From contig JAMOAW010000002.1 in NCBI GenBank assembly GCA_039908535.1, positions 25,462-89,461 of the forward strand: a stretch of DNA of 64,000 nucleotides, read 5' to 3'. Of this stretch, positions 1-64,000 are shown one piece after another. The notes beneath the pieces are model-generated. The model had not been told where the DNA came from, ran no database searches, and worked only from the letters and a program-made list of their open reading frames with translations. Positions within the stretch are counted from its first letter, which is position 1; every line of letters starts with the position of its first letter. The translations under genes and the position numbers were made by a program. Source of the stretch: Magnetococcus sp. DMHC-6. Lineage in GTDB: Bacteria > Pseudomonadota > Magnetococcia > Magnetococcales > JADFZT01.

Positions 1-144
1 GTGATGCACGCAACTCTTTGTCCATTGCTGCGCAACTCTTCTCCATACTCCTCACCAATATGAGAGAGTGCCTTGATCAAAGAGGTCGTTTTGCCAGAAC
101 CGGCACCCGCGATCATTAAAAAGCTTTGCCTTTTTTTTAGACAT
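1..144 (-). CDS. UvrD/Rep-type SF1 helicase, first 48 codons only (gene runs off the left edge); GajB-like partner of the adjacent OLD nuclease
   Basis: Reverse strand from ATG 144..142 reads MSKKKAKLFLMIAGAGSGKTTSLIKALSHIGEEYGEELRSNGQRVACIT. Walker A GAGSGKT sits where UvrD/PcrA/Rep have it. The gene starts 45 nt after the OLD-like stop on the same strand. Confidence 0.6.
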
Positions 145-189
145 TCTCGTAGAGTGATATCTGCTTGGGTATCTGACCTGGATGCTCGA

Positions 190-2432
190 CTACTCATCAA
201 GAGTCTCCAAATTTACGGTTACATCTTGAATATTTTTTTGTTCTTCTTCTGAATTTTGTCTTAATTCCAATTCAAGCCACTTCAAACCCTCATCAATGTA
301 ATGAGGCACTTTCCAATTATTATGCTTATCATCATTATTCATCATAATCAGGTTAAGTGCAAACTCTGTTTTCTTGAATGTACGTGACCAAACACGATTA
401 AACAATGCTTTTGCTATATCATCTAACGATTTTTTTTTCGAAACGCTTAAATTTAGTTTTTTGCGTGAGGAATGCTGACACCAATCTAAATTTTCCAATG
501 CAAACATCTCTTCAAATGTACGACCTACCAATAGTTTACTGTTTCCTTCCCAGGAAATTAATTGGTTAGTTTGAAAGGCTATGCGAATTTTTTTTGTAAT
601 GATTTTTTCATCCTCTTTTAATGATAGAAGTTCTTCGATCTTTATTGTATTCAATAATAACTTTTCAATGGTTTTATTTGATGTTATAGCACCAGGTGTT
701 GTTGTTTGACATGTGCCTTTAGGTTTTTTAGTATTTCCTTCTCCCTTTTCGGTATCTGTATTTTTAACATGTTCATGGATGCTATCTAAATCTGTAATTA
801 TAAGTGTAATAATCCCCAAAAACTCAATTAAATCTCTAAAAATATGGGCAAATGCACCACCGACTTCTAGAATACTCAAATATCGGAATTGAAGATCTTT
901 AGCTACCTTTTCGATTATTAAAGGTAACAATAACCGTTCGACATTGCCCTCTACAAGAATGGCAGCATCTGCAAAAAATAGATCACAATGGGTAAGTTTC
1001 ATGTATCGAATGAGAAATGCTTTTTCATCTTCACCAGAATCTCCTTTTTTAAATTGTGCAAGATTCAATACTCGACTATGGGAACGACATTCTTTCGTCA
1101 CCTCACGACGAAAATATCGTATAGAAGAAAAACCAGTTTCATAGAGGATATGAGGAGAATGGGTGGTAACTACCAATTGTGTTGATAATGTTTCTCCTAT
1201 TGGCATATTCAGGCTCAATGCTTTAAATACTTGACGAATAAATACTTGTTGAAGTTGGACGTGAAGGTGAGCCTCTGGTTCTTCAATAATGATCAAATGG
1301 AGCGGAGGGGGGGCAGGTACTAACCTCTTTTCTTTATAGTCGAGCAATTCCAAAATCATGTAAATCATATTTTTGAACCCTAACCCATTGTATCTGTCCG
1401 GCAAAGTCATATCAGAATCGTTATTTGCATCTAATCCTGGAAGACTATAATGGACCTCTGCATTCTCCTTTAATACACTTTCTGAATAATGGTTGCCCGC
1501 ACATTAAGGCGTGGCATGGTCAGGTTGGGATGTCCCATCCCCATTTCTTCTAAAGCTTTAAAAGTTGGCCTAAAAACAGTTGAAAACATTGAATTTATTA
1601 TTTGCTCTGACTCATTAATGGCTTGCATAACTTTATAATTATTTACTTTTTCTTTGTTATGCTGTTTAAAAAAGCGGCTGAAAAGTTTTGATAGATTTTC
1701 TGAACGAACAGAAGAATGAGAGGATTCCTTATCCGTCAGATGCCTCTGTGCATCCATGACATCTACTCTAATAAGATTATTCAAGACTACTTTACATTTC
1801 TCCCCCGTCTCTTCAAGGAGCGGAAAAGGGGTATAGTTTTCCTTTTTCTTATGGCCCTCAAATTCGGCATGATCCAAAACATAATAGTGAATGGCATATG
1901 ACTCATAGAGTTGTTTTGACAAATAATCGCAAAGATTTTTAGGCCATGGATGAAAATCTGATGTTTTTTCCTTCTGGTGAATACTTATATTGTCTTTAGC
2001 TTCTTGGCTGGCATTTTTAAAATCTTCTAGCAGCTTTGTTACATTTTTTGGTTTCCACTGTAAGCGTACACCTATCTTAGTACCTGTCCATTCCAGGCTT
2101 GGTATTAGGTGGATAACATGACGTAAATCACTATCTACGATTTCAAACCACATATCCAGGGTGATACAGGGAAAATCATTCGAGTCCACCTCTTTATTTT
2201 TTAAAGCTTGGTCTCCAAGTCGGTTAAATTCCTTCCAACATGGCGCATAAAAATCATGAAGAGTAAATCGCTCCCCAGCAGAAGAGTCTTTTAAAAATGG
2301 AATAAGTACGTGAGTGGCTGAAGTTTTGCCACTATTATTAGCACCAACAAAAAAAGTTGTTTCCTTGTCCATTTCAATATGAACATCTTTTAATCGGCGA
2401 TAATTTTTAATATGAAGCGATTCAAGACGCAT
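190..2432 (-). pseudogene. OLD-family ABC-type ATPase + Toprim nuclease (class 2 OLD / Gabija GajA-like), reading frame broken once (ORFs 1470..2432 and 190..~1500)
   Basis: N-terminal ORF: MRLESLHIKNYRRL...GANNSGKTS (Walker A). C-terminal ORF: signature-like NGLGFKN, Walker B LHLIIIEEPEAHLH, Toprim Glu (ILVEGNVERLLLP) and DxD (IITDLDS). Both frames are open across ~1470-1500. A 1-nt indel there would join ...PRLNVR to GNHYSESVLKENAEVHYSLPG.... Confidence 0.7.
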
Positions 2433-2649
2433 TTTTTTTATCCATAGAGGTAATTGCAAAAACCGGTAAAAATGGAAATTTATGGACCTTTTGAATCACA
2501 AAGGATCGTAATTTAACGTCCTTTCTGGTATTATGTGTTTGCTAAAAACGATCATAAACACAAGAAAGGACGGAAGAAAATGAATAGTCTTCGAGATGGA
2601 TTATCGCTTATTTGGAACAGAATTCAAGGGTCATTATTTCCTGAGCTTA

Positions 2650-3658
2650 GAAAATTCGGTGACACAATACCAAGAAAATTCGGTGACACGAAAATTCGGT
2701 GACACGAAAATTCGGTGACACGAAAATTCGGTGACACAATACCTAATTGCTTTTTCAACACGAAAATTCGGTGACACAATACCTAATTGCTTTTTCACAC
2801 GAACACGAAAATTCGGTGACACAATACCTCACGAAAATTCGGTGACACAATACCTAATTGCTTTTTCACACGAACACGAAAATTCGGTGACACAATACCT
2901 AATTGCTTTTTCGAAAATTCGGTGACACAATACCTAATTGCTTTTTCACACGAAATTTCGGTGACACAACGAAATTTCGGTGACACAATATATAATTGCT
3001 CGACGAAATTTCGATGACACAATATATCACGAAATTTCGGTGACAAAAATTTCGGTGACACAATACCTACAAAAATTTCGGTGACATACAAAAATTTCGG
3101 TGACACAATACCTAATTGCTTTTTCCATAAAAATTTCGGTGACAAATAAAAATTTCGGTGACACTAAATTTCGGTGACAAACACTAAATTTCGGTGACAC
3201 AATACCTAAATAAAAATTTCCACTAAATTTCAATAAAAATTTCGGTGACACAATACCTAATTGCTTTTTCCAAATAAAATACCTAAATAAAAATTTCGGT
3301 GACACAATACCTAATAAAAATTTCGGTGACACAATACCTAATTGCTTTTTCCAAATAAAAATTTCAATAAAAATTTCGGTGACACAATACCTAATTGCTT
3401 TTTCCAAATATAAAAATTTCGGTGACACAATACCTAATTGCTTTTTCCAAATACAATAAAAATTTCGGTGAATACCTAATTGCTTTTTCCAAATAAAAAT
3501 TTCGGTGACAAATAAAAATTTCGACACAATACCTTAAAAATTTCGGTGACACAATACCTAATTGCTTTTTCCAAGCACTAAAAATTTCGGTGACATAAAA
3601 ATTTCCAAATTTCGGTGACACCAAATTTCGGTGACACAATACCTAATTGCTTTTTCCA
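2650..3658 (+). repeat. Nested ('stuttered') tandem array of a ~36-bp unit (A)AAAT(T)TCGGTGACACAATACCTAATTGCTTTTTC(C)
   Basis: By eye there are about 32 copies of the core TTCGGTGA. 13 of them run the full length through AATACCTAATTGCTTTTTC. The rest stop early (after GACA, GACAC, ...AATACC) and restart at the same 5' point. Unit flanks drift along the array (CACGAAAATTCGG, then CGAAATTTCGG, then ATAAAAATTTCGG). Confidence 0.95.
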
Positions 3659-4109
3659 AGGGAATTCCCGCATGTCACCAGAATTCCCGCAGATTTCTCT
3701 CTACCTGCTGAAAGCGGCGTTTCAGAAAGCCAAGCACTGAAAGATCTGTTCGAGGGAAAACTGCCTGCCTTCATGACACAGCCCTAAGTGCTGACTGGTC
3801 ACATCTATTCGCCCCTTCTGCCGATTTGGCAGGGTGGTGCTGAAGTTACCGGCGTAGAAAGGTATTTCTACTGGAGGCTGTGCATCGTCCGCCGCTATCC
3901 TGACGGCTTCTGTAACTGATTTTCTTGAAGACTGCCTATTTGTAATCGTATTTTAAGATACAGACCCGTTTTTTGAGAACCACCCCCATTTTGACCACAC
4001 CCCCGACATCTCAAACAATTCTCTTGAAAATTACCGACAATGTAACTATATTTTTAATATAAAGACTCTTTCTAATCATTTTTTGAGAGCCGTAACGATT
4101 TTTTGAGGT

Positions 4110-5621
4110 GTGATGACATTGGACACGGCACAGAACCGGCTGGCAGGCTATGCGTTTCTGATAGAGCAATACGAGTTGAATACTTTGCCGAACTGGCACA
4201 CCTCCTCAGTCAGCCCGATGGGGACGCTACGCTCGACTATTCAGGATGGGCAGGTGGAATCCGTCTATCCCCACTCCTATTGGCCCGGAGACGGAACGGG
4301 AGACCATCTGGAGTTCGCCCTCAAGTATGACGGTGTCAATCTTGGTATCCTGTCGGCCCTTTTCGACGTGGTTCCAGCAGACGAGATAGCGGCCTGGATC
4401 AGCTCGAAACCAACCGGGAAATACGCCCGCAGGATCTGGTTCCTGTATGAATTCCTGACCGGACGGAAACTTCCGCTGCCGAATCTGATCAAGGGGAATT
4501 ACATTGAGCTGCTTGAGTCGAACCGTTACTACACCACAGCACCCGGTCGTCGCATGCAGCGTCAGAGAGTCATCGACAATCTGCTTGGCGGGAAAGATTT
4601 CTCTCCCATCATCCGGCGCACCGAAAAGCTCGCCGTCATGGAAGGACTCGACCTGCAGAAACGGTGCGAAGAGGTCGTGACCTCCTATCCACCGGAGCTC
4701 CTCAGACGGGCACTAAGCTACCTGTATAACAAAGAGACCAAATCCTCATTCGAGATCGAACACATCAAGCCGAGTGCCTCCCGGATAGAGAAATTCATCG
4801 GCTTGCTGGAGATGGCCGAGCACAGAGACTTTTGCGAGAAGCCTCTCCTGATCGACGTGCAGAACCGCATCGTCGATCCCCGATTTCAAGACACGGACTA
4901 CCGGGCCAACCAGAATTATGTCGGTCAGACTATTTCCTACCAGAAGCAGCTCGTTCACTATGTCTGCCCGAAGCCCGACGACCTCCCGGAACTGATGGCG
5001 GGACTACTCGCTGCCCATCAAGTGATGAAGGAGGGCGCGGTCCCCGCCATTATCCATGCCGCCGCCATCTCCTACGGATTCCTCTTCATGCATCCCTTTG
5101 AGGATGGCAACGGCCGTATTCACCGGTTTCTCATTCACAATATTCTGTTCCTGCGCGGCGAGATCCCGAAAGGGCTCATGTTCCCGGTCTCCGCCGCCAT
5201 GCTGAAAAATATGGCACTTTACGATCACTCCCTGAAGGCGTTCTCAAACCCGCTGATGCGGCTGGTTGAATACGACCTGGACGATCTCGGCCAAATGACC
5301 GTGCCGGATGTGACCGGACCTCTGTACAGGTACATCGACATGACCGCTCAGGCGGAGGCGTTGTATGATTTCATCAAGCTCACCATTGAGCACGAACTGT
5401 TGGAAGAACTCGATTTTCTGGCGAATTACGACAAGACCAAGCAGGCCATTCAGGAAATCGTGGACATGCCTGACCGACTCATTGATCTTTTTATCCAGCT
5501 CTGCCTGCAAAACAATGGTCGCCTTTCGGCGAAAAAGAGGGAATCGCATTTCGGGTTTCTGACCGATGACGAGTTGGCCGACATGGAAAATTCCGCCCGG
5601 GAAGGATACGCGAGGGAGTGA
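4110..5621 (+). CDS. Fic/DOC family protein (AMPylase-type fold) with long N-terminal extension
   Basis: Canonical Fic motif HPFEDGNGRIHRFL in a 503-aa ORF. GTG 4110 / ATG 4113 start. The surrounding 3660-5650 segment is visibly more GC-rich than both flanks. Confidence 0.85.
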   Translation: MMTLDTAQNRLAGYAFLIEQYELNTLPNWHTSSVSPMGTLRSTIQDGQVESVYPHSYWPGDGTGDHLEFALKYDGVNLGILSALFDVVPADEIAAWISSKPTGKYARRIWFLYEFLTGRKLPLPNLIKGNYIELLESNRYYTTAPGRRMQRQRVIDNLLGGKDFSPIIRRTEKLAVMEGLDLQKRCEEVVTSYPPELLRRALSYLYNKETKSSFEIEHIKPSASRIEKFIGLLEMAEHRDFCEKPLLIDVQNRIVDPRFQDTDYRANQNYVGQTISYQKQLVHYVCPKPDDLPELMAGLLAAHQVMKEGAVPAIIHAAAISYGFLFMHPFEDGNGRIHRFLIHNILFLRGEIPKGLMFPVSAAMLKNMALYDHSLKAFSNPLMRLVEYDLDDLGQMTVPDVTGPLYRYIDMTAQAEALYDFIKLTIEHELLEELDFLANYDKTKQAIQEIVDMPDRLIDLFIQLCLQNNGRLSAKKRESHFGFLTDDELADMENSAREGYARE

Positions 5622-5707
5622 GCTTCCAGGAACTCGTCAAAGTCGGTTGGAACCATGGGTTACAGGCCCCCAGGAGGGGGAGAGTTTTCCAGGGTTTTGC
5701 TGCGAAG

Positions 5708-5918
5708 GGTACCACCACATTTAAGTGTGGACGATGAACGAGTGTGAACAAAAAGCAAAGTCAAGACCTTGGGGGATTGCATCCCCCAATCCCCCCTGCT
5801 TTTTGAAGGAAGCAAAACCGAGGTCAAAAGCAAGACCCTGGGGGCAATCCCCCAGACCCCTTTTTTTTTAAAGAATAAAATCAAAAAACAGACGACCACG
5901 GTTAAGTGTGGTGGTACC
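5708..5918. mobile_element. MITE family 1, copy A (~211 bp, imperfect ~23-bp terminal inverted repeats GGTACCACCACATTTAAGTGTGG / CCACGGTTAAGTGTGGTGGTACC)
   Basis: Same element as 56939..57155 in the opposite orientation. Its interior carries two GGGGG-N6-CCCCC hairpin modules shared with the REP family. It lies between the convergent 3' ends of fic and lptG. Confidence 0.8.
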
Positions 5919-5968
5919 TGAAAAAGAGGGTCTGGAGGATTTGTTCCCCATGGTTTTATTTCTATTTT

Positions 5969-7060
5969 TCAATGCCCCCGATGTGGATTGGCCAAATGTA
6001 GCAAAAGAAATCCGCCGATACCGCTAAAAAAGGCCACCGGCGCCCAAGCGGCCAAAAGAGGGGGGAGTCGGCCTCCCATGCCTAAGGCGGCGGTGATGTC
6101 AGTGACGATAAACATGGCAAAACCGGCCAGCAAGCCCATGAGCAAAGAACGGGTAGTTCCCCCCATACGTTGCAGGCGCAAAGAGAAGGGAAAGGCCAGT
6201 AGCACAGCGGCTAAGGTGGCAGCGGGATCGGAGAGTTTACGGTGTAACATCACCCGGTGCGTGGTGGTATCGTACCCCTCTTGCTCTAGGCGTTCCGCTT
6301 GGCGGCGCAGTTCGGAGAAGGTGAGAAACTCGGGCTGAGGGGTGGTTTTGGAGAGTTCGTCGATGTGTATATCCACGGTTAAGGTCAATTGGCTAAATTT
6401 TTTGGGATCGGTGCTACCATCTTGCGGATAGGAAATACCATTAATGAGGGTCCATTGCTCTTTGTTTTGCCATTCCATTTTTTGGGCATCAAGACGGTTG
6501 ATCAATCGATTTTGAGCATCGAATTGAAAGATGGTGACATCCAATAGGGCTTGATTGGTTGGAACGACTTGTTCAGCATGGATAATTTGGTGTTCCGCTT
6601 TAAACCAAACTTGATTTTGAAAATTGGTATGTTGGTTTATTTTATTTTTAATATAATTTTCAGTTTGATCAGCGGCTTGACTGGTTCTTGGGACGATAAG
6701 ATCTTGAACGACAATTTGCCCACTGGCCAGCACCAACCCACCGAGCATAAAAGGGATCAAAATACGATAGATCGGAATACCACTGGCGCGCATAATGGTA
6801 ATTTCATTGTCTCGCGCCAATTTTGTCAAAACAACCAATGTGGCCAATAGGGCGATAGAGGGTAAAAAATGGATTACAAAGCCTGGAGCCCGAAAGATCA
6901 TAAGCAGCCCCCAATCTGGCCAGTTAAAGTTTACTTGGTTGCCGAAGCGACGAATACTCTCCACGCCATCCATCAATAAAAATAAACCGATAAAAATACC
7001 CGTGATATGCAAACAGCCGATCAAAAAGAGGGTAAGAAGATAGTTAAACAGTAAGGGCAT
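5969..7060 (-). CDS. lptG: LPS export ABC permease LptG
   Basis: 363-aa polytopic membrane ORF of YjgP/YjgQ type, directly downstream of lptF. The lptFG pair lies divergent from pepA, as in many proteobacteria. Confidence 0.8.
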   Translation of the reverse strand: MPLLFNYLLTLFLIGCLHITGIFIGLFLLMDGVESIRRFGNQVNFNWPDWGLLMIFRAPGFVIHFLPSIALLATLVVLTKLARDNEITIMRASGIPIYRILIPFMLGGLVLASGQIVVQDLIVPRTSQAADQTENYIKNKINQHTNFQNQVWFKAEHQIIHAEQVVPTNQALLDVTIFQFDAQNRLINRLDAQKMEWQNKEQWTLINGISYPQDGSTDPKKFSQLTLTVDIHIDELSKTTPQPEFLTFSELRRQAERLEQEGYDTTTHRVMLHRKLSDPAATLAAVLLAFPFSLRLQRMGGTTRSLLMGLLAGFAMFIVTDITAALGMGGRLPPLLAAWAPVAFFSGIGGFLLLHLANPHRGH

Positions 7061-7096
7061 GGTCGGTTTTCTTTAGGACAAAGACGGTCAACAGGG

Positions 7097-8278
7097 TCAT
7101 GGTCTGATTTTTTGAAAAGAGGCATCTGGGCGCAACAATCTTCTGGGTAGAGTGGGTAAAATTTGGGTCAGCCAGAGAATGATTTTAAAGGTGCGTCCTT
7201 GGTTGGTAACTTTTATAATGTACAGGGTTAGAAGAGTCATCAGTAGGTTTGGTGACCAGAATCCGATGAGAGGATCCACAGTTTTTTTGTAGGTCATGGC
7301 TTCCCCCAGGCCAAGTAAAAGAAAGTGGAGAATCAAAATGAAAATGGCGATGACAAATCCATAGCCTCGTCCAGAACGGTGCGATTGCTGAATTCCCATG
7401 GGGATGGCCAGTATTCCCAAAATAAAAGTAGCGGCTGGAATGGCCATCCGACGGTGCCACACAATGCGTGCCTCGTGGGAGCGTTCGGAATTTTTATCGT
7501 GGGTGGCCAAGGTGAGTTGTTCGGCGTCGAGTTGTTGGAGCTTTTCTCGTCCTTCTTTAAATTGAATCCCAAGGGTGATGCCCAGATTGAGATCGTAGGA
7601 GTCAAAGTTTAATAATTGAAAATTGCCGTTGCTAAATTTTTGGTGGCGACCGCCATGTTCCAGCAATAGAGCGGTCTCCCCATCAGAAGAAAGATGTAAC
7701 AGGCCCTTTTGCGCCGTAAGGGTAATGGGATTTTTTGGGTCACGGCGGTCATGTACCAACAATCCGTGCAGTTGTTTGCCTTTAGGATCTTGTGCTTGCA
7801 CATAGATGGTAAGATTGGGTATCGTTTGATTGAAGGTTTGTGGTTTAATCGCTAAGGTCGCGGTGGAAATAAGAGCGTTTTTCAATCGAAAAAATTGATA
7901 TGAAGAGAGCGGGGTCGCCACCCATGTCAGCCAGAGAGAGAGAAGTGTCGCGCTGATGACAAGAATTGAAATAGGTCGAACAATCTGGTAAAGACTGGTA
8001 CCACACGCCTGCATGACGACCAGTTCACTGTCTTGGGAGAGACGCCCCAAGGCCATTAAAATTCCAATGAGCAGCGCAATGGGAAGGGTAATCGACAAAA
8101 TTTTTGGAATTAACATCACGGTCATCTCACCGAGAATCACAACAGAGACCCCTTTATTGACCCATAGATCCACCAAATTGAGAACCTGGGGCAATAAAAT
8201 GACAAAAGTCAGCACCCCCACCGCGAGAAGAGTGGAATGGGTGCATTCTTTAAAGAGGTAGCGAGATAGGCATTTCAT
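7097..8278 (-). CDS. lptF: LPS export ABC permease LptF
   Basis: Start chosen at MKCLSRYLFKECTHSTLLAVGVLTFVILLPQV (ATG 8278). The longer ORF reaching 8689 would run antisense through pepA and is low-complexity. Confidence 0.8.
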   Translation of the reverse strand: MKCLSRYLFKECTHSTLLAVGVLTFVILLPQVLNLVDLWVNKGVSVVILGEMTVMLIPKILSITLPIALLIGILMALGRLSQDSELVVMQACGTSLYQIVRPISILVISATLLSLWLTWVATPLSSYQFFRLKNALISTATLAIKPQTFNQTIPNLTIYVQAQDPKGKQLHGLLVHDRRDPKNPITLTAQKGLLHLSSDGETALLLEHGGRHQKFSNGNFQLLNFDSYDLNLGITLGIQFKEGREKLQQLDAEQLTLATHDKNSERSHEARIVWHRRMAIPAATFILGILAIPMGIQQSHRSGRGYGFVIAIFILILHFLLLGLGEAMTYKKTVDPLIGFWSPNLLMTLLTLYIIKVTNQGRTFKIILWLTQILPTLPRRLLRPDASFQKIRP

Positions 8279-8327
8279 TATTTCACATTGTATCAACACC
8301 TGATCCAGTAGGGAACGCTTCCATTGG

Positions 8328-9872
8328 ATGGAGATAAAAAAAATGGCAAAAAGTAAAGATTCTTTGGAGGTAGATTTATATTTTGGCCCCGTTTCTGGAT
8401 GGCGAGGGGATGCCTTGATTGCTGGCATCTTTGAAAATGGCGAACCACAAGCGGCCTTAAAGCAGTGTTCAACCGCGATCAACGAAAAGGTGAAGCGGCT
8501 TATTGAGGCGGGTTGGATGACCGGACGCAGCGGTGAAAGCATGACGGTGGCTTTGGAGGCCGACAGCGGGCTGTTAGCCGCACGGTTGGTTTTGGTGGGT
8601 TTGGGTAAAAAAGAGTCGGTGAGCGCGGAGTCCTTGCGCCTTTTGGGGGGCACTTTGGTGGATTTAGCCCGCAAAACCGGTATCGTCACCGCGTGCTGTT
8701 TGCTTCCTTTGGATAAAATGGGCCATATCGGTCGCCAAAAAGGGGTATGTGCCCTGGCAGAAGGGATCTGGTTGGGAGCATATCGGTTTCAATCCTATCG
8801 TTCGGAAGAGAGTAAAAACAAAGAGCTAAATCCCTTAAAGAGCCTTTTTTTGGCTGCTCTTGAAAAGAGTGCCAGCGTGCGACAAAAATTATTTCGAGTA
8901 GAGCAGACCTGTCGGGGGGTCTATTTGGCCCGAGATTTGTGCAATCATCCCGCCAATGTCGTCACACCAGAATATTTGGCCCAAAGCGCACGGGAAATGG
9001 GAGAACGATTGGGGATAAAAGTGACTGTTTTTTGTGAAAAATCTCTGCAACGCCGCCATATGAATGGCATTTTGGCGGTCGGCAGTGGCAGTGCCAATCC
9101 CCCCCGCTTAATCACCTTGGAGTATCGCAAAGGAGAGAAAAGAGCACCTTTAGTGGTGGTCGGCAAGGCGATCACCTTTGATTCTGGAGGAATTTCCCTT
9201 AAGCCGGCTGAAAATATGGATCAAATGAAAATGGATATGAGCGGTGGGGCAGCGGTGTTGGGATTTATGCAGGCCATCGCCGAAATGGGGTTGGATATCC
9301 ATGTCATTGGTGTGATTCCCGCCGCCGAAAATATGCCTTCCGGCACGGCGCAGCGGCCAGGGGATATCATCCGTTCCGCCAAAGGATTGTATATAGAGGT
9401 CCTCAATACCGATGCCGAGGGTCGCTTGATTTTGGCCGATGCCCTGCATTATGCCGAAAGCTTTGAACCGGGTGCCATCATTGATTTGGCCACTTTGACC
9501 GGTGCTTGTGTCGTGGCTTTGGGGAATGTAACTTCTGGCATGTTAGGCAACAACAAGCCGTTACTCAAGGCGTTGCAGAAAGCGGGAAAACAGTCTGGAG
9601 AAAGGGTCTGGCCCCTGCCAATGTTTGATGAATATCAAGAATTGCTTAAATCAACGGTAGCCGATGTGCGCAATATCGGGGATAAAACCGCTGGAGCCAT
9701 TACAGCAGCCTGTTTTCTTTCGCGATTTATCGAGTCCAATCGCCCTTGGGCCCACATTGATATTGCTGGAACCGCTTGGGACAGCAGCGGCAAGCGTGCC
9801 TATGTTCCCAAGGGTTCAGTGGGGGTCGGAGTGCGCTTGTTGTGTCGTTATGTTTTGAAAAATTTACACTAA
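8328..9872 (+). CDS. pepA: Leucyl aminopeptidase (M17)
   Basis: M17 signature NTDAEGRLILADAL and VGKAITFDSGG. 514 aa (alternative start at 8343). Confidence 0.92.
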   Translation: MEIKKMAKSKDSLEVDLYFGPVSGWRGDALIAGIFENGEPQAALKQCSTAINEKVKRLIEAGWMTGRSGESMTVALEADSGLLAARLVLVGLGKKESVSAESLRLLGGTLVDLARKTGIVTACCLLPLDKMGHIGRQKGVCALAEGIWLGAYRFQSYRSEESKNKELNPLKSLFLAALEKSASVRQKLFRVEQTCRGVYLARDLCNHPANVVTPEYLAQSAREMGERLGIKVTVFCEKSLQRRHMNGILAVGSGSANPPRLITLEYRKGEKRAPLVVVGKAITFDSGGISLKPAENMDQMKMDMSGGAAVLGFMQAIAEMGLDIHVIGVIPAAENMPSGTAQRPGDIIRSAKGLYIEVLNTDAEGRLILADALHYAESFEPGAIIDLATLTGACVVALGNVTSGMLGNNKPLLKALQKAGKQSGERVWPLPMFDEYQELLKSTVADVRNIGDKTAGAITAACFLSRFIESNRPWAHIDIAGTAWDSSGKRAYVPKGSVGVGVRLLCRYVLKNLH

Positions 9873-9873
9873 T

Positions 9874-10341
9874 ATGGCGCGCACCCAAGAGGGTTCCGTC
9901 ACGGCCCGCTTTTATCAACTGGGCCTTTCTACTTTAGAGTATACCTTACCGCGTTTGCTGGCAAAGATCTGGGAGGCTGGCCGTAAAAGTTGTCTGGTGG
10001 CCAGCTCCCAACAGCAGGCTCTGTGGTTGGATGAATTATTGTGGCGTGAGCCAAAAGAGGGATTTCTGCCCCATGGTCGTTGTGACCGTCCCAATCCTGA
10101 ATTGCAACCAGTATTGATCTGCTTACAAGCAGAGGATATCAATGGTGCCAGCGTGGTGCTGGATCTGGGCGACCGAGTGCTCGAAAATCCCGCCCGTTTT
10201 GATATGGTGATCGATTTTGTCGTGGGTAGCGATCCACAATCCGTCGCCGCCAGTCGTCTGCGCTATCGCGCCTATCGACAGTTACAATGCCAAATGGAAT
10301 ACTGGGTTCAAGGAGAAGGGGGAAAGTGGGAAAAACGCTAG
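9874..10341 (+). CDS. holC: DNA polymerase III chi subunit
   Basis: 155 aa. ARFYQL...LPRLLAKIWEAGRKSCLVASS...LDELLW is typical of HolC. It starts 1 nt after the pepA stop (conserved pepA-holC pair). Confidence 0.85.
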   Translation: MARTQEGSVTARFYQLGLSTLEYTLPRLLAKIWEAGRKSCLVASSQQQALWLDELLWREPKEGFLPHGRCDRPNPELQPVLICLQAEDINGASVVLDLGDRVLENPARFDMVIDFVVGSDPQSVAASRLRYRAYRQLQCQMEYWVQGEGGKWEKR

Positions 10342-10351
10342 AAAGTTGTAA

Positions 10352-10499
10352 AAACGAGACCCTTTGGGCAAAAATTCAAAACCCTGATGGATGAATCCAC
10401 CCCATCCCCTCTTTTTTTTAACTTAACCATCAAAAGAAAAAAGGGGGGTGGAGGATTGGGGGGGGGGGGGGGGCAGTTCTCCGTCCTCCAAGGTTTTAC
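10352..10499 (+). repeat. REP/MITE family 2 copy R1 (degenerate), contains a G16 homopolymer at 10458-10473
   Basis: Aligns by eye with 13018.., 19602.., 35128... It lies between the convergent holC and PilZ genes. Confidence 0.7.
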
Positions 10500-10501
10500 A
10501 T

Positions 10502-10813
10502 TTAATATAAGGTATGATTAAAAAGAGAGAGTCCAACGCGAAAGTCGTTTTTATACTCCTCGCAGTAGGCAACCAGTCCTGAAAACAAGCCTTGCCCGAA
10601 CTCGCCAGTGAGTTGTAAACTCACCATTGTCCCTGGGGAGATCGGATAGGCAGAAAGAAGACCAAAGCCTTTAATGCTGATATCCACTAAACGGACCGCT
10701 AGACGATTCTCATCAATAATCAACACTCCTTCGGTGCGGTGGGGTCGACGGGGATAACGACGATTTTCCCGATCCGATGATCCCTCTTTTTTTTCCACTT
10801 GTTCCGTATCCAT
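10502..10813 (-). CDS. PilZ-domain protein (c-di-GMP receptor type)
   Basis: RRYPRRPHR ... DISIKGFGL matches the RxxxR / (D/N)xSxxG PilZ motifs. 103 aa. Confidence 0.75.
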   Translation of the reverse strand: MDTEQVEKKEGSSDRENRRYPRRPHRTEGVLIIDENRLAVRLVDISIKGFGLLSAYPISPGTMVSLQLTGEFGQGLFSGLVAYCEEYKNDFRVGLSLFNHTLY

Positions 10814-10924
10814 GGCACCTGTTAGAAAGATGAAAGATCCCTATATAAAATTATCATAATCTCATTTATTTTATTAATATATTAAGGTATTCCTCGTCCT
10901 AAGTAAAGTATATTTATCAATTTA

Positions 10925-11407
10925 TTAACTATTTTTTTGTATGAGGACCACGGCCATAGCGGCGACCCCTTCGTTGCGACCGGTAAAACCGAGTTTTTCG
11001 GTAGTGGTGGCTTTGATGTTGATCTGGTTGGGTTCGACTTGCAAAATAGCGGCCATGTTGGCGACTATAACGGACATAAAGGGGGCCAGTTTCGGTTTTT
11101 CGCAGATGATGGTAGCGTCTAAGTTAACCAGACTGAAGTTAAGATTTGTCAAAATTTGATAAATTTGTTTTAATAGTTTGCCGCTGTCGGCTCCCGCCAA
11201 TGCGGGGTCGGAGTCAGGAAAATGTTGCCCGATATCCCCCAGGGCGGCGGCTCCCAGCAGGGCATCCATAATGGCATGGAGCAGAACATCGGCATCGGAA
11301 TGACCTAGTAGCCCTTGGGGATGGGGGATGTGCACACCTCCCAGGATAAGAGGACGATAAGTACACCAGGGGTGCACATCAAAACCTTGGCCAATGCGTA
11401 AGTTCAT
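10925..11407 (-). CDS. ispF: 2-C-methyl-D-erythritol 2,4-cyclodiphosphate synthase
   Basis: RIGQGFDVH...GHSDADVLLHAIMDALLGA. 160 aa. 4-nt overlap with ispD. Confidence 0.93.
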   Translation of the reverse strand: MNLRIGQGFDVHPWCTYRPLILGGVHIPHPQGLLGHSDADVLLHAIMDALLGAAALGDIGQHFPDSDPALAGADSGKLLKQIYQILTNLNFSLVNLDATIICEKPKLAPFMSVIVANMAAILQVEPNQINIKATTTEKLGFTGRNEGVAAMAVVLIQKNS

Positions 11408-12123
11408 GGTATCTCCTGTTGCAAAAGGGCTTGAACCAGGGAAAAATCCGCTGGTTGGGTGACTTTAATGGTACGTTGATCCCCCTGGATAACCAAGACG
11501 GGAATGCCCATGCGCTCCATGAGGGCGGCATCATCGGTGGCTAGGGGACCTGTTTGATGATGAGCTTGATAAAGGGTTTCAAAATGAAACAGTTGCGGGG
11601 TTTGCGCCAGCCATAGGGTATTGCGATCCAATGTCTCTTGGATCACCCTGTTGGGATCGACCCGTTTAATGGTATCTTGAGCTGGTATGGCGGCGATCAA
11701 TGCCATACCCAACATGCGGGCGGCAAACAGGCGGTCTAGGGTGGCCTGAGTGAGTAGGGGACGGACGCCATCGTGAATACCCACCCACTCCCAATGGTGC
11801 CCCTTGAGGAGCTCCAGTCCGAGTCGCACCGACTCTTGCCGTTCTTTCCCACCGAGTACGGGGGGAGCGATTTTGGGCAGGTGGTGTAGGTGAGGGGTCA
11901 TAAGCTCCTCCCACATGTTTAAACCGTTGGCGGGAATGACCGGTATAATGGTTGGTATCAATGGATGTTGATGCAGACGGGTCAGGGTATGGAGCAATAG
12001 GGGTTGCCCTAAAAGGGGGGTATATTGTTTGGGCAGTCGGCTACCAAAACGTAGCCCTTGGCCAGCGGCTACGACAAGGAAAGGGCAAGGATCGGTGAGG
12101 GCATTTTTATTTGTTGCTTCCAT
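11404..12123 (-). CDS. ispD: 2-C-methyl-D-erythritol 4-phosphate cytidylyltransferase
   Basis: VVAAGQGLRFGSRLPKQY N-terminal motif. 239 aa. Forms an operon with ispF. Confidence 0.88.
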   Translation of the reverse strand: MEATNKNALTDPCPFLVVAAGQGLRFGSRLPKQYTPLLGQPLLLHTLTRLHQHPLIPTIIPVIPANGLNMWEELMTPHLHHLPKIAPPVLGGKERQESVRLGLELLKGHHWEWVGIHDGVRPLLTQATLDRLFAARMLGMALIAAIPAQDTIKRVDPNRVIQETLDRNTLWLAQTPQLFHFETLYQAHHQTGPLATDDAALMERMGIPVLVIQGDQRTIKVTQPADFSLVQALLQQEIP

Positions 12124-12195
12124 AGGATTAAAGATGTAGAAAAAACAGAGGCGTTTGTCAATGGATGATTTTGGTCAAAGGAGTTAAATTTTAGA

Positions 12196-13011
12196 ATGAT
12201 CGCATTCTTATTTTGGTTGGCCGTGTTGGTTTACGGTGTCAGTGCGGGAGTGGTGATCCATAATTATTTGCGTGTCCAAAAGCAACCCTCGGTGCTGGCG
12301 TGGTGGCTTGTTGTTCTTGGTTGTGTGCTTCTGGGAGGAATTTTTGCGCACCGTGTTTTGGCCGCTGGGGGGATGTTAATCATGGATTTAGCCACTTCTT
12401 TGGAGTTGGTGGCATTAGTGGTGGGTATTCTTTATGTGATTGGCTGGCGATTGCGTCGGGTCGAGACCCGCTCCATGGGGGTGTTGATCTTACCACTAAT
12501 TTTTATATTATTAGTTGTTTCAAAGTTATTCCCGGCTGGTGGCGAGGATTTGCGTTATCTTTATGACCCTCTGTTGGTCACCCATTTGGTATTGTCTTTG
12601 TTGGCCTACGGTCTATTTAGCATGGCCTTTGTGTTGGCTTTGTTGAGTTCTTTTCAAGAGCGTGCTTTGCGCGCCAAACGTTTTGACAAATTTTTCGACA
12701 TCATGCCCCCCTTGGACTCTATTGAGGAGATATTATTTTTTTGTGTAGGTTGGGGATTTATTTTATTGACATTAAGTATTATCTCTGGAGCCTTTTTTTC
12801 CAAACAACAATCTGGCTTTTATTTCCAATTCTCCCATAAGGTGGTCTTCTCTTGGGTGACTTGGCTGTTATTTGGCACGTTGCTTTTAGGCCGTAAGCTC
12901 TATGGCTGGCGGGGGCGAAAGGCGGTGCGTTTGACCGGATTTGGTTATCTTTGCATTGTGCTGGCCTATTTTGGAGTTAAATTTGTAACCGAGGTGTTTT
13001 TGAGCAAATAG
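12196..13011 (+). CDS. Cytochrome c assembly family inner-membrane protein (YpjD/CcsA-like)
   Basis: 271-aa polytopic ORF with a C-terminal ...LLLGRKLYGWRGRKAVRLT.. pattern, as I recall for YpjD-type proteins. Confidence 0.55.
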   Translation: MIAFLFWLAVLVYGVSAGVVIHNYLRVQKQPSVLAWWLVVLGCVLLGGIFAHRVLAAGGMLIMDLATSLELVALVVGILYVIGWRLRRVETRSMGVLILPLIFILLVVSKLFPAGGEDLRYLYDPLLVTHLVLSLLAYGLFSMAFVLALLSSFQERALRAKRFDKFFDIMPPLDSIEEILFFCVGWGFILLTLSIISGAFFSKQQSGFYFQFSHKVVFSWVTWLLFGTLLLGRKLYGWRGRKAVRLTGFGYLCIVLAYFGVKFVTEVFLSK

Positions 13012-13017
13012 ACAAAA

Positions 13018-13150
13018 GAACATGATGCCCTGTGGACAAAAAATTAAAATCAAAACCCTGGGGGCAATCCCCCAGACCCCTTTTTTCTTTTAATAAAAAA
13101 AAAGGGTGGGGGTGTTGGGGGCGGTTCTCCGCCCCCAAGGTCTTGAATGC
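13018..13150 (+). repeat. REP/MITE family 2 copy R2
   Basis: GAACATGATGCCCTGTGGAC...CCCTGGGGGCAATCCCCCAGACCCC...GGGGGCGGTTCTCCGCCCCCAAGGTCTTGA, between convergent genes. Confidence 0.85.
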
Positions 13151-13184
13151 CCTTTGTTCGATTCACGCTAAACCAAGCACAGAC

Positions 13185-14051
13185 TCAATATTCAACACGA
13201 CCTATTTTTATGGAACCTACACCTGAGTGATTTGCTATGACAACGTGTTGTGCATCATAAATTTTAATATTACCTGTTCCCTCTGAGCGAATCGTTGCAT
13301 CGACTGAGGTGCCATCAATCATAATATTTCCAGTTCCTTGGAGATCAATCGATAACTTATGAATCTCTCCATGCTCAACTTTTATATCACCTGTTCCATT
13401 AGAAACAATTTTTAGGTCTCCAGTGATGTGACCTATTTGAAGATTGCCTGTTCCTTGCAAGGTAATCTCTCCATCATGCAAGGCTGTAATCTCTACATCT
13501 CCATATCCAAGCATCTCCAGCTTAAAAGGGGCATCTGTCTTATTTATAGCAATTTTGGCACCAAAACTTTTAATGTTGAGTGGGAGTGAACGAGGGGCTA
13601 AAATATGAATTTTAGGAGAGTTTGCTGTAGAATTTTGATCACCAGGAAGGTTAATAGTGCCTATGGATACATTTCCACCACGAACGACAACATTTCCATT
13701 AATCTGCACATTTGAGGAAGTTATTATAGAAGAATTGGAAGATTTACCCATCTCCTTGAGTGTGACTTGCCCGCCTTCAGTATGTGTATGAATAGCGTTA
13801 ATGGCGTTTGTATCCCCTAAAAATTGGAAACGAATATCTTCACGTTGCTCTGTATCTATTTGAATTTGTGCAGATTCAGCCTGAATTTCGAGTTTATTTC
13901 CATTTAGAGTAATATTTTTTTCATCCGCAAAGAGTGGATTATGTAAGAGTGAAAAAAATGTGATAACATTTAATAAAATAAACTTACTTCGTGCAGATAA
14001 ATAAGTCATTAAAAAAAAATTTTTTTGACTTTTTTTGTTAATTTTTTCCAT
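13185..14051 (-). CDS. Secreted DUF2807/GIN-domain beta-helix protein
   Basis: Repeated LQGTGNLQI / SNGTGDIKV / LQGTGNIMI / SEGTGNIKI / HSGVGSIKI rungs. Hydrophobic N-terminus (alternative start ATG 14009). Confidence 0.65.
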   Translation of the reverse strand: MEKINKKSQKNFFLMTYLSARSKFILLNVITFFSLLHNPLFADEKNITLNGNKLEIQAESAQIQIDTEQREDIRFQFLGDTNAINAIHTHTEGGQVTLKEMGKSSNSSIITSSNVQINGNVVVRGGNVSIGTINLPGDQNSTANSPKIHILAPRSLPLNIKSFGAKIAINKTDAPFKLEMLGYGDVEITALHDGEITLQGTGNLQIGHITGDLKIVSNGTGDIKVEHGEIHKLSIDLQGTGNIMIDGTSVDATIRSEGTGNIKIYDAQHVVIANHSGVGSIKIGRVEY

Positions 14052-14103
14052 TTTTTATCTCTATATTTTAATTTTGATTAAATTTGAATAAAACAAAATT
14101 TTT

Positions 14104-14706
14104 CTATTTTACTGATTTATCTGATCCAATTAAGGGAAGATTCGTCTCTTTCAAAACAATTCCTGGTGCAACATGAGATGGGTTAGCAATGTGGGGCACA
14201 GGGGATATTAAAGGTTGCATCATGTATTTTTCACTATTTTCCTTTTTTAACAAATCTTGCATATCTTGTCCAACGATAGCATAAAAATTTTCCATTTCAG
14301 TAAGGATTTCTTTGTCAAAAAATGTTTTTTTGGCCTTTTCAAGCAATTCACCCATAGCATCATAAGCGGCGCGTGCTGCTCGAATATTATTGCGTTTGCG
14401 AGATATGGTGACCAGACCAGATTGCGCTTTGAGTTGATAGGCTAAATCAGCCGTATAAAGAATTTGGTTATAGATCTTTTCTGCATCATCCAGTTGGTTT
14501 TCACGTTCCATAAAATGGCCTAGTTGTAACAGTGTCATACTGTTTTTCGGACAATGATGCATAATTCTATTAAGAAGTTCACGATTTTTAGTGACGCTTA
14601 AGTTTTGTACATCAGGAACTTGAAAACAAGGATCAAAAGCAAAAGCCGTATTCACAATAAAGAACAGAAGGATGCTATTAGCAAATCCACATAATTTCAA
14701 AAACAT
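14104..14706 (-). CDS. Secreted TPR-like protein (paralogue of 14802..15410)
   Basis: Signal peptide ending AFAFDPC. Shared blocks with its neighbour: HHCPKN..LLQLG...E.Q.DDAEKIYN....DL.Y.L.AQ.GL..I.R...IR.A. 200 aa. Confidence 0.6.
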   Translation of the reverse strand: MFLKLCGFANSILLFFIVNTAFAFDPCFQVPDVQNLSVTKNRELLNRIMHHCPKNSMTLLQLGHFMERENQLDDAEKIYNQILYTADLAYQLKAQSGLVTISRKRNNIRAARAAYDAMGELLEKAKKTFFDKEILTEMENFYAIVGQDMQDLLKKENSEKYMMQPLISPVPHIANPSHVAPGIVLKETNLPLIGSDKSVK

Positions 14707-14801
14707 GCTCTATCTTTCGTTATATTTATAATTTCGCATAGGGTCAGCGATTTATAAAGCAAATAAAATGAGGATTTGATTTGTAACAAGACTATAATAT
14801 A

Positions 14802-15410
14802 TTACTTAAAATTAACACCTCCAAAACCAACATCTGACTTATCATCAACTGCAACAGTTCCGATATCAGTTTTATCAGAATATTTATTACTAAATCCACG
14901 TGTATTATTATATGGTTGCAATGTATTTACAGTTCCACGATTTTGTTTCATTCTATCCAAAATATTATGTCTTAATTTTGTATATGTATTCTCAGCTTTA
15001 TTAAGAGCACTCATATTTGAAAAAGATTTCAAATTTTTGGCTTTTTCAATCATGACACCCAAGGCCTCATTGGCCTCTTGAGCTTTACGAATATCACCGC
15101 TTTGACGCGCTATGGAAGCCAATCCAGTTTGAGCCATGAGGCTGTAGCTTAAATCAGGACCCGTAACAACACGGTTATAGACATTTTCTGCTTCTTCTAA
15201 ATTTCCCTCTTGCTCAAACATAAATCCAATTTGAAGTAAAGCTTCCTGATTTTGTGGACAATTATTAATAATTTTAGAGAGTAGGGAGTGGCTTTGAATA
15301 GGAGTTAAACCTTGCTGATTAAATTGATCGTTACAGGGATCAAATGCTAATGCAGAATTAATCATGCAAAAGAAAATGATAAAGCTCATTATTTTGCAAA
15401 AATTATTCAT
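14802..15410 (-). CDS. Secreted TPR-like protein (paralogue of 14104..14706)
   Basis: Signal peptide ending ALAFDPC. Collinear similarity to the previous ORF. 202 aa. Confidence 0.6.
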   Translation of the reverse strand: MNNFCKIMSFIIFFCMINSALAFDPCNDQFNQQGLTPIQSHSLLSKIINNCPQNQEALLQIGFMFEQEGNLEEAENVYNRVVTGPDLSYSLMAQTGLASIARQSGDIRKAQEANEALGVMIEKAKNLKSFSNMSALNKAENTYTKLRHNILDRMKQNRGTVNTLQPYNNTRGFSNKYSDKTDIGTVAVDDKSDVGFGGVNFK

Positions 15411-15441
15411 TTGATTTGACCCCTTTATGTGTTATTGCCGT

Positions 15442-16155
15442 TTATTTATACACATGAAACTCAATTCGGCGGTTTTTTGGATTTTCGGGGTCTAAACCCG
15501 CAATAGGTTTCGTTTTTCCCATACCAACGGGAACCAAACGCCAATCTTCAATGCCATTACGGACCAGATAATCTTTGACCGACATGGCCCTTTGCCAAGA
15601 CAATTGACGATTCATTTCATCATTCCCAACCGCATCCGTGTGTCCTTCAACAATTAAAGTAGAATTTTTTGCAGCTGGTGATTTGAGTGCTTCTGCCATA
15701 GTGTTCAAATAGTCATAGGTTGCAGACGATAAAGCTGCAGAACCACTTTTAAACTGTATCGGAAAGGAGACTCCCCCAGAAGAACCGCGTTCTGACTTCG
15801 TTTGAGATAATTCAGAGGGCACAGCTTGTTTCGCACTCTCTTTCGCACTCTCTTTCGCACTCTCTTTCGCACTCTCTTTCGCACTCTCTTTCGCAACTTC
15901 ATTCGAGGGAGCAGGGGAGGGGGTGGTTTTAAATTGAATAGATCTTGTTTTACGCTCTTTCTTAGGCTCAGAAGAGGGCTCAGAAGGAGGAGTAGCCGCA
16001 GAATCAAATAAAATATTTACCAATTCAGAAGCCTCTGGTGCTTTTTCATAAACTTTGGCATCACTCACATCACCCCCGATAACTAAATTTGGAGATAATA
16101 TAGAAGCACTCAGAACAATTGCGAATGATAATTTTAAAAAATCTTTTTTTATCAT
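15442..16155 (-). CDS. OmpA/MotB-type peptidoglycan-binding protein with (AKES)n linker
   Basis: C-terminal LIVEGHTDAVGNDEMNRQLSWQRAMSVKDYL...RRIEF (OmpA_C). N-terminal signal peptide. Confidence 0.85.
   Translation of the reverse strand: MIKKDFLKLSFAIVLSASILSPNLVIGGDVSDAKVYEKAPEASELVNILFDSAATPPSEPSSEPKKERKTRSIQFKTTPSPAPSNEVAKESAKESAKESAKESAKESAKQAVPSELSQTKSERGSSGGVSFPIQFKSGSAALSSATYDYLNTMAEALKSPAAKNSTLIVEGHTDAVGNDEMNRQLSWQRAMSVKDYLVRNGIEDWRLVPVGMGKTKPIAGLDPENPKNRRIEFHVYK
15833..15895. repeat. 12-bp in-frame tandem repeat GCACTCTCTTTC x5 (+ partial), encoding (AKES)n in the OmpA-like gene
   Basis: Five perfect units read directly at 15833-15892. Confidence 0.9.
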
Positions 16156-16199
16156 CTTTTCCCTCTTGGTATATTGCTAGCAAAAGCATTAAATTTGAA

Positions 16200-17729
16200 T
16201 TATTTAATGGTCAATTGTAATTTTCCATCAACCACTGGAACATTTAAAGCAGAAAATGAACTGCTTATTTTGTTCATATTATATCCCTGAATGACTTCAA
16301 GATCAGCACCCGATATCACGCTCGGCAATTTGTTCGTCACATCTGTTGTTGCAGCAAAACATTGAATCGTTTCTACCGAGTTTGGATAATCAAAAACAAT
16401 ACTAAATGGCATATTACCATCTGGAAGTTCAATTCCGCCCTGCTTAAGAAGAGCATTTTGGTTAAATCGATTAGGAAAAATTTTAATGACAGAATGATTC
16501 CCTTGCTCCCAAAAGCAATAGGTATATGCATTCTCCGTTAGGTTTAGAGAGATGATCATACTCTCGCCCACTTTATATTCTTTTTTGGGTGAAGATAATA
16601 AAATTTGTAAATTTGTACTTGTTGCTTGATTGCCTCCTCTGGCTTCAATTTCACGGACAATTTTAATGTGTTTAGCAATATTGTCCGCAATAGGTATGTT
16701 TAAATATGCCTGAAGCCAAATATTCGACGGAACATTATCCAATGAATTGGCTGTGTAGTGTATATTTTGTTTCTTGAAAATCACATTAACAGCATCTATA
16801 GCCTTAGAAGAATTTCGTGGATATTCGTCTTGAAAATATCCATATGCACCCAATATTAAGTCACCGATAGCCGCCGATCCATCCTCATTGATACTGTCTT
16901 CAATTTGACGAACCAACCTTTTATCAGGTTCAGATCCTGGTATAAGACGCCAATAGGGTACAGCAAACTGTCGTCCTAATAGTTGTACAACACTTACTTC
17001 TACAAGTTGTCGGATGGCCGCATGTACACCTTGTGACTTACTGGCACTGCCAGACATTCCAATCCCAGATCCAAAAATAGAAAATGACCAACCGGATGAT
17101 TTACTCTCTTTTTTAATATTAATCGTATTGGAGGTAAGGGCTCCAAGGGAGGTTTGGGAAACATAGTCCAACATGCTAAAATCAATGGTCATACGTGATT
17201 CATTAAAATCGTTATCATTAGACGTCCCTGCATCTACAGAAGAATTCCCAATAGGTATAGAAATATCCATATCTTTTGAGGTGCCTTTTGTAGAAACATC
17301 TTTATCAAATTCAGTAATTGCACCACTAATAACAAAATTGGGGATTTTGGTAAGCCGAATGCCTTGGCGAATGTTGATTTCATTGCTCATATATTGAGGA
17401 TCGTAAGGAACATTGACAATAGGCATCCCAATCTTATTGACTGCCGTCGTAACCATGCGCGTAATATCACTAGGCAATCCAGCACCGGCCGTATCATTGT
17501 TAATGGGTTTTATCTGAAAGTACATGGGATTAGATGATGAGCGTCCTGTGTACGTCCGCAAAAGTTTACCAAAATTGTATATTACTTCATCGTAATCTGT
17601 TTGACGGGTTGTTACGGCTTCCGTTTCTTTCATTTCAATCACTGGCGCATCTGTGGCACAACCCGTTAATCCCAGCGGATAGACTCCTAAAATGGCAACC
17701 AGATGAAATAATCTCCAATTTTTTTTCAT
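16200..17729 (-). CDS. Outer-membrane lipoprotein, CsgG/HfaB-like N-terminal domain fused to C-terminal DUF4384
   Basis: Lipobox LGLTGC. IKPINNDTAGAGLPSDITRMVTTAVNKIG and FVISGAITEFDKD resemble CsgG-family blocks. The C-terminal KVGESMIISLNL..AYTYCFWEQGNHSVIKIFPNRFN fits the DUF4384 pattern. Confidence 0.6.
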   Translation of the reverse strand: MKKNWRLFHLVAILGVYPLGLTGCATDAPVIEMKETEAVTTRQTDYDEVIYNFGKLLRTYTGRSSSNPMYFQIKPINNDTAGAGLPSDITRMVTTAVNKIGMPIVNVPYDPQYMSNEINIRQGIRLTKIPNFVISGAITEFDKDVSTKGTSKDMDISIPIGNSSVDAGTSNDNDFNESRMTIDFSMLDYVSQTSLGALTSNTINIKKESKSSGWSFSIFGSGIGMSGSASKSQGVHAAIRQLVEVSVVQLLGRQFAVPYWRLIPGSEPDKRLVRQIEDSINEDGSAAIGDLILGAYGYFQDEYPRNSSKAIDAVNVIFKKQNIHYTANSLDNVPSNIWLQAYLNIPIADNIAKHIKIVREIEARGGNQATSTNLQILLSSPKKEYKVGESMIISLNLTENAYTYCFWEQGNHSVIKIFPNRFNQNALLKQGGIELPDGNMPFSIVFDYPNSVETIQCFAATTDVTNKLPSVISGADLEVIQGYNMNKISSSFSALNVPVVDGKLQLTIK

Positions 17730-18151
17730 TTTACTTCGATTCCTTGCGTATGAACGGTCGTATTGATCTTTTTATTACGAATGTTGGTCCCTTTAAGAAC
17801 ATCCACCTGTCCTACATTAACATCAGGGTCTTCACCAGCAAGTTTGTTTATTTTTATTTCTTTATTGGTATCTACATAGTTGACAATTTTCTTTTTATTG
17901 TTATTATTATCAATTGTTTGGTTGCAAAGATTGTATGTCTTACCACCTGCCTGTTTTGTTTGACGTATTTGCTCATTTATTTCTTTGTCATCGCAGTACT
18001 GATAGGATGTATCCCCATAAGCACCCGAATTTTTTTGCATCTCTTCGCGTTGCTTAATCAAATTACCTTGTAATGAGCCAGCCAAGAGAGATCCAGACGT
18101 AAGCACGATGACACTCAATATTGTAGCAAATTGAACAAAAATTTTTTGCAT
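17726..18151 (-). CDS. Small secreted protein, translationally coupled to the CsgG-like gene
   Basis: 141 aa with a signal peptide (..LLAGSLQG). Its stop overlaps the downstream ATG (ATGA at 17726-17729). The C-terminal VNVGQVDVLKGTNIRNKKINTTV resembles the repeat of the four small paralogues. Confidence 0.6.
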   Translation of the reverse strand: MQKIFVQFATILSVIVLTSGSLLAGSLQGNLIKQREEMQKNSGAYGDTSYQYCDDKEINEQIRQTKQAGGKTYNLCNQTIDNNNNKKKIVNYVDTNKEIKINKLAGEDPDVNVGQVDVLKGTNIRNKKINTTVHTQGIEVK

Positions 18152-18229
18152 TTAGGTATCCCCATACACGCCAGAAAGTAACTTTTGAGATTTATATCCC
18201 AATAGTTAAACATAATATCACATGTAAGA

Positions 18230-18544
18230 TTAGTGAATCTTTACGCTACCAACATTCACTTGAGATTTACCAGAACTCGTGATATCGCCTGTCTCAGATT
18301 CTGTTTTAATCTCACTGTTTTGCATCTTTGTTCCTCGACCAATATCGACACTGGATGCATTAACCGTTGAAGTGTCAGAAGCTTTAATATTGCCGGTTTT
18401 CGCACTTGTCTCGATTCTGCTGTTCTGAATTGTCGTACCTGGACCAGAATTACTCTCTTCGCTTAACGATGTAAGACTTCCAGCACATAAAGGATTCATG
18501 ACAGCAAAAACAGCTACCAATGTAATGGCAGATACCAATTTCAT
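18230..18544 (-). CDS. Small secreted two-repeat protein, paralogue 1
   Basis: Signal peptide, then two ~33-aa repeats TTIQNSRIETSAKTGNIKASDTSTVNASSVDIGRG / TKMQNSEIKTESETGDITSSGKSQVNVGSVKIH. Confidence 0.7.
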   Translation of the reverse strand: MKLVSAITLVAVFAVMNPLCAGSLTSLSEESNSGPGTTIQNSRIETSAKTGNIKASDTSTVNASSVDIGRGTKMQNSEIKTESETGDITSSGKSQVNVGSVKIH

Positions 18545-18663
18545 GTGAAAACTCCTTATTCTGTTTGGAGGATGAATAGTAGAATATATATTAAATAAAA
18601 ATCATGTATAAAATATACAATCTTTACGCCAATAAATTGGCGTAAAGATTGTTCATTGATTGA

Positions 18664-18972
18664 TTATTGAATCTTGACACCACCCGCATTGACTTCTGAC
18701 TTATCAGAAGCTTTGATATTGCCAGTATCTGAACTGGCTTTGATTTCAGAGTTTTGAATCGTGGTGCCACGTCCAATCTCAACAGTGGCTGCTCCGACTT
18801 TGGATTCGTCTGAAGCTTCAATGTTGCCAGTTTTGGCATCGGTAGTAATTTTGGTATTCTGAATCGTGGTCTCTTTGCCACCACTACTAATGGCCGTTAT
18901 GCTGTCCGCAGAGGCAGAACCAATGACAACAAAAAGAGATGTAACAAAAGCAATGGCTGATAACGTTTTCAT
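18664..18972 (-). CDS. Small secreted two-repeat protein, paralogue 2
   Basis: MKTLSAIAF... start (ATG 18972). Repeats TTIQNTKITTDAKTGNIEASDESKVGAATVEIGRG / TTIQNSEIKASSDTGNIKASDKSEVNAGGVKIQ. Near-identical at DNA level to paralogue 3. Confidence 0.7.
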   Translation of the reverse strand: MKTLSAIAFVTSLFVVIGSASADSITAISSGGKETTIQNTKITTDAKTGNIEASDESKVGAATVEIGRGTTIQNSEIKASSDTGNIKASDKSEVNAGGVKIQ

Positions 18973-19113
18973 TTCGTTGCGTACTCCCCACAAAGATAGA
19001 TAATTTGTTGCTTCAACATTTACTACATGACAAAAAAATATTCATTCATCTAATTCAAATAAAGATTATATTTCATACACTGAAAGTCAGCGTATGAAAT
19101 ATATTATATTTGA

Positions 19114-19425
19114 TTATTGAATTTTGACACTACCAGCATCAACTTCTGACTTATCAGAAGCATTGATATTTCCGGTATCTGATTTGGCCTTTATTTCAGA
19201 ATTTTGAATTGTCGTGCCACGTCCAATCTCAACAGTGGCTGCTCCGACTTTGGATTCGTCCGAAGCTTCAATATTTCCAGTTTTGGCATCGGTAGTAATT
19301 TTGGTATTCTGAATCGTGGTCTCTTTGCCGCCACCACTACTAATTGCAGTTATGCTGTCTGCAGAAGCAGAGCCGATGACAACAAAAAAAGATGCTGCAA
19401 AAGCAATTATTGGAAACTTTCTCAT
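19114..19425 (-). CDS. Small secreted two-repeat protein, paralogue 3
   Basis: 103 aa with the same architecture. Long stretches are identical to 18664..18972. Confidence 0.7.
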   Translation of the reverse strand: MRKFPIIAFAASFFVVIGSASADSITAISSGGGKETTIQNTKITTDAKTGNIEASDESKVGAATVEIGRGTTIQNSEIKAKSDTGNINASDKSEVDAGSVKIQ

Positions 19426-19601
19426 TTTGTTTTGTACTCCTTTGAAGAAGGAAAGGAACGATAGTTTGTAAATATAATTATATTACATCATAAGTATAGC
19501 ATACATTGTGTTGCGATGTCAAGATCGTTTTTAATTTGATTAATATATTTAATTATATATTTAATTTTTTTAAAATAATTATATTAATATAAAATATAAT
19601 C

Positions 19602-19750
19602 CGAACGATGCCCTGCGGAAAAAAAATCAAATGCCAAACCCTGGGGGATGAATCCCCCAGACCCCCTCTTTTTTTTAAAACTTAAAAAAAAGAGGGGGTC
19701 TGGGGGGCAGTTCTCCGCCCCCCAAAGGTCTTGATTTTTTCCGATACATT
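19602..19750 (+). repeat. REP/MITE family 2 copy R3
   Basis: CGAACGATGCCCTGCGG...CCCTGGGGGATGAATCCCCCAGACCCCCTC T-run / A-run GAGGGGGTCTGGGGGGCAGTTCTCCGCCCCCC...CCGATACAT. Confidence 0.85.
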
Positions 19751-19759
19751 AAAATTTGA

Positions 19760-20068
19760 TTATTTAATCTTTACACCACCAGCATCAACATCTGAATTTC
19801 TTAATGCTTTAATATTTCCTGTATCAGAGGTTGTCTTAATATCTGAGTTTTGAATTTTTGTGCCACGTCCAACTTCAACGATAGCCGCTCCAACTGTGGA
19901 ATTGTCTGCACCTTCAATATTACCGGTTTTAGCCTCTGTATTCAAAGTAGAATTCTGGATCGTGGTTGTATCGGTTGAACCACCTGAACTAAGTGCAGTT
20001 AGACTATTAGAAAAGGCCGATGTTATAAAAATAAAAGTAGAAACAACGAATGCAAATAATGAGAACAT
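19760..20068 (-). CDS. Small secreted two-repeat protein, paralogue 4 (5' end abuts or overlaps a REP copy)
   Basis: MFSLFAFVVSTFIFITSAFS..., then TTIQNSTLNTEAKTGNIEGADNSTVGAAIVEVGRG / TKIQNSDIKTTSDTGNIKALRNSDVDAGGVKIK. ATG 20068..20066 lies inside the GAACAT terminus of REP R4. Confidence 0.6.
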   Translation of the reverse strand: MFSLFAFVVSTFIFITSAFSNSLTALSSGGSTDTTTIQNSTLNTEAKTGNIEGADNSTVGAAIVEVGRGTKIQNSDIKTTSDTGNIKALRNSDVDAGGVKIK

Positions 20069-20223
20069 AATGCCCTGCGGGAAAAAAAAATCAAATGCCA
20101 AACCCTGGGGGATGAATCCCCCAGACCCCCTCTTTTTTTTAAAACTTAAAAAAAAAGGGTGGGGGGAATTGGGGGGTGGCTCTGCCCACCCAAAGGTCTT
20201 GATTTTATTTTTCCAATACATAA
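20063..20223 (+). repeat. REP/MITE family 2 copy R4
   Basis: Full-length copy GAACATAATGCCCTGCGGG...CCAATACAT. Confidence 0.85.
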
Positions 20224-20250
20224 ATATTTTCATTCCATACTCCATAATAT

Positions 20251-20375
20251 GAACATAATGCCATTCGGGCAGAAAATAAAAAACAAAAAACTGAGGATTG
20301 AATCCCCAGACTCCCTCTTTTTTTAAATATTAAAAGAAAAGGGTAGGGGATTGAGGGGAGCAGTTCTTCTCTGAT
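20251..20375 (+). repeat. REP/MITE family 2 copy R5 (diverged), tandem to R4
   Basis: GAACATAATGCCATTCGGGCAG...CTGAGGATTGAATCCCCAGACTCCCTC.... It ends just before the caspase gene stop. Confidence 0.7.
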
Positions 20376-20383
20376 TGATAAGC

Positions 20384-22882
20384 TTATTCTTTAACTACCT
20401 GAAAATCCATCCCAGTGGAATTAAAGACAGGTGTTTGGTCATCTGTTTTATATTTATATACCAACAAAGGGACTTCTTGATGCATGTAGGTCAGTAATTC
20501 TTTGACAAAAATTGTCCCGTCTTCAGGTTTTTTGTCGGCTTGACCATCTAAACCAGTCAATATCGAATAGGTAAATATACCGTGTCCTAGCTCTGTCAAC
20601 TCATTAGCAGCTTGATTCCCCGTGGTGGCCGTCGCAATATGAATTCCTGTTGCACGCGCCAATTTTGCCATAGAACGTTGCTTATCAAAACTGGCAAACG
20701 CAGGCAAAGCTGAACCAGAGTAACACGCATCAATAAGGAGTAAAATTTTTTGCGCACCTATGTGGGCGATATATGATTTGAGTTCATCTGATGAAAGACC
20801 TTGCGTAGTAACAGATTTTTCCTCACCATCAAAATTGGTTGGAATAAAATACCAACGATTATTCATAGACACACCATGTCCTGCAAAATATAAAACAACC
20901 GTATCTTCAGGGGGAATGCGTTGTAGAGAATCCAAAGAAGTTTCAATCTGCTTTTTGGTCGCTTTTTGGTCGTAAATTTCGTATGTTGTTATATTATTGA
21001 AAACATTTATATATTTTTTTAAGAAAAAATCAAGAACGCCTTTGGCATCTAACACAGAAAAATCAAGATTCATTTCTTGAATTTGGTATTGATTGATCCC
21101 TACAACAAAAATATGCAATTTTGGTTTTATAGAAGCTTGGGTGACAGAGTCACCACCCGTAGGTGGTGATGCCACTTCTGTAGACGCAGATTTGGCATCT
21201 GGTGCTGTCGGTCTCTGGTTGGATTTTTCATCTTTGAGCTGATAGGATAATTTTTCTTCAATCGGTTCGCTCTCTATAAGATCTTTACTTAAACCAACTG
21301 TTTTTAGTACATTTTGTCCATTTACCAATTCGACACGATAAACCGTCTTTAACATTTCACCACTATCTTCAGTCAGATTTTCAGATGAAATAATTCGGCT
21401 TTTATCAATAATTTTTTGATTATGAAATAATCGGATCTCTTGAATTCCGCCGCCCTGATCCAGAGCATCAATACTCACATCCACCTCTTTAGAATAGCCG
21501 TTGGCATCAGGATTAACTGGTTTGATGATCATTTTAGGAGGCAGATAAAAACCATCGGATACCACCGGGACAACCGTGTTTTCTACAACATCTTTTTTTG
21601 CGAGAAGTTTACCAAGTAGGGCAGGGCGATAATAATTTTCAAGAAAGCCATCTAAAGCGAAAGAGTGTTGATCGCCTGCCCATTGAATGGCATCTAAACG
21701 ATCTTCAATGGCACCGTCTAAGGTTCCATCAAAATAGCCTTCTGGTGTGACAACCGCCCATCCCTCTTGCATAGAAACCAGACGTGCGATCTCCTTACCC
21801 GTTTCTTGATTCCAAACACGAAGCGTTTGGTCTGTTCCACCAGAGATCAACCAATCCTTCCCAGAGGCAAAAGTGACTGCATTGACCCCTTTTTGATGTC
21901 CCTCTAGGCGACGTATTTCGCGTCCATCGGAAACATTCCAAATGCGAAGGGTTTTATCCTGGCTGGCAGTGGCGAGGAAACGATGGTCTTGCGTAAAAGC
22001 CACTCCATTCACTTTTTCTTCATGCCCCGTGAATGTGGCCAATTTAGAACCGTCTGCAGGGTTCCAGAGATATGCTTGACCATCCTCGTGTCCTGTCACC
22101 AAAAATCGACCATCTGATGACCAAGCAATGCACAGAACAGCTCCTGTCGAAGCGTTCCATTCTAGAATAGGTTTTCCATCCATGGACCAAATTTGCACAC
22201 GACCATCTGATCCCGCCGTTGCCAATGATTGATTATCAGGAGCAAGGACCAAACCGTTTATTTGTTTTTCATGCGTTTGGATTGTTGACAATGGAGAAGC
22301 TGTTCTGAGATCCCAAATGCGTAGGGTGCCATCTAGGCTGGAGGTAATCAGTCGTTTTCCGTCGCGGGTAGGAGCCACACCCGTCACACTTCCGGTGTGA
22401 CCACGAAACGTAAGGAGGGTTTCTCTGGTCTCCATACGCCATAAACGCGCCGTACCATCCTCACTCCCAGTCACCAAAAAAGCTTTGCCAGCAGGGGCCA
22501 TCGACAAATTTTTTGGTAAAGGCGTTCCAAAAAACTCTTCCAAATTTTCAACAAAGGCCACACTGCGTACAGGCTGATTATGACCTGTGAGATTGACCTC
22601 TCTCTGACCATTATCAACATTCCAAACTTGAACTGCATGATTGCCGCTGGCACTTGCAAACCAAGTACCATCAGGACTAACAGCCACATCGTTGATGGCA
22701 GAACTATATCGAGATTGAATTTTAAACGTGGGTTTAAAAATTTGTCGTGTGTTTTTTTGTATCGCTTTGACAATGGTTTTGCTGGAATTGAACATGGCTG
22801 GACGGCTCTCGGCTGGTTGGCTGAAAAAGAGCAATCCTGTCAAAATAGATATGAAGCAAAGGTAGACCAAAAAGCGTTTCAT
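20384..22882 (-). CDS. Exported WD40-repeat protein with C-terminal caspase-like (peptidase C14) domain
   Basis: Signal peptide. Multiple WD40 blades (..H..V..VAF.PDG..L.T.S.DGT.R.W..). C14 dyad contexts VVLYFAGHGV (His) and KILLLIDACYSGS (Cys). 832 aa. Confidence 0.85.
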   Translation of the reverse strand: MKRFLVYLCFISILTGLLFFSQPAESRPAMFNSSKTIVKAIQKNTRQIFKPTFKIQSRYSSAINDVAVSPDGTWFASASGNHAVQVWNVDNGQREVNLTGHNQPVRSVAFVENLEEFFGTPLPKNLSMAPAGKAFLVTGSEDGTARLWRMETRETLLTFRGHTGSVTGVAPTRDGKRLITSSLDGTLRIWDLRTASPLSTIQTHEKQINGLVLAPDNQSLATAGSDGRVQIWSMDGKPILEWNASTGAVLCIAWSSDGRFLVTGHEDGQAYLWNPADGSKLATFTGHEEKVNGVAFTQDHRFLATASQDKTLRIWNVSDGREIRRLEGHQKGVNAVTFASGKDWLISGGTDQTLRVWNQETGKEIARLVSMQEGWAVVTPEGYFDGTLDGAIEDRLDAIQWAGDQHSFALDGFLENYYRPALLGKLLAKKDVVENTVVPVVSDGFYLPPKMIIKPVNPDANGYSKEVDVSIDALDQGGGIQEIRLFHNQKIIDKSRIISSENLTEDSGEMLKTVYRVELVNGQNVLKTVGLSKDLIESEPIEEKLSYQLKDEKSNQRPTAPDAKSASTEVASPPTGGDSVTQASIKPKLHIFVVGINQYQIQEMNLDFSVLDAKGVLDFFLKKYINVFNNITTYEIYDQKATKKQIETSLDSLQRIPPEDTVVLYFAGHGVSMNNRWYFIPTNFDGEEKSVTTQGLSSDELKSYIAHIGAQKILLLIDACYSGSALPAFASFDKQRSMAKLARATGIHIATATTGNQAANELTELGHGIFTYSILTGLDGQADKKPEDGTIFVKELLTYMHQEVPLLVYKYKTDDQTPVFNSTGMDFQVVKE

Positions 22883-22965
22883 GGTTTTGTTAGCTTCCCC
22901 CCATAAAAAGAATCTTTATCTTTAATAAAATATTAAAAAAAATTTTTTTTGTCAAGAATATTTAC

Positions 22966-23838
22966 TTAATTTTTAAAATTTTTTATTAAATCAAAATTTG
23001 CATGTATTTTAGAAAGAATTCGGGGCCACTCCTTTACCCAGCAACATTGATGATCAAAACTGGCGATAACACGTACTGAAATGGTTTTTGGGTCAGCAAA
23101 TTTATTTTGAAATGCATACGTCACTTCAGGAGGTACAATACGGTCCTGTGCTCCAATAAAATGAATTTGCGGTATATGTTGTAATGTCGAGGTATCCTCT
23201 GCTGGATCAAGGGAATCTGGCATACTAGAAACTCCGTGCCATTTGGTCCACATAGCGACATCTAAATTGGCGGCGATGGTCAATAACCAAGCAATATCCT
23301 TGCGCTCCCTCGCAATCAAGGTCGCCACAGTACCTCCTCCAGAATAACCAACCAGAGCAATGGAATCCGTTTTTGTTTGGGCTTTGACAACATCAATAAC
23401 CCTTGCCATAGCCACAATCACCTCCTGCGAATAACGGTGAGAAGTCCAATAGCGAACATCACACTCTTTTGAAATATTATCAACAAATTGACAAGGTCTA
23501 CTCACATATAAAACCTTGGATGAGGGATCCTGAAGAGCCAATTTTAAAGCAATCGGATTGGTCGGAGAGGGATTTTTTGAAGGTGTCCTTTGATTTAGCC
23601 AAGCCCTCCCATCGCCTTCAATGTAAACAACGAGTAAATCACTTGGTTCTTTTAAAATACGCAAAAAACCTCGTAGATGAAAAAAACCTGTTTCCCATTC
23701 TACCGATGAAAATCCACTGTGCTGTGCTAATTCAGAGGCTTCTTGCCATCGCACCATCCAAGAAGGGGTGCAACTCACGCCCCATATGCTGCATAAACAG
23801 TATATAAAAATTTTTCGCCATTTGTTAGAAAAATACAT
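22966..23838 (-). CDS. Alpha/beta-fold hydrolase, probable lipoprotein
   Basis: N-terminal signal with ..WGVSC. Nucleophile elbow LVGYSGGG. 290 aa. Confidence 0.6.
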   Translation of the reverse strand: MYFSNKWRKIFIYCLCSIWGVSCTPSWMVRWQEASELAQHSGFSSVEWETGFFHLRGFLRILKEPSDLLVVYIEGDGRAWLNQRTPSKNPSPTNPIALKLALQDPSSKVLYVSRPCQFVDNISKECDVRYWTSHRYSQEVIVAMARVIDVVKAQTKTDSIALVGYSGGGTVATLIARERKDIAWLLTIAANLDVAMWTKWHGVSSMPDSLDPAEDTSTLQHIPQIHFIGAQDRIVPPEVTYAFQNKFADPKTISVRVIASFDHQCCWVKEWPRILSKIHANFDLIKNFKN

Positions 23839-24051
23839 TATTTAAATCCTGATTTTCCCCAAATATTTTTTGTTTAATTTTTTTTATTCCAAAATCATGA
23901 CGTACAATTTTTTTAAAAAAACTTAACATATCTTGACATTTATATCAATATTTGATAAATTCTATATAAACATAAAGAAAAAAAATAAAAAGATGGCGTT
24001 TCTGACGCAATTAGGGTGAACGATTCTTCAATAATATGGAAGGATAGTGCT

Positions 24052-24990
24052 ATGTTTAAATATAAAATTTTATTTTTATCTATTTTTTTTGTTGTATTAA
24101 CTCTCTCCATGACGGTTCATGCGGCACCTACTCCTGTAGAATTATTAATGCAGGTAAAAGGAGATGTTTTCTACAGTCATGAGGGGGGAGAATGGAAAGC
24201 CGTCCACCGTAATAAATATCTATTTCCTGGCGATCAGATTAAAACTGAAAATGGGGGATCTGGTCGTCTTATTAACCAAAAGAAACAACAGTACCGCACC
24301 TTAGGTCCCAATACCCTTCTTAAAATTAACGATGACCAAGCCTCGTTGGTCTCTGGGACTTCCCTTTCAGATTTTCAAGCCTTAGATGAACTCTCAAGCT
24401 CAGTCACCAATTTGTTTTCCAATTCACAAATGTATACCACAAAACGACGCAGTATCTTACACAAAGAGACGATCCATTTGGAAACCATCCAAAAAATAAC
24501 TTTGTCCAATACATATCCAGAGTTAATTTGGGAAGAGCTCGGCCCACAATACAGCTACCGATTAACCATAGATGATCATAGTGTCGATATCCATGGAACA
24601 AACAATGAAATCGTCCGATATAAAATTTCCGAACTTTCGCCCGGAGAACATCCATACAAGGTGGAACTCTTGAAAGATGGCAAGGTGATCGAAAGCCCAA
24701 AAAAAGCAACAGTCATTCGTTGGCTATCTCATGATGAGATGGAAATCATCTCTCAAGAAATGGAAAAAATTCGGCATTTAATCCCAGATGACGATTTAAT
24801 CCTGGCCAGTTATTTGGAAGAAAAAGGGTTGGCTGTCGCGGCTATGGACATGTACCAAAAATATTTCAAAGAAAATCCTGAGGACGTGGATATGCGTCCT
24901 ATGATGATTCAATCTTATTATAACCTAAAATTGACCAATCTAAGGAAAAAAGAGATGATCAATTTTAGCTCGAGTGAAAGTGGAAAATAA
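24052..24990 (+). CDS. Secreted protein with FecR-like N-terminal domain
   Basis: MFKYKILFLSIFFVVLTLSMTVHA signal. VKGDVFYSHEGGEWKAV..NKYLFPGDQIKTENGGSGRL resembles the FecR domain pattern. The ORF maximum starts at 24016. Confidence 0.5.
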   Translation: MFKYKILFLSIFFVVLTLSMTVHAAPTPVELLMQVKGDVFYSHEGGEWKAVHRNKYLFPGDQIKTENGGSGRLINQKKQQYRTLGPNTLLKINDDQASLVSGTSLSDFQALDELSSSVTNLFSNSQMYTTKRRSILHKETIHLETIQKITLSNTYPELIWEELGPQYSYRLTIDDHSVDIHGTNNEIVRYKISELSPGEHPYKVELLKDGKVIESPKKATVIRWLSHDEMEIISQEMEKIRHLIPDDDLILASYLEEKGLAVAAMDMYQKYFKENPEDVDMRPMMIQSYYNLKLTNLRKKEMINFSSSESGK

Positions 24991-24992
24991 CA

Positions 24993-27032
24993 TCATTTTA
25001 TTTGCATCCCCGGTTTGGCTCCTGAATCTGGAGAGAGAAGAAACAGATCACTTCCTCCAGGTCCAGCAGCCAAAACCATCCCTTCAGAAACGCCAAATTT
25101 CATCTTACGAGGTTTGAGATTCACCACCGCTGCGACTAAACGACCTGCCAATAGAGCGGGATCATAAGCGACTTTGATCCCAGCAAAGACCCGTCGTTGC
25201 CCTAAATTTCCTACATCTAACACTAAATCCAAAAGTTTATCGGCCCCAGGCACTGAATTGGCTGAAAGAATACGTGCCACCCGAATATCCACACGGGAAA
25301 ACTCTTCCATGCCAATTTCCGCTGCTTGATCTATTGGAATAGCAGAACTCTCCAACTCTTTAGGAGGTGATTTAAGGGGGGCCATCTCCTCTTTTGCTTC
25401 ATTTAAGAGGAGTTCTATCTGTTTTGGGTCCACCCGTTGACACAAATGCTGGTAAACACCCACCTGATGTCCACGCAAAGGGGTCGCGCCATCCGCCCAG
25501 ACCATCGGGGCCAAATTCATAAATATTTCAGTCTGTTTGGCCAATTCTGGCATAACTGGTTTGAGATAAAGGATCAATAAGCGAAATAAATTTAAAGCGA
25601 CCGAACAGGTTTCATGGAGTTTTAAACGCGCCTCGCCATCACTCTGTTTGGCCAACACCCAAGGAGCCTGCTGTTCAATATAACGATTGGCTTGATCTGC
25701 CAACGTCATAATGCTGCGCATGGCTTTGTTAAACTCTCGTTCTTGATAAAAATGGGCGATTTCTTCTGAAGTTTGCACGAAGGTCTCAAAAAGACCGCCA
25801 TCGGTAGGGTAGGGGGTCGATAAAACCCCCGCAAAAAATTTATGCAAAAAACCCGCAGTGCGTGAAGCTAAATTGACCACTTTGCCAACCAGATCGCTAT
25901 TCACTCGAAAGGCAAAATCTTCAAAATTTAGATCAATATCATCCACTCGACTGGTTAACTTGGTGGCATAATAATAACGCAAATATTCTGGAGATAAAAA
26001 TTTTAGATAAGTACGGGCATTGATAAAAGTTCCGCGTGATTTGGACATTTTTTGACCATTTATGGTCAAAAATCCATGCGCAAAAATGGCAGTTGGGGTG
26101 CGAAATCCCGCCCCATGTAACATGGCTGGCCAAAAAAGAGTATGAAAATAAACGATATCTTTGCCTATAAAATGATAAACTTCGCTGTGATCACTGGATC
26201 GCCAATAGAGATCAAAATCTTCACCGGTGCGCTGACACCAATTCAATGTTGAGGCCATATATCCAACCGGGGCGTCCAACCAGACATAAAAATATTTGCC
26301 AGGAGCATCTGGAATTTCAAAGCCAAAATAGGGTCCATCTCTAGAAATGTCCCAATCTTTCAATCCCTCCTTAAACCATTCATCCAGTTTATGGGACATT
26401 TCCGGTTGCACAGATTCGGATTGACACCACTCTTTTAAAAACGTTTCAAAATGGTTCAATTGAAAAAAATAGTGCTCTGATTCGCGCTCTTCAGGGGGGT
26501 GATTACACAAGGCGCAACGCGCTTCAATTAAATCGGTCGGGGCATAGGTGGTACCACAGAGTTCGCAAGCGTCTCCATATTGATCCAAGGCCTTGCAGGA
26601 GGGGCACATCCCACGAATAAATCGATCAGGAAGAAACATGTTGTCGTGAATACAATAGGCTTGCCGGACATTTTTTACCTGAATGTGGCCAGCCTGGCGA
26701 TTTTTTTGATAAATTTCTTGACTTAAAAGACGATTTTCTTCCGAGTTGGTGGAAAAATAGTTATCAAAAGCGATGTGAAATGCGGTAAAATCTGCAACAT
26801 GTTCCTGATGCATTCGATTTACCAATTCAACAGGAGTGACTCCTTCACGCTGCGCCCGAATCATCACCGGCGTTCCGTGGGTATCATCGGCGCAGACATA
26901 CACACAGTGGCGTTGACGAAGCTTATGATAACGAACCCAAATATCGGTTTGTATATATTCTACCAAATGGCCTAAATGAATGGGACCATTGGCATAAGGA
27001 AGTGCGCTGGTGACCAAAATGCGAGATGTCAT
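24993..27032 (-). CDS. metG: Methionyl-tRNA synthetase
   Basis: HIGH-type [20 protein letters not shown], zinc-knuckle cysteines, and a C-terminal tRNA-binding (EMAP-like) domain. 679 aa. Confidence 0.95.
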
Positions 27033-27190
27033 GATCGAGTATCCAAAATTTTAAGATGGTAAAAAAATAATCCTTTCCAGATAAATTGGATATTAGGCTT
27101 GGATGATCGTGGCCGCAAGTATTTTTAAAAAAATGGAGATATTATAATTTAACATAATATACATTATACGACATTTATGAAAACCAAGCT

Positions 27191-27345
27191 TTGACCATTT
27201 TAATATGGTCTCCTTTAGTATAGTCTCCCTTATGGAAACCAATCTTAGTATGGTTTCCATAAGGGAAACCAATCTTTGACCATTTTTGACCATTTAGTAT
27301 GGTCTCCCTTTTTTGACCATTTTAGTATGGTCTCCCTTATGGTAT
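27191..27345 (+). repeat. Nested partial tandem copies of TTGACCATTT(T)AGTATGGTCTCCCTTATGG, each containing the dyad GACCAT-N5/6-ATGGTC, plus a perfect 15-bp hairpin
   Basis: Dyad copies at about 27193, 27285 and 27315, with a diverged copy. Perfect inverted repeat CCCTTATGGAAACCA (27227-27241) / TGGTTTCCATAAGGG (27251-27265). Lies in the metG / HD-GYP divergent intergenic region. Confidence 0.85.
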
Positions 27346-27394
27346 ACTTTTCTCAAAATTTATATAAATTTCGTTTAAAGGCATTTTAAATCTT

Positions 27395-29581
27395 ATGAAT
27401 CAGATCCAAACCATTATCTCACGCATACAAGAGCTAAACCGGATTGGTCACCGATTTTTTACGGAACTTGATCCTAAAAAAATTTTTGAACAAATTCTTA
27501 TTGCCGCAAAATCTTTAACGCACTGCGATGCTGGAACCGTCTATTCTTTCACACAGGATCACCAGTTGCATTTTGAAATTTTGATCAACGACAGCTTGAA
27601 CATTTTTCAATCTGGCTGTTCAGAAAAAATTATTTTTCAGAAAAACATTCCACTTTTCAAAAATGATCAGCCCAATTTGCGCATGATAGCGGCTTATGTT
27701 GCCTTAAAAAATCAAACCATCAATCTGGAAGATGCCTACACAGCAACAAATTTTGATTTTTTTGTAATAAAACAGTTTGATCAGCAGTTTAATTATCGAT
27801 CGAAATCCTTCCTGGTCGTGCCACTTAGAAACCATAACGATGATTTAGTCGGTGTTTTGCAATTAATCAACGCCAAAGATCCAGAAACTGGCGAATTTTG
27901 TACCTTTTCTGAACTGGAGCAAAGCCTAATTGAAAATTTAGCTACCCAGGCCGCCATTGTCATTACCAACCATAAACTCATTCAAAAATTAAATGAAATC
28001 GGCATTTCTCTCTCCTCTGAAAGAGATACCAATCGCTTACTTGAAACCATTCTCTTGGCAGCCAAAAATATAACCAATGCCGATGCTGGGACTATGTATA
28101 GCGTTACCAGCAGGCAAACCCTTAAATTTGAAATTATTCGTACCGACTCCTTAAACATAGCCATGGGTGGCACGACAGGCGTACCGATTAATTTTCCTGA
28201 ATTGTCGTTATATAAAAATGGACAGCCCAATCTGCATATGATCGCGGCCTATGCCGTCATTAAAGAACAAACAATCAACCTCCCAGATGCCTATGAGGCT
28301 CAAGGATTTGATTTTACAGGAACCCATGCCTTTGACAGAAAAACAGGGTATCGCTCCATCTCTTTCCTGACCATTCCTCTCAAAAATCACGAAAATGAAA
28401 TTATAGGTGTATTGCAACTGATTAATGCCAAAGATCCTGTTTCTAACAAAATAAAACCTTTTTCTGAAGAGGATCAAAGACTTGCTGAATCACTGGCCTC
28501 GCAAGCAGCTATTGCCCTAACCAACCAACGTTTAATTGAAAACCTGAAACAACTGTTTGAATCTTTTATCCAATCCATCGCTTCTGCCATTGATGATAAA
28601 TCTCCTTATACCGGTGGCCACTGTCACCGAGTGCCTGTTTTAGTAGAAATGCTCATTGAAGCCGCTGCCGAGTCCAATATTGGCGAACTCAAAAATTTTA
28701 AGATGACCCCAGATGACCTCTATGAATTAAAAATCGCCTCTTGGTTACATGACTGCGGAAAAGTGGTTACCCCATCTGAGATCGTAGATAAATCGACAAA
28801 GTTGGAGAAAATTTTTGACCGGATCCATCTCGTCGATACCCGATTTGAAATTTTAAAACGAGATGCCGAACTGAACATGCTGAAAGATAAGCTCAAAGCA
28901 GTGACAGAGGGTCGGCCTCAAGATATCCCTCTTTTAGAGGAAAATTTACAAAAATTTTTGCTTGAATTAAATCAAGATCGTGATTTTCTGCACGAATGCA
29001 ATATTGGGGGTGAATTTATGTCGCGAGAACGCCAAGAACGCGTTCAAATGATGGCCAAACGGTTCTTCATCGGAGCCGATGGCCAACCAACCCCCTTTCT
29101 GACGGAAGACGAGGTCTATAACCTGAACATCGCCAGGGGGACGATTACTCAGGAAGAACGGGCGATTATTAACCATCATGTGTCGGCCTCCATTAAGATG
29201 CTTCAGGCTTTGCCGTTTCCAAAGAATCTTCAAAATGTACCTGAAATCGCTGGTGCCCACCACGAAACCATGATTGGAAGTGGTTATCCAAAAGGTTTGG
29301 TTAAATCACAAATGTCCATCCAAGCCCGTGCCTTGGCTATTGCCGATGTATTTGAGGCCTTGACAGCCCGCGACCGGCCTTATAAAAAAGGTAAAACATT
29401 ATCTCAATCTTTGCAAATTCTTGGATTTATGAAAAAAGATCAGCATATAGATCCAGACCTGTTCCATGTTTTTATCGATAAAAAAGTTTACCTGCGTTAT
29501 GCAGAAGAGTACCTTGGACCTGAACAGATTGACGAAGTGATACCAGAAAAAATTCCTGGTTACACCCCCCTGCCCAACTAA
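27395..29581 (+). CDS. GAF-GAF-HD-GYP protein (c-di-GMP phosphodiesterase type)
   Basis: Two GAF-like modules (..DAGTVYS.. / ..DAGTMYS.., ..SFLVVPL.. / ..SFLTIPL..). HD domain WLHDCGKV and GAHHETMIGSGYPKGL (GYP). 728 aa. Confidence 0.85.
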   Translation: MNQIQTIISRIQELNRIGHRFFTELDPKKIFEQILIAAKSLTHCDAGTVYSFTQDHQLHFEILINDSLNIFQSGCSEKIIFQKNIPLFKNDQPNLRMIAAYVALKNQTINLEDAYTATNFDFFVIKQFDQQFNYRSKSFLVVPLRNHNDDLVGVLQLINAKDPETGEFCTFSELEQSLIENLATQAAIVITNHKLIQKLNEIGISLSSERDTNRLLETILLAAKNITNADAGTMYSVTSRQTLKFEIIRTDSLNIAMGGTTGVPINFPELSLYKNGQPNLHMIAAYAVIKEQTINLPDAYEAQGFDFTGTHAFDRKTGYRSISFLTIPLKNHENEIIGVLQLINAKDPVSNKIKPFSEEDQRLAESLASQAAIALTNQRLIENLKQLFESFIQSIASAIDDKSPYTGGHCHRVPVLVEMLIEAAAESNIGELKNFKMTPDDLYELKIASWLHDCGKVVTPSEIVDKSTKLEKIFDRIHLVDTRFEILKRDAELNMLKDKLKAVTEGRPQDIPLLEENLQKFLLELNQDRDFLHECNIGGEFMSRERQERVQMMAKRFFIGADGQPTPFLTEDEVYNLNIARGTITQEERAIINHHVSASIKMLQALPFPKNLQNVPEIAGAHHETMIGSGYPKGLVKSQMSIQARALAIADVFEALTARDRPYKKGKTLSQSLQILGFMKKDQHIDPDLFHVFIDKKVYLRYAEEYLGPEQIDEVIPEKIPGYTPLPN

Positions 29582-29621
29582 ATTTTATCTCTGGTGGTGT
29601 TCATGTTTATTCTTTTTTTCT

Positions 29622-31828
29622 TTGGAGTATAAGGTGTTACAACGCCAATTGCTGCGTTACCTATTGAGCTTGGCGGTTCTTACCATTTTTTTATTGCACA
29701 CGCTGGATGTGCTGCCATTGCAATTTCTAAAACAAATGGAAAATGTTGCCTATGATCTTCGGGTGCGTATAACCATGCCAGAAACCCTGGATCCGCGTAT
29801 TGTTATTGTTGATTTAGATGAAAAAAGTCTTGCTAAAATAGGTCGTTGGCCCTGGGGACGGCAACACGTGGCGCGTTTGGTGGATTATTTGTTTAATTAT
29901 TATCAAATTAGTGTCTTGGGTTTTGATATCGTGTTTGCTGAACCGGATGAAAGTTCTGGTTTAAAAATTTTGGATAAATTGCTACAAAACGAACTCAAAG
30001 AAAACACCCTTTTTAAACTGCTATTTGCAAAAATTCGACCAACTCTAGAAAATGATAAAATTTTTGCCAGCCATTTAAAGGACCGAGCTGTTATTCTTGG
30101 CTATTATTTTCGTTCCGAAGCCATGAGTGGATCCACCTCTTCGGGTATGTTACCAGAACCTATTCTCACTTTGGATGAGTTTGAAAAGTCTAATATTCCT
30201 TTTTATGAGGCTCGTGAATTTGGGGCCAATTTACCTGATTTGCAAAAGGCGGCTCTCAATGCCGGCTTTTTTGATAGCCCTGCGGTGGGCGAAGACGGAG
30301 TATTTCGGAGTGCGCCCTTGATCCAAAAATATCAAAAAGGGCTTTACCAATCGTTATCCTTGGGAATTATCCGTGCCCTTTTGGGGGATCCTCCTTTGAC
30401 TTTTGGAATCGTTTCCACCACGGACAATCCACTTGAAACCGATTATGGATTGGAATGGGTGGGGGTCGGTGATTACAAAATTCCAGTGAACGAGCAAGCT
30501 GCGGTGTTGGTCCCCTATCGAGGCAAACAGGGCAGTTTTCCTTATGTCTCTGCCGTGGATATTTTAGAAAAGAAAGCTCCCCTTACTCTATTGAAAGATA
30601 CCATCGTCTTGGTCGGCACCTCGGCCCCTGGGCTCATGGATTTACGGACGACGCCCGTACAAAGTGTTTATCCAGGTGTGGAGGTACATGCCAATATCAT
30701 CAGCGGAATTTTGGATGGCAAGATTCATCAAAAACCTGGTTATTCTTTGGGAGTGGATCTTTTGACTCTTCTGTTTGTTGGTCTGACCATGACTTTTTTA
30801 TTACCTCATTTAGCCCCCGCCTGGACCACCTATGTGACGGTATTATTTTTATTTTTTCTCAGTTGGATCAATCTTCTTTTTTGGAAAGAATTCTATCTCG
30901 TTATAACCTATTCTACACCAATCATTTTGATTTTTATGATGTTTTTATTGCATATGTCCTATGGTTTTTTCGTAGAGTCCCGTGGCAAGCGACAGTTATC
31001 TAGAATGTTTGGTCAATATATTCCATCAGAATTGGTGGATGAGATGAATCAAAGTGGCAAGGATTTTTCTATTGGGGGGGAGTCTCGGGAAATGTCGGTA
31101 CTTTTTTCTGATGTTCGTGGATTTACCACCATTTCTGAAGGGCTTAACCCAGAGGAGTTGACCAATTTGATGAATGGCTTTTTAACACCGATGACCCATA
31201 TTATTCATGCGCATCGGGGAACGATTGATAAATATATGGGTGATGCGATCATGGCTTTTTGGGGAGCTCCTCTGGATGACCCCACCCATGCCCGCAATGC
31301 CGTTTTGGCTGGTCTTGCGATGATTGATGGCCACCTTTGACGATCGGTGTTGGGGTGAATAGCGGATTGATGAATGTAGGTAATATGGGATCGGAATTTC
31401 GCATGGCTTATACTGTTTTGGGAGATGCCGTCAATTTAGGGTCTCGTCTGGAAGGGTTAACCAAACAGTATGGTGTCCATATGATTATCGGTGCCTCTAC
31501 GCAACACATTGTCGGCGCACAGATTGCTTGTCGGGAGTTGGATCGGGTTCGTGTCAAAGGTAAGGACGAACCGGTGATTATCTATGAACCCATTGGCCCG
31601 GTTGAAGGTTTATCTCCTGAAATGCAATCGGAGTTAAACATTTATCATCAAGCGTTAGCCTTGTATCGAATGCAAAATTGGGAAGAGGCTCTTCAACGTT
31701 TTCGAGCTCTTCAGCAACGGGATCCAGAGCGGATGATCTATAATATCTATCGGCAGCGCATTCAACTCTTTCGTAACGAACCGCCTGGATCAGATTGGGA
31801 TGGGGTGTTTACCCATACCAGTAAATAA
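29622..31828 (+). pseudogene. CHASE2-sensor class III adenylate/guanylate cyclase, catalytic domain interrupted (ORFs 29622..31340 and 31337..31828)
   Basis: CHASE2-like periplasmic part and TM block. Cyclase motifs VLFSDVRGFTTISE, GTIDKYMGDAIMAFWGAP, then a stop at 31338. It continues in another frame as (WPP)[29 protein letters not shown]. Confidence 0.75.
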
Positions 31829-31834
31829 AACGAT

Positions 31835-32095
31835 GCGGCACCACCACACTTAACCGTAGTCGTCTGTTTTTTGATTTTATTATTTAAAAAAAAAGGGGTC
31901 TGGGGGATTGCCCCCAGGGTTTTGTTTTTGTTTTTGTTTTTGTTTTTGTTTTTGTTTTTGTTTTTGTTTTTGCTTTTGCTTTTGCTTTTGCTTTTGCTTT
32001 TGCTTTTGCTTTTGCTTTTGACCTCGGTTTTGCTTCCTTCAAACAGCAGGGGGATTGGGGGATGCAATCCCCCAAGGTCTTGACTTTGTTTTTAC
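31835..32095. mobile_element. MITE family 1, copy B (one terminus recognisable, other end degraded) carrying an expanded hexanucleotide repeat
   Basis: GCGGCACCACCACACTTAACCGTAG... aligns with copy C up to ...CCCCAAGGTCTTGACTTTG, then diverges. Lies between the convergent cyclase and terB. Confidence 0.7.
31919..32020. repeat. Hexanucleotide microsatellite: (TTTTTG) x8 plus a leading partial unit, then (CTTTTG) x8
   Basis: Counted directly. The homologous spot in MITE copies A and C has only 1-2 such units. Confidence 0.95.
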
Positions 32096-32123
32096 ACCCT
32101 GCCCTACCCTGCAATCATATTGT

Positions 32124-32576
32124 TTACAGGCTAAAATCGGTTGGATTCAAACCCAATTCCGAAATCATTCGACGGACAATGTTTTGTTCTTGTAGGTCAA
32201 AATTTCCGTCTGAGGCCCCGATGGCACAACAGACGCGGACGATAAGTTGCGCTTGCGGTTTGCCACGAAATTGACCAATGATCTGCATCACTTCGCCAGT
32301 GCCGATATTCGTATCAAACTCAAATTTTTCCACATATTTTTGGAACAGTTTGATAACATCATTTTGATCGAAAACTTTGAGTTGCTCGGAACTTTTCAGA
32401 TATCCCATCATTTTTTGTTTTTCTTGTGAGGTCACATTGCCATCGGCGTAGCCTACTAAGGCACACCCGGCGATGACGGCTTCAAGAAGATCTTTGGATT
32501 TAAACTTGGTGATTTCGGTATTAAGTGTCTCCTGAGCGAGGGTGACATTTTGTTTAAGCCAATCGGTGAACGCCAT
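32124..32576 (-). CDS. terB: Tellurite-resistance-type TerB protein
   Basis: MAFTDWLKQNV...AVIAGCALVGYADGNVTSQEKQKM... (TerB fold pattern). ATG 32576 is 2 nt after the upstream stop. Confidence 0.75.
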   Translation of the reverse strand: MAFTDWLKQNVTLAQETLNTEITKFKSKDLLEAVIAGCALVGYADGNVTSQEKQKMMGYLKSSEQLKVFDQNDVIKLFQKYVEKFEFDTNIGTGEVMQIIGQFRGKPQAQLIVRVCCAIGASDGNFDLQEQNIVRRMISELGLNPTDFSL

Positions 32577-32578
32577 TT

Positions 32579-33823
32579 TTATCTCCTTGTTGTATTTTGG
32601 TCCAGGATGCCCCATCGGATACCCCAATGATAGGCATTGTCCATGGCTGCGTGTCCGTTAAAATAACGGGTTTCTTTGGTAATTTTTAATTTTTCTTGGT
32701 CCATGTCAATGTGGGCAATGGCACACATCATTTGGCCGGTAACGGCCTGATCGAGAGGGATTTCAATATCGGGGTGACCGAAAATTTTAAGGGTTGCCAC
32801 CCCCTGTGCAGCGGTCCAATCTGGTACTGCATTGTATATAAAGGCGAACAGTAAAACACGCTTAATTTTGACGAACTGATCACCGTTAATACGCATTTTT
32901 TGCCAATGGGAAGGAGTTTCTGTTTGATCTTCACCAAGGTGCAAAATATAGGGTTCTTCATGAAAATGGCCCATTTGATTTCCAAAGGCCTGAATGGTTC
33001 CTTTTTGGCCATTGACCAATTCACACAGACAGCCGAGGTTGAGATCGCCCCCTTTGCCTGTCAACAATCCTGCCAGGAGACCACTTTTTTGGGGACGATG
33101 CCATTGCAAATGGATGGCTATCTCTCCGAATCCTTCTGGACGACTTTTTTTTACATAGAGAGACTCGCCTTGTTTTTGCAAAATGAGTTTGCGTCCTTCT
33201 GCTACCTCTTTGGGAGGCGTAAAAACGGGTAATGGCGGGGGGGAGGCGACCACTGGGGCATCGTCGGTGATCATCACCCCATAATGTTTGGCTAAAGGGG
33301 CCAATCCCCCGATAAACCCCTGCCCTACTGCCCTAAATTTCCATTGTCCCTGGCGTTTATAAATCCGCGCCAGGGTGATGGCCGTCTCTGGCATCCCTTG
33401 AACGGGGAGATCAAAACGGAGCACTTCGGCAAACCCATTTGGATTGAGCACTCGGATGAATACCTGCTGAAATCGCGCAAAATTTTGTCCGCGTGCCACC
33501 CCTTCATGGATGGTCAAACAAAGATCAATGGCGACAATAGAGATGGCCATGTTGTCCAAATCTATCGTAAATGATCGCAAATCAGAGGTGACTTTCGTAG
33601 AAGGGATCGGTTGATAACAAACCGTTCCATCTGGGGATTTTTGTGAACCATAAAAGACAAAACCGTCATCGGCCAGAACCCGATCGTTTTCTCCCAATAA
33701 AAAAGCCGACGCATCCACCTCCATACCCTGTTGCGTATTTGGAGCCCAACCAATCGCCACCACAACACGCTCCTGAACAGGAAGGATCATATTGGCTCCA
33801 GGTATCAAGCTTGATCCGGTCAT
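32579..33823 (-). CDS. TerA-like protein with two TerD-type domains
   Basis: N-terminal TerD-like block (VAIGWAP...VDASAFLL..DDGFVFYG...WKFRAVGQG) and a second divergent TerD-like half. 414 aa. Confidence 0.7.
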   Translation of the reverse strand: MTGSSLIPGANMILPVQERVVVAIGWAPNTQQGMEVDASAFLLGENDRVLADDGFVFYGSQKSPDGTVCYQPIPSTKVTSDLRSFTIDLDNMAISIVAIDLCLTIHEGVARGQNFARFQQVFIRVLNPNGFAEVLRFDLPVQGMPETAITLARIYKRQGQWKFRAVGQGFIGGLAPLAKHYGVMITDDAPVVASPPPLPVFTPPKEVAEGRKLILQKQGESLYVKKSRPEGFGEIAIHLQWHRPQKSGLLAGLLTGKGGDLNLGCLCELVNGQKGTIQAFGNQMGHFHEEPYILHLGEDQTETPSHWQKMRINGDQFVKIKRVLLFAFIYNAVPDWTAAQGVATLKIFGHPDIEIPLDQAVTGQMMCAIAHIDMDQEKLKITKETRYFNGHAAMDNAYHWGIRWGILDQNTTRR

Positions 33824-33856
33824 TTTTTTACCTCACTGCTCAAGGCAACAGCCGGG

Positions 33857-34441
33857 TTAAAGCATACCTGTCATTGCTGGCATCATTTCATGGAAGGTCC
33901 GACCAGTGGTTTTTTCGCCAATGGCATGTAGTTTCCATTCGTTGTTATGACGATAGAGTTTGGCCATGATCAGACCAGTATGGGATCCCACTTCACTCAG
34001 TTTAAAGGTGGCCAGTTCTGTGTTACTGACTTCGTCGACAAGACGACAACGCGCATTGGCCACTTGGTCGAAGGTTTGACCGCTAAACGAGGTCACGGTA
34101 AAGACAAGAGATTTAACCGTAGAGGGTAATTTAGAGAGATCGATTTTGATCACTTCGTCATCCCCCTCCCCTGCCCCGGTCAGGTTGTCACCGGTATGGA
34201 CAATGGCCCCACTCATACCGCGCAATTTTTTAAACCAGATCTCTTCGATTAATTTTCCCCCCTCATCAAAGACGAGACAAGAGGCATCCAGATCAATATC
34301 GCCCCCACCGCCGCCAAAGAGGCCAGCCATAAACCCCTTTTTTTGGATCACGTCCCACCCTAACCCCATAAAAACCCGCTGTAGGGTTTGATTCTCTTTT
34401 GAGAGGCTAATTTTTTGTCCTTTGGTAAGTGAAATACTCAT
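33857..34441 (-). CDS. terD: TerD-family stress protein
   Basis: MSISLTKGQKISL...MGLGWDV...DIDLDASCLVFDE...GDNLTGAGEGDDE...WKLHAIGE. 194 aa. Confidence 0.85.
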   Translation of the reverse strand: MSISLTKGQKISLSKENQTLQRVFMGLGWDVIQKKGFMAGLFGGGGGDIDLDASCLVFDEGGKLIEEIWFKKLRGMSGAIVHTGDNLTGAGEGDDEVIKIDLSKLPSTVKSLVFTVTSFSGQTFDQVANARCRLVDEVSNTELATFKLSEVGSHTGLIMAKLYRHNNEWKLHAIGEKTTGRTFHEMMPAMTGML

Positions 34442-34479
34442 ATTGCACGTCTCCTTGACTCAATAGAAAAACACGAGTG

Positions 34480-35082
34480 TTATAATGGAACGACTGTTGG
34501 ATGATCGGTTAACGCCAGCATAGCCCCATCGTGGGGCAAATTACCATAGCCCCAGACCTCTCCTTTGGTGCCGACCAACCATTCTTGTACCCGTCGAGCC
34601 TTTTCTGACCAGGTACAAGAGAGTGTTTTCATCTCTCCTGTTAAGAGATTCCCTTCAATTTCCATTTCTGTTGAAAATAATGCGTCTAAATGGAGAGATT
34701 TTAGTTCAAAAATAGTGGGCATATAGGCCGAAAGGCTGCCTGTGGCGACTAAAATTCGTCGCCCAGCCTCTTGATGACGCTGGAACTCTTGCATGGTTGA
34801 TGGGATCCATTCCAATTGTTTAAAGAGAGACTCTGCGGCCCCTCTGGCTTGATCAAGGGTTTTACCAGCCAATATTCGCCGTAAAATTTCCACCCGGAAG
34901 ATCTCTCTTCTTCGACTTGGTGAAACCAATGCGGCCCTGGCCCCAGCCCCACAGCAAGCCGTTAAAAATTTTTGTTGACCCGCTATAGATCTTAAAAAAA
35001 ATGACATGGTTTCTTGAAAAACCATGGTCCGATCAAAATCAAAAATAACGGAATCGCGATTGATTATGATAAGATTTTCCAC
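34480..35082 (-). CDS. HAD-superfamily hydrolase (Ter-cluster associated)
   Basis: Motif I IFDFDRTMV (DxDxT). 200 aa. First gene of the ter operon on this strand. Confidence 0.6.
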   Translation of the reverse strand: MENLIIINRDSVIFDFDRTMVFQETMSFFLRSIAGQQKFLTACCGAGARAALVSPSRRREIFRVEILRRILAGKTLDQARGAAESLFKQLEWIPSTMQEFQRHQEAGRRILVATGSLSAYMPTIFELKSLHLDALFSTEMEIEGNLLTGEMKTLSCTWSEKARRVQEWLVGTKGEVWGYGNLPHDGAMLALTDHPTVVPL

Positions 35083-35127
35083 AGATAAACGAAAGGCTCC
35101 GAAATCAGGCGGTTTTGAGTAGGTTTA

Positions 35128-35288
35128 GAACATGATGCCCTTCGGGCAGAAAAAATCAAAGGCCAAACCCTGGGGGATGAATCCCCCAGACCCCCTCTTT
35201 TTTTTAAAAATCAAAAGAAAAGGGTGGGGGGAATTGGGGGGCGGTTCTCCGCCCCCCAAGGTCTTGATTTTTGTCTTTCCGATACATA
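35128..35288 (+). repeat. REP/MITE family 2 copy R6 (full length)
   Basis: GAACATGATGCCCTTCGGGCAG...CCGATACAT, directly downstream of the flagellin gene. Confidence 0.85.
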
Positions 35289-35375
35289 AATTAAAGAATG
35301 CAGCATGGAGCACCAAAAGTCAAAAATAAAATCCAGAAGATCTTTTTTAGGATAAACGCCCCCCTGCCCGATTCA

Positions 35376-36206
35376 TTATTGCAATAAATTCAATACCTGC
35401 TTTGGTTGCAAATTAGCTTGCGCTAAAATGGCAATGCCTGCTTGCTGAATAATACTATTTCGGGCCAAAAGGGTGGCTTCTTGAGCAACATCGACATCCA
35501 TAATATGAGACCTAGCAATTTGAAGATTTTCAGAACCACTTGTCAGGGAGGAGATGATCGATTCAAACCGATTTTGAAAGGCCCCCAATTGGGAGCGAAT
35601 AGAGGTGACGGAATCTAGCGCGGTATCCACCAAACCAATCGTTGTACTTGCATTGGCCATGGTACTGACATTGGCCAATGTGCCTCCCACCCCCAATCCA
35701 ATGGCACTGTTCACCGCCCCCATAATGGAGATTTGGATGGTTTGCATGGCATCGGTGCCAATTTGAAATTTTTTATTGGTAAAGCCACCACTCAATAAAA
35801 TTTGGTTGTTAAAATCGGTGTTATTGCCGATTCGATCAATTTCGGCAACCAGTTGCATGACCTCCGTGTTGAGATCGTTTCGATCGGTATTGGTCAAGGA
35901 GGAGGTGTTGGCTTCCACCGCCTTTTCTCGGATTTGTTGCAAGGCCTCCACGGTTTGGCTGAGAGCCTCGTCGGCGATTTGAGTGAGAGATAACCCATCG
36001 TTGGCATTGGTAATCGCTTGATTCATCCCTCGGATATTGGCTGTCAAGCGGGTACTGATTGAAAGTCCAGCTGGATCGTCTTTGGAACTGTTGATGCGCA
36101 ATCCAGAAGCCAATCGGTTATAATTGATACTTAGATTATTGGTAGAACGAGCTAGATAGCGTTGAACCGACAATGCGGCAATGTTGCTATTGATTGAAAG
36201 AGCCAT
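35376..36206 (-). CDS. fliC: Flagellin
   Basis: MALSINSNIAALSVQRYLARSTNNLSINYNRLASGLRINSSKDDPAGLSIS... and C-terminal ...LAQANLQPKQVLNLLQ. Start taken at ATG 36206, not at the ORF maximum 36332. Confidence 0.9.
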   Translation of the reverse strand: MALSINSNIAALSVQRYLARSTNNLSINYNRLASGLRINSSKDDPAGLSISTRLTANIRGMNQAITNANDGLSLTQIADEALSQTVEALQQIREKAVEANTSSLTNTDRNDLNTEVMQLVAEIDRIGNNTDFNNQILLSGGFTNKKFQIGTDAMQTIQISIMGAVNSAIGLGVGGTLANVSTMANASTTIGLVDTALDSVTSIRSQLGAFQNRFESIISSLTSGSENLQIARSHIMDVDVAQEATLLARNSIIQQAGIAILAQANLQPKQVLNLLQ

Positions 36207-36403
36207 GAACCAATCTCCACTGCTGTTATTATTGTTATCCAGCGGATATTTACCCAATTTAGGTATAAATTTAATTATAGTGCGGATTTCTTCCGCTTGA
36301 TTTATCCTACCAGGGTTGATAATTTGCGTCAAGAACGGAATTGCCTTGAATGAGATGAAGAAGCAACTTTTTTGAATTATCGCAATGAAAGGAGAAAAAT
36401 AAT

Positions 36404-38179
36404 ATGAAAAAATTGGAAAAATTGGAAAGAACTATCAGCGATAAAGAACTTTTAAAAAATTTATTTTCTTATCTGCTTCCCTATAAAAAATATATCGTTG
36501 TTGCCATTCTCTGCATGATTTTAATTTCCGGGTTAACCTCTTTGCAGGCCTATCTGATCAAACCTGTTTTGGATAAAATTTTTATTGAAAAAAATCAATT
36601 ATATTTCAATATATTACCCTGGATAATTTTCATTGTTTTTCTATTAAAAGGAATGACCTATTTTTTTTATCAATACTATTTAGAACGGGTCGGACAGAGC
36701 GTGGTTAAAGATTTACGTTTGCAACTTTTTGTCCATTTGCACCGTCAATCCTTGGCTTTTTTTCATAATCATACCTCTGGAGAATTGATGTCACGTCTGA
36801 TGTCGGATGTGGCGATTGTTCAAAGCACGGTCTCTTCAGCGACTGTTGGCATGATCAAAGACACGCTGGAGATGGTTGGTTTAATTGGGCTTATTTTTTA
36901 TTTGAATTGGGAATTGGCTATATTTTGTTTTGGTTTTATTATGATTGCGTTTTTACCCGTTATTTTTTTTAGTCGTTTACATCGCCGTTTAAGCACCCGT
37001 ATTCAAGAAAATAACGCCGACTTGACCGCTATTGTCAATGAATCGATCAAGGGCAATCCCATAATCAAGGCCTTTGGTATGGAGCATTTTGAAGCAGAAC
37101 GGTTTGGTCATGCCCTCCTCAATTTATTTCATGTGACGGTTTACGATGTTAAGATGCGTAAAATTTCCCACTCCATTATGGAACTATTGGGAGGGATTGG
37201 CATTATTTCCATTATTGTTTTTGGCGGCCAACAAGTGATGGATGGCACCTCCTCCACCGGTACATTTTTTTCTTTTTTGACCGCCTTGGTCATGATTTAT
37301 GAACCCATTAAAGGCATTACCAAGGTCAACAGTTCTATCCAACATGGTCTAGCCGCTTTTAATCGTGTCACATGGTTGTTAAACCAACAGCCACAAATTC
37401 AAAACAAACCAGAGGCGATTTCTTTACCTCCTTTTAATAAAGAAATTTGTTTTTCCGATGTTTTTTTTAAATATGACCACTCCGATAAACAGGTGTTGCG
37501 TGGTGTCGATTTAAAGATAGCAAAAGGTCAAAAGGTCGCCATTGTTGGCCATAGCGGTAGCGGCAAAACCACGGTCGCCAATCTATTACCACGTTTTTTT
37601 GATGTCACGGGTGGTGGTATTACCATAGATGGCTTTGACATACGCGATGTGACGTTTGGTTCATTGCGTGAACAAATTTCAGTGGTCACGCAAGATACCA
37701 TCTTATTTAACGATACCATTCGCAACAATATCGCCTATGGCCTTCCAGAGTGTTCCGAAGAGAGGCTTCTCTTGGCGGCCCGCCAAGCCAATGCCATGGA
37801 ATTCATCGTAACTCTCCCTAAACAATTTGAAACCATCATCGGTGAGTCGGGGGTGCGGTTTTCAGGGGGACAACGGCAACGTTTGGCGGTGGCGCGAGCC
37901 TTTTTAAAAAATGCCCCTATTTTAATCCTCGACGAAGCCACCTCGGCCTTGGATACCGAATCGGAGCGATTGGTTCAAAATGCCATTGAACAACTCATGG
38001 AAGGACGCACCGTCCTCCTCATCGCTCATCGTCTCTCCACAGTCGAACGGGCCGACCTGATCGTTTTAATGAAAGATGGCCAGATTATCGAACAAGGAAC
38101 CCATGCGGAATTGCTCAATCAGCCAGAGAGTGAATATCGAAAATTTCATACGTTGCAAAGTCGTTTGATAGAGGAATAA
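36404..38179 (+). CDS. msbA: ABC exporter, MsbA-like (lipid A flippase type), fused TMD-NBD
   Basis: Six-TM N-terminus. Walker A GHSGSGKTT, signature FSGGQRQRLA, Walker B ILILDEATS. 591 aa. Confidence 0.8.
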   Translation: MKKLEKLERTISDKELLKNLFSYLLPYKKYIVVAILCMILISGLTSLQAYLIKPVLDKIFIEKNQLYFNILPWIIFIVFLLKGMTYFFYQYYLERVGQSVVKDLRLQLFVHLHRQSLAFFHNHTSGELMSRLMSDVAIVQSTVSSATVGMIKDTLEMVGLIGLIFYLNWELAIFCFGFIMIAFLPVIFFSRLHRRLSTRIQENNADLTAIVNESIKGNPIIKAFGMEHFEAERFGHALLNLFHVTVYDVKMRKISHSIMELLGGIGIISIIVFGGQQVMDGTSSTGTFFSFLTALVMIYEPIKGITKVNSSIQHGLAAFNRVTWLLNQQPQIQNKPEAISLPPFNKEICFSDVFFKYDHSDKQVLRGVDLKIAKGQKVAIVGHSGSGKTTVANLLPRFFDVTGGGITIDGFDIRDVTFGSLREQISVVTQDTILFNDTIRNNIAYGLPECSEERLLLAARQANAMEFIVTLPKQFETIIGESGVRFSGGQRQRLAVARAFLKNAPILILDEATSALDTESERLVQNAIEQLMEGRTVLLIAHRLSTVERADLIVLMKDGQIIEQGTHAELLNQPESEYRKFHTLQSRLIEE

Positions 38180-38229
38180 TAGACAGGCTTAAGATTTGGA
38201 TACATCGTAACAATACTGAAAGGTTAACA

Positions 38230-40248
38230 ATGATTATAAAAAAAATTATTTTTTTTTACTCCATTGCCAGCATCGGAATGATTCTCTTTTTTCCTGGAAT
38301 AGGAAGGACATCCACAACAGACAGCCTCATGGAAGAGCTTATGAGAACTCCATTGGAGAGTCTGATCGAGATGGAGATCACCTCTGCAGCTAAAAAGCCA
38401 CAAAAATTGATGAATGTGGCTAGTGCCATTTATATTATTACCGCTGATGACATCAAACGCTCTACGGCCACGGTATTGCCAGAGCTTTTGATGGGAGTGC
38501 CGGGGATGCATGTGGTTCAAATTAATGCTCATTCGTGGGCCATTTCGGCTCGTGGTTTTAATGGTCTCTTCTCCAGAGATCTTCTCATCTTAATGGATGG
38601 CCGAAGCCTCTATACCCCTTTGTTTTCCGGTGTCTATTGGGATACCCAAGATCTTCCCTTAGAGGATATTGAACGCATTGAAATCATTCGAGGACCAGGA
38701 GGGACGCTATGGGGAGCCAATGCGGTTAATGGGGTGATTAACATTTTAACTAAAAAGGCCAACGAGACCAAAGGCTCTTTGGTAACGGTGGTCGCTGGCA
38801 CACAAGAACGGGTTACAACCTATCGTTATGGCGATCAAACCGATTCTGGGACGGCTTGGCGGGTTTGGGGAAAGGGAATTGATCAAGACCCCTTTTCTCG
38901 TACCGATGGTTGGCAAGCCCATGATTCCTGGCAACGCGCTCAAGGTGGTTTTCGTCTGGATAAAACCTTTTCTTCGCAAGATGAATGGAGTTTGCAAGGA
39001 GATATCTATGATGGAAATTTAGATCAAAAATCAACAGTTACCTCTTTGCTTGCTCCCTATAATTCTACGCTTAAAGAAACCAATTCGGTTTGGGGTGCCA
39101 ACCTGCTTAGCCATTGGAAGCGGATATTATCCAGCCACTCCGATATGGATTTCTTGGTTTATTATGATCATACCTACCGCTCTTTGGACGAGACACGAGA
39201 TACCCTGGATTTAGGTTTTCAACATCGGTTTCCCTTGAGTGACCATCAGGAGATCACTTGGGGGATGGGATATCGCTTAAGTCATGGAGAGTATCCTTTC
39301 GATTCCACAACGAGCATGGATCCCGACTCCCGTACTGATAATCTATTAAGTACCTTTGTTCAAGATGAAATTCAACTCATTCCAAATCAAGTTAAATTAA
39401 TTCTCGGTACCAAAATTGAACATAACGATTATACCGGTTTGGAGCTCCAACCCAACGCAAGAGTTTTGTGGAGGATGGCGGAGGATCAAACGCTTTGGAC
39501 ATCAGTCTCCCGCGCCGTGCGTACTCCTTCATGGAGCAACCATAATTTTCGTATCAATGTGACAGCCTTTCCCATGGGCCCCCCTTTTAATGTAGGGGAA
39601 ATTTCCATATTTGGCAGTGAGGCTGTCCAATCAGAAGAGTTAATGGCCTATGAATTGGGCTATCGGAAACAATTTGGAAAAAATTTTTTTCTTGATACTA
39701 CAGCCTTTTATCATGTTTACGACGATCTCGTCAGTAATGAAAATGGGACTCCCTTTGTAGAAGCCGATGCCATATCAACCCATTTAGTGACTCCAATTTA
39801 TTGGGAAAATAAACTGCAAGCCCATACCTATGGCTTGGAACTGGATACCCAATGGCAGACGAGCGAATCTTTACGTCTTCAATTGGGGGCCTCCTTACAA
39901 AAAATTGACCTTGATTTAAAAGAGGGCAGCACCGACACCTCCTCTTTAGCCAGTGCTGGTGATGACCCCCAATTTCAGTTTCATCTGCATAGCTATTGGG
40001 ATATTATTGAACATGTTCAACTCGATACTATGCTCTATTATGTCCAACGGTTATCGAGTTTAAACATTCCGGCCTTTTGGCGTGCAGATATTCGACTGGG
40101 TTGGGAGGTACAAAAAAATTGTCGTCTGGATCTTATAGGGATCAACCTGTTGGACGATTCTACCCCGCAATTTATCGATGCCGCAGGTGCAACGGAAAAT
40201 TCAGAATTTCCCCGTTCATTCTTGGCTAAACTCACTTGGAGCTTTTGA
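38230..40248 (+). CDS. TonB-dependent outer-membrane receptor
   Basis: Signal peptide. Plug-domain blocks (VPGMHVVQ...RGFN, IERIEIIRGPGGTLWGANAVNGVINI). C-terminal beta-barrel ending ...AKLTWSF. Confidence 0.88.
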   Translation: MIIKKIIFFYSIASIGMILFFPGIGRTSTTDSLMEELMRTPLESLIEMEITSAAKKPQKLMNVASAIYIITADDIKRSTATVLPELLMGVPGMHVVQINAHSWAISARGFNGLFSRDLLILMDGRSLYTPLFSGVYWDTQDLPLEDIERIEIIRGPGGTLWGANAVNGVINILTKKANETKGSLVTVVAGTQERVTTYRYGDQTDSGTAWRVWGKGIDQDPFSRTDGWQAHDSWQRAQGGFRLDKTFSSQDEWSLQGDIYDGNLDQKSTVTSLLAPYNSTLKETNSVWGANLLSHWKRILSSHSDMDFLVYYDHTYRSLDETRDTLDLGFQHRFPLSDHQEITWGMGYRLSHGEYPFDSTTSMDPDSRTDNLLSTFVQDEIQLIPNQVKLILGTKIEHNDYTGLELQPNARVLWRMAEDQTLWTSVSRAVRTPSWSNHNFRINVTAFPMGPPFNVGEISIFGSEAVQSEELMAYELGYRKQFGKNFFLDTTAFYHVYDDLVSNENGTPFVEADAISTHLVTPIYWENKLQAHTYGLELDTQWQTSESLRLQLGASLQKIDLDLKEGSTDTSSLASAGDDPQFQFHLHSYWDIIEHVQLDTMLYYVQRLSSLNIPAFWRADIRLGWEVQKNCRLDLIGINLLDDSTPQFIDAAGATENSEFPRSFLAKLTWSF

Positions 40249-40785
40249 ATGTTTTTTACACGAAAAAAGCTTTTTTGGGGGCTATTATGGCTGTTCATGA
40301 CGAATTCACTCATCGCGTCGGAAAAACCAACGGCAGATCAACTAAAAACCGCTTTTTTATACCATTTTATCCATTTTATTAAATGGCCAGATCATGCCTT
40401 TAAAAACGACACCAAATTTTACCTCTGTGTGTTCGGAGAGACACATCTTTCCAGTTTAATCCAACAAATAGCTGGGAAGACCATTCAACAACGGATAATT
40501 ATTGTTCGAACCGACTTAAAAATTGACCAATTAGAGGATTGTCATATCTTGTTTTTTCCTCAAACTGAGACACAATCTATGCAAAAAATACTTGATTCGT
40601 TAGTGGGAAAACCCATTTTAACGGTTGGTCACGCCAGTGGGTTTGCCAGTTCTGGGGGAATGATCGGCTTTTTTGAAGAGAAGAGTAAAATTCATTTTGA
40701 AATTAATCTTGAACAGGCCAAACAATCTGATTTATTCATCAGTTCCAAATTATTACAAATTGGCAAATTAATTGGGGCTAAATAA
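40249..40785 (+). CDS. YfiR-like periplasmic protein (DUF4154)
   Basis: LKTAFLYHFIHFIKWP... and ..ILTVG...GGMIGF...FEINL..A pattern. The start abuts the receptor stop. Confidence 0.7.
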   Translation: MFFTRKKLFWGLLWLFMTNSLIASEKPTADQLKTAFLYHFIHFIKWPDHAFKNDTKFYLCVFGETHLSSLIQQIAGKTIQQRIIIVRTDLKIDQLEDCHILFFPQTETQSMQKILDSLVGKPILTVGHASGFASSGGMIGFFEEKSKIHFEINLEQAKQSDLFISSKLLQIGKLIGAK

Positions 40786-43700
40786 TGCGCAGTAGCGGAC
40801 ATTTTAATGATCTTTCCATTCGCCATAAATTAATTTGGATTTTAATGTTAACCAGTGGGATCACGTTATTAATGTCGGCGTTGGCCTTTTCCCTTAATCA
40901 ATGGTACAAAGAGCGTGGGGCAATTGTTGAGTCGGTAACCATTCAAGCCCGTCTTATTGCCGAAAACAGTCGTGCTGCCTTGGTTTTTCAGGATGTAGAA
41001 ACCGCTCAAGAGATATTGTCGGCCTTGAAAGCCTCCACTTTGGTGGTGTCCGGATCGTTATATAATGCCAAAGGAGAACTGTTTGCCAACTTTGTTCGAC
41101 AAGGCTATTCGGCTCCGCATTCGACCTTTCAAAATATAAATTATAAAGAGAATATTTTATTTGCATCTGATTATTTATTGGTTCGTGAACCGATTTTTAT
41201 CAACAAAGAGCAAGTCGGCAGCGTTGTGATCCATTTTGATCTATTTTCCTATTTTTCGGCTTTTTTAAAAACCGTATTGCTGGGTTTTGTTTTGATTTTG
41301 GCCGCCTCATTGCTGATTGCATTTATATTGTCTTTGCGTTTTCAAAATCTCATTTTTCTGCCCATCGAACGCCTACGGATTGCCACGCGCAGCGTTGGAG
41401 AGGGACGATTCGATATTAAAATACCCATCCATTCCAACGATGAAATCGGTCAATTGGCGCAAGCATTTAATGCCATGACCGATGGTTTGCGCTACATTGA
41501 AAATATTTTGGACTCCCTGGCAGATATTTTGTTGGTCTTATCCATACATGGTCACATCCAAAAAGTGAACCGCCCTGAGTTATTTGGGTATTCGGAAAAA
41601 GAACTCCTAGGGAGAAAAATACAAGATTTTTTACAATTTGCAGAAAATTCTGCCTTTGCCAACGATTGGTTAACGGTGTTGCTTTCTGAGGAGTTTATTG
41701 TCAACGAAGAGGCCCTGTTGATCATCCCCCATCGGCACATTCCGGTTTTAATTTCAGGATCGTTAATGCGAGATGTGGATCGCCAAGTGAGCGGCATGAT
41801 TTTATTGGTAAAAGATATCTCAGCCTACCGGGAGGCGCAGCACTCTTTGCAAGAAAAGGAGACCCAATTAATCGCCTCACAATTGGCCAACCAGACCAAA
41901 AGCGCGTTTTTAGCCAATATGAGCCATGAAATCCGCACCCCCATGAACGCTATTATCGGCTTGACCGATTTGGCCCTGCAATTGACGGATTCATCTCCAA
42001 AAATGCGTGATTATCTGGAAAAAATCACCTCTTCATCACGATCATTATTGCGTATTATCAATGATATTCTTGATTTTTCCAAAATTGAGGCGGGCAAATT
42101 AGAGCTTGAACTGATCGAATTCAGATTGGACCAACTTTTGGATAATTTGGTGGAAATGTTTCGGAAAAAAATTTTAGAAAAAAAAATAGAATTGATCATC
42201 CATCTCTCCGTTCAAACGCCACTGGTGCTTATTGGAGAGTCGTTGCGTTTGGAACAAATTTTAATGAACCTTCTGAGCAATGCCATTAAATTTACTCAGG
42301 TGGGTGAAATAGAAATTTCGGTCACTGTGGATACCAAAAAGGAGGATCAAGTCATGTTAGCCTTTGTTGTTCGTGATACGGGTATTGGCATGACCGGTGA
42401 ACAAATGGAACAATTATTTCAACCTTTTGTCCAAGCCGATGGTTCAACGACACGTAAATATGGCGGTACTGGCTTAGGTTTGACCATCAGTAAACGCTTG
42501 GTAGAGTTATTGAATGGTCGCATTTGGGTGAATAGCCAACCCAATCAGGGCAGTACATTTTATGTTACCCTCCCCTTTAAATGGGTTGCGCACCACCCTA
42601 AAGATTTTGCCTTTTTGCCGAATATAAAGAAAAGTCGTGTTTTGGTTGTCAATCGCCACCTCCTCTCTCGACAAGGGGTGATGGCTGCTTTGGAGAGTTT
42701 TGGTTTTGAGGTGATTGGGGTCTCCTCTGCTCAAGAGGCCTTGGAGGTGATTGAGCAATCACCGATTGGAGTGGTATTGCTGGATGAAAACCTAACTCTG
42801 CCTAAAATGAGCCAAAAAATTCCTATTATTCATCTAAAAACCGAATTGGTCCAAACTCTTGAGCTTGGAAGTGATCTAATTTTACCCAAACCGATCAACC
42901 GCGCAGAACTTTTAAAGTTAGTCTGTCACAGTTTGGGGATAAAGCTTAAAAAAGAAATAAAAAAAGGCCAAGAAGCTTTCAATACCGACCAAATAAAAGC
43001 CCAATTAGCCGGTACACATCTGCTTCTGGTAGAGGATAATGCCATCAACCGTCAAGTCGCTCGCGAAATATTGGAAGGGATTGGATTAAAAATATCCCAA
43101 GCGGAAAATGGTCAAGAAGCGGTGGAGATGGTCGCGGCACAAACCTTTAACGCCATTCTTATGGATATCCATATGCCCATCATGGATGGTTATACCGCCA
43201 CCCAAGAGATTCGCACCCGTCTGGGTCAAAAGGAGATTCCCATTATTGCTATGACTGCGAATGCCATGGTCGGAGATCGAGAAAAATCCTTGGCCTCTGG
43301 CATGAACGATCATATTACAAAACCTATTGTTAAAAAAGATCTTTATCACGTTCTATTGCAATGGATCTCTCAGCAACAAATGGATGGATCCCCCATCTCT
43401 TCTTTACCGACGGATTCCAACGCAAGTTTACCTACTTTTCCAGGTTTAGATCTCAATGCCGCTTCCGATCGTCTGGGGGGCAACCATGAATTGCTTTGGA
43501 CGCTATTGCAAGAATTTCAACGCAGCAATGCCGATGTTAGCCAACGGGTTCGAGAGGGATTAGAGAGCTTTATCCCCGAAGAGATCATAAAAGCCAAAAA
43601 TTTGGTCCATTCTATCAAAGGGATGGCGGGAAATCTTTCGGCCCAGGAGTTGTATCAAGCCGCGACCGTTTTAGACCGGGCTATTCGCGAAAAAAATCGT

Positions 43701-44024
43701 TCCCAGTGGCCAGAACTACTTGATCATTTTGAATTTTGTCTTCACCAAGTTTTTTCTTCCATTCTTTTATGGAAAAATCCAAGCCAAGAGCAACAGAGAT
43801 CAACCGAACCCCTCCCCTTCACAGAATTGATTCGTTTATTAAAAGAACTCAATCGTTTGATTCACGACAACGATTCTCAAGCCCTCAAGCAGATAAAATT
43901 ATTGCGTCCTTTTCTTACCAACACAAAATGGCAGCATCAGGGGATTCAGTTAGAAACGACTTTGGATCGGTTGGATTTTCAGGCGGCCAAAGAGCAAATT
44001 ACCTTTATTCTTCAGCAGATTTGA
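40785..44024 (+). CDS. Hybrid sensor histidine kinase/response regulator (sensor-HAMP-PAS-HisKA-HATPase-REC-REC-HPt)
   Basis: His[11 protein letters not shown], HATPase [10 protein letters not shown], receiver DIHMPIMDG...KP, HPt [10 protein letters not shown]. 1-nt overlap with the upstream gene. Confidence 0.9.
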
Positions 44025-44037
44025 TTTTTTTATTAAA

Positions 44038-44754
44038 ATGTCCACTTCGATCTCCTTATTTTCTAATCCGCGCAGAGTCGATTTAATATTTTTTATTGCC
44101 TCTTTTTTTATTTTTTTAATGTTTGCTATAAACGCATGGGCATTTTTTATTTTTATTATTTTATTATCTTATTATTCAGTTGCAGAGATTCTTAAGGATC
44201 GTCGATTGAGTGAGAAAAATTTTTTGGGTAAAATTGATCCAGAAATAAACAAACGAGATCAAATAATTATATTATATACAATGATCACTATCGCCTGTTT
44301 TGCCTATATATTGGCCTGTCAGTTTTTCAATATTTTTTTGTTTGCTTTGTTTGTTATTACTTTAAGTATAATATTTAAAGATAATTTAGCAAACAAAACA
44401 GCACAAAGAAATTTTTTTTATAAAACCTCTTTTATCGTCGGATTTTGTTATTCTTTTCTATCTATTTTAATAGATAGAAAAGATATTTTTGATTCCTTCT
44501 TAAATATTTTAGTAGAGATATTTGATCTGCAAAAAAACGTATGTGGTCTTGCAAAAGTGTTTGCAGCTTTTAACGAGCTTTCGACCTCCATTATTGATTT
44601 ATTGCCATTTCCATTTGATATTTTATTGGTTCCGTTAAATTTAAATTTATTATACGGCCCTCTTGTTGCGGTTGGTGTGCTTGGGGTGATCAAGTCAAGG
44701 GAGGCCGTGTTATGTTCTCTCTTGGGCCGAAACCCGCACGACCACCTTGTCTAA
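44038..44754 (+). CDS. Hypothetical polytopic membrane protein in a strongly AT-rich segment
   Basis: 238-aa ORF, hydrophobic and Ile/Phe/Leu-rich. No motif recognised. Its 3' end overlaps the convergent CDF gene by 45 nt. Confidence 0.4.
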   Translation: MSTSISLFSNPRRVDLIFFIASFFIFLMFAINAWAFFIFIILLSYYSVAEILKDRRLSEKNFLGKIDPEINKRDQIIILYTMITIACFAYILACQFFNIFLFALFVITLSIIFKDNLANKTAQRNFFYKTSFIVGFCYSFLSILIDRKDIFDSFLNILVEIFDLQKNVCGLAKVFAAFNELSTSIIDLLPFPFDILLVPLNLNLLYGPLVAVGVLGVIKSREAVLCSLLGRNPHDHLV

Positions 44755-46053
44755 CAAACGGAGATGGTCGCGCAAGGAGCGCTCGACGTCTGCGGCGATG
44801 GCATCGGCCTGCCGTATAGAGAGATTTGGATCGACACCAATTTCCACATCGCTATAGACTTTATGCCCCACCCAACGCGCTCGCACCGACCGGACACCTC
44901 GCACCCCTTGCACATGAATAGGGGCGTGGGCTATCTCGTCCACGATTTCCGGTTCGATGCCATCAATCAAGCGAAACCAGACCGCGATGGCGGCATTTTT
45001 AACGATGAATAAAATGGCAATGGTGATACCTATTCCCACCAAGGGATCTAACAAGGGATAGCCCAGCCATGTTCCGGCGACCCCAATCAGGACCGATAGA
45101 CTGGTAAAGCCATCCACACGGGAGTGCTGACCATCGGCAATCAAGGCCGCTGAACCGATCTCTTTGCCAACGCGAATTCTAAACACTGCCACCGCTTCGT
45201 TGCCAATAAATCCAATTAAAGCCGCTGCCGCCACCCACCCCAAATGGGTCATGGGTTGGGGATGAATAAATTTAAGAAAGGCTTCATAGCCGGCCACGCA
45301 AGCGGAAAAAAAGATAACCAAAACAATAATCACCCCTGCCACATCCTCGGTTTTTCCATAACCATAAGTAAACCGTTTGGTTGGAGGCCGTCTGGCCAGG
45401 GCAAAGGCGATCCAAAGGGGAATGCTGGTGGCGGCATCGGCAAAGTTGTGGATGGTATCGGCCATGAGGGCCACAGAACTAGAAAAATAGACAATAATTA
45501 CCTGAAATAGAGCCGTAATTCCCAACCCTACCAAAGAGACTTTTAAGGCATAAATCCCTTTGGTACTGCTTTCCATCACCGAATCCACCTTGTCGGAGAT
45601 GTCGTGGGAGTGGGCAAAAGTATTTTTAAGCCATCCCATAATACCAGAGCCGTGGTCGTGGTCGTGATCATGATGGTGATGCCCACCATGTTCATGAGGA
45701 TGGTCGTGCCCCTCTTCGGTAAATTCGGTCGTTAAAATATGTTGTTCCTGCTCATCTTGGAGATAAAGACGCAATTTAAATTCATGGGGTTCTGGAATGT
45801 CGCTGGTGGATTCCAGGTATGCACTTTCCGTTCGAAACCGAAACAGTTGTGTTTGACCATCTGGGCGAATGGTTTCAATAGAGATGGCCTCGGCGGGCAT
45901 GGGTTCTATAGCGGTTTGATAAAGATCGGTGAAATAGAGGCGAAAACGGGGGGGAACGCCGGTTTCAAAAACGCTTAACTCCACACGGCCATGGGGATGG
46001 TCGAGGATGGGACCGCCATGACGGCCATAACGGGGGGAAGGGTTTGAATCCAT
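44710..46053 (-). CDS. Cation diffusion facilitator (CDF) metal efflux protein with N-terminal extension and His-rich tract
   Basis: HDHPHEHGGHHHHDHDHDHG tract, six-TM CDF core (..ADTIHNFADA.., ..ALIADGQHSRVD..) and a C-terminal cytoplasmic domain. Confidence 0.85.
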   Translation of the reverse strand: MDSNPSPRYGRHGGPILDHPHGRVELSVFETGVPPRFRLYFTDLYQTAIEPMPAEAISIETIRPDGQTQLFRFRTESAYLESTSDIPEPHEFKLRLYLQDEQEQHILTTEFTEEGHDHPHEHGGHHHHDHDHDHGSGIMGWLKNTFAHSHDISDKVDSVMESSTKGIYALKVSLVGLGITALFQVIIVYFSSSVALMADTIHNFADAATSIPLWIAFALARRPPTKRFTYGYGKTEDVAGVIIVLVIFFSACVAGYEAFLKFIHPQPMTHLGWVAAAALIGFIGNEAVAVFRIRVGKEIGSAALIADGQHSRVDGFTSLSVLIGVAGTWLGYPLLDPLVGIGITIAILFIVKNAAIAVWFRLIDGIEPEIVDEIAHAPIHVQGVRGVRSVRARWVGHKVYSDVEIGVDPNLSIRQADAIAADVERSLRDHLRLLDKVVVRVSAQERT

Positions 46054-46078
46054 TTCGTTAACTCCATAACACGCAACG

Positions 46079-46348
46079 TTATAAATATTTGGCCAAGGCG
46101 TTTAATTCGCGGATTAACGCCGCCACATCCGCATCAGAACGGGTCAACCCATCTTGGATGCAATGTTCAATGTGATCTTGGATAAAAAGTTTACGGGCGT
46201 TGGTCAAGGCGTTGATTACGGCGTGGAGTTGTTGTGCTGTATTGGCACAAGGTTGTCGTGACTCGATCATATCGATCACCCGCTTTAGATGCCCGGAGGC
46301 CCGTTTCAGACGTAAAACAATATCTTCATGGGTTTGATGTTCAGCCAT
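46079..46348 (-). CDS. CsoR/RcnR/FrmR-family metal-sensing repressor (DUF156)
   Basis: 89 aa. RLKRASGHLKRVIDMIE..C....QQLHAV..AL pattern. Lies immediately upstream of the CDF gene on the same strand. Confidence 0.85.
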   Translation of the reverse strand: MAEHQTHEDIVLRLKRASGHLKRVIDMIESRQPCANTAQQLHAVINALTNARKLFIQDHIEHCIQDGLTRSDADVAALIRELNALAKYL

Positions 46349-46526
46349 TTTTGTCTCCTTATCCTATCCTGGGGGAGAGGTTACCATATCTTTCATAAAA
46401 ATTAAATGGCTTTTTATACTCGCACATAAAAGTACACCATTTTTTATTTGATTCCTTTTGGAAAAAATTTAAGATAGAATTATTCAAAAAAGTATAATTC
46501 TTAAAATATGATAGGGAGTTTTCTCC

Positions 46527-47141
46527 ATGCCCAATACTTTGACAGCCGATGATGTTTGGAAAATGTTCCAAGAGACAAACCTGTTATTTAAAAAAAATTC
46601 TATAGAAATCAATTGCATGCAAAGAGAAATCAAAGAAATGCAAAAGGAATGGCAAATAGAAATTAAAGAAATACAACAAGATACCCGGCAAACCATCAAA
46701 GACCTCTCTCGTCAGGTTGGCGATTTGACGGGCAAGTGGGGCCGGTTTGTGGAAAACATGGTGGCCCCTAGTTGTAAAACTCTGTTTGCTAAAAGAGGGA
46801 TTCCCGTGCATGAGGTGCATCAACAGGTTAAGGCGTGGCGGGATGACAATCGCAGCATGGAGGTGGATATTTTGGTGGTGAATAGCGAATCGGTCGTTGT
46901 CGTAGAGGTTAAAAGCACCTTAAAACAAAAAGATGTAGAAGATTATATTGGGCGAATAAATCAATTTAAATATTTTTTTCCACGTTTTACCACCTATCAT
47001 GTTTTTGGCGCGGTAGCGGGAATGGTCGTCGAGGAACATGCCAACACCTATGCCCGCCAACAAGGATTGTTTGTCATTGTTCAAGCTGGGGAGAGCGTTG
47101 AGTTGGCCAATGCCGACAATTTCATTCCCCGTAGTTGGTAA
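46527..47141 (+). CDS. Hypothetical protein: N-terminal coiled-coil plus PD-(D/E)XK-like nuclease core
   Basis: ...MEVDILVVNSESVVVVEVKSTLKQKD... gives a D...E-x-K arrangement. 204 aa. Confidence 0.5.
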   Translation: MPNTLTADDVWKMFQETNLLFKKNSIEINCMQREIKEMQKEWQIEIKEIQQDTRQTIKDLSRQVGDLTGKWGRFVENMVAPSCKTLFAKRGIPVHEVHQQVKAWRDDNRSMEVDILVVNSESVVVVEVKSTLKQKDVEDYIGRINQFKYFFPRFTTYHVFGAVAGMVVEEHANTYARQQGLFVIVQAGESVELANADNFIPRSW

Positions 47142-47149
47142 TTATTTTA

Positions 47150-47287
47150 ATGTATCGGAAAAATAAAAATCAAGACCTTGGGGGGCGGAGAACCGCCCCC
47201 CCAATTCCCCCCACCCTTTTCTTTTGATTTTTAAAAAAAAGAGGGGGTCTGGCCTTTGATTTTTTCTGCCCGAAGGGCATCATGTTC
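47150..47287 (-). repeat. REP/MITE family 2 copy R7 (inverted orientation, lacks one hairpin module)
   Basis: ATGTATCGG...GGGGGGCGGAGAACCGCCCCCCC...GGGCATCATGTTC. Confidence 0.8.
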
Positions 47288-47290
47288 AAT

Positions 47291-47731
47291 TTACAACCCC
47301 TCCGAACCGTGATCATCGGTCAGGCACTGGCTATGGTCGCCTAATGTTTGCAATATCCGACACCTTTCCACCCGCCCTGCCCCGCAACCTGCGATAATGC
47401 GTTGTAGTTCCGCACGCAACCCCGCCAATCGTTCGATTTTTAGCTCCACAGTCCGAAGGTGTTCCCGAGCCACCGCATCCACTTCGCCACAAGGTCGATC
47501 CCCCGCTTGGGCTAGGGTGAGCAGACGGCGGATTTGATCCAATGAAAACCCCAATTCTCGACAATGGCGAATAAAAAGCAACCGCTCTAAATGATTGGCA
47601 GAGTATAGCCGTTGATTGCCGCTTGACCTTGGGGGGGTGGTCAGCACGCCGACCTGTTCATAATAGCGGATCGTTTGCACCTGACATCCTCCCATTTTAG
47701 CCAAATGGCCTATGGAAAATTCTTTAGCCAT
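47291..47731 (-). CDS. MerR-family metal-responsive transcriptional regulator
   Basis: N-terminal HTH FSIGHLAKMGGCQVQTIRYYEQVGVL. C-terminal cysteines (..DRPCGE.., ..AGCGAGRVERC..). 146 aa. Confidence 0.85.
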   Translation of the reverse strand: MAKEFSIGHLAKMGGCQVQTIRYYEQVGVLTTPPRSSGNQRLYSANHLERLLFIRHCRELGFSLDQIRRLLTLAQAGDRPCGEVDAVAREHLRTVELKIERLAGLRAELQRIIAGCGAGRVERCRILQTLGDHSQCLTDDHGSEGL

Positions 47732-47746
47732 TCTGTATTTTTTTCC

Positions 47747-47777
47747 TTGAAGCTATAGTTGCTGTAGGTTGTAGATT
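47747..47777 (+). promoter_or_regulatory. MerR-type promoter: TTGAAG -35, 19-bp spacer with imperfect dyad CTATAG-TTG-CTGTAG, TAGATT -10
   Basis: Read directly from the sequence. The overlong 19-bp spacer with a dyad inside is the MerR-family hallmark. It faces the permease gene and lies divergent from the merR-like gene. Confidence 0.55.
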
Positions 47778-47861
47778 TTTCGATATTATCTCAAAAGGCA
47801 AAAAATAGACATGTGTTTTGTGTATTTTGCATCATCCTCTTTAAAAAAAGGAGTTATTTGA

Positions 47862-48915
47862 ATGGCACTGTTTTTGGATCAACTGCTTAGTTTACTGCTA
47901 GAGATATCTCCTTGGTTGATTTTTGGGTTGCTGGCGGCAGGTTTGGTCAAGGCTTGGGTTCCTGAAACTCTGATCAGCCGTTGGTTGGGGGGGAGTGGTA
48001 TGGGTAGCATTACCCGAGGGGCATTGATTGGCACTCCGTTGCCTCTGTGCTCATGTAGCGTGATTCCCATGGCCATGGGGTTATATCGCAAAGGGGCTTC
48101 CAAACCGGCCACCATCTCTTTTTTAGTAGCCACTCCAGAGACCGGTATTGATTCTATAGCCCTTTCTTGGGTGCTTTTAGGACCGTTTATGACCCTTATT
48201 CGTCCAGTGTCGGCCATGATGAGTGCTATTTTTTCTGGTGTTTTAATTCTTATTTTTGCCAAAGAGCGTGCCACCTCTCCCCTGCCCCAACCCAAAGCTT
48301 GTATTAAATCCTGTTGTGGTGTTTCCGCCAATTCCAACGACTCTCTCCCAAAGCCCACCCACACACAGACGCTAAAATATGGTATAGCCTATGCGATGGG
48401 GGATATGTGGGATGATTTGGCGTTGTGGCTTATGGGGGGAGTTGTGGTGACGGCGGCGGTGATGACTTGGATTCCCCAAGGGGAGTTGACCGACTATGTG
48501 GGGGGGGGGGTGGCTCTCCATGTTGAGCATGGTTCTGGTCAGCGTTCCGGTCTATGTCTGCGCCTCTGCCTCCACGCCTGTGGCTGCCGCTATGCTTCAT
48601 GCCGGTTTGACTCCTGGCATGGCCCTAGCCTTTCTCATCGCTGGACCCGCTACCAATCTGGCAACTTTGGTAGTGGTTTACCAAGAGATGGGGGGACGTA
48701 CCTTGACCGCTTATCTGGTTGGCATCGTGCTGAGTGCCATGGGGATGGGGGCTTTGACGGATTTTATTGGAACACAATGGCCTGTGTTGCAAAGCGTTGC
48801 CAACCTGAATACCGGTGCCGAAGCGGCACTGCCGGTTTGGCTGGAGTGGGGATGTACATTGTTTGTGTTGGGGTTGACGGGACGGACTTTGAAACAAAAA
48901 ATTAAAATGGGTTAA
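47862..48915 (+). pseudogene. ArsP/YraQ-like (DUF318) permease with vicinal-Cys motif, frame broken at a G11 tract (ORFs 47862.. and 48496..48915)
   Basis: N-terminal half has PLPLCSCSVIP. After the G run at 48500-48510, frame 1 becomes Arg/Cys-rich nonsense. The other frame reads membrane-like LSMVLVSVPVYVCASASTPVAAAMLHAGLTPGMALAFLIAGPATN. Confidence 0.7.
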
Positions 48916-49079
48916 ATGAGAGATTCGGAAGGGATCTCTCTCAATGGAAGCCATCTTAACTTATAAAGAAAGCGGCTTGATGAGTGAAACTAAAATGAAA
49001 AAAACTGATCCATCTACTATGATTTTGATTTGTATTAGTATGAATGCGGTTGAACTGCACCTGCTTTTGGAACGCCGGC

Positions 49080-49988
49080 ATGCCTTCTCCCCTGCCCTTT
49101 AATCTTTTGGTTCTCTTAGGCCCCACCGCATCGGGAAAAACCGCTTTGGCGGTGGAGGCGGCGTTGCAGTTGCAGGGAGAGATTATCTCGGCAGACTCGC
49201 GACAGGTGTATCGGGGGATGGATATTGGGACTGGAAAAGATTTAAACGAATATGGGGCGATCCCCTACCATATGATCGATATTCTCAATCCAGATCAGCC
49301 TTTTAACCTTTTTGAATTTCAAAGCCGCTTTAATATGCTGTTTCCAGATATCCTCTCCCGAAACCGTTTGCCATGTTTAGTGGGGGGAACGGGGTTATAT
49401 GTGGAGGCGGTGTTGATGGGATATCCATTAAAAGAGGCCCCCTCTAACCCGGAACGCCGCCAAGAGTTAGAGCGTCTCGACCTGGAAGCATTACAAAAAC
49501 TCTTGTTAAGCCACCAACCCAGCTTACACAACCGCACCGATCTGCTGGAAAAAAAATATCTCATCCGCGCCATCGAAATTCAAGAATCTCCTCTCCCCCC
49601 TCTCCCCGCTCCCACTTTAGCAATAAAACCGATCGTATTTGGTCTGCGCTTTGACAAAACCACACTCAAACAACGAATTACCAACCGTCTGCGACACCGC
49701 ATGGCCCAAGGTTTGATCCAAGAGGTGGAACAACTCCTCGCCCAAGGGTACTCCCATGCGACTTTGGAGGCCTTTGGGCTGGAATATCGTTTTGTCTCCC
49801 AATATGTACGCGGTGCACTTCATAATCGCAATGACTTGTTCCAAAAGCTCAATTCGGCCATCCACCAATACGCCAAACGCCAACTCACTTGGTTTGCCCG
49901 CATGGAACGGCATGGCATCGTCATTCATTGGTTGGACGGTGAAAAAAAACCTTTGGCGCAACTATTGCATATAATTGATCGCATATAA
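49080..49988 (+). CDS. miaA: tRNA dimethylallyltransferase
   Basis: LLGPTASGKTALAV...ISADSRQVYRGMDIGTGK. Start taken at ATG 49080. Confidence 0.92.
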   Translation: MPSPLPFNLLVLLGPTASGKTALAVEAALQLQGEIISADSRQVYRGMDIGTGKDLNEYGAIPYHMIDILNPDQPFNLFEFQSRFNMLFPDILSRNRLPCLVGGTGLYVEAVLMGYPLKEAPSNPERRQELERLDLEALQKLLLSHQPSLHNRTDLLEKKYLIRAIEIQESPLPPLPAPTLAIKPIVFGLRFDKTTLKQRITNRLRHRMAQGLIQEVEQLLAQGYSHATLEAFGLEYRFVSQYVRGALHNRNDLFQKLNSAIHQYAKRQLTWFARMERHGIVIHWLDGEKKPLAQLLHIIDRI

Positions 49989-50065
49989 GATGTAAGCGTT
50001 TTTTTTCCGATACAAACCTTACCAGCCTGAAACATTCAGGTGGACATTTACGAACGGGAATACAT

Positions 50066-53000
50066 ATGCAAGCCGGCACAATACTTGCCGAAAACCGCTA
50101 TACCATCCTAAAACAATTGGGAGAGGGAACCTTTGGTTCGACGTTTTTAGCCCTGGAGGAGAGTTCTAGGCTGAAAGTCGTTGTCAAGCCAATTGGGCCA
50201 ATAGTGGTTGGCGATGATCGAGAATTTAACAATTTGATAAAAAATTTCCATTTTGTTCATCATTTGGATCATCCCTGTATTGCCCAACTTCACGCTTTGG
50301 AATATGATGCCAAAATTGGGCAACATTTTCTGGTCATAGAATATATTGATGGCCAAAATTTAAATGAATTTCGTAAAAAACAACCCGACGCAAAACTCAC
50401 GGTGTTGGATGCTCTACATATTTGTCAACAAATAGCCGATGTTTTAGACCATTCCCACCGCACCATTTTACATCGTAATCTTAAACCTGAAAATATATTT
50501 ATATATGCGGACGGAATGGTCAAATTAACCGATTTTTGCCTGACTTCAGAAGCCATGCGGGCGCAATTATTGCAAAGCCGCACGATATGCCAGGGGGGGC
50601 AAACATTTCCCCATCCCTATCTGGCCCCGGAACAGCTCTTCTCATTTCCTCCCCCAGGACCAGCGGCAGATCGGTACGCATTGGCGGCCATTTTTTATGA
50701 ACTGGTGGCTGGCTCTCCCCCCCCATGCAACCAAATTAAATCCACGGAACTGGCGAAAAAAAATGATTTGGTTGGCAACGAATCGTTTAAACCGCTGGAC
50801 AAACTGAGTAAACGTCAAAATATTGTGTTAGCAGAGGCCCTCTCCCAAAATCCCGCTTTGCGTTATCCTTCGGCTGGAGAGTTTATCGAGGCCTTGACAC
50901 CCACCCGGTATACCACGCTAGGTAGCCACAGTCACACCCTTATGCTATTAGGCGGCCTTACCCTTATTGGTGGACTGACCGCTTTGTTGCTATTTTCTGA
51001 TGGTTGGGGCCCCGCGCCCTTCTCTGCCACCCCTCCACAAACAGAAAATCAGCCGTTAAATAATGAGATCACGACCTTGGCCTTACAAATTCATAGCGTA
51101 CCGGAAGGGGCCAATTTAATATTGAACGATCAATCTATTGGCCAAACGCCTTTTATTGGCAAAAAGGTACTCAAAGGTCGTTATCATATTCGTTTGGAAA
51201 AATCGGGATATAAAACTACCGACATCGAGGTGACCCTCAACGCCGATACCCGGCTTGACTTAACCTTGGTTGCTGAAATAGCGGATAAAACCATTGTATC
51301 TGAACAAGAACCTCTTGGCAAAGGGCTGACCAAACATATCCAAGAATTGCTTGATGCCGCCAACCAGGATATCAAAGCCGACCGACTCACCGCGCCGGTC
51401 AACAATAATGCCTACGAAAAATTGCATCAAGTATTGGATTGGGATCCCAACAACGCCGAAGCCAAAGCATCCCTGACCAAAATAGTCGATATATATCTTA
51501 AATTAACCGATGAAAACGCCACCAACTTGGAAGAGGCCGCCAAATATTTAGAAAAAGCCTCTACAATCCAACCAAATGATCCACGCATTAAAGAATATGA
51601 GAAAAAAATGGATGTCTGGTTGCGCGAGCGGCGTTTGACAGTTCTTCTTGAATTGGCCCAAAACCACGTCGATGCCAATCGTCTGACACAACCCGATGGG
51701 AACAACGCCCTAGAGGTCTACCAACAAATTTTACGCATTGATCCCAACCATGCCGAGGCGTTGACCGCCGTCAAAGGGATGATCAACGATCTATTAAAAG
51801 AGGCCCGTGCCGATATTAAAGCCGAGCGTTTCATCGCACCAGATAGACAAAACGCCTTGGAAAAATTTCGTTTTATCCTAAAAATAGATCCCAATAATAC
51901 CGATGCCCAAGCGGCAATTGAATCGCTCTTTGACCACTATTTAACCTTAGCTAAAAAAGCCAAAAATGATGTGGATGAGATGAATCGTCAATTGGATATG
52001 GCCAACAAAGTGCGACCAGACGACTCTAGAATTGAACTCTACCGCCAAAAAATAAACACAGATTTACAAAAAAAGGCCGAGTCTGAACAACAACAAAAAA
52101 TTCACGATACCCTGCAACGCGCCCAACACTATTTGGAGGCCGACCAACTGACCCGTCCAGAACAAAACAACGCCTGGACCCAATTGCAGGCCGTTTTGCA
52201 ATTGGACCCTGAAAATGGTGCGGCAAAAGCCGGAATCGATCAACTGGTTGAAAAGCTATTTCGTTTTGTCGACATCGATATTCAAGAGCGACGCCTGAAC
52301 AATCCCCCCACGCGCAACGCCTTGGAAAAATTGCGCACCCTTGAAGAGATTCGGCCCAACGAACCCAGAATACAAAGTGCTCGCGAACGCATTGGTACCA
52401 TGTATCTGGAAATGGCCACGCAAACACAAGGGGAGAAGGCCGAGCAATATCGGCAGCAAGCGACCCTGCTGCTGCCCAAGTCATCCACAACGGATACCCC
52501 CTCCAATCCTCTGGAGCAACTCTCTGCCCTTCCTCAAGGGGAGATAGAAACCCTTTTAAAACAAGCGCAAGATGATCTAGAGGCCCAACGACTCACCCAG
52601 CCATCCGATCAAAACGCCATGGTGAGATTTAAAAAAGTTTTGCAATATGACCCGCAAAATCAACGTGCCCTGGCCGGATTGCGCGAAGTCGCGCATCAAT
52701 TAGTTCTCTTTGCCCAACAAGATCTTAAAGAGGAACGCCTCTCTAAACCAGCCAATAAAAACGCCCTGGATCGCTTTCGTCTCGCCCTAGAGGTAGACCC
52801 CAACAACCAAGAGGCCCAGCAAGGGATTCGCGATGTTGCCAGGGCATTGTTAAAAATGGCCCTGGAGATGGCTACAAAAAAACCTAACAATGCCGAGCCA
52901 TTGTTTCAAAAAGCCGCGCTCATTTTACCCGAAGATGAAGAGATCAATTTGGCCTATCAAGCGTTCAAAGGCAACAACGGTATACAAAAACCCCTAGAAC

Positions 53001-53833
53001 AGGCCCCAGTCGCGACCCCGCCCCCCATCTCTCAACCCGTAGCAACGACGGAGGCGCCCCCCATAACCAACCAACCTCCCCAAGGAGCACCCTCCCCCCT
53101 CGCCAACGCCGAAATATGGCGCGAACCCTCGACGGATATCTCTTTTGTGCATTTGCCAAAAGGGTGTTTTCAAATGGGCAGTCAACCAAACGATTCCGAC
53201 GAAGAACCGACCCATGAGGTGTGTGTCGACTCCTTTTGGATGGGACAGTATGAGATCACTCAGGAACAATGGGTAGCGGTCATGGGGCAGAGAGGTAACC
53301 CCTCTCGTTTTCAAATGGGCAAAGAGTATCCCGTGGATCAAGTCTCCTGGAATGAAGCGCAACTGTTTATAAAGACCTTCTCCAATCTGACCAAAAAACA
53401 GTTTCGTCTGCCGACCGAGGCCGAATGGGAGTACGCCTGCCGGGCCAACACCACCACCCCTTTTTCGTTTGGTGCCACCATCCAACCCCAACAAGCCAAT
53501 TATAATGCCAATTTGGTCTATGGACAGGGATCCACAGGGGTCTATCGGCGTTCTTCAACACCAGTGGGAAGTTTTCCACCCAATGGCTTCCATATTTTCG
53601 ATATGCATGGTAATCTATATGAATGGGTAGAAGATTGGTATGAAAAAAGCTATTATCACACTTCTCCTAAAAATAATCCCAAGGGTGGAGATGGTACAAG
53701 TGGTATGCGCGTTTTACGAGGTGGAGCTTGGTACAGCAACCCTGAAAACCTCCGTTGTGGCTACCGATATCGGGGACGACCTGATATTCAAAATTATGGC
53801 AATGGCATGCGCTTGGTATATGTTTCTCCTTAA
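50066..53833 (+). CDS. Membrane-spanning multidomain protein: Ser/Thr-kinase-like domain (HRN/DFC variant), TM, PEGA domain, ~7 helical repeat modules, C-terminal FGE-sulfatase (SUMF1-like) domain
   Basis: GEGTFGSTFLA, VVVK, HRNLKPEN, TDFC, YLAPE. SVPEGANLILNDQSIGQTPF (PEGA). Repeated ..RLT.P..NNA.E....L..DPNN.EA... C-terminal RLPTEAEWEYACRA..., RVLRGGAW. Confidence 0.85.
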   Translation: MQAGTILAENRYTILKQLGEGTFGSTFLALEESSRLKVVVKPIGPIVVGDDREFNNLIKNFHFVHHLDHPCIAQLHALEYDAKIGQHFLVIEYIDGQNLNEFRKKQPDAKLTVLDALHICQQIADVLDHSHRTILHRNLKPENIFIYADGMVKLTDFCLTSEAMRAQLLQSRTICQGGQTFPHPYLAPEQLFSFPPPGPAADRYALAAIFYELVAGSPPPCNQIKSTELAKKNDLVGNESFKPLDKLSKRQNIVLAEALSQNPALRYPSAGEFIEALTPTRYTTLGSHSHTLMLLGGLTLIGGLTALLLFSDGWGPAPFSATPPQTENQPLNNEITTLALQIHSVPEGANLILNDQSIGQTPFIGKKVLKGRYHIRLEKSGYKTTDIEVTLNADTRLDLTLVAEIADKTIVSEQEPLGKGLTKHIQELLDAANQDIKADRLTAPVNNNAYEKLHQVLDWDPNNAEAKASLTKIVDIYLKLTDENATNLEEAAKYLEKASTIQPNDPRIKEYEKKMDVWLRERRLTVLLELAQNHVDANRLTQPDGNNALEVYQQILRIDPNHAEALTAVKGMINDLLKEARADIKAERFIAPDRQNALEKFRFILKIDPNNTDAQAAIESLFDHYLTLAKKAKNDVDEMNRQLDMANKVRPDDSRIELYRQKINTDLQKKAESEQQQKIHDTLQRAQHYLEADQLTRPEQNNAWTQLQAVLQLDPENGAAKAGIDQLVEKLFRFVDIDIQERRLNNPPTRNALEKLRTLEEIRPNEPRIQSARERIGTMYLEMATQTQGEKAEQYRQQATLLLPKSSTTDTPSNPLEQLSALPQGEIETLLKQAQDDLEAQRLTQPSDQNAMVRFKKVLQYDPQNQRALAGLREVAHQLVLFAQQDLKEERLSKPANKNALDRFRLALEVDPNNQEAQQGIRDVARALLKMALEMATKKPNNAEPLFQKAALILPEDEEINLAYQAFKGNNGIQKPLEQAPVATPPPISQPVATTEAPPITNQPPQGAPSPLANAEIWREPSTDISFVHLPKGCFQMGSQPNDSDEEPTHEVCVDSFWMGQYEITQEQWVAVMGQRGNPSRFQMGKEYPVDQVSWNEAQLFIKTFSNLTKKQFRLPTEAEWEYACRANTTTPFSFGATIQPQQANYNANLVYGQGSTGVYRRSSTPVGSFPPNGFHIFDMHGNLYEWVEDWYEKSYYHTSPKNNPKGGDGTSGMRVLRGGAWYSNPENLRCGYRYRGRPDIQNYGNGMRLVYVSP

Positions 53834-53861
53834 CGTAACCTAACTAAAATCGAGTTTATCT

Positions 53862-54362
53862 GTGAACCCGATCAGAATCTTTATCCTAACCTTATTGATC
53901 TCCTTATTGGCCAGTTCCTTTTTGGAAAATATGGATGGCTTAGGGCTCTCCTTGTCCGATATCATAGCCACGTTGGCGTTATTGGGGGTCATCCTCTATT
54001 TTCGCAAAAAAAATATCGCAAAACAGCAAAAGCCTTTTTTTACCAATTCTCAACAAACGCCATCTCCCATGGAGCCAAAACCCAATGAGAACACCGTGAA
54101 TATCCCCTCCATGTCCTCTAAAAAAGAGACCGATCGCGTGATTCACCATCCCCCGGCTTGGTCTGTGATTGAGCGAGGCGATCCCGTTGGTCGGTTTCGC
54201 AATACCGCTATTTACAACTGGATACGTACCTCTGATCTACGTAGCGCGGAATATTCTGGTATTGTCACCATAGATATCCCCGAAAATTGCCCATGCGTTG
54301 AAATTCCCAGTCGCGGAGAATTAATTCTGCCGCCCGGACTGGTGTACGCCATTCGGTCTTAG
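53862..54362 (+). CDS. Hypothetical membrane-anchored protein
   Basis: 166-aa ORF (GTG start) with two N-terminal hydrophobic segments. No motif recognised. Confidence 0.4.
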   Translation: MNPIRIFILTLLISLLASSFLENMDGLGLSLSDIIATLALLGVILYFRKKNIAKQQKPFFTNSQQTPSPMEPKPNENTVNIPSMSSKKETDRVIHHPPAWSVIERGDPVGRFRNTAIYNWIRTSDLRSAEYSGIVTIDIPENCPCVEIPSRGELILPPGLVYAIRS

Positions 54363-54367
54363 AATAG

Positions 54368-56912
54368 ATGAAAAAAGAGTCCGGGCATACGCCGATGATG
54401 GAGCAATTTTTGGCCATCAAAGCCGAATATCCGGGAACTCTGCTTTTTTATCGCATGGGGGATTTTTACGAACTCTTTTTAGACGATGCCATTCAAGCCG
54501 CACCCGTGATGGAGATCGCTCTCACCACCCGTGGAAGATCCAACGGTGAACCCATTCCCATGGCCGGGGTGCCGATTCATGCCGCTGAAAGCTATTTAAA
54601 AAAGCTTATTTTGGCGGGTTTTCGGGTGGCTATTTGTGAACAAATGGAACCCGCAGGCCAGAGCAAAGGCCCAGTCCGACGCGAAGTGGTCCGTTTGGTA
54701 ACGGCTGGGACCCTCACCGAAGAGGAACTATTAGAGGCACGAGCCAATAATTTTTTGGTCGCCATTGCCCCACCGCACCCTAAAGAGCTCCGCATTGGCA
54801 TTGCCGCCTTGGATCTTTCAACGGGTCAATTTCAAGTCGCCCGCGCCGATTCTTGGGATCAAGCCGCCGCCGAGTTATCTATTTTAAATCCCGCCGAGGT
54901 CATTGCCCCCACCGAATGGCATCCTGTGGAGCCGTTTTCCCCCTGGCTCAAAAAACTCACCCGCCGTCCAAATTGGGAATTTGACCCTGGGGAGGCCTCC
55001 CGGTTGCTCATGGACCATTTTTTGTCAATCCGCTGCCGGTGGCTTGCTGGCTTACTGCCGTGAAACCCAAAAAGATGCCTTGACCCATATTACGGGCCTC
55101 ACCCGTACCTATCCCGATGACACCCTTATTTTAGATGATGCCTGCCGCCGCAACCTGGAGATAAATGTCAGTTTGCGCACCAATCAACGCAAAGGAAGCC
55201 TTGGCGATCTTCTGGATACCGCCCATACCGCTATGGGAGGGCGGCTTTTGCGCGGCTGGTTAAACCGTCCTTTGCGCAGTTGTTCTCTTATTCAACAACG
55301 TTTGGCGGGCGTCGAATGGTTTTTAAAACATTTTCAAAAACGGGAAACCGTCCGCCAAACTCTTAAAAAGGTCCACGATCTGGAACGTCTTTTAGGTCGC
55401 ATTGCCCTTAAACGCGCCTCACCAAGAGATTTGGGTGCCCTGCGGGATACCCTCAATTGCATTCCCCTTGTGGAACAACTGTTCACAGATCAAAAACTCC
55501 CGGAGATTTTGCAACAGGTATTACCTTCGTTATCTCAACATGCCGACTTGTCGGTCCGTTTAAACCAAACTTTGACCGATGAACCCCCCATTAAACTCCA
55601 AGATGGCAACGTCATTCGCCCCCTTTTCAACCCAGAACTGGATAAGTTACGCACCATCACCGAACATGGCAAAGAGTATCTGGCCGAATTGGAGCAACGG
55701 GAGAGAAAAAAAACCGGTATTTCTAGCCTCAAAATTGTCTATCATCACAGTTTTGGTTATACCCTACAAGTCACCAATACCCAACGGGATAAAGTACCCT
55801 ACCATTATATTCCCAAACAGACCATGGTAAACGCGGTCCGCTATGTAACCGAAGAGTTAAAACAAGAGGAAGAGACCATTCTAAATGCCGAAGTCAATCT
55901 GACTCACATGGAGGCTATGCTGTTTGAACAGTTGGCCCTTGAGGTGTCAGAACATGCGGCCTCTTTACAACAGACCGCTCATGCGTTGGCTGTTCTGGAT
56001 GTCCTGACCACCTTTGCCGATACCGCTCATCGGCGCAATTATTGCCAACCATACCTAGAAGAAGGCGACACCATTGACATTCGCAATGGCCGCCACCCGG
56101 TGGTAGAGGCTTTCAACGACACCCCTTTTGTCGCCAACGATACCCTCTTAAATACCACCACCAACCGCATTGCCCTCATCACTGGCCCCAACATGGCAGG
56201 CAAGTCCACCTTGATGCGTCAGGTGGCCCTTATTGTTCTCATGGCTCAAATGGGCTCTTTTGTGCCGGCAAGCAGTGCCAAAATTGGTTTGGTGGATCGT
56301 ATTTTTACTCGAATTGGGGCGGCCGATGATCTGGCCGGGGGGCGTTCAACCTTCATGGTAGAGATGACAGAAGCCGCGCACATTCTACACCATGCCACGC
56401 CTCGCTCTTTGGTGATTTTTGACGAAATCGGACGCGGCACCTCTACCTTGGATGGCCTGGCCATTGCTCGGGCCGTGGCCGAACATATTTATTCTTATAA
56501 CCGCTCACGCACCCTTTTTGCCACCCACTTCCATGAATTGACCATTTTGGAACAACTCAATCCCGGCATTGTCAACCATACTGTAGAGGTCAAAGAGGTT
56601 GAAGAGCAAATTCTTTTTCTACACACCATCATTCGCGGGGCCGCCGATCGTTCCTATGGTATCCACGTCGCCCAACTGGCAGGGCTCCCCGCCACCGTCA
56701 TCACCCGTGCCAATGCCATTTTGGCCGATCTAGAATCCAACGCACCCCAAAAGAAACGCCCTGCTAAACCGAATAAAACCCAAACGCAATTAAGCCTTTT
56801 TTTAGAACACCCTCCTGAACCAATCGTTTTGGAATTAAAACATATGAATCCAGACGATCTAACCCCCAAGCAAGCCTTGGAGTTACTTTATCGATTAAAA
56901 AAAATGGTTTAA
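54368..56912 (+). pseudogene. mutS: DNA mismatch repair protein MutS, reading frame broken near 55018-55025 (ORFs 54368..55063 and 54903..56912)
   Basis: N-terminus: [30 protein letters not shown]. After ...LLMDHF the frame changes at a T6 run and resumes [16 protein letters not shown].... The second ORF has Walker A GPNMAGKST and DEIGRGTST. Confidence 0.85.
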
Positions 56913-56938
56913 TGGTCGTGCGCTTAGATCTATTTTCG

Positions 56939-57155
56939 GTAGCACCACACTTAACCGTGGTCATTTGTTTTTTGATTTTATTATTTAAAAAAAAAGGGGT
57001 CTGGGGGATTGCCCCCAGGGTTTTTCTTTTACTTTTGACCTCGGTTTTGCTTTCTTCAAAAAGCAGGGGGATTGGGGGATGCAATCCCCCAAGGTCTTGA
57101 CTTGGCTTTTTGTTCAGGCACTCGTTCATCGTCCACACTTAAATGTGGTGGTACC
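56939..57155. mobile_element. MITE family 1, copy C, complete, flanked by a 9-bp direct repeat CTATTTTCG
   Basis: Termini GTAGCACCACACTTAACCGTGG ... CCACACTTAAATGTGGTGGTACC. CTATTTTCG occurs at 56930-56938 and 57156-57164. The right copy contains the recQ stop codon. Confidence 0.85.
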
Positions 57156-58988
57156 CTATTTTCGATGATGTTTGATGAAATCTTCCACTACTCGCAAAAA
57201 AACCGGGCCATATTTTTCCAACTTGGCTTTGCCTACCCCAGAAATGGCCATCATTTGTTCCAGAGTGCGCGGCTGTTTTTCGGCCATGATCCGTAAGGTC
57301 GCATCATGAAAAATGACATAGGGTGGCACTTTTTGAGCAAGTGATAATTCACTGCGTTTGGCCCGCAAGAGATCCCATAAATCCTCTTTTCCCTCACCAA
57401 ACACCTCTTCTACCGCTCGTTTATAGTTATTTTTCTTTTTAACCGATGAAAAAAATTTCTCTTCTGGTTCTTGACGGATAAACACTTTTTGTTCATCACG
57501 CAACAAGGGACCGCAAGCATGGGTTAATTTTAACCCTGCAAACTCATGGTCATTTTTACACAGATAACCTGCTACCACCAAATGACGAAAGACCGCGTGC
57601 CATTGACGTTCACTCAAATCTTTGCCAATTCCAAAGGTACTGACCAAGTGATGACGGTGCTTAAGAACCTGTTCCGACTCTATGCCACGCAATACATTTA
57701 CCAAGTGACGCACACCAAATATTTGCTCGGTTCGGTGTACACATGAGAGGGCTTTGCGAGAGGCCAGGGTGGCGTCCCAGACTGGAGCTGGATTTAAACA
57801 AATGTCGCAATTGCCACAATCCGCCCCTCCCGTTTCACCAAAATAGCGTAAAAGAATATTACGGCGACAACTGAACGCCTCACAATAATTCAACATCGAT
57901 TCCAACTTGGCACTTTCCACCCGTTTTTGGGTTTCATCGGCATTGGATTCGGTGATAAATTTACGCAACATCACCATATCTTCCAAGCCATAAGTGAGCA
58001 AAGCCTCGGCCTTTTCACGATCTCGACCCGCACGTCCGGTCTCTTGATAATAGGCCTCCAGGCTTTTAGGCATATCCAAATGAACGACAAATCGCACGTC
58101 TGGTTTATCGATTCCGAGTCCAAAGGCGATGGTCGCTACCATAATAATCCCCTCTTCATTTAAAAAACGGTCCTGATTCTCTTGCCGTTGTTTGGAATTC
58201 ATTCCCGCATGATAGGTTAAGGCTTTCCGTCCTTGTTGGAGAAGATAGTCACAGGTTAACGCCACCTTGTTACGGGAAATTCGGTAGACGATTCCAGACT
58301 CTTTAGGAGATTTTCTGGTTAAAAAATGACGCAATTGTAAATGTGGATTATTTTTGGCAATAACCGTATAACGAATATTGGGACGATCAAAACTAGAGAT
58401 AAATATACGAGCGCGTCCCAAACCAAGACGTGTTAAAATTTCAGCCCGCGTTGTGACATCTGCGGTGGCTGTCAATGCAATCCTGGGCACCATGGGAAAA
58501 TGGTTTTCCAAAACCGACAGCCCCAAATAATCTGGACGAAAATCATGCCCCCACTGAGAAACGCAATGGGCCTCGTCGATGGCAAACAATGCCAACGGTA
58601 CTTGATGTAAATAATCTAAGAAATCGGGACGTAATAACCGTTCTGGAGAGACATACAATAGGTCCAACGCACCCGCAGACAACCGTTGAAAAACTTGATG
58701 GGCCTCTTCTGGAGTTTGTGCTGAACTCAAACTTCCGGCCCGAACATTTAATTGCAACAACGCCTCAACCTGATCCCGCATCAATGAAATAAGCGGTGTT
58801 ACTACGACCCCGACACCAGAACGAACCAAAGAAGGCAACTGATAACAAAGAGATTTTCCACCCCCCGTTGGCATTAACACCAGGGCATCTCCCCCGCCAA
58901 TGACATGCTCAATAATCTCTTCTTGATGCCCCAAAAATTGAGAATAACCATACACAGAACGCAATAAATCATAAATCCGTTGGCGCAT
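57156..58988 (-). CDS. recQ: ATP-dependent DNA helicase RecQ
   Basis: MPTGGGKSLCYQLP, DEAHCVSQWGHDFRPDY, zinc-finger cysteines, C-terminal HRDC-like region. 610 aa. Confidence 0.93.
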   Translation of the reverse strand: MRQRIYDLLRSVYGYSQFLGHQEEIIEHVIGGGDALVLMPTGGGKSLCYQLPSLVRSGVGVVVTPLISLMRDQVEALLQLNVRAGSLSSAQTPEEAHQVFQRLSAGALDLLYVSPERLLRPDFLDYLHQVPLALFAIDEAHCVSQWGHDFRPDYLGLSVLENHFPMVPRIALTATADVTTRAEILTRLGLGRARIFISSFDRPNIRYTVIAKNNPHLQLRHFLTRKSPKESGIVYRISRNKVALTCDYLLQQGRKALTYHAGMNSKQRQENQDRFLNEEGIIMVATIAFGLGIDKPDVRFVVHLDMPKSLEAYYQETGRAGRDREKAEALLTYGLEDMVMLRKFITESNADETQKRVESAKLESMLNYCEAFSCRRNILLRYFGETGGADCGNCDICLNPAPVWDATLASRKALSCVHRTEQIFGVRHLVNVLRGIESEQVLKHRHHLVSTFGIGKDLSERQWHAVFRHLVVAGYLCKNDHEFAGLKLTHACGPLLRDEQKVFIRQEPEEKFFSSVKKKNNYKRAVEEVFGEGKEDLWDLLRAKRSELSLAQKVPPYVIFHDATLRIMAEKQPRTLEQMMAISGVGKAKLEKYGPVFLRVVEDFIKHHRK

Positions 58989-59132
58989 ATATCTTCCACT
59001 TGCTATTATTTAGAGGTCATCGTCACCCCCGCGAAAACAGGAATCGCTCAAGAGAAGCCTACCTTGTGGGAGAAGAGGAGATAAAAGCCGGATTGTTGTT
59101 ATGACGCAAGTATAAATCGTGTCAATATTCTC

Positions 59133-59186
59133 GAACATAATGCCCTTTGGGCAAAAAATCAAAATCAAAACCCTGGGGGATGAATT
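59133..59186 (+). repeat. REP/MITE family 2 copy R8, 5' part only
   Basis: GAACATAATGCCCTTTGGGCAAAAAATCAAAATCAAAACCCTGGGGGATGAAT, then unrelated sequence. Confidence 0.7.
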
Positions 59187-59465
59187 TCCCTGTCCATAAT
59201 GAAAACTTCATCCGCCCCAAATTTGGCTCAAGCGAGTTTTGTGCTCTCCACTTATGGTGCTGGTAAATAGGAAGGTCGCCAAAAAGGACGAGTGAGCTAA
59301 CGGGTCGTTTCGGTCCACTAATAAAAATAGTACCAAATTCCGTATCCGATAAGGTCGCCATCAAAAACGAATTTTTTTAAATATCAAATAAATTCAATTT
59401 TTAACAAATAATACAAAAAAATTGAATTCGAAATTGGGGCAGCTGAGGTTTTTAGTAGGGATAGG

Positions 59466-60296
59466 TCATCCTCTGCAGGCGTTGATCCACTCCTCAGTTC
59501 CATCTACAGGAACATGGATTGGAACGCCTTGATCAATCATCCGGGCGACGATGAAGCGGCATGCTAGGCTGAATTTTTCCTTGTTAGGAATTGTATTCCG
59601 GTTGACGACGATATTCCTCCAAAACCAGAAGGAGTGAAGCCGGATTCCCTGGGAACCACGTTCGCCATCATCCCGAAGTTCAATATGCCGGAATGATTGC
59701 CATGGCCGGATTCCTCCCCACATGAGGAGATTACGGTACCGGATACCCTCCGATGTCATGAGTAGGGATTCACTGAACCACCGTACCGGCAACCAGAGGA
59801 ACAAGGTGCCGAAGACAAGAAACCCAAAAAATTCAAGCTGGGCCTCGGACGGGTATAATGTTTGGTGAATGATGGCCAAACGAAAAAATGGACCGAACCA
59901 GAGAGCAACGATAAGCCATGCCGTCAGTCTGGACCTGGGTGGAACGACGAGTTGTCCACCGCTTTTGCTCATTACACCTTTGGACCAGAGACGCAATAAC
60001 TCGTTCTCATGATCCAGTTGTTCGGGTTCGACCTTTCGAAAAGTGCGAACCAGTGCAACACCTGAGGTAACTATAACGACCATGATGAAAAACAGGTACA
60101 GTCCGAATGCGACGGCATTCGTCTCCCAACAGATCGGCATGAAGGGAACCATCAGATTTAAACACCAGGGTGGCATATCATCCAGGGCGATGATGGGCAG
60201 CAACACACCTGACGCAAGAACTCCTACTCTCTGCAAGGTACGGCTGCTGGGCGATATGACAACCATCTTGATCCTCTCGTTGGAATTTGGGGACAC
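59466..60296 (-). CDS. Hypothetical polytopic membrane protein (more GC-rich than neighbours)
   Basis: 276-aa ORF with 4-5 hydrophobic segments and a soluble C-terminal part. No motif recognised. Confidence 0.5.
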   Translation of the reverse strand: MSPNSNERIKMVVISPSSRTLQRVGVLASGVLLPIIALDDMPPWCLNLMVPFMPICWETNAVAFGLYLFFIMVVIVTSGVALVRTFRKVEPEQLDHENELLRLWSKGVMSKSGGQLVVPPRSRLTAWLIVALWFGPFFRLAIIHQTLYPSEAQLEFFGFLVFGTLFLWLPVRWFSESLLMTSEGIRYRNLLMWGGIRPWQSFRHIELRDDGERGSQGIRLHSFWFWRNIVVNRNTIPNKEKFSLACRFIVARMIDQGVPIHVPVDGTEEWINACRG

Positions 60297-60312
60297 CCCA
60301 TTAATTCTTCAG

Positions 60313-60392
60313 AACATGATGCCCTGTGGGCAAAAAAAAGCAAAGGCCAAACCTTGGGGGATGAATCCCCCAAACCCCCTCTTTTTTTTAAG
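60313..60392 (+). repeat. REP/MITE family 2 copy R9, 5' part only
   Basis: GAACATGATGCCCTGTGGGC...CCTTGGGGGATGAATCCCCCAAACCCCCTC T-run, then a break. Confidence 0.7.
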
Positions 60393-60407
60393 TATTAAAG
60401 GATACCC

Positions 60408-61349
60408 CTATCGCCGAATGGCATCCAAATTTTCTATAAACCAAGCATAGGTCTTTTTTATGCCCTCCTCTAAAGATGTCTTTGCGTGCCAACCAAGCCT
60501 ATCCGCTTGTGAAACATCCAAAAGTTTTCTGGGGGTGCCTTCAGGCTTAGTGGGATCAAAGAACACTGTCCCTGAATAGTCCACAATGTGTTTCATAAGA
60601 TCGACCAGTTCGGCAATAGTGACCTCTTGGCCAGTGCCAATATTGATGGGTTCGCTGCGGTTATAATGATCCATTAAAAATAAGCAGGCATCGGCCAAAT
60701 CATCTACAAATAAAAATTCACGGCGTACCCGTCCCGTTCCCCAAACCGTAACGGTTGGCGTATCGCGCACTTTGGCTTCATGAAAACGACGCATCAAGGC
60801 TGGTAAGACATGGGCATTTTCGTTGTGAAAATTATCTCCTGGGCCATATAAATTGGTCGGCATAACGCTTATGGCAGAAAAGCCAAACTGTTTCCTGTAG
60901 GCTTGACACATTTTGATACCGGCCATTTTGGCAATGGCATACCATTCATTGGTGGACTCCAATGGACCTGTGAGCAAATATTCCTCACGCATGGGCTGTG
61001 CTGCCGCTCTTGGATAGATGCACGAACTACCCAAAAATAATAATTTTTCCACCCCACTCTTCCAAGCAGAATCGATGACGTTGGTCTGAATTTGCAAATT
61101 ATCGCGAATAAAATCGGCTGGATAGGTGTCGTTCGCATAAATGCCACCGACACGCGCCGCCGCTAAAAATAGATATTTTGGACGTTCTTGTTGAAAAAAA
61201 TCCTCCACAGTCCGTTGATTGGTTAAATCTAATTGTGCATGTGTTCTGGTGAGAAGATGATCAAAACCCTGCTTTTGCAACGATCGAACCAGCGCCGACC
61301 CAACCAACCCCCGATGACCCGCAATAAAAATAGAATCGCTTTTATTCAT
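60408..61349 (-). CDS. fcl: GDP-L-fucose synthase (GDP-4-keto-6-deoxymannose epimerase/reductase)
   Basis: [20 protein letters not shown] (Rossmann), ...YPADFI.DNL.IQTNVI... Start ATG 61349 overlaps the gmd stop by 8 nt. Confidence 0.88.
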
Positions 61350-62445
61350 GATGATCAAATGTTTGAAAGCCTCTACGGCGTACCCATTCGTCTCTTTTGG
61401 CCAGTTTAAAATCCTCTTGCACCATCTCAATAACCAGCTCATTAAAGCTAATTTTAGGAACCCAACCCAACTTTTCCCGCGCTTTACTGGCATCCCCCAA
61501 TAAAGTTTCTACCTCTGTGGGACGAAAATAGCGTGGATCTACTTGTACAATAGGAGCGTCACGGTCGGTCAGATAACCTTTTTCCTCTACGCCACTCCCT
61601 TGCCAATACAGTTCCATGCCCAGCTCACAAGCGGCACTGTTGACGAAATCTCGCACGGAATATTGTCTGCCAGTGGCAATGACATAATCTTCAGGCTTCT
61701 CTTGTTGTAACATGAGCCACTGCATGTGAACATAATCTCGGGCATGTCCCCAATCGCGCTTGGCATTCATATTACCTAAATAAAGACAATTTTGTAATCC
61801 AAGTTTAATTCGCGCCAAAGCACGGGTAATCTTTCTGGTCACAAAGGTCTCGCCCCGAATGGGCGACTCATGGTTAAATAAAATACCATTGCAACAATAC
61901 ATCCCATATGCTTCCCGATAGTTGACGGTAATCCAATAACTATACAATTTAGCCACCGCATACGGAGAACGAGGATAAAATGGGGTGGTCTCCTTTTGTG
62001 GGGTCTCCTGTACATTGCCAAACAATTCTGAGGTAGAGGCTTGATAAAAACGCACCTTATCTTCTAACTTGAGAATGCGTATAGACTCCAGCAAACGCAA
62101 AGTCCCCAAGGCATCCGAGTTAGCCGTATATTCTGGCGATTCAAAAGAGACCGCAACATGACTCTGCGCGGCTAGATTATAGATCTCATCTGGCTGAACC
62201 TCTTGAACAATGCGAATGAGATTTGTACTATCGGTCAAATCCCCATGATGCAAAATAAAAGATCGGTTTACATCATGGGGATCTTGATACAGATGGTCGA
62301 TTCGGTCGGTATTAAAAAGCGAGGATCGACGTTTGAGTCCATGGACTTCATACCCCTTTGTTAATAATAATTCCGCCAAATAGGCCCCATCTTGACCGGT
62401 TACACCGGTAATCAAAGCCCTTTTATTACCGTTTTGCTCGCTCAA
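61342..62445 (-). CDS. gmd: GDP-mannose 4,6-dehydratase
   Basis: [44 protein letters not shown]. 367 aa. Confidence 0.93.
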
Positions 62446-62580
62446 GCTGCGCCCCTTTTTTAATATATCGGAACAATAACAATCAAGACCTTAAAAAAAA
62501 AGAGAAGGGCTAGGTGATTCATCCCACAGGTTTTGTTGTTATTTTTTTTCCAAAAAAGTATCCTATTCTCTGTACCACCC

Positions 62581-64000
62581 TCACAGATTGCGTATCTCTA
62601 ACCCCAACTCCTTATGTTGCGTCAACGCGGACAAGTTACTCACCACGGCGATATGGCCAAGCTCTGGGCGTAGATAGGTATCGGCCACCCGGTGGAGATC
62701 GTGCAGGGAAGTGGCAAGGAGTTGATCCCGAAAGCGATGGCGAATTTCGGGGGTCTTGCCGTGATAAATATCATTAAAGGCGCGAGTGGCCTCTCCGGCC
62801 GGGGAACCGGGACGATCAAGAGGGCCGATAACGCCTAAAATGGCCTCTTCAAGGGTACGGGGTTCATGGCGCGTTTCGGCCAACCAGTCAAGAGAGCGGT
62901 CAAAATCGTTCAGGGTCTCCAGCAAACGGGGATCCCGATAAGAATAAAAACGGAAGGCGCGGGCATCGGTATCCATCCCCGCCCCTCCACCATAAGCCCC
63001 ACCTTGTTCCCGAATGGCGCGATGGAGATAGCCATTTTTAAGAAAAGTCCCCAACACCGAAAGAGCCGCCGCGTCTGGATGGGCGAAAGGAACGCCAGGG
63101 TAGGCCTTGGCACAAAAATGGACTTGGGTGGTGGTGGCCCAACCCAATTGAACACGCTCCTCTAAAGAGGGAGTAGCCAAGGTGGGTTGGGTTTGGGCGA
63201 TCGAATGGGTGGGCCAAAGCGTTTTTAAATGATCGGTAAAATCGGCAAAATGTTTTTTCTCTCCAATCACCACCAATTGTCCGCTGTTAGAGAGGATTTT
63301 TTCCCGTAGTTGTTCCAATTTATGGATAAATTCGGTTAATTTTTCCTCGTTATCCAACGATTGGTCCAACTTGCGCAAACGTTGAATGGCGGTCATACCT
63401 CCCCAACGTTCCGAAAAAGCCGCGCAAGGACTCAAAGAACGGGTGGCGGCGGACATGGCCAGGGCGTGGCCGTTATCGGTGATTTTAAGCTCGGCCATGG
63501 CTCGAGTTTGCGCCACCAATTCCCGCAGTCGCGTGCGTTCATCAAAACGGGCTGTGGTGAGCGTATCACGTAACAATTCGGTAAAGGGGCGGTGGTTGCG
63601 GGTCAGAGCTTTACCGGTCAAGGAAAATACCCCCAGAAACCCCATGGGATCGTCTATGGCCCCCCGGCAATAGCTCCGGGCATGGATGCCGCCACTGATG
63701 GCCGATTGTAAGGCTTGAATGGTTAAATAATCCCGCTCGCCACACCCCACCTCGGTCAGAAAAGAGGAAAAAAGCGGCAGAAGATCCACCAACGACTCTT
63801 CTAAGTCGGGAAGTTCCAGAATAAACTGTTGGTAAACCAATCCGTTGGTAGGCTGGTCATACCAAGAGAGGGTCACATGATCATGGGTATCCAAAGTTCT
63901 TTGGGGTATGGCGGGATGGTCTGGAACATCGGCCAAGGTGAGTTTGGGCAAAATTTCTGGATCATCCTCGCTCTCTTGGCGTTGCTTAAGGGCGACGGTG
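62581..64000 (-). CDS. M16-family (PreP/insulinase-like) metallopeptidase, C-terminal part; gene continues beyond the right edge
   Basis: The frame stays open upstream of the listed start to position 64000 (..TVALKQRQESEDDPEILPKLTLADV..). GGAYGGGA and the overall pattern match M16C / presequence-protease C-terminal halves. Confidence 0.7.
   Translation of the reverse strand, partial: TVALKQRQESEDDPEILPKLTLADVPDHPAIPQRTLDTHDHVTLSWYDQPTNGLVYQQFILELPDLEESLVDLLPLFSSFLTEVGCGERDYLTIQALQSAISGGIHARSYCRGAIDDPMGFLGVFSLTGKALTRNHRPFTELLRDTLTTARFDERTRLRELVAQTRAMAELKITDNGHALAMSAATRSLSPCAAFSERWGGMTAIQRLRKLDQSLDNEEKLTEFIHKLEQLREKILSNSGQLVVIGEKKHFADFTDHLKTLWPTHSIAQTQPTLATPSLEERVQLGWATTTQVHFCAKAYPGVPFAHPDAAALSVLGTFLKNGYLHRAIREQGGAYGGGAGMDTDARAFRFYSYRDPRLLETLNDFDRSLDWLAETRHEPRTLEEAILGVIGPLDRPGSPAGEATRAFNDIYHGKTPEIRHRFRDQLLATSLHDLHRVADTYLRPELGHIAVVSNLSALTQHKELGLEIRNL

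Follow-up and report, generated by a model that had tools for sequence, protein, structure and literature searches.

A divergent Gabija locus with a frameshifted nuclease gene in Magnetococcus sp. DMHC-6

At the left end of the stretch of Magnetococcus sp. DMHC-6 DNA analysed here (64 kb, hereafter the window), a gene for an OLD-type ATPase-nuclease and the beginning of a helicase gene follow one another on the minus strand, and the reading frame of the nuclease gene is broken once. This arrangement raises the question of which defence system the pair represents and whether the break is a genuine lesion or a fault in the assembled sequence, which is a metagenome-assembled genome (MAG) obtained by Illumina MiSeq sequencing of uncultured cells (PMC9840458). 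Compared with its homologues, positions 1-2432 read as an ordinary, divergent copy of the two-gene Gabija system, encoded on the minus strand, and the break is probably real.

The first-pass annotation of this DNA had described an OLD-type ATPase-Toprim gene with Walker A, Walker B, Toprim glutamate and DxD motifs and a single 1-nt frame break estimated at 1470-1500. All four motifs are present where it had placed them, on the minus strand, and the break lies at codons 316/317, inside the estimated interval. The 5' part of gajA, in frame A (1470..2432, minus strand), was delimited by matches to Pfam AAA_15 and PADLOC GajA and runs for 320 codons from ATG 2432 to TAA 1472-1470. The mechanically called ORF of this frame opens at TTG 2459; homologues begin MRLESL, which corresponds to ATG 2432. 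This part holds Walker A (GANNSGKT, residues 30-37, 2345-2322) and the helical insert of the ATPase domain. The 3' part, in frame B (190..1485, minus strand, delimited by Pfam and PADLOC GajA), supplies residues 317-747 of the repaired protein. Frame B is the -1 frame and is open from 1503; its first start codon is ATG 1410 (M342), from which an ORF of 406 aa extends to TAG 192-190. The motifs read from the sequence of this part are the NGLGF signature region, Walker B (LIIIEE, residues 380-385, 1296-1279), Toprim residues E495 (951-949) and E499 (939-937), the DxD motif (D548-L-D550, 792-784), T639/E641 and K688. Joined across the break, the two parts give a repaired GajA of 747 aa.

We located the frameshift site (1483..1487, minus strand) by three-frame translation and by comparing both frames, with blastp, to four Magnetococcales homologues (P0001-P0004). 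Frame A matches these homologues up to ...LNVRATI, and the match in frame B restarts at ESVLKEN, ESVLKENAEVHY, two homologue residues further on. This means that exactly one nucleotide has been lost between the I316 codon (ATT, 1487-1485) and the S317 codon (TCA, 1485-1483), in the context ACC ATT AT^T CAG AAA. Apart from this single indel, both halves of gajA are free of stop codons over 2.2 kb. The frame A product comprises 316 native residues and four aberrant ones (QKVY); as written, it retains Walker A only, and the ABC signature, Walker B, the H-loop and the entire Toprim nuclease are missing from it.

To which family do the two pieces belong? Pfam AAA_15 matched the first piece at model positions 1-256 of 374 (E 1e-22) and the second piece at positions 296-373 (E 1e-19), and OLD-like_TOPRIM matched the second piece as well (E 1e-17); at these E-values the family match is not a chance one. 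When the pieces were searched separately against PADLOC, the best model was GajA for both (5' part, PDLC00095/93, E 4e-85; 3' part, E 2e-141). The repaired protein matched GajA PDLC00095 with E 2e-235 (residues 1-735 against profile positions 1-744 of 752) and GajA PDLC00093 over its full length with E 9e-235. The P2-type Old model gave E 3e-8. NCBIfam returned weak matches to PtuA and retron Eco8 only, and no NCBIfam equivalog was found for the long-form GajA branch.

E495 and D548/D550 align with the 'EGpsE' and 'DnD' motifs of GajA. In an alignment of 50 sequences they are invariant, as are E499, T639, E641 and K688, which occur in the same order as in the class 2 OLD nuclease of Burkholderia. 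The second-metal and helical-domain residues of that enzyme are Bp E404, T506, E508 and K562 (PMC6755086), and motif order suggests that T639/E641/K688 correspond to Bp T506/E508/K562. [quoted passage not shown] 2019; 6nk8, 6njv), to which sequence kinship is distant (E 1e-5 to 2e-4), and it appears consistent with a two-metal site.

Alignment to GajA and to class 2 OLD structures had been proposed in the first-pass annotation as a check. [quoted passage not shown] An AlphaFold2 model of the repaired protein, built from the 50-sequence alignment, had a mean pLDDT of 79.5 and a pTM of 0.76. When this model was compared with the PDB by Foldseek, chains of Bacillus cereus GajA came first (E 5e-17, about 16% identity, TM on target 0.56-0.61), ahead of Thermus class 1 OLD (E 1e-15), retron Eco8 and Septu PtuA. 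The repaired protein thus combines an ATPase carrying Walker A and Walker B, a Toprim domain carrying the glutamate and DxD, and an OLD-like fold, which together define an OLD-type protein.

The second gene, gajB, encodes a UvrD-like SF1 helicase and was recognised by its match to PADLOC GajB (1..197, minus strand). Its first 65 codons are visible and the window edge cuts the rest, as had been noted before. The first-pass annotation had placed a UvrD-like helicase start with a GAGSGKT motif 45 nt beyond the nuclease gene. The motif stands (the Walker A of gajB reads AGAGSGKT), but the gap does not: alignment of MSSRASRSDTQADI... with the N-termini of 31 orthologous helicases (e.g. MDSRASKPDTQADI) set the start at ATG 197-195, which creates an 8-nt overlap with the end and stop codon of gajA (ATGAGTAG). 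The 45-nt figure probably came from a wrong-frame ATG at ~144. Overlapping reading frames are typical of class 2 OLD (PMC6755086). With GGAG 7 nt upstream of its ATG, gajB retains a ribosome-binding site of its own despite the break in gajA.

The 65-aa fragment matched PADLOC GajB PDLC00143 with E 9e-24, Pfam UvrD-helicase being sub-threshold on it, and was 48-69% identical to the N-termini of the helicases found downstream of 32 OLD homologues. In a tblastn search of 33 genome loci, a gajB homologue came directly after the OLD gene in 32. When genomes and metagenomes were taken together and loci were counted in which the OLD 3' end was complete and 400 nt or more remained downstream, a helicase followed directly in all 74 of 74. 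Complete orthologous helicases are 623-652 aa long. The one at the closest locus, L001, has 651 aa, carries Pfam UvrD-helicase and UvrD_C, and matches PADLOC GajB with E 6e-223; its top PDB relative is GajB, ahead of Rep. The GajA/GajB arrangement proposed in the first-pass annotation is therefore borne out by both profile matches and by the helicase linkage in relatives. PADLOC defines Gabija by GajA and GajB profile matches in adjacent genes, and both are present here, with the helicase seen to residue 65. The 8-nt overlap and the adjoining helicase also mark gajA as a class 2 OLD nuclease gene in the sense of Schiltz et al. 2019. A functional Gabija also needs intact genes, and gajA has its premature stop at 1472-1470; the locus belongs to Gabija by descent, probably as a pseudogenised copy.

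Gabija of B. cereus VD045 (PDB 8sm3, 8u7i, 8jq9, 8x5i) has the same two-gene order. Its GajA is likewise an ABC ATPase, interrupted by a helical insert and followed by a Toprim nuclease, and its GajB is likewise a UvrD-like SF1 helicase; the two are the top PDB matches, by sequence and by structure, for the nuclease described here and for the L001 helicase, respectively. In contrast to the B. cereus system, gajA is frameshifted here, and both proteins are longer. GajA of B. cereus has 578 aa as compared to 747 aa, the additional residues lying within the ATPase insert and beyond the DxD motif, and GajB has ~495 aa as compared to ~630-650 aa for the homology-supported helicase. The first-pass annotation had remarked that a protein of ~740 aa would exceed canonical GajA, which is correct for the B. 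cereus protein; however, the length is not unusual for the subfamily. Homologues among the 120 matches listed measure 712-824 aa, the two PADLOC GajA models that match have 736 and 752 positions, so 747 aa is the norm for this long-form branch. The locus shares its length class and a full-length GajA match with the long-form Gabija modelled by PADLOC (GajA PDLC00095 and PDLC00093; GajB PDLC00143 and PDLC00111), from which it differs in its broken frame and in its divergence, the nearest member being 54% identical.

That nearest homologue comes from Magnetococcales MAGs. The protein search returned at least 7286 significant homologues among 8000 scored, and scans of genome and metagenome contigs with the repaired protein found relatives of 50% identity or less. 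Homologues also occur in 153 plasmid records, mostly of conjugative plasmids, where they are annotated as 'ATP-dependent endonuclease'. The long-form GajA subfamily is accordingly one with thousands of members across phyla, common on plasmids and already modelled by PADLOC, and the locus in DMHC-6, though divergent, is an ordinary representative of this very large family, with a gajA lesion that is mundane and probably inactivating.

Phage protection, nucleotide-gated nicking and the 4:4 complex are known only for B. cereus and a small number of further homologues. In B. cereus Gabija, GajA tetramers bind four GajB in a complex of ~500 kDa (PMC10781630). GajA is described in PMC8136825 as a sequence-specific nicking endonuclease that is inhibited by nucleotides, and bioRxiv 10.1101/2023.05.02.539174 presents GajB as responding to the DNA ends produced by GajA with hydrolysis of (d)ATP/(d)GTP. 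By analogy, an intact version of the locus would be expected to work as B. cereus Gabija does: the Toprim site of GajA would nick or cleave DNA under the restraint of cellular nucleotides, GajB would act on DNA ends and hydrolyse (d)ATP/(d)GTP, and phage replication would be aborted. Nucleotide sensing and 4:4 assembly are extrapolated here, since identity to B. cereus GajA is ~16%. In DMHC-6, the nucleotide missing after codon 316 stops GajA at 320 aa, before the Toprim nuclease.

It could be argued that the ATPase belongs to another system altogether (PARIS AriA/AriB, Septu PtuA/PtuB, a retron-associated OLD or a class 1 OLD) and that the helicase-like start beside it is incidental. PARIS, retron Eco8 and class 1 OLD do have the OLD-type ABC ATPase in common with GajA, and in Eco8 and class 1 OLD the Toprim domain is fused to it, as here. 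The ATPase half alone also matches AriA (E 6e-28) and PtuA (E 3e-9), and structures of retron Eco8 and PtuA are among the Foldseek matches. However, PARIS, Eco8 and class 1 OLD have no helicase partner, whereas here one is linked in every related locus with room for it (74/74), and neither an HNH partner nor a reverse transcriptase is present. The AriA model matches the repaired protein with E 1e-54 in its ATPase part only (residues 1-430); the Toprim domain lies in the same repaired gene rather than on a separate AriB, and a helicase follows, and PARIS was rejected on these grounds. Septu was rejected as well: PtuA matches the Walker A region only (residues 8-49), and the gene that follows encodes a helicase rather than an HNH nuclease. 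Assignment to PARIS or Septu was the outcome that the first-pass annotation had named as counting against its own reading, and the PADLOC models instead placed GajA far ahead, by ~180 orders of magnitude and with the whole protein covered. We regard membership in another system as scarcely credible. A different proposal accepts the Gabija assignment and holds that the system tolerates or bypasses the break, with two polypeptides reassembling into a working split GajA or with ribosomes shifting -1 to make the full-length protein. Halves of split Rad50-type ABC heads can reassemble. The break here falls in a loop-rich stretch modelled with low confidence (pLDDT ~50, residues 298-345), just past the helical insert, and this insert divides the ATPase in two halves (PMC10781630). 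In addition, the PADLOC 'GajA' model PDLC00088 (372 positions) starts almost exactly at the start of ORF2, the downstream ORF, which indicates that short C-terminal GajA forms exist in databases. If so, the N-terminal polypeptide would contribute Walker A and the helical dimerisation insert, and a C-terminal polypeptide with the signature motif, Walker B and the Toprim domain would join it. However, residues 317-341, which include the invariant Y329 and a predicted beta-strand (326-331), are in neither product, and the ATG 1410 of the 406-codon ORF is not preceded by a Shine-Dalgarno sequence. A shift to the -1 frame is also unlikely, as neither a homopolymer nor an X XXY YYZ slippery heptamer was found in the sequence at the break (ACC ATT ATT CAG AAA); together with the lack of conservation in relatives, this led us to reject programmed frameshifting. 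None of 83 related loci is split at the position of codons 316/317, which marks the break as an accident and not a conserved split. Toleration or bypass is thus very improbable. Equally improbable is the idea of a naturally split OLD nuclease part-way to the two-gene ATPase/Toprim layout of PARIS, in which ATPase and Toprim are genuinely separate genes and the ATPase is complete, while the break in gajA lies inside the ATPase fold.

Another explanation is that the Gabija of this organism is intact and functional and that the single-base gap at ~1485 is an artefact of MAG assembly caused by low coverage, a mixture of strains or amplification ahead of sequencing. The gene has just one indel and no further stops in 2.2 kb. 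Every invariant residue (~100 in the 50-sequence alignment) and every catalytic motif is kept in the repaired protein, as it would be in an intact gene with one sequencing error, and the ribosome-binding site and overlapping start of gajB are still in place. The source organism is uncultured and occasional indels do occur in MAG consensus sequences. However, single-base deletions outside homopolymers are rare with Illumina, and the site reads ATTAT^TCAG. Of the 49 further ORFs in the window that reach 150 aa, all look intact with the exception of mutS, which has a 44-nt deletion that removes the conserved LxGFG loop. Since a loss of 44 nt is not a base-calling error, the only other broken gene in the 64 kb was counted toward a real lesion at gajA. 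Finally, the repaired GajA deviates at 17 of the 202 columns with a conservation of 90% or more, the highest number among the 50 aligned sequences (median 4). This excess is compatible with relaxed constraint, although it could instead reflect AT-biased divergence of an outlier lineage. Taking both sides together, we consider an assembly artefact possible but rather unlikely, and we favour the explanation that gajA is a real pseudogene, genuinely inactivated, as the probable one. From the sequence, it is most likely that the nuclease no longer works in this population and that the defence system has failed with it, and the locus looks like a recently pseudogenised Gabija system.

Broken copies of this gene are not rare among its relatives, which was counted on the side of a real lesion. 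Frame breaks at other, scattered positions in the OLD gene were seen in 4 of the 83 related loci, and one copy on a Klebsiella plasmid is split by an IS3 element. With ~5% of the related loci examined also frame-broken, gajA of DMHC-6 offers a small, concrete case of defence-gene decay. The analysis puts on record a Gabija / class 2 OLD locus from the Magnetococcia, and its significance beyond such bookkeeping is small; automated tools that start from protein predictions could miss the locus because its nuclease gene is frameshifted. The disrupted mutS on the same contig would, if confirmed by reads, mean that this uncultured magnetotactic bacterium belongs to a natural mutator lineage. It could be speculated that, if mutS is truly dead, the resulting mutator background makes frameshifts such as that of gajA likelier, and the mutS deletion could mark a natural mismatch-repair-deficient population of this uncultured magnetotactic coccus in which dispensable defence genes are decaying.

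The Gabija operon lies beside lptG in a low-GC, horizontally acquired islet. GC content is 35-37% at 1-4000 as compared to 45-53% for the adjacent lptG-lptF/pepA-holC core genes. Between gajA and lptG are a 1-kb irregular repeat array, a Fic protein and one copy of a dispersed palindromic repeat. The defence-island-like context suggested in the first-pass annotation finds support in this low GC and in the Fic protein, which matches the PADLOC candidate PDC-S24 (E 1e-178); to call the region a defence islet is a reasonable reading, and its left boundary lies beyond the window. No evidence was found that the repeat array (2655-3636) is functionally tied to Gabija: the core motif of the array is not arrayed in any of the 83 related loci and occurs as single chance matches in two of them. 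The core motif had no exact match in viral contigs and no match in Rfam. A transposase fragment at the left edge of the array was considered and rejected, Pfam giving no match.

Between gajA and the array, a sequence scan delimited a non-coding leader that is presumed to be the promoter region (2433..2650, minus strand). The scan for promoters and terminators gave nothing above shuffled expectation; within the leader, where promoter-like sites were likewise no more frequent than in shuffles, the sole sigma-70-like match is TTGAAT-16-GATAAT at 2627-2600. Further into the window, at 24016-24990, and in keeping with this source, lies a gene for the magnetotaxis protein MtxA.

Broken copies are found in related Gabija loci as well. 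Among the 83 loci carrying OLD homologues of gajA, the frameshifted class 2 OLD nuclease gene of the window, about 5% showed frame changes within the OLD gene (L028, L030, L076, and L082), and three helicase orthologues were truncated, at 157-434 aa (L026, L030, and L031). In the Klebsiella plasmid CP052287.1, an IS3 element splits the Gabija copy. The family shows recurrent decay, or sequencing error.

A second gene of the window, mutS (54368-56912, + strand), was also found in two pieces: a first ORF of 231 aa, which covers MutS domains I and II, is followed by a second of 669 aa, which covers domains III-V. Compared to the closest homologue (66% identity), the product lacks 15 residues, QVATLEGFGIHDAPP, which correspond to the conserved LxGFG loop, and the frame is shifted. 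The lesion is equivalent to the loss of 44 nt at about 55015-55025. The sole call in the public annotation is a 610-aa C-terminal protein. The split may point to a mismatch-repair-deficient lineage.

Directly upstream of gajA lies an irregular 1-kb array (2581-3668, + strand) containing 30 copies of TTCGGTGACA, all on the same strand at spacings of 16-120 nt and often lengthened to AAAWTTCGGTGACACAATACCTAATTGCTTTTT. It starts immediately 3' of a short ORF (MNSLRDGLSLIWNRIQGSLFPELRKFGDT), and the 3' end of this ORF itself forms the first repeat unit. The array was not found in the 83 related loci or in viral contigs, and searches of Rfam and Pfam gave no match. At 4110-5621 (+ strand), a Fic/DOC-family protein of 503 aa is encoded; it gave a full-length match to the PADLOC defence candidate PDC-S24 (E 1e-178) and a further match to SoFic (E 1e-19). 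The GC content of its gene is 52%, as compared to 36% in the adjoining Gabija genes.

Dispersed through the window is an intergenic palindromic repeat family that looks REP- or MITE-like, with copies of about 100-250 nt in which GGGGGATGAATCCCCC-type hairpins have T/A runs on either side. One copy (5706-5930), at the defence islet's inner edge, separates the Fic gene from lptG; others are at about 10370-10500, 13025-13150, 19600-19740, 20060-20370, 31836-32093, 35127-35290, 47147-47290, 56929-57157, 59140-59195, and 60311-60455. Inside an OmpA-family gene (15442-16155), the 12-nt unit TTTCGCACTCTC is repeated perfectly in tandem, about 8 times (15817-15912).

Five paralogous genes stand in tandem at 17726-20245 (- strand), a region that also holds four copies of a 230-nt DNA repeat family. 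Their small products (about 100-160 aa) are Thr/Ser/Gly-rich, have a signal peptide, and share the recurring motif '...TTIQNS.I...TGNI.ASD.S.V...V.I'.

Other matches to defence models were obtained. An 832-aa protein (20384-22882, - strand) combines an N-terminal signal-like segment and WD40 repeats with a C-terminal caspase-like domain, which matched the PADLOC caspase model (E 1e-13). Two further regions (29622-31340, + strand, and 32124-33823, - strand) include a 572-aa protein whose C-terminus, probably a nucleotide cyclase domain of generic type, matched Pycsar cyclase (PycC) models (E 1e-16), with a TerB/TerD pair in the vicinity.

Follow-up and report, generated by a model that had tools for sequence, protein, structure and literature searches.

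The locus lies in a 64-kb window, by which we mean the whole stretch of DNA that was analysed. The window is chromosomal, as it carries lptFG, pepA, holC, and ispDF, and the relatives of its LptG, at most 49% identical, occur in Magnetococcales MAGs. Exact-protein look-ups with the N-terminal part of GajA, with Fic, and with LptG gave no match. A Gabija system occupies its left end: gajA (190-2432, minus strand) encodes an OLD-family ATPase/TOPRIM nuclease, and the UvrD-like gajB starts at 197 and leaves the window. A 1-nt frame shift splits gajA into two ORFs (1470-2432 and 190-1410); GajA is 35-47% identical to its nearest relatives, and a search for it in viral contigs returned no match. 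The right-hand neighbour is a mobile Fic cassette (PADLOC PDC-S24; 3850-5632, plus strand), and a tandem array (2651-3659, plus strand) lies outside both. The array runs divergently from gajA and is not part of its operon; the gajA start codon (2432, minus strand) is 219 bp from the array start, close to the roughly 200 bp upstream of an “OLD/UvrD operon” given in a preliminary description of this DNA. Among the ORFs of the window, we found no transposase, Rep, RT, Cas, or endoribonuclease toxin genes. The reading frame of its mutS is broken by an extra T in a T6 run (near 55030), whereas a 15-residue gap relative to E. coli MutS is in frame. Similar 1-nt shifts occur in gajA and a cyclase gene, and all three may be either genuine frameshifts or indel errors of the assembly. 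The mismatch-repair-defective background suggested in the preliminary description would depend on this mutS shift, which may be no more than a sequencing error.

An imperfect hairpin (2517-2572; 16-nt arms, 88% complementary) lies in the left flank of the array, just upstream of the start of a small ORF (MNSLRDGLSLIWNRIQGSLFPEL…; 2580-2650, plus strand) that has a ribosome-binding site and enters the array after 23 codons. No homologue of this ORF was found by tblastn against plasmids or in Pfam at E≤10. A 62-aa reconstruction of the ORF with a single unit has no homologue either, and we rejected MNSLRDGLSLIWNRIQGSLFPEL as the start of an IS transposase or of a known gene interrupted by the array.

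A single ~40-bp unit, (A)3-5(T)2-3CGGTGACACAATACCTAATTGCTTTTTC(C) followed by a short linker, restarts 37 times head to tail in the array. Restarts were defined by splitting the array at A{2,}T{2,3}C, which places 37 starts between 2651 and 3623; the preliminary description had given about 32. Start-to-start spacing ranges from 10 to 54 bp, with a mean of 27. The units directly adjoin without spacers, with only unit sequence or a linker of up to 11 nt between cores. The exact 9-mer TTCGGTGAC occurs 30 times in the window, always on the plus strand and always between 2655 and 3635, against 0.42 ± 0.62 (maximum 3) in shuffled sequences. It is present in 30 of the 37 restarts and missing from seven; a substitution is seen in just one core. 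The 3' half of the unit, AATACCTAATTGCTTTTTC, is found in 13 units, matching the 13 full-length units described earlier, although one of them (3458) is missing 4 nt internally, which leaves 12 uninterrupted. This half is as well conserved across units as the core. In 24 of the 37 units the 3' end is truncated: the TTC… body ends after 3-21 nt and is followed by a restart. Restart spacings modulo 3 give 9, 19, and 9 cases for residues 0, 1, and 2; with no codon periodicity, the array is therefore not a coding repeat. It is real, one-of-a-kind, non-coding DNA, and the preliminary picture of a 1-kb, 5'-anchored array of partial copies without spacers, being neither CRISPR, simple VNTR, nor coding sequence, holds on all counts (no spacers, irregular units, no codon periodicity).

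Start variants and linker types are grouped as contiguous blocks along the array, reproducing the private variants of neighbouring units noted before. The left zone (2651-2952, plus strand) has 10 units with an GAAAATTC (A4T2) start, spanning 2651-2914, and CACG-type linkers; it holds four tandem copies of a 16-bp truncated unit (2674-2737). Four units with a palindromic CGAAATTTCG (A3T3) start, spanning 2953-3032, make up the middle zone (2953-3044, plus strand), the only one to hold point substitutions (ATACC>ATATA, GGTG>GATG). The 23 units of the right zone (3045-3659, plus strand) have mostly AAAAATTTC starts and CAAAT-type linkers; A5T3 units predominate from 3045 on, and A3T3 units occur too, after CACT or C. 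Point substitutions number only ~6 across the 1 kb of array. Since almost no point mutations have accumulated, the array is young or fast-growing.

The array also records how its units were made. An exact 71-bp tandem duplication (2759-2900, plus strand), in which 2759-2829 equals 2830-2900, takes in one full and one truncated unit together with the idiosyncratic linker of the former. The truncated unit at 2808 is nothing but the junction of this duplication, ACCT|CACG, which shows that re-copying of adjacent DNA yields truncated units. A 52-bp composite block is repeated 134 bp away within the array, and an LZ parse describes the whole array as 64 copy operations plus ~10 literal bases, with copy sources mostly 16-145 bp upstream. 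The segment CCAAGCA within the array maps to the right flank. CCAAGCACT, inside the array at 3571-3579 (plus strand), recurs unchanged in the right flank at 3729-3737; this points to a single switch of template to flanking DNA 160 bp off. CCAAGCACT is also the origin of the CACT linkers.

To describe the junctions, we considered where each jump departs and where it lands. In the right zone, 20 of the 27 jumps land in 7 of the 41 template positions (P≈1e-10). This anchor zone comprises the 7 nt preceding the A/T tract, and 14 of the 21 distinct right-zone junction types fall there (P≈6e-7); in the left zone, the last 5 positions receive all 7 jumps. Departures seldom lie inside the anchor zone (5 of 27); they cluster at the edges of GGTGACAC…ACCT (positions 9, 13-17, and 24). 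The same asymmetry is seen in the units, with 24 that are 3'-truncated versus only ~3 pieces that are 5'-truncated or internally deleted (3278, 3471, 3523). Junction microhomology averages 1.15 nt versus 0.79 nt by chance (P=0.06), and P is 0.21 over distinct junctions only. The higher left-zone value (2.1 versus 0.75, P=0.008) is driven by one junction that occurs three times. The anchoring of restarts is real and statistically solid, and microhomology does not account for it. Because microhomology is this weak, simple microhomology-guided slippage fails to explain the anchored restarts.

At the right border, an inverted partial copy of the unit faces the array: of the 13 positions of AATTTCGGTGACA (3624-3636), 11 agree with the complement of TGTCACCAGAATT (3673-3685). 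We also recovered the flanking GAATTCCCGCA direct repeat, so that both border features in the preliminary description are real. As GGGAATTCCC is palindromic, the GAATTCCCGCA repeat also folds as a hairpin with an 8-bp stem (3660-3688, GGGAATTC-N13-GAATTCCC), and the inverted copy of the unit start sits in its loop and 3' arm. The border hairpin sequence has no match in viral contigs. G+C jumps from 0.32 to 0.52 at 3660, as described before, but the array does not close exactly at a GC-rich Fic island: the Fic cassette starts at ~3850, ~190 bp further right. In between lies a 190-bp orphan GC-rich spacer (3660-3849, 52% G+C), for which a search returned no homologue. A gene remnant in 3660-3950 was rejected, since a 76-codon minus-strand frame matched only multi-stretch repetitive proteins among 1.8 billion representatives. 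Switches between AT-rich and GC-rich stretches also occur at other places in the window, inside normal chromosomal genes.

Neither defence neighbour seems to bring the array with it. Five independent Fic loci share DNA with the window only over 3850-5632 and lack the unit motif; the cassette homology thus ends at ~3850, and we rejected the array as a cassette part. At two GajA loci elsewhere, we looked for nearby tandem repeats and found none. Judging from the loci compared, the array is a conserved component of neither the Gabija nor the Fic (PDC-S24) cassette. The left flank of the array and the Fic cassette, at its 3' end, share the 8-mer TGAGCTT(C); with ~0.2 such matches expected by chance, we regard it as a coincidence or a weak lead.

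The preliminary description had suggested looking for the unit beyond the locus, and this gave no copy. The motif is absent from the remaining 63 kb of the window; exact 24-, 20-, and 18-mers of the unit have no match in 185,579 species-representative genomes, JGI metagenome contigs, or IMG/VR; and blastn of 2433-4110 against plasmids and phages returned no unit copy. In the literature, we found no described precedent for 5'-anchored truncated tandem arrays in bacteria. With no copies in these collections and a window without a transposase, we see no support for a mobile-element end (IS/Tn3-type inverted repeat, integron attC, or MITE), including the known IS or integron end considered in the preliminary description. 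Folded as RNA or as DNA, the unit gives no significant structure (z-score -0.1 to -1.7), and it has no Rfam match as a structured RNA at gathering score or E≤5. The array does create promoter-like sites. Core-to-core spacing is irregular (15 to 83 bp), and the cores lack helical phasing (Rayleigh R 0.23 at 10.5 bp; best period versus shuffles, P=0.84). Nothing shows a function for the array, be it a fold, an Rfam match, phasing, copies elsewhere, or presence at other Gabija or Fic loci.

With moderate confidence, we interpret the array as the product of replication slippage by serial backward template switching, one end of which stayed fixed, beside the border hairpin and in a decaying intergenic gap that separates the frameshifted gajA from the mobile Fic cassette. 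The array copies itself, it has grown locally, and its events have one anchored end; the local stepwise growth by template slippage proposed earlier gains support from the exact 71-bp duplication, the block-wise variants, and the self-referential parse. The origin would be a runaway, self-templated tandem expansion from a single ancestral ~40-bp segment, tentatively reconstructed as …CTTAG|AAAATTCGGTGACACAATACCTAATTGCTTTTTCCAAG|GGAATTCCC…. In replication or gap repair, the growing strand would repeatedly leave its template and re-anneal 10-150 bp back on local DNA. Each backward switch would add a copy that starts 0-6 nt before an 8-12-bp pure A/T, partly palindromic tract (GAAATTTC) and ends wherever the switch occurred, leaving a run of 5'-anchored, 3'-truncated units. 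Viewed from the other strand, the polymerase would depart at the fixed A/T tract and land at variable places; re-ligation of Okazaki-fragment 5' flaps from a preferred priming site would be an equivalent alternative. The border hairpin and the weak A/T tract may together form the stall or fraying point, and the array is probably selectively neutral debris in the decaying intergenic gap of a defence island.

Two observations strain this reading. Plain slippage predicts equal 5' and 3' truncation, and truncation here is unequal; therefore an extra directional factor is needed, for which strand bias, a stall site, a priming site, and a nick are candidates. A 1-kb product also counts against slippage, as it is unusually large for bacteria.

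General models exist for such events in the form of serial replication slippage, FoSTeS, and MMBIR (PMC2621351, PMC3597517), and RecA-independent template switching at tandem repeats is described in E. coli (PMC7145654). The array resembles these in its multiple short-range switches, in inserts templated within tens to hundreds of bp, in junction overlaps of 0-4 nt, and in duplications mixed with small deletions; the LZ parse, the 71-bp duplication, and the flank 9-mer place the template of all inserts nearby, as in FoSTeS. It differs from them in that a single site has seen dozens of events, where those models involve 2-5, in a breakpoint fixed to a 7-nt zone, and in microhomology not significantly above chance. 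Like bacterial minisatellites or VNTRs, which arise by slipped-strand mispairing, it is head-to-tail, same-strand, and intergenic, with variants common to neighbouring units. Those repeats have a uniform length and change in register, whereas two thirds of the array units are out-of-register truncations of 10-27 bp; with 12 of 37 units full length and 24 such truncations, we rejected a regular VNTR or minisatellite. Unprocessed Okazaki 5' flaps, as in yeast rad27/FEN1 and E. coli polA 5'-exonuclease mutants, give tandem duplications. These likewise involve 10-100 bp segments with one end set by the 5' end of the fragment and a length set by strand displacement, but they are single events scattered genome-wide and flanked by short direct repeats, and the organism studied here is not known to have a flap-nuclease defect.

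The dense protein-binding array suggested in the preliminary description fares less well, and we consider it unlikely. Here a sequence-specific DNA-binding protein would recognize the core TTCGGTGACA, making the array a set of iterons, a partition centromere, a titration decoy, or a fork barrier. Truncated units would persist since the 5' half alone is the putative site, and a tightly bound protein acting as a fork barrier could itself fix the slip end, yielding a self-propagating array. Consistent with this, the exact 9-mer is kept in 30 of 37 restarts with a single core substituted, the departure clusters (9, 13-17, 24) fit a footprint-sized obstacle, an inverted copy of the site stands at the border, and runs of truncated units at 16-20 bp spacing resemble iterons. 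However, the 3' half equals the core in conservation, which argues for youth rather than selection, and seven restarts have no core at all. Iterons and partition centromeres, such as P1 incA, F sopC, R1 parC, and the pSM19035 heptads, are regularly spaced in 4-12 copies and adjoin the gene of their binding protein on a replicon that needs them. The array shares with them an A/T-rich setting and a 10-20-bp site that is repeated many times in one orientation with no spacers, but lacks both the regular spacing and phasing (R 0.23; P=0.84) and an adjacent rep, par, or regulator gene. It adjoins gajA, an ORF stub without homologues, and Fic in a chromosomal window, and its motif is missing from the other 63 kb, the homologous Gabija and Fic loci, and all collections searched. 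In these respects the array departs from an iteron or partition centromere.

The probability is low that the array is artificial, whether it came about in amplification, sequencing, or assembly or through chimeric joining of an AT-rich with a GC-rich contig. The genome comes from an uncultured lineage, three window genes have 1-nt homopolymer shifts suggestive of indel errors, and composition shifts at the right edge of the array. Yet the longest exact internal repeat is 71 bp, which allows unambiguous assembly even with 150-bp reads, and more than 35 distinct, internally consistent junctions are incompatible with random chimeras. AT-rich/GC-rich alternation is also seen within normal genes of the window, and both flanks hold ordinary defence-island content.

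It is similarly doubtful that the array is the scar of an oft-repeated, site-specific enzymatic event at the unit start (a nick, priming, or strand transfer) in which each repair copies the site and creates new targets. Candidate agents are a self-targeting GajA, a preferred primase start with 5'-flap re-ligation, and an HUH or transposase-type enzyme. Such an event would fit the strong anchoring that microhomology leaves unexplained, and the frameshifted gajA 219 bp away is as expected under selection against self-targeting. B. cereus GajA nicks at TNNNS|RGGNNA (PMC8136825), and TTTCG|GTGACA of the unit fits 6 of 7 specified positions, with the predicted nick adjoining the departure cluster at position 9. 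A 6/7 match, however, is about the chance rate of one per unit, left-zone units reach only 5/7, and the predicted nick is 9-10 nt off the anchor zone. With only 35-47% identity to its nearest relatives, this GajA may not share the B. cereus motif. Further points against are other Gabija loci without such an array, a window without transposase, Rep, or RT genes, and a gajA frameshift that is possibly a sequencing error.

More speculative still, and decidedly improbable, is that the array is the fossil record of a self-amplifying site-specific event, in which replication would break or stall again and again at the unit start, where a nick, a priming site, or a protein barrier is fixed; each repair would duplicate the site and add new targets, resulting in positive feedback. 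One concrete version would be nicking autoimmunity by GajA, ended by the frameshift that now splits gajA.

We give hardly any credence to telomerase-like or template-jumping synthesis (RNA- or RT-templated) on a fixed ~40-nt template, or to transcription of the array into a repeat RNA, for instance a type III antitoxin. A fixed start with a variable stop does resemble abortive template copying with re-alignment, but exact copies of blocks spanning several units, private linkers included, show that the array itself served as template instead of a fixed external one, and the variants are block-wise. The irregular telomerase repeats of budding and fission yeast and the truncated HeT-A/TART arrays of Drosophila are RNA-templated and lie at chromosome ends. 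They share with the array one anchored end, variable truncation at the other, and a single orientation; the array, in contrast, is internal, self-copied, and without an RT gene nearby. A ~36-41 nt unit in a defence island recalls ToxI (36-nt repeats) and CRISPR arrays. A ToxI-like antitoxin finds no support, because units of 10-54 bp are irregular, have no significant fold, and have no Rfam match even at E≤5, and because what follows downstream is the 190-bp orphan segment and a Fic-domain gene, with no ToxN-like match and no endoribonuclease toxin gene in the window. A CRISPR array was rejected as the units abut without spacers and no window ORF has a Cas domain.

By itself, the array reveals no new biological system, as it is a singleton without relatives, an associated gene, or a sign of selection. 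If serial backward template switching is the true account, it preserves several dozen template switches, one after another at one bacterial locus, in an unusually clean natural record. Because the asymmetry between fixed and free breakpoints is solid and not explained by microhomology, the locus could serve to study what fixes a slippage endpoint, and for this natural substrate a stall site, a priming site, a nick, and strand bias are the candidates. The locus would be considerably more interesting if a barrier protein or Gabija self-nicking acted site-specifically here, and a self-amplifying event would represent a new route to kilobase repeat arrays in bacteria and a visible scar of self-damage by a defence system.

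The second expanded repeat of the window, (TTTTTG)n(CTTTTG)n at 31920-32020, likewise adjoins G+C hairpins, in line with the structural setting proposed for the slippage of the array.

The whole of 2651-3659 on the plus strand, between gajA and the Fic cassette, consists of one sequence of about 40 bp in head-to-tail copies on a single strand, with no spacers between the units. With each A{2,}T{2,3}C taken as a unit start, this array has 37 restarts: 12 units run uninterrupted through …AATACCTAATTGCTTTTTC(C), unit 3458 also reaches this end minus 4 nt internally, and the other 24 stop 3-21 nt into the body and then restart. Start-to-start spacing ranges from 10 to 54 bp, with no codon periodicity. 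The 9-mer TTCGGTGAC occurs in 30 copies within the array, 30/30 on the plus strand, vs 0.42 ± 0.62 expected from dinucleotide-preserving shuffles of the window. A preliminary description of a "stutter" array had the positions, the back-to-back restarts, the truncated units and the restart pattern right; its figure of about 32 restarts is corrected to 37, and we add that a short variable linker precedes each restart (G, CG, CACG or ACACG on the left; T, AT, AAT, AAAT or CACT on the right).

The array is a self-templated tandem expansion, most likely through serial short-range template switching; expansions of this kind are known, and this one is an unusual variant. Positions 2759-2829, which hold a full unit, its peculiar linker ACACGAACACG and 26 nt from the start of the unit that follows, are repeated exactly and in tandem at 2830-2900. 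The truncated unit at 2808 is the junction between these two copies, so a truncated unit marks where neighbouring DNA has been duplicated in tandem out of register. A 52-bp composite (10-bp mini-unit plus full unit) is found again at a distance of 134 bp, and a 16-bp truncated unit is present as four repeats. A self-referential LZ parse, which describes the array as copies of its own upstream sequence, needs 64 copy operations plus some ten literal bases, with sources mostly 16-145 bp upstream. Contiguous blocks are formed both by linker types and by the start variants, which define a left (A4T2, 2651-2952), middle (A3T3, 2953-3044) and right zone (mostly A5T3, 3045-3659). At the junction TTTTTCCAAG|CACT (3571-3579), the 9-mer CCAAGCACT is common to the array and the right flank (3729-3737), which on sequence grounds indicates a putative switch, via the 5-nt overlap CCAAG, onto template DNA at a distance of 160 bp. 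Only about six point substitutions were found, and copying has thus run far ahead of point mutation.

Jumps, that is template switches from a departure to a landing, were scored by a minimum-jump parse with each zone threaded onto its own circular consensus. In the right zone, 20/27 landings fall within 7 of 41 positions, made up of the CAAAT linker together with the first As (P≈1e-10); with each junction type counted once, 14/21 fall there (P≈6e-7). All seven landings in the left zone (7/7) lie in the last five positions. Departures are more spread than landings, with clusters after TTTC (position 9), in GTGACAC (13-17) and after ACCT (24), and only 5/27 lie inside the 7-position anchor zone. 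Mean junction overlap is 1.15 nt vs 0.79 nt for random pairs (P=0.06; distinct junctions, P=0.21). The anchoring is real and is unexplained by microhomology. Furthermore, 5'-truncated extra copies are nearly missing (about 3 vs 24 3'-truncated), whereas plain microhomology-guided slippage predicts both equally, so some directional factor has to be at work. The anchor comprises 8-12 consecutive A/T pairs and is in part a palindrome (in the middle zone, CGAAATTTCG); its A/T tract is similar to the palindrome GGGAATTCCC of the hairpin that borders the array on the right.

This border hairpin, GGGAATTC-N13-GAATTCCC (3660-3688), has an 8-bp stem and begins where G+C rises from 0.32 to 0.52, at 3660; its loop and 3' arm hold an inverted copy of the unit start (11/13 matching). 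An orphan 190-bp segment separates the array from the Fic cassette, which is sharply bounded and highly conserved. The 502-aa Fic gene (about 3850-5632; PADLOC PDC-S24, E 1e-178) is, judging by sequence comparison, a widely travelled cassette: its protein has more than 100 clusters at 80-92% identity in several phyla (Desulfuromonadales, Gammaproteobacteria, Bacteroidota, Syntrophobacteraceae and others). Its DNA is 86-92% identical to five loci, each with different neighbours, and the shared DNA extends from about 260 bp upstream of the gene to about 10 bp beyond the stop codon. Neither the array nor its core motif occurs in any of these five loci.

On the left lies a Gabija system, transcribed away from the array: first gajA (190-2432; PADLOC GajA, E 1e-85 and 1e-144 for the two halves), which a 1-nt frame shift near 1480-1495 divides in two, and then gajB. 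In a distant Gabija locus (GCA_015473145.1, BNJS01001733.1, L012 5001-8772), gajA is likewise called as two ORFs (an AAA_15 and a TOPRIM part), and a weak UvrD-like gene comes next. The gap between gajA and the array contains a long imperfect hairpin (2517-2572; arms CGTCCTTTCTGGTATT … AACACAAGAAAGGACG, inner pair GTGTTT/AAACAC), a possible regulatory element for the region divergent from gajA. It overlaps the ribosome-binding site of a small ORF at 2580, which enters the array after its first 23 codons and has no detectable homologue. The left flank at 2641-2650, CCTGAGCTTAG, contains TGAGCTT, which also occurs at the conserved 3' terminus of the Fic cassette (5619-5631, consensus CTGAGCTTCAAGG), and the array unit ends in TTCCAAGG. 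With ~0.2 such 8-mer matches expected by chance, the TGAGCTT sharing would be a coincidence or a weak lead.

Seen from the opposite strand, departures would share a single point, the A/T tract, and landings would vary; a site of stalling or fraying would produce this if one nascent strand underwent most of the slips. Equivalently, unprocessed 5' flaps might have been re-ligated from a preferred priming site. We give somewhat better than even chances to an origin by replication-based slippage anchored at the A/T tract beside a hairpin, in a decaying defence-island gap and without function. Unusual in the array are its size, its two-thirds of truncated units and its strongly fixed restart zone.

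The mismatch-repair gene mutS (54368-56912) consists of two ORFs; joined, they encode a protein that aligns with E. coli MutS along its whole length (E 3e-206). One additional T in a T6 run near 55030 accounts for the frame shift, and a 15-residue in-frame gap relative to E. coli MutS lies at the same spot. Similar 1-nt shifts at short homopolymers affect gajA and a CHASE2 adenylate-cyclase gene (29622-31828, CACCTTTGACG near 31333). Shifts of this sort in three of roughly 55 genes could reflect a real mutator lineage or residual assembly indel errors. MutS reportedly restrains rearrangements between diverged tandem repeats (Lovett and colleagues); loops of 10-70 nt would in any case be left uncorrected by it.

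That the array serves as a set of binding sites or a barrier is possible, and we consider it unlikely. The cores are neither helically phased nor otherwise periodic when compared with shuffled spacings, the fold of the unit, as RNA and for each strand, is no better than that of shuffled sequences, and Rfam gave no match for the window at gathering thresholds or for 2400-4150 at E≤5. No DNA-binding, Rep, Par, transposase, integrase or RT gene was found near the array. Copies of the unit elsewhere, for which the preliminary description had proposed a search, occur neither in the rest of the window nor in any collection searched. A scar of site-specific nicking or priming, possibly involving Gabija, is improbable. 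B. cereus GajA nicks at TNNNS|RGGNNA (PMC8136825). The unit core TTTCG|GTGACA (units 3086-3660) fits this motif at 6/7 specified positions, which is near the chance expectation for one unit; the nick predicted from it would lie 9-10 nt from the anchor, beside the copy-abort cluster at unit position 9. We take this match as a lead only. Around the two Gabija loci that carry the closest GajA homologues, there are no repeats. The array itself is real, and we hold an artefact to be a poor explanation. An RNA- or RT-templated product is very improbable, since the duplications, the LZ parse, the block variants, the flank 9-mer and the few substitutions speak against a fixed external template (RNA, RT or telomerase-like).

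The remaining window is ordinary chromosome (lptFG, pepA, holC, ispDF, metG, flagellin, mutS, recQ) with the magnetotaxis gene MtxA (24016-24990; Pfam MtxA Ig-like and C-terminal domains); among 185,579 species genomes, the nearest LptG is 49% identical and comes from Magnetococcales MAGs. A second repeat expansion adjoining a hairpin is the two-phase microsatellite at 31890-32070, (TTTTTG)~9 then (CTTTTG)~8, which lies in a convergent-gene gap between two G+C-rich hairpins and looks like an expanded terminator T-tract. Palindromic operator-like sites cluster at 27190-27340 upstream of a GAF/HD-GYP gene (27395), with TTGACCATTTTAGTATGGTCTCC present ~4 times and GGAAACCAATCTTAGTATGGTTTCC twice. 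At 15829-15895, the perfect 12-mer repeat TTTCGCACTCTC × 5.6 lies in frame within an OmpA-family ORF (15442-16155, minus strand) and probably encodes a variable-length peptide repeat.

Follow-up and report, generated by a model that had tools for sequence, protein, structure and literature searches.

The window that we analyzed is a 64,000-nt stretch of the Magnetococcus sp. DMHC-6 genome. Between positions 13185 and 23838, it holds 12 consecutive minus-strand open reading frames (ORFs) whose products all appear to be exported (Table 1). In the translations, every ORF can be seen to open with a basic n-region, which is followed by a hydrophobic core and an AxA-type site; examples of cleavage sites are AFA/FD, ALA/FD, ASA/DS, and LLA/GS. 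An earlier interpretation made from the letters alone (the sequence-only reading) had described this run of exported proteins and had named its contents correctly, namely, a DUF2807 protein, two TPR-like paralogues, an OmpA protein, DUF4384, WD40 and caspase domains, and a protein with a weak alpha/beta-hydrolase match. It had also called the block more AT-rich than its flanks, which is borne out by a GC content of 0.381, against 0.447 in the rest of the window (fifth lowest among 267 segments of equal size), and by GC3 values of 0.21 to 0.37 for the block genes, compared with 0.53 to 0.54 for ispDF and 0.39 for metG. However, the cluster of the closest relative (locus L001) has the same GC content as its flanks, and the AT richness is therefore particular to this genome's copy and is rejected as a trait of the system.

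Table 1. Features of the exported-protein block, with positions in the window
Feature	Position	Strand	Remarks
DUF2807 (GIN-type) beta-helix protein	13185..14051	-	Pfam E 7.5e-9; probable start M15
TPR-like paralogue without C-terminal motif	14104..14706	-	36% identical to 14802-15410, E 9e-39
TPR-like secreted protein	14802..15410	-	Ends in one subunit-like rung, motif GFGGVNFK
OmpA-type peptidoglycan-binding protein	15442..16155	-	Pfam OmpA E 2.6e-21; recurrent accessory
Lipoprotein, predicted outer-membrane type, 509 aa	16200..17729	-	Lipobox LTGC; putative divergent CsgG-superfamily domain, ~aa 45-265, with two long beta-hairpins; helical PG-binding-type domain, ~aa 270-364; DUF4384 beta-sandwich, aa 374-509 (Pfam, AF2, Foldseek, hhalign)
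141-aa secreted protein	17726..18151	-	Conserved N-terminal K-N-R..Q..Y-x-Y-x-D-D, then subunit-like rungs
S1, subunit paralogue, 104-aa precursor	18230..18544	-	Two 35-aa repeats; C terminus GSVKIH
Terminator-like hairpin beyond S2	18617-18652		16-bp stem
S2, subunit paralogue, 102-aa precursor	18664..18972	-	Two repeats; C terminus GGVKIQ
Hairpin at S3	19067-19103		17-bp stem
S3, subunit paralogue, 103-aa precursor	19114..19425	-	DNA 91% identical to S2
Promoter-like site at S3	19493-19522		11/12 matches
REP-like elements flanking S4	19619-19698, 20083-20162, 20268-20347		80 nt each
S4, subunit paralogue	19760..20068	-	True start M60 of listed ORF (20068)
Exported WD40-caspase	20384..22882	-	WD40 E 2e-67; caspase NF047832 E 5e-19
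Lipoprotein-like alpha/beta hydrolase	22966..23838	-	Non-canonical GVSC lipobox; weak Pfam hits only

Four tandem genes encode the small proteins S1 to S4, which are two-repeat proteins, as had been recognized from the sequence, with repeats of 35 aa. Promoter-like and terminator-like sites of their own lie among these genes, and the first 59 codons of the listed S4 ORF are a translated REP-like element. The mature proteins (~80 aa) contain no cysteine and no aromatic residues, are rich in Thr and Ser, and are highly charged (K+E+D, ~21%). In this they differ from curlin, which is aromatic and Q/N-rich, and solubility may be their property instead of an amyloid-like nature. The common C-terminal motif of the subunits is G-G-V-x-I-K, and the pattern G[GS][VIL]x[VILF]G?[KRQH] was found at the C terminus of 20 of 1345 ORFs, all 20 of them in these clusters. 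Relatives have between 2 and 7 repeats, with periods of 31 to 39 aa; the Maridesulfovibrio subunit has 7 near-perfect 36-aa repeats. A repeat HMM built from the Magnetococcales repeats alone was too narrow, and a cross-phylum alignment (A2) was used instead.

The AF2 model of mature S3 (pLDDT, 79.9; about 80 to 89) is all-beta, with the strands of residues 15 to 45 repeated at residues 50 to 80. Five short strands recur exactly 35 residues apart, so the simplest explanation is an in-register stacking of two rungs; a prediction of globular monomers, which would have spoken against a curli-type fibre system, was not obtained. Foldseek searches with this model returned no significant match (best E, 0.86), and the best of the nonsignificant matches were beta-solenoids, led by the two-rung solenoid of HET-s (E, 0.86; TM-score, 0.37 to 0.41). 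Relationships to CsgA, CsgB, and DUF2807 were not apparent. The small proteins gave no Pfam hit to curlin repeats (PF07012), and hhalign probabilities were 5% against CsgA, for the signal peptide only, and 0.1 to 0.9% against CsgB. The string GTGNI occurs in the DUF2807 protein and in the small proteins alike, and a kinship between them had been proposed on the basis of the TGNI motif. Despite the common string, the hhalign probability is 1%, and with no Pfam DUF2807 match either, we rejected the idea that the small proteins are truncated DUF2807 rungs.

The 141-aa gene and the lipoprotein gene are joined by an ATGA overlap, which can be read directly in the sequence and agrees with the translational coupling claimed earlier. 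The 141-aa family aligns with the subunit family (hhalign probability, 91.5%; E, 8.7e-7), and it shows no similarity to CsgF (probability, 0.3%) or CsgB by hhalign. By these alignments, the 141-aa protein is a diverged copy of the subunits, and it is a candidate for a minor or nucleator subunit.

The lipoprotein had been read as a CsgG-like half fused to DUF4384, and both parts of that description find support. DUF4384 is recognized by Pfam (E, 1.2e-12). The kinship to CsgG is more distant: the window protein scores 19.1 bits against Pfam CsgG (PF03783), under the cutoff of 20.8 bits, as does its relative P0008 (20.6 bits), but the Verrucomicrobia member L010 reaches 34.1 bits, and 14 of 100 family members match at E <= 1e-3. 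When the AF2 model (pLDDT, 72.9) was searched against the PDB with Foldseek, the top 15 matches were all CsgG (4uv2, 4uv3, and 6lqh; E, 6e-6 to 1e-3; probability, 1.0), with modest TM-scores (0.36 to 0.47) and 11 to 13% identity. The non-channel relatives FlgT, GNA1162, and PelC ranked behind CsgG (E, 1.5e-3 to 1.7e-2), and HpaA was matched as well. Sequence searches of the PDB, with a single sequence or with a profile, gave no match. Aligned with Escherichia coli CsgG, the family profile reached an hhalign probability of 84% (E, 7.5e-6); this alignment begins at the lipobox cysteine, a residue that hardly varies among family members, takes in the first membrane hairpin, and stops short of the second. 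These results point to the N-terminal domain as a distant CsgG relative, with CsgG as its closest match.

CsgG contributes two membrane hairpins per protomer to a 36-stranded barrel in the nonamer. In the lipoprotein, an insertion at residues 143 to 178 aligns with the CsgG TM1 region by hhalign, long strands are predicted by AF2 at 132-147/175-188 and 194-207/214-229, and hydrophobicity alternates at 152-160, 180-186, 195-205, and 214-225. Together with the low-confidence loop at 145 to 175, such long predicted strands are as expected of an isolated CsgG-type protomer, and the lipoprotein may form a pore and a barrel of this type.

The remaining genes are associated with the lipoprotein to different degrees. 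Among 100 family members, the lipoprotein is fused to PG_binding_1 in 16, to TPR in ~6, and to OmpA in 1, and the Maridesulfovibrio member carries a TPR fusion too. Because TPR, OmpA, PG_binding_1, and DUF4384 are fused to the lipoprotein elsewhere, the separate accessory genes can be linked to it. L001 likewise has an OmpA gene, and OmpA-DUF4384 fusions lie beside the triad (subunits, 141-aa protein, and lipoprotein) in L011 and L021. The TPR-like protein at 14802-15410 has its orthologue in L001 (11620-12255; E, 9e-20), whose end reads GGVDLR. In the WD40-caspase, the caspase H/C motifs are intact (AGHG and DACYSG). It is absent from L001, but caspase or CHAT genes neighbor the lipoprotein family in L003, L014, L015, L007, L021, L025, and L028; since caspase-family proteases recur in this position, the WD40-caspase is a probable accessory. 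OmpA, TPR, DUF4384, and exported caspase/CHAT proteases are thus recurrent accessories, and some family loci also contain genes for FecR proteins and putative sigma/anti-sigma genes. The DUF2807 protein, also found in L001 and L002, occurs only in Magnetococcales clusters and is a lineage-specific accessory. The hydrolase adjoins the system, and nothing links it to the system; we found no counterpart in any related locus examined.

Word-index searches for homologues of the lipoprotein returned only 11 relatives, and those with a subunit returned nothing but self-hits, so that the family seemed rare until a full HMMER search was made, in which its profile matched at least 265 protein clusters (E <= 1e-30). 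The members recovered by this search number 1049. This matters for annotation, as all of the names returned for family members were "hypothetical" or "DUF4384 domain-containing." The triad occurs in Magnetococcales, Campylobacterota (Sulfurimonas), Verrucomicrobia, Moduliflexus, and a cultured Maridesulfovibrio, in whose complete genome it stands alone among housekeeping genes. In 16 of the 18 loci with enough upstream sequence, the gene immediately upstream of that for the lipoprotein belongs to the 141-aa family, and 14 also have a detectable subunit gene. Two family loci (L007 and L025) have no detectable gene of either kind. The gene set is therefore found together in many unrelated genomes and is not a peculiarity of this one. 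The sequence-only reading had treated all 12 genes as one system. What recurs is the triad with variable accessories, and it is this, not the full set of 12, that makes up the functional unit. We found no family model (Pfam or NCBIfam) that describes the triad and no paper on it in the literature on CsgG-like proteins, DUF4384, and CsgG with beta-solenoids, in line with the earlier view that the system is undescribed.

It is instructive to set the triad beside curli. Both have a CsgG-superfamily outer-membrane lipoprotein, putative in the present case, and Sec-exported repeat subunits encoded nearby; both have subunits predicted as beta-solenoids with Asn, Gly, and Thr at the turns and with variable repeat numbers; and the second, diverged subunit-like protein found here matches the logic of CsgB, which, with CsgF, nucleates or anchors the curli fibre. 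The differences are equally clear. The repeats span 31 to 39 aa with about five short strands, whereas curlin repeats are strand-turn-strand units of 19 to 23 aa. The conserved motif lies at the extreme C terminus, whereas the targeting segment of CsgA is N-terminal. The putative channel protein has additional PG-binding-type and DUF4384 domains, and the accessories are OmpA, TPR, and caspase/CHAT proteins. Pfam and NCBIfam gave no hit to CsgE, CsgF, or CsgC in the cluster proteins; together with the hhalign results, this confirms that there is no recognizable CsgA, CsgB, CsgE, or CsgF. Because the subunits are unrelated to CsgA and CsgB, and CsgE and CsgF are absent, the system is not curli.

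Other assembly systems share some of this logic. The CsgG homologue HfaB is needed to export HfaA and HfaD, which form SDS-resistant multimers in the Caulobacter holdfast anchor. As in the present clusters, the gene for a small secreted protein lies directly upstream of that for a CsgG-like lipoprotein, and the exported partners multimerize; here, however, the repeat subunits are amplified, the accessories differ, and there is no evident link to a polysaccharide adhesin. Neither Pfam nor NCBIfam reported an Hfa-named family for any cluster protein. The Pseudomonas Fap operon (FapA-F) likewise encodes a dedicated exporter in the outer membrane together with a repeat amyloid subunit, the paralogue FapB as a minor nucleator, and the cysteine protease FapD. 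However, its exporter FapF is a trimeric beta-barrel that is not of CsgG type, its protease is C39-like instead of caspase/CHAT, and the fold match between FapC and the subunit is nonsignificant (E, 7). HET-s(218-289), the top-ranked fold match, also has two repeats per molecule, each forming one beta-solenoid rung in a stacking polymer, but it is a fungal cytoplasmic prion, and the match, being nonsignificant, serves as an analogy only.

The explanation that we favor, at a probability of roughly 55% and from computation alone, is that the block encodes a curli-like but non-curli outer-membrane secretion-and-assembly module for a stacked beta-solenoid fibre. Its firm parts are the similarity in fold, the kinship among the proteins, and the conserved gene order in several phyla; the pore, the transit of subunits, fibre growth, and what the accessories do are predictions. 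The earlier notion of a curli-type fibre system stands in its CsgG-like channel kinship, its repeat subunits, and their co-occurrence, and falls in its DUF2807 kinship and its unit of 12 genes. According to this explanation, S1 to S4 would be exported by Sec, and copies of the lipoprotein would assemble into a channel by which they pass the outer membrane, with its two long amphipathic hairpins sitting where the membrane hairpins of CsgG are. Outside the cell, each subunit would form a two-rung beta-solenoid with open edges, and head-to-tail stacking would give the fibre. The 141-aa protein, for which the ATGA coupling would set a fixed ratio to the channel, would probably reside at the channel and nucleate or anchor the fibre, as CsgB does in curli. 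Two links would tether the channel to peptidoglycan, namely, the PG-binding-type domain that it carries itself and the OmpA protein. The TPR-like proteins would act in the periplasm, and as one of them has a single subunit-like rung at its C terminus, its docking partner could be a subunit or the end of the fibre. For the WD40-caspase, maturation or remodeling of the subunits is one possibility.

It is possible that the lipoprotein is not a channel at all. CsgG-fold lipoproteins without a channel role exist (FlgT, PelC, and GNA1162), and these proteins and HpaA are among the fold matches. The lipoprotein could then form a ring or serve as an adaptor at the periplasmic side of the outer membrane, like FlgT/FlgP, PelC, and GNA1162, and the repeat proteins would make up a lattice in the periplasm that OmpA and PG-binding domains fasten to peptidoglycan. 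The partners PG_binding_1, OmpA, TPR, and DUF4384 are periplasmic modules, the caspase can be counted with them, and the pore is a prediction. We nevertheless consider such an envelope scaffold unlikely, although it is the strongest of the alternatives. CsgG E values are 100 to 1,000 times better than those of the non-channel relatives; the family insertions align with the first CsgG membrane hairpin and alternate in hydrophobicity, whereas the non-channel relatives do not have them; and the layout of subunit and channel genes mirrors that of curli and Hfa.

Alternatively, secretion might take place without a fibre. The small beta-helical proteins exported by the channel, which could be adhesins or could bind minerals or ions, would then act as monomers or short oligomers, either in solution or bound to the surface. 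The charged, Thr/Ser-rich composition without aromatic residues would suit such products, and homologues with five to seven repeats could be stable monomers. A two-rung solenoid of 70 residues, in contrast, is unlikely to be stable alone because it has two open edges and little core, and templated stacking is suggested both by the diverged subunit that is conserved next to the channel gene and by accessory proteins that have just one rung, which makes this alternative rather improbable.

Still less probable, in our estimate, is a protease-controlled outer-membrane pore acting in cell death, conflict, or signaling, in which the exported caspase or CHAT protease would cleave DUF4384 or another domain and so open or activate the CsgG-like pore, with the repeat proteins as cofactors. 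Caspase or CHAT neighbors in eight lineages, the occurrence of DUF4384 in OmpA proteins and a caspase as well as in the lipoprotein, and the FecR and putative sigma/anti-sigma genes of some loci are in keeping with such control. The triad, however, occurs without protease or DUF4384 in Campylobacterales, Verrucomicrobia, Maridesulfovibrio, and L001, and the amplified repeat subunits would be left unexplained. PADLOC gave no system match, which also led us to reject anti-phage defence; its matches went no further than generic domains (ZorB/MotB models for OmpA, a repeat model for WD40, and a caspase model for the caspase). Lastly, unrelated genes for exported proteins could have come together by chance in an AT-rich island, to which the local AT richness, the hydrolase without counterparts, and the Magnetococcales-restricted DUF2807 protein might seem to point. 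Such a coincidence is very improbable, as it is contradicted for the core genes by the recurrence of the triad and several accessories in the same order across phyla, although it could hold for the hydrolase.

Of the systems studied, only curli and Hfa, to our knowledge, make use of a CsgG-type channel. If the fibre explanation is right, the present system would be a third, with unrelated subunits, a candidate nucleator of its own, and different accessories, and the CsgG channel would be a general platform for exporting self-assembling beta-solenoid proteins. It would also offer the functional-amyloid field a new subunit architecture whose natural repeat number varies from 2 to 7, and nanopore work a new group of CsgG-like pores. 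The recurrence of exported caspase/CHAT proteases raises the question of what role such proteases have in the periplasm. The idea is directly testable, as the cultured Maridesulfovibrio sp. FT414, with a complete genome, carries the bare triad near positions 1,096,000 to 1,100,000 of CP104854.1.

More tentatively, and with doubts about its several parts, one may imagine a second, widespread class of CsgG-dependent surface fibres. These would be built from HET-s-like two-rung or longer subunits unrelated to curlin; the C-terminal rung ending in G-G-V-x-I-K would be a portable docking tag by which TPR and FecR proteins could become part of the fibre or cap it, and the caspase/CHAT proteases would mature or remodel the assembly. 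The adjacent mtxA gene suggested a function specific to magnetotaxis. We rejected such a function for the triad in general, as Sulfurimonas, Verrucomicrobia, Moduliflexus, and Maridesulfovibrio carry it too and none of them is known to be magnetotactic. It is pure speculation that, in the Magnetococcales, the system could supply one of the filaments found outside the cell, for example, the 24 fibrils in the sheathed bundle of flagella.

A curli-like mechanism is the most likely reading of the cluster (probability about 0.55), judging from comparative sequence analysis, models of two monomers, and gene neighborhoods. With the lipoprotein as the entry point, we gathered related loci from encoding contigs, a set of 185,579 species genomes, and metagenomes; collapsing duplicates left 22 non-redundant loci. 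Among the 18 with at least 700 bp upstream, a gene of the 141-aa family lay on the same strand as the lipoprotein gene in 16, and a subunit-like gene was detected with a cross-phylum profile in 14, so that the expected co-occurrence in other genomes was borne out for this triad. Between the first of these genes and the lipoprotein gene, the gap is usually no more than 50 bp (1.2 kb in Campylobacterales). Loci occur in Magnetococcales, Sulfurimonas and other Campylobacterota, Verrucomicrobia, and Candidatus Moduliflexus. Maridesulfovibrio sp. FT414, a cultured bacterium with a complete genome, carries the triad by itself amid housekeeping genes, and the subunit there has seven near-perfect 36-aa repeats; across loci, subunits carry 2 to 7 repeats with a period of 31-39 aa. 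The motif G[GS][VIL]x[VILF]G?[KRQH] ends 20 of the 1345 ORFs of these loci, all of them encoded within the clusters; they comprise subunits, a single member of the 141-aa family, and the TPR-like proteins found in the window and in its closest relative, L001. FecR proteins adjoining Sulfurimonas-type clusters end in one subunit-like rung (a repeat of the predicted beta-solenoid).

Features of the window and of related loci (L numbers); aa positions refer to the lipoprotein
Feature	Position	Strand	Detail
Split OLD-family nuclease, with Fic-domain neighbor	190-2459; 4110-5621	-; +	AAA_15 + TOPRIM
REP-like palindrome	5838; 13058; 31900; 57001		CTGGGGG-N4-CCCCCAG
Cluster	13185-23838	-
DUF2807 protein	13185-14051	-
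TPR-like proteins	14104-14706; 14802-15410	-
OmpA-type protein	15442-16155	-
OmpA-type linker	~15800-15862	-	five-fold tandem KESA repeat
Lipoprotein	16200-17729	-	509 aa; lipobox LTGC
Alpha/beta domain	~aa 45-265		AlphaFold2 model
Helical domain	aa 270-364		AlphaFold2 model
Beta-sandwich (DUF4384)	aa 374-509		AlphaFold2 model
141-aa protein	17726-18151	-
Subunits S1-S4	18230-18544; 18664-18972; 19114-19425; 19760-20068	-
S2/S3 duplication	18660-19440
80-nt element	19619-19698; 20083-20162; 20268-20347
WD40-caspase	20384-22882	-
Hydrolase	22966-23838	-	non-canonical lipobox GVSC
MtxA	24016-24990	+	MtxA_IG-like 2e-32; MtxA_C 1e-26; DUF7354 5e-26 (Pfam)
Multidomain kinase	50066-53833	+	1255 aa
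95-96-aa secreted protein	L004 8520-8810; L008 8765-9052; L009 2414-2701
Six exported proteins	L010 2719-7695
HFAYPN...GCGR protein	L011 3846-7163, 7160-8324; L021 1124-3325; L022 3012-4817; L028 633-2797

When 1.84 billion cluster representatives were scanned in full with HMMER, 1049 matched the lipoprotein family at E <= 1e-3, of which 265 reached E <= 1e-30; members with a retrieved source name are called "hypothetical protein" or "DUF4384 domain-containing protein." Pfam domains in 100 members were DUF4384 (28), PG_binding_1 (16), CsgG at E <= 1e-3 (14), TPR (~6), and OmpA (1), fusions that tie the window's separate OmpA and TPR genes to the lipoprotein.

In our view, the lipoprotein belongs to the CsgG superfamily as a divergent member, because of its modeled fold, its family profile, its hydrophobicity pattern, and the Pfam score of a relative. 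Its own score on Pfam CsgG is 19.1 bits, below the gathering score of 20.8, which is the one qualification to the otherwise correct domain list of the sequence-only reading. The AlphaFold2 model (11 homologues as input; pLDDT 72.9) has three domains; the alpha/beta domain contains unusually long strand pairs (132-147/175-188 and 194-207/214-229), and loop 145-175 is of low confidence. The proposed resemblance to CsgG held up in a Foldseek search of the PDB, where CsgG (4uv2, 4uv3, and 6lqh) took the top 15 places with E values of 6e-6 to 1e-3 and probability 1.0 (TM 0.36-0.47 on the target, 11-13% identity). In hhalign, the family profile and E. coli CsgG aligned across 169 columns (probability 84%, E 7.5e-6), starting at the lipobox Cys and continuing through GAITEFD, opposite GSIIGYE, to the region of the first membrane hairpin of CsgG. 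Column-averaged hydrophobicity alternates at 152-160, 180-186, 195-205, and 214-225, as expected of strands with one lipid-facing side, and the Verrucomicrobia member scores 34.1 bits on Pfam CsgG, above threshold. The lipoprotein may form a pore. A rival reading, in which the lipoprotein is no channel and belongs to a periplasmic scaffold, is unlikely; the non-channel relatives FlgT, GNA1162, and PelC ranked behind CsgG in the Foldseek search.

The subunits S1 to S4 are 60-94% identical (aligned to S3), and each has two 35-aa repeats, T-T-I-Q-N-S-x-I-x-T-x-A-K-T-G-N-I-x-A-S-D-x-S-x-V-x-A-x-x-V-x-I-G-R-G. Their mature forms lack Cys, Phe, Trp, and Tyr and abound in Ser, Thr, Gly, Ile, Lys, Ala, and Asn. 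S2 and S3 arose by a recent tandem duplication that included their upstream regions (DNA identity 91% in the coding part, 82% in the 5' part). Mature S3 was modeled by AlphaFold2 as all beta, with pLDDT 80-89 across residues 11-81 and five short strands (15-17, 20-26, 30-32, 37-40, and 43-45) that repeat as a set exactly 35 residues on. The simplest reading of this model is two stacked beta-solenoid rungs. Foldseek gave S3 no significant match; the best-ranked, non-significant ones were all solenoids, namely, the HET-s two-rung amyloid (E 0.86), HELLF, left-handed beta-helices, FapC, and pectate lyase. That these are beta-helical proteins secreted without polymerizing is a doubtful alternative. 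Profile comparison detected no relation of the subunits to CsgA, CsgB, or the neighboring DUF2807 protein; sharing the string GTGNI thus does not support the kinship once proposed from the TGNI motif.

The 141-aa gene is translationally coupled as claimed, its stop overlapping the lipoprotein start codon (ATGA). In five lineages, homologues have in common an N-terminal K-N-R-A..Q...Y-x-Y-x-D-D segment, after which come at least two rung-like repeats. Because the family profile matches that of the subunits (hhalign probability 91.5%, E 8.7e-7) and not CsgF or CsgB, the protein is a diverged subunit, extended by an additional N-terminal part and encoded beside the channel gene.

Under the curli-like mechanism, Sec would export the subunits, which would pass unfolded through the CsgG-type channel and stack outside the cell as two-rung solenoid units into a fiber. 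The 141-aa protein could start this fiber or hold it at the channel, the channel would be tethered to peptidoglycan, and the TPR proteins may act on periplasmic subunits or dock via their subunit-like tail.

Among the accessory genes, OmpA also occurs in L001, L011, L021, and L022, sometimes as a DUF4384 fusion, and the second TPR-like protein has an L001 orthologue with the same C-terminal tail. DUF2807 was confined to Magnetococcales clusters among the loci compared. Exported caspase-family proteases recur as CHAT (L003, L014, and L015) or Peptidase_C14 (L007, L021, L025, and L028) but are missing from L001, the Campylobacterales short form, L010 (Verrucomicrobia), and Maridesulfovibrio; the WD40-caspase is therefore a plausible yet dispensable accessory, and a pore under protease control is improbable. 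The hydrolase had a counterpart in no related locus examined. The proposal of a single twelve-gene system stands for the triad, which recurs across lineages, with variable accessories, and not for the hydrolase. A chance cluster is very improbable given that recurrence.

Related loci carry further genes. In Campylobacterales, a conserved secreted 95-96-aa protein, absent from the window, is encoded between the 141-aa-family gene and a 7-repeat subunit gene. Six successive exported proteins 3' of the Verrucomicrobia triad, none with a Pfam match, may be further accessories. Delta-proteobacterial and Moduliflexus-type loci encode a conserved large protein of no assigned family (~500-1100 aa; 'HFAYPN...GCGR' start) and, upstream of the triad, small putative sigma/anti-sigma-like genes.

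The system is not a curli family member in the strict sense. Like curli and Hfa, it combines a CsgG-type lipoprotein with subunit-plus-minor-subunit logic; unlike curli, it lacks curlin repeats, CsgE, and CsgF, which were looked for and not found, in line with the absence of CsgA/B/E/F noted from sequence. The two-rung unit resembles HET-s by analogy only, and a cysteine protease is common to this cluster and Fap. We found no description of this system in the literature; NanoporeDB is a general survey of CsgG-like pores, with gene clusters outside its subject.

All twelve minus-strand ORFs are present, and their translations begin with Sec-type signal peptides, the lipoprotein and hydrolase lipoboxes being the two exceptions. 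The S4 start was corrected to 20068 because what looked like an N-terminal extension is a REP-like element of 80 nt read as coding sequence; copies of this element, which has a 5-nt-loop version of the palindrome, bracket S4. The palindrome itself, which is GC-rich, occurs 4 times in the window (0.05 expected). For the DUF2807 protein, codon 15 is the probable start. The block is AT-rich as described (GC 0.381 versus 0.447 in the remaining window), fifth lowest among 267 equal-sized windows; GC3 is 0.21-0.37 versus 0.53-0.54 in the flanking ispDF, so the bias is not solely an effect of amino acid composition. The homologous L001 cluster matches its flanks (GC 0.579 versus 0.574), which rules out AT-richness as a property of the system and assigns it to the DMHC-6 copy.

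Divergent from the cluster lies a gene for the magnetotaxis protein MtxA, for which we found no link beyond adjacency. An AT-rich stretch (GC 0.35-0.37) contains the OLD-family nuclease as two separate ORFs, with a Fic-domain protein beside it, and may mark a degraded defense island. The multidomain kinase combines Ser/Thr kinase, PEGA, TPR, and FGE-sulfatase domains.

Follow-up and report, generated by a model that had tools for sequence, protein, structure and literature searches.

Four tandem genes for small two-repeat proteins

The window, i.e. the whole 64,000-nucleotide stretch of Magnetococcus sp. DMHC-6 DNA analysed here, contains an operon-like locus of about 10.6 kb (13185-23838) which encodes exported proteins. 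Four small genes, all on the minus strand, lie within it: p1 (18230..18544, 104 aa, NCBI H7832_00730), p2 (18664..18972, 102 aa counted from its ATG, NCBI H7832_00735), p3 (19114..19425, 103 aa, NCBI H7832_00740) and p4 (19760..20068, 102 aa counted from an internal ATG). In the list of open reading frames p2 begins at a TTG at 18993, and p4 is part of a 161-aa frame that runs to 20245 through a repeated intergenic element; the ATG codons were used in both cases. p4 was not among the annotated NCBI proteins retrieved. MITE-like elements flank it on both sides, and its RBS-like sequence is only weak.

These data agree with a preliminary description of the four genes as tandem paralogues encoding secreted two-repeat proteins, and the layout given there was found in each product: a short Gly-rich segment, S(L/I)TA(L/I)SSGG, followed by a first repeat (R1, TTIQN...GRG, 35 aa) and a second (R2, TxIQNS...VKI[QHK], 33 aa). 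Each product, p1 included, is made up of a signal peptide, this short linker and two imperfect repeats of 33-35 aa. Judged by eye, all four N-termini are signal-peptide-like, with a hydrophobic core of 14-17 residues and an A-x-A-type c-region; a K/R n-region is present in p1-p3 and missing in p4. The proteins can be aligned end to end (mean column identity 75%, 41 invariant columns). p1 is the most divergent of them, and the unit HMM finds two domains in it (E 1.4e-32). The dN/dS values of 0.16-0.36, obtained for all six pairs, indicate purifying selection, and p1-p4 are therefore real protein-coding genes. T, S, N, Q and G make up 45-55% of the mature domains, which have no aromatic residue and no Cys; Pro is absent except for one residue in p1.

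The internal repeat of p2 is far above chance: BLOSUM62 autocorrelation of its repeat domain reached 2.58 at a lag of 35 and did not exceed 0.32 at other lags, and 18 of 33 positions are identical between R1 and R2. A period of 34-35 aa was found in p1-p4 as well as in relatives with five to seven repeats, and no autocorrelation signal for a half-period of about 17 aa, which would imply two turns per unit, was seen in either group. The AF2 model of p2 has a disordered segment (residues 1-31) and an all-β region (residues 35-101, pLDDT 87-93) with five short strands predicted per unit. The repeat is longer and has more strands than a strand-turn-strand unit of 19-23 aa. The confidence of this model may be too high, because the underlying alignment holds only 11 sequences. 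Foldseek found no significant structural neighbour (best E 2.3); the non-significant matches were monomeric β-helices such as ice-binding proteins and LbH enzymes.

The four proteins belong to no named family, as had been supposed: profile searches of p1-p4 against Pfam, Curlin_rpt included, and against NCBIfam gave no significant match, and no PDB sequence matched the subunits. The family is very rare, with 26 proteins among 1.84 billion cluster representatives. Its members bear 2, 5 or 7 tandem copies of the 34-35-aa unit; the forms with five and seven units are located at L012:148-732 and L011:2754-3560 in the related loci. We therefore suppose that unit stacks on unit within one chain, which would leave a two-unit protein with two unsatisfied stacking ends. 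Many of the 26 are long proteins with a two-unit module at the extreme C-terminus, so that subunits of 96-105 aa occur alongside proteins of 130-377 aa with a C-terminal module; TPR, FecR-like and other proteins bear repeat modules at their ends. No relatives were found on plasmids, and a metagenome scan with the subunit profile gave no confirmed match.

Putative expression signals accompany the subunit genes. A sigma-70-like promoter match (19493..19522, minus strand; TTGACA-18-TGnTATACT, 11/12, a consensus match only) is the best in the 13-23 kb interval and lies about 68 nt 5′ of the start codon of p3. Two terminator- or attenuator-like hairpins on the same strand, each with a T-run, are located directly 3′ of p3 (19067..19103, 17-bp stem) and of p2 (18617..18652, 16-bp stem). 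Such a pattern is as would be expected of genes for abundant structural subunits. Searches of the leaders for riboswitches or known RNAs returned only sub-threshold hairpin matches on MITE-like elements.

The CsgG-like lipoprotein and the rest of the locus

p1 is situated 78 nt upstream of a gene for a 141-aa exported protein (17726..18151, minus strand), with no terminator predicted in between, and the stop codon of the latter overlaps the start of a gene for a 509-aa lipoprotein (16200..17729, minus strand), which is thus two genes downstream of the p1-p4 cluster. The lipoprotein carries the lipobox LTGC; its CsgG-like N-terminal domain is joined by a helical linker to a DUF4384 domain at the C-terminus. 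When its AF2 model (pLDDT 72.9) was compared with the PDB by Foldseek, the best 15 matches were all CsgG (4uv2, 4uv3, 6lqh; E 6e-6 to 1e-3, prob 1.0). FlgT, PelC and GNA1162, non-secretory lipoproteins in which the CsgG-like fold is found too, appear further down the same list. Alignment of the family profile with E. coli CsgG by hhalign gave E 3.3e-6 (prob 88%) over 217 columns; the alignment spans residues 9-259 of the 277 in CsgG and brings the lipobox Cys into register. The Pfam CsgG score was 19.1 bits, under the gathering threshold of 20.8, and sub-threshold matches were obtained for 7 of 11 homologues; phmmer and hmmsearch against PDB sequences gave no match. In CsgG a nonameric β-barrel pore is built from two transmembrane hairpins per protomer. 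Read by eye, hydrophobic residues alternate along the regions aligned to these hairpins (DMDISIPI, WSFSIF), residues 145-175 of this putative transmembrane part being modelled at pLDDT below 50, and the loop that matches the CsgG constriction has about 10 residues fewer. Taken together, the structural model and the profile alignments identify what appears to be a distant relative of CsgG encoded with the subunits, and we propose that it may form their outer-membrane secretion channel.

The 141-aa protein bears the motif K(N/Q)R..Q....Y.Y..D.(D/E)I in its N-terminal part, and its C-terminus is β-rich. It is proposed as a candidate adaptor or nucleator. Its family is recognised neither as CsgF (hhalign prob 0.3%) nor as CsgE (0.1%), and its C-terminus is not significantly similar to a subunit rung (hhalign E 0.0039, prob 8.7%; unit HMM E 2.4).

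Of 17 distinct related loci that offer enough DNA on the upstream side, 15 contain the triad of repeat subunit, protein of about 141 aa and CsgG-like channel. The hosts are Magnetococcales, Sulfurimonas/Campylobacterota, Verrucomicrobia, Ca. Moduliflexus and unassigned metagenomes, and a metagenome scan with the channel profile also gave matches.

Four more genes, again on the minus strand, follow the lipoprotein gene. They encode an exported peptidoglycan-binding protein of the OmpA family that has an (AKES)n linker (15442..16155, 237 aa), an exported TPR-like protein (14802..15410, 202 aa), its exported paralogue (14104..14706, 200 aa; E 1.6e-33 to the 202-aa neighbour) and, as the last gene of the locus, a DUF2807 (GIN-domain β-helix) protein (13185..14051, 288 aa). 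The C-terminal tail of the 202-aa protein, ...DKSDVGFGGVNFK, recalls the subunit end, with a non-significant unit HMM score (E 0.18). The DUF2807 protein is also kept in related loci L001 and L007; a kinship between it and the subunit was rejected (hhalign prob 0.7%). Directly upstream of the subunit genes, on the same strand, is a gene for an 832-aa protein (20384..22882) in which a signal peptide is followed by a 7-bladed WD40 propeller and, at the C-terminal end, by a caspase (C14) domain bearing AGHG and DACYSG motifs. It is preceded by the first gene of the locus, for a 290-aa α/β-hydrolase (22966..23838, minus strand), an orthologue of which (37% identity) is also upstream of the caspase in locus L016. 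All locus products inspected by eye (a set without the α/β-hydrolase) begin with a signal-peptide-like or lipoprotein signal. The GC content of the locus, 38% against 44.7%, is island-like low.

Comparison with known systems and interpretation

The repeats had been said to recall those of curlin. As homology this did not hold: p1-p4 gave no Curlin_rpt match at E <= 1, hhalign probabilities were 0.6% against E. coli CsgA and 0.9% against CsgB, and a PDB profile search with the subunit did not retrieve CsgA. The curlin signature S/N-X5-Q-X-G-X-X-N-X-A-X3-Q, with its QX10Q kernel, was not detectable by profile in p1-p4. What stands is a functional analogy, through the CsgG-like lipoprotein and the conserved synteny. 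The curli system of Enterobacteria and the present one both have small Sec-dependent subunits with imperfect Q/N/G/S/T-rich β repeats, a disordered N-terminal segment and a repeat number that differs among lineages, and in both the subunit genes are clustered with that of an outer-membrane lipoprotein of the CsgG fold. CsgA has been modelled by AF2 as a β-solenoid with a disordered N22 segment (PMC10192328), and an uncapped β-solenoid is likewise predicted for the present subunit. The curli repeat, a strand-arc-strand of 23 +/- 5 aa (PMC10192328), differs from the unit of 34-35 aa with about five predicted strands seen here. Furthermore, the present locus has no CsgE, CsgF or CsgC/H matches in Pfam or NCBIfam; its accessory proteins are instead the 141-aa family, TPR-like, OmpA-like and DUF2807 proteins and a caspase/CHAT protease, and its channel has an extra helical region, DUF4384 and the shorter constriction-loop equivalent.

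A CsgG-type channel with a non-curli cargo has a precedent in the holdfast anchor proteins (HfaA/HfaB/HfaD) of Caulobacter. HfaB, a CsgG-like lipoprotein, is needed for the surface localisation of HfaA, a small amyloid-like protein that forms heat- and SDS-resistant multimers (PMC6707917). Compared by description only, HfaA is curlin-like and the present subunit is not, and no holdfast polysaccharide genes lie near the present locus.

A likeness to HET-s had also been suggested. As kinship it was not borne out: the only match to Pfam HET-s_218-289 (PF11558) was noise, seen for p1 alone with E 0.76 and a score of 10.3 bits where the gathering threshold is 32.2, and the Foldseek match to HELLF (6eka) had E 5.2. 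The resemblance to the fungal prion-forming domains HET-s(218-289) and HELLF is one of architecture, with two pseudo-repeats per molecule, a period of about 35-36 residues, a motif shared with partner proteins and what would be a two-rung solenoid polymerising through open ends. HET-s and HELLF are cytoplasmic, whereas the present proteins are exported. The HET-s unit consists of 21 ordered residues and a flexible linker, whereas all 35 residues of the present unit are conserved and predicted to be β. Streptomyces chaplins comprise several small secreted amyloid-type paralogues together with longer module-bearing proteins that have an anchoring region. They share with the present family the occurrence of short subunits alongside longer proteins with the same module; they differ in that the sequence families are unrelated and in that the host here is Gram-negative, with an outer-membrane channel and no sortase signal.

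Because they share an operon with a distant CsgG relative, the four proteins are probably building blocks of a curli-like surface fibre that is rare and had not been described. With little more than even confidence, we favour the view that they are the major subunits of a curli-like, type-VIII-style secretion-assembly system whose subunit is unrelated to curlin. That the subunits leave through the channel and polymerise is inferred, and so are the parts assigned to the 141-aa protein, to the C-terminal modules and to the protease. The subunit would be carried over the inner membrane by Sec, kept unfolded in the periplasm and passed across the outer membrane through an oligomeric pore of the CsgG-like lipoprotein. 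Outside the cell its two units would fold together as a minimal uncapped β-solenoid, and these solenoids would stack end-to-end into a fibre or surface layer. The 141-aa protein is translationally coupled to the channel gene. Of the components it is the foremost candidate for an adaptor or nucleator that binds the channel and combines the roles of CsgF and CsgB. Proteins with a C-terminal repeat module could co-assemble and thereby anchor or decorate the polymer, and the OmpA-like protein could tether the apparatus to peptidoglycan.

The small proteins could also be natively folded β-helical proteins that are exported and do not polymerise, acting as surface adhesins, as matrix components, as ion or mineral binders, or on the CsgG-like lipoprotein as its plug or cofactor, with the multiple copies serving dosage or variation. 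The confident AF2 monomer fold, the weak Foldseek matches to monomeric β-helices and the homologues with five to seven units, which could be stable monomeric solenoids, are consistent with this explanation. We nevertheless consider it unlikely: an uncapped two-unit solenoid without an aromatic core would hardly be stable alone, the genes are tightly linked to a CsgG-type channel, and the recurrence of the module at the extreme C-termini of unrelated long proteins suggests a common assembly interface.

A clan-CD protease (caspase or CHAT) adjoins the CsgG-like gene in eight distinct loci (the window, L016, L009, L013, L027, L004/8, L019 and L020). WD40 and TPR sensor-type repeats are fused to these proteases, and published work describes DUF4384 essentially only as an orthocaspase partner (PMC7475262, PMC8283722); our literature search found no paper connecting DUF4384 to CsgG. 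These data could be explained by a caspase-centred envelope signalling or cell-death module, in which the repeats would be prion-like templates (as in HET-s/NWD2 or bacterial BASS) or caspase/CHAT substrates, DUF4384 would serve in docking and the CsgG-like protein would be the effector pore; the modules at the ends of TPR, FecR-like and other proteins do echo amyloid-signalling architectures. Such a module is, however, decidedly improbable, since roughly half of the triad loci lack a neighbouring protease (e.g. L001, L005, L010, L011, L012), every component carries a signal peptide, unlike in cytoplasmic NLR/amyloid signalling, and no basic cleavage site is kept across the subunit family. Nor was a known anti-phage defence system recognised: PADLOC matched only generic WD40, caspase and OmpA/MotB domains, and gave no match for the subunit, the 141-aa protein, the channel or the TPR-like, DUF2807 and hydrolase proteins.

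That the genes encode secreted bacteriocin- or toxin-like peptides with a Gly-Gly motif is hardly credible: they are small, tandem and divergent, lie in DNA of low GC and each specify ...SSGG after the signal sequence, but this GG segment is preceded by ordinary Sec-type signal peptides, not double-glycine leaders, and is not kept in relatives, profile searches of the locus proteins found neither a C39 peptidase/ABC exporter nor an immunity gene or a modification enzyme, and an internal-repeat all-β architecture with 5-7-repeat homologues does not fit bacteriocins.

For a curli-like secretion-assembly system, the exported caspase/CHAT protease would act on the system itself, perhaps docked at the DUF4384 domain of the channel. 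A more far-reaching proposal, which we put forward tentatively and would sooner expect to fail than to hold, is that of an undescribed class of extracellular β-solenoid polymer: two-rung subunits would pass through a divergent CsgG-type pore and stack by open ends as in HET-s, proteins with C-terminal modules would template, anchor or decorate the polymer, and a DUF4384-coupled caspase/CHAT protease would control assembly or release. No description of the present system was found in our literature search. On this far-reaching proposal, the system would be a further independent Gram-negative functional-amyloid-type system besides curli, Fap and Hfa and the first one linked to a caspase-family protease. 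If the curli-like interpretation is true, the CsgG-type strategy of secreting an unfolded protein and polymerising it outside would have been taken up at least one further time, and with a repeat of a wholly different kind. Uncultivated magnetotactic cocci and sulfur-oxidising Campylobacterota would then have a surface structure not known before. With about 70 structured residues and no aromatics or cysteines, the subunit could be a tractable model for nucleation and elongation of uncapped β-solenoids, and its compactness would suit it as a scaffold in engineered living materials. The recurrent association of the DUF4384 domain of the channel with exported caspase/CHAT proteases suggests a concrete function, open to testing, for two parts of bacterial genomes that are poorly understood.

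Similarity between p2 and p3

The long identical DNA stretches noticed earlier in p2 and p3 are present: the genes are 88% identical in DNA sequence, with exact runs of 53 and 47 nt. They had been attributed to recent duplication or gene conversion. The flanking DNA of the two genes does not align, and their differences are patchy, with 8 mismatches in 142 positions of a central tract covering R1 and 28 in 167 outside it (Fisher p = 0.002 for a tract picked after inspection of the data). Of the two origins suggested, gene conversion is therefore favoured over recent duplication; the pattern fits better with conversion, or with an old duplication followed by local homogenisation, than with recent duplication of a whole segment.

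Organization of the locus and its subunit genes

All genes between 23838 and 13185 are located on the minus strand. The first is an alpha/beta-hydrolase gene (22966-23838), followed by a WD40-caspase gene (20384-22882) with intact AGHG and DACYSG motifs and by the genes for four small secreted proteins: p4 (19760-20068, 102 aa), p3 (19114-19425, 103 aa), p2 (18664-18972, 102 aa) and p1 (18230-18544, 104 aa). Next come a gene for a 141-aa protein (17726-18151), ending with a stop codon that overlaps the start of the gene for a 509-aa lipoprotein (16200-17729), and genes for an OmpA-family protein, two TPR-like paralogues and a DUF2807 beta-helix protein. Inspection by eye of all products but the hydrolase identified a signal-peptide-like or lipoprotein signal at the start of each. 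A sigma-70-like site upstream of p3 is the best consensus match within these 10 kb, and p3 and p2 are each followed by a strong predicted hairpin terminator. None was predicted after p1, ahead of the 141-aa gene; a single transcript therefore probably runs from p1 to the DUF2807 gene. A 12-nt tandem repeat (15817-15912) within the OmpA-like gene encodes (AKES)n within the linker from signal peptide to OmpA domain.

The preliminary description of p1-p4 as four paralogous two-repeat proteins was borne out. They align end to end with a mean column identity of 75% and 41 invariant columns. A signal-peptide-like N-terminus (read by eye, e.g. MKTLSAIAFVTSLFVVIGSASA followed by DS) precedes a short S(L/I)TA(L/I)SSGG segment and two repeats, R1 (TTIQN...GRG, 35 aa) and R2 (TxIQNS...VKI[QHK], 33 aa). 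BLOSUM62 autocorrelation peaked at lag 35 (2.58) and did not exceed 0.32 elsewhere, indicating that the internal repeat is not due to chance; a half-period of ~17 aa was sought in the same way and none was found. In all six pairs dN/dS was 0.16-0.36, and p1-p4 are therefore genes under purifying selection. A 161-aa ORF (19760-20245) is an artefact: p4 lengthened through one copy of a palindromic element.

This MITE/REP-like element of ~115 nt, a G/C-rich hairpin (CTGGGGGAT..ATCCCCCAG) between A/T runs, has at least five copies in the window (13024-13136, 19607-19722, 20071-20189, 20257-20373 and about 35156-35198), which bracket p4 and also stand at the 3′ end of the locus. Rfam scanning of it gave only sub-threshold hairpin matches.

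The p2 and p3 genes are 88% identical in DNA and match exactly over stretches of 53 and 47 nt. Such stretches had been attributed to recent duplication or gene conversion. Because the flanks of the two genes do not align and substitutions are scarce in a central tract spanning R1 (Fisher p = 0.002; tract picked post hoc), we favour gene conversion or local homogenisation over recent segmental duplication.

Subunit family and predicted fold

No significant match to p1-p4 was found in Pfam, NCBIfam or PDB sequences, in agreement with the earlier failure to recognise a named family, and the literature searched gave no description of this subunit/channel system. Word-indexed searches of 5.8e9 proteins returned 5 relatives when queried with p2 alone and 10 when queried with the family profile; HMMER, run exhaustively over 1.84e9 cluster representatives, yielded only 26 at E <= 1e-3. 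The host itself, DMHC-6, is an uncultivated freshwater magnetotactic coccus represented by a MAG (PMC11950176).

An AF2 model of p2, built from an 11-sequence alignment, predicted residues 1-31 to be disordered (pLDDT below 50) and, confidently, residues 35-101 to fold as an all-beta domain (means of 87-93 over 10-residue blocks starting at residue 41), with five short strands, alike in each repeat unit. F, W, Y and C are absent from the mature domain and P nearly so; T/S/N/Q/G account for 45-55% of its residues, and it is slightly acidic. Foldseek found no significant structural neighbour of the model; its non-significant matches were all beta-solenoids, the HELLF amyloid among them. The repeats had been said to recall curlin and the HET-s solenoid. 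Curlin family membership was ruled out by negative Curlin_rpt and CsgA/B comparisons, the repeat length also differing from that of curlin, and HET-s identity was rejected on Pfam comparison. The functional analogy to curli, however, is right and proved stronger than could be seen from the subunits.

The CsgG-like lipoprotein and conservation of the triad

The 509-aa lipoprotein carries DUF4384 (E 1e-12) and a sub-threshold Pfam CsgG match (19.1 vs 20.8 bits); weak Pfam CsgG matches were also present in 7 of 11 homologues. The 15 best PDB matches of its AF2 model (pLDDT 72.9) were CsgG (E 6e-6 to 1e-3, prob 1.0, TM on target 0.36-0.47). A profile of the 11 family members aligned with residues 9-259 of 277 of E. 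coli CsgG (hhalign E 3.3e-6, prob 88%), with the lipobox Cys and the G(S/A)I(T/I)x(F/Y)(D/E) motif in register and the counterpart of the constriction loop ~10 residues shorter. On profile and model comparison, the lipoprotein is related to CsgG. Its pore is putative, since the candidate membrane hairpins (residues 145-175, pLDDT below 50) are poorly modelled, as a monomer prediction would give. We classify the channel as of known CsgG type and the subunit family and accessory set as new.

Related loci (numbered with an L, each with its own coordinates) were gathered from genomes and metagenomes starting from both subunit and lipoprotein, and their ORFs were scanned with single-unit, 141-aa-family and channel HMMs. 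Among the 17 distinct loci for which sufficient upstream sequence was available, 15 carry the triad of subunit, 141-aa protein and CsgG-like gene; they come from Magnetococcales (window, L001), Sulfurimonas and other Campylobacterota (L004/8, L005, L010, L011, L019, L020), a Verrucomicrobia MAG (L012), Ca. Moduliflexus (L013, weak) and unassigned contigs (L007, L016, L017, L025, L028). HMM support was significant for subunit and 141-aa protein alike in 13 of the 15; matches were weak for both in L013 and for the 141-aa family in L017/18. Two-unit subunits of these loci have 96-105 aa, that of L012 about five units (194 aa) and those of L005, L010 and L011 seven (263-268 aa), the period being 34-35 aa at every length. 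Many relatives are long proteins in which linkers rich in Lys and Pro lead to a two-unit module at the extreme C-terminus. In the window, the 141-aa protein and one TPR-like protein have tails that resemble the subunit, though not significantly.

In two unrelated loci a LuxR/GerE-family regulator lies directly upstream of the subunit gene (L003:172-774 and L017:3402-4151), which recalls CsgD upstream of csgBAC. One of the two is a response regulator, its counterpart an autoinducer-binding LuxR.

Proposed pathway, protease association and surroundings

On the established architecture, homology, synteny and predicted fold, we lean towards a curli-like secretion-assembly pathway, for which we infer the export route, polymerisation and accessory roles. 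It would work like curli (PMC10192328) and Caulobacter HfaA/HfaB (PMC6707917). Subunits would leave the cytoplasm by Sec, stay unfolded and cross the CsgG-like pore. Outside, they would fold as a minimal uncapped two-unit solenoid lengthening by end-to-end stacking; the natural relatives with 5-7 units show that one unit stacks on another. The 141-aa protein, translationally coupled to the channel and universally co-inherited, is the best candidate for a channel-bound adaptor or nucleator, and proteins with the C-terminal module may co-assemble as anchors or decorations. Unlike in curli, no CsgE/F/C was found in this locus. The same repeats could instead belong to non-polymerising surface beta-helix proteins, which we hold to be rather unlikely.

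In eight loci (window 20384-22882, L016:5943-7307, L004:8077-11529, L019:8053-10773, L020:3406-6114, L009:3233-4120, L013:9198-12212 and L027:902-2902) the CsgG-like/DUF4384 gene has as a neighbour the gene for an exported clan-CD protease, either a caspase or a CHAT protein, with a fused WD40, TPR or Pro-rich region. The order in L016, hydrolase-caspase-subunit-141-channel-TPR-OmpA, mirrors the window; the two hydrolases are 37% identical and the caspase domains homologous. DUF4384 is in the literature essentially an orthocaspase-associated domain. Its presence on the channel and the recurrence of the proteases argue for a functional link; the proteases may act in processing, in release or in regulation. 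An envelope module for signalling or cell death, centred on the caspase and using the repeats either as substrates or for templating, is improbable: half of the loci have no protease, everything is exported and PADLOC was negative. Bacteriocin-like peptides are hardly credible, since the signals are of Sec type, a C39/ABC exporter is absent and some relatives carry many repeats.

Downstream of the CHAT gene, FecR-domain proteins of L004 (11541-12284) and L019 (10776-11522) carry one subunit-like unit at the end (unit HMM E 4e-4 and 1.5e-3, respectively). This hints at a FecR-type trans-envelope signalling protein tethered to the putative polymer.

The GC content of the locus (13185-23838) is 38.1%, against 44.7% for the remaining window and 50-54% for neighbouring ispD/ispF. 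Low GC together with patchy distribution across four phyla suggests horizontal acquisition. An MtxA homologue (magnetotaxis; MtxA_IG-like, MtxA_C, DUF7354; 24016-24990) adjoins the locus on the plus strand and has no evident link to it. Elsewhere in the window, a 530-aa ORF (7097-8689, minus) and a 514-aa ORF (8328-9872, plus) overlap by ~360 nt on opposite strands.
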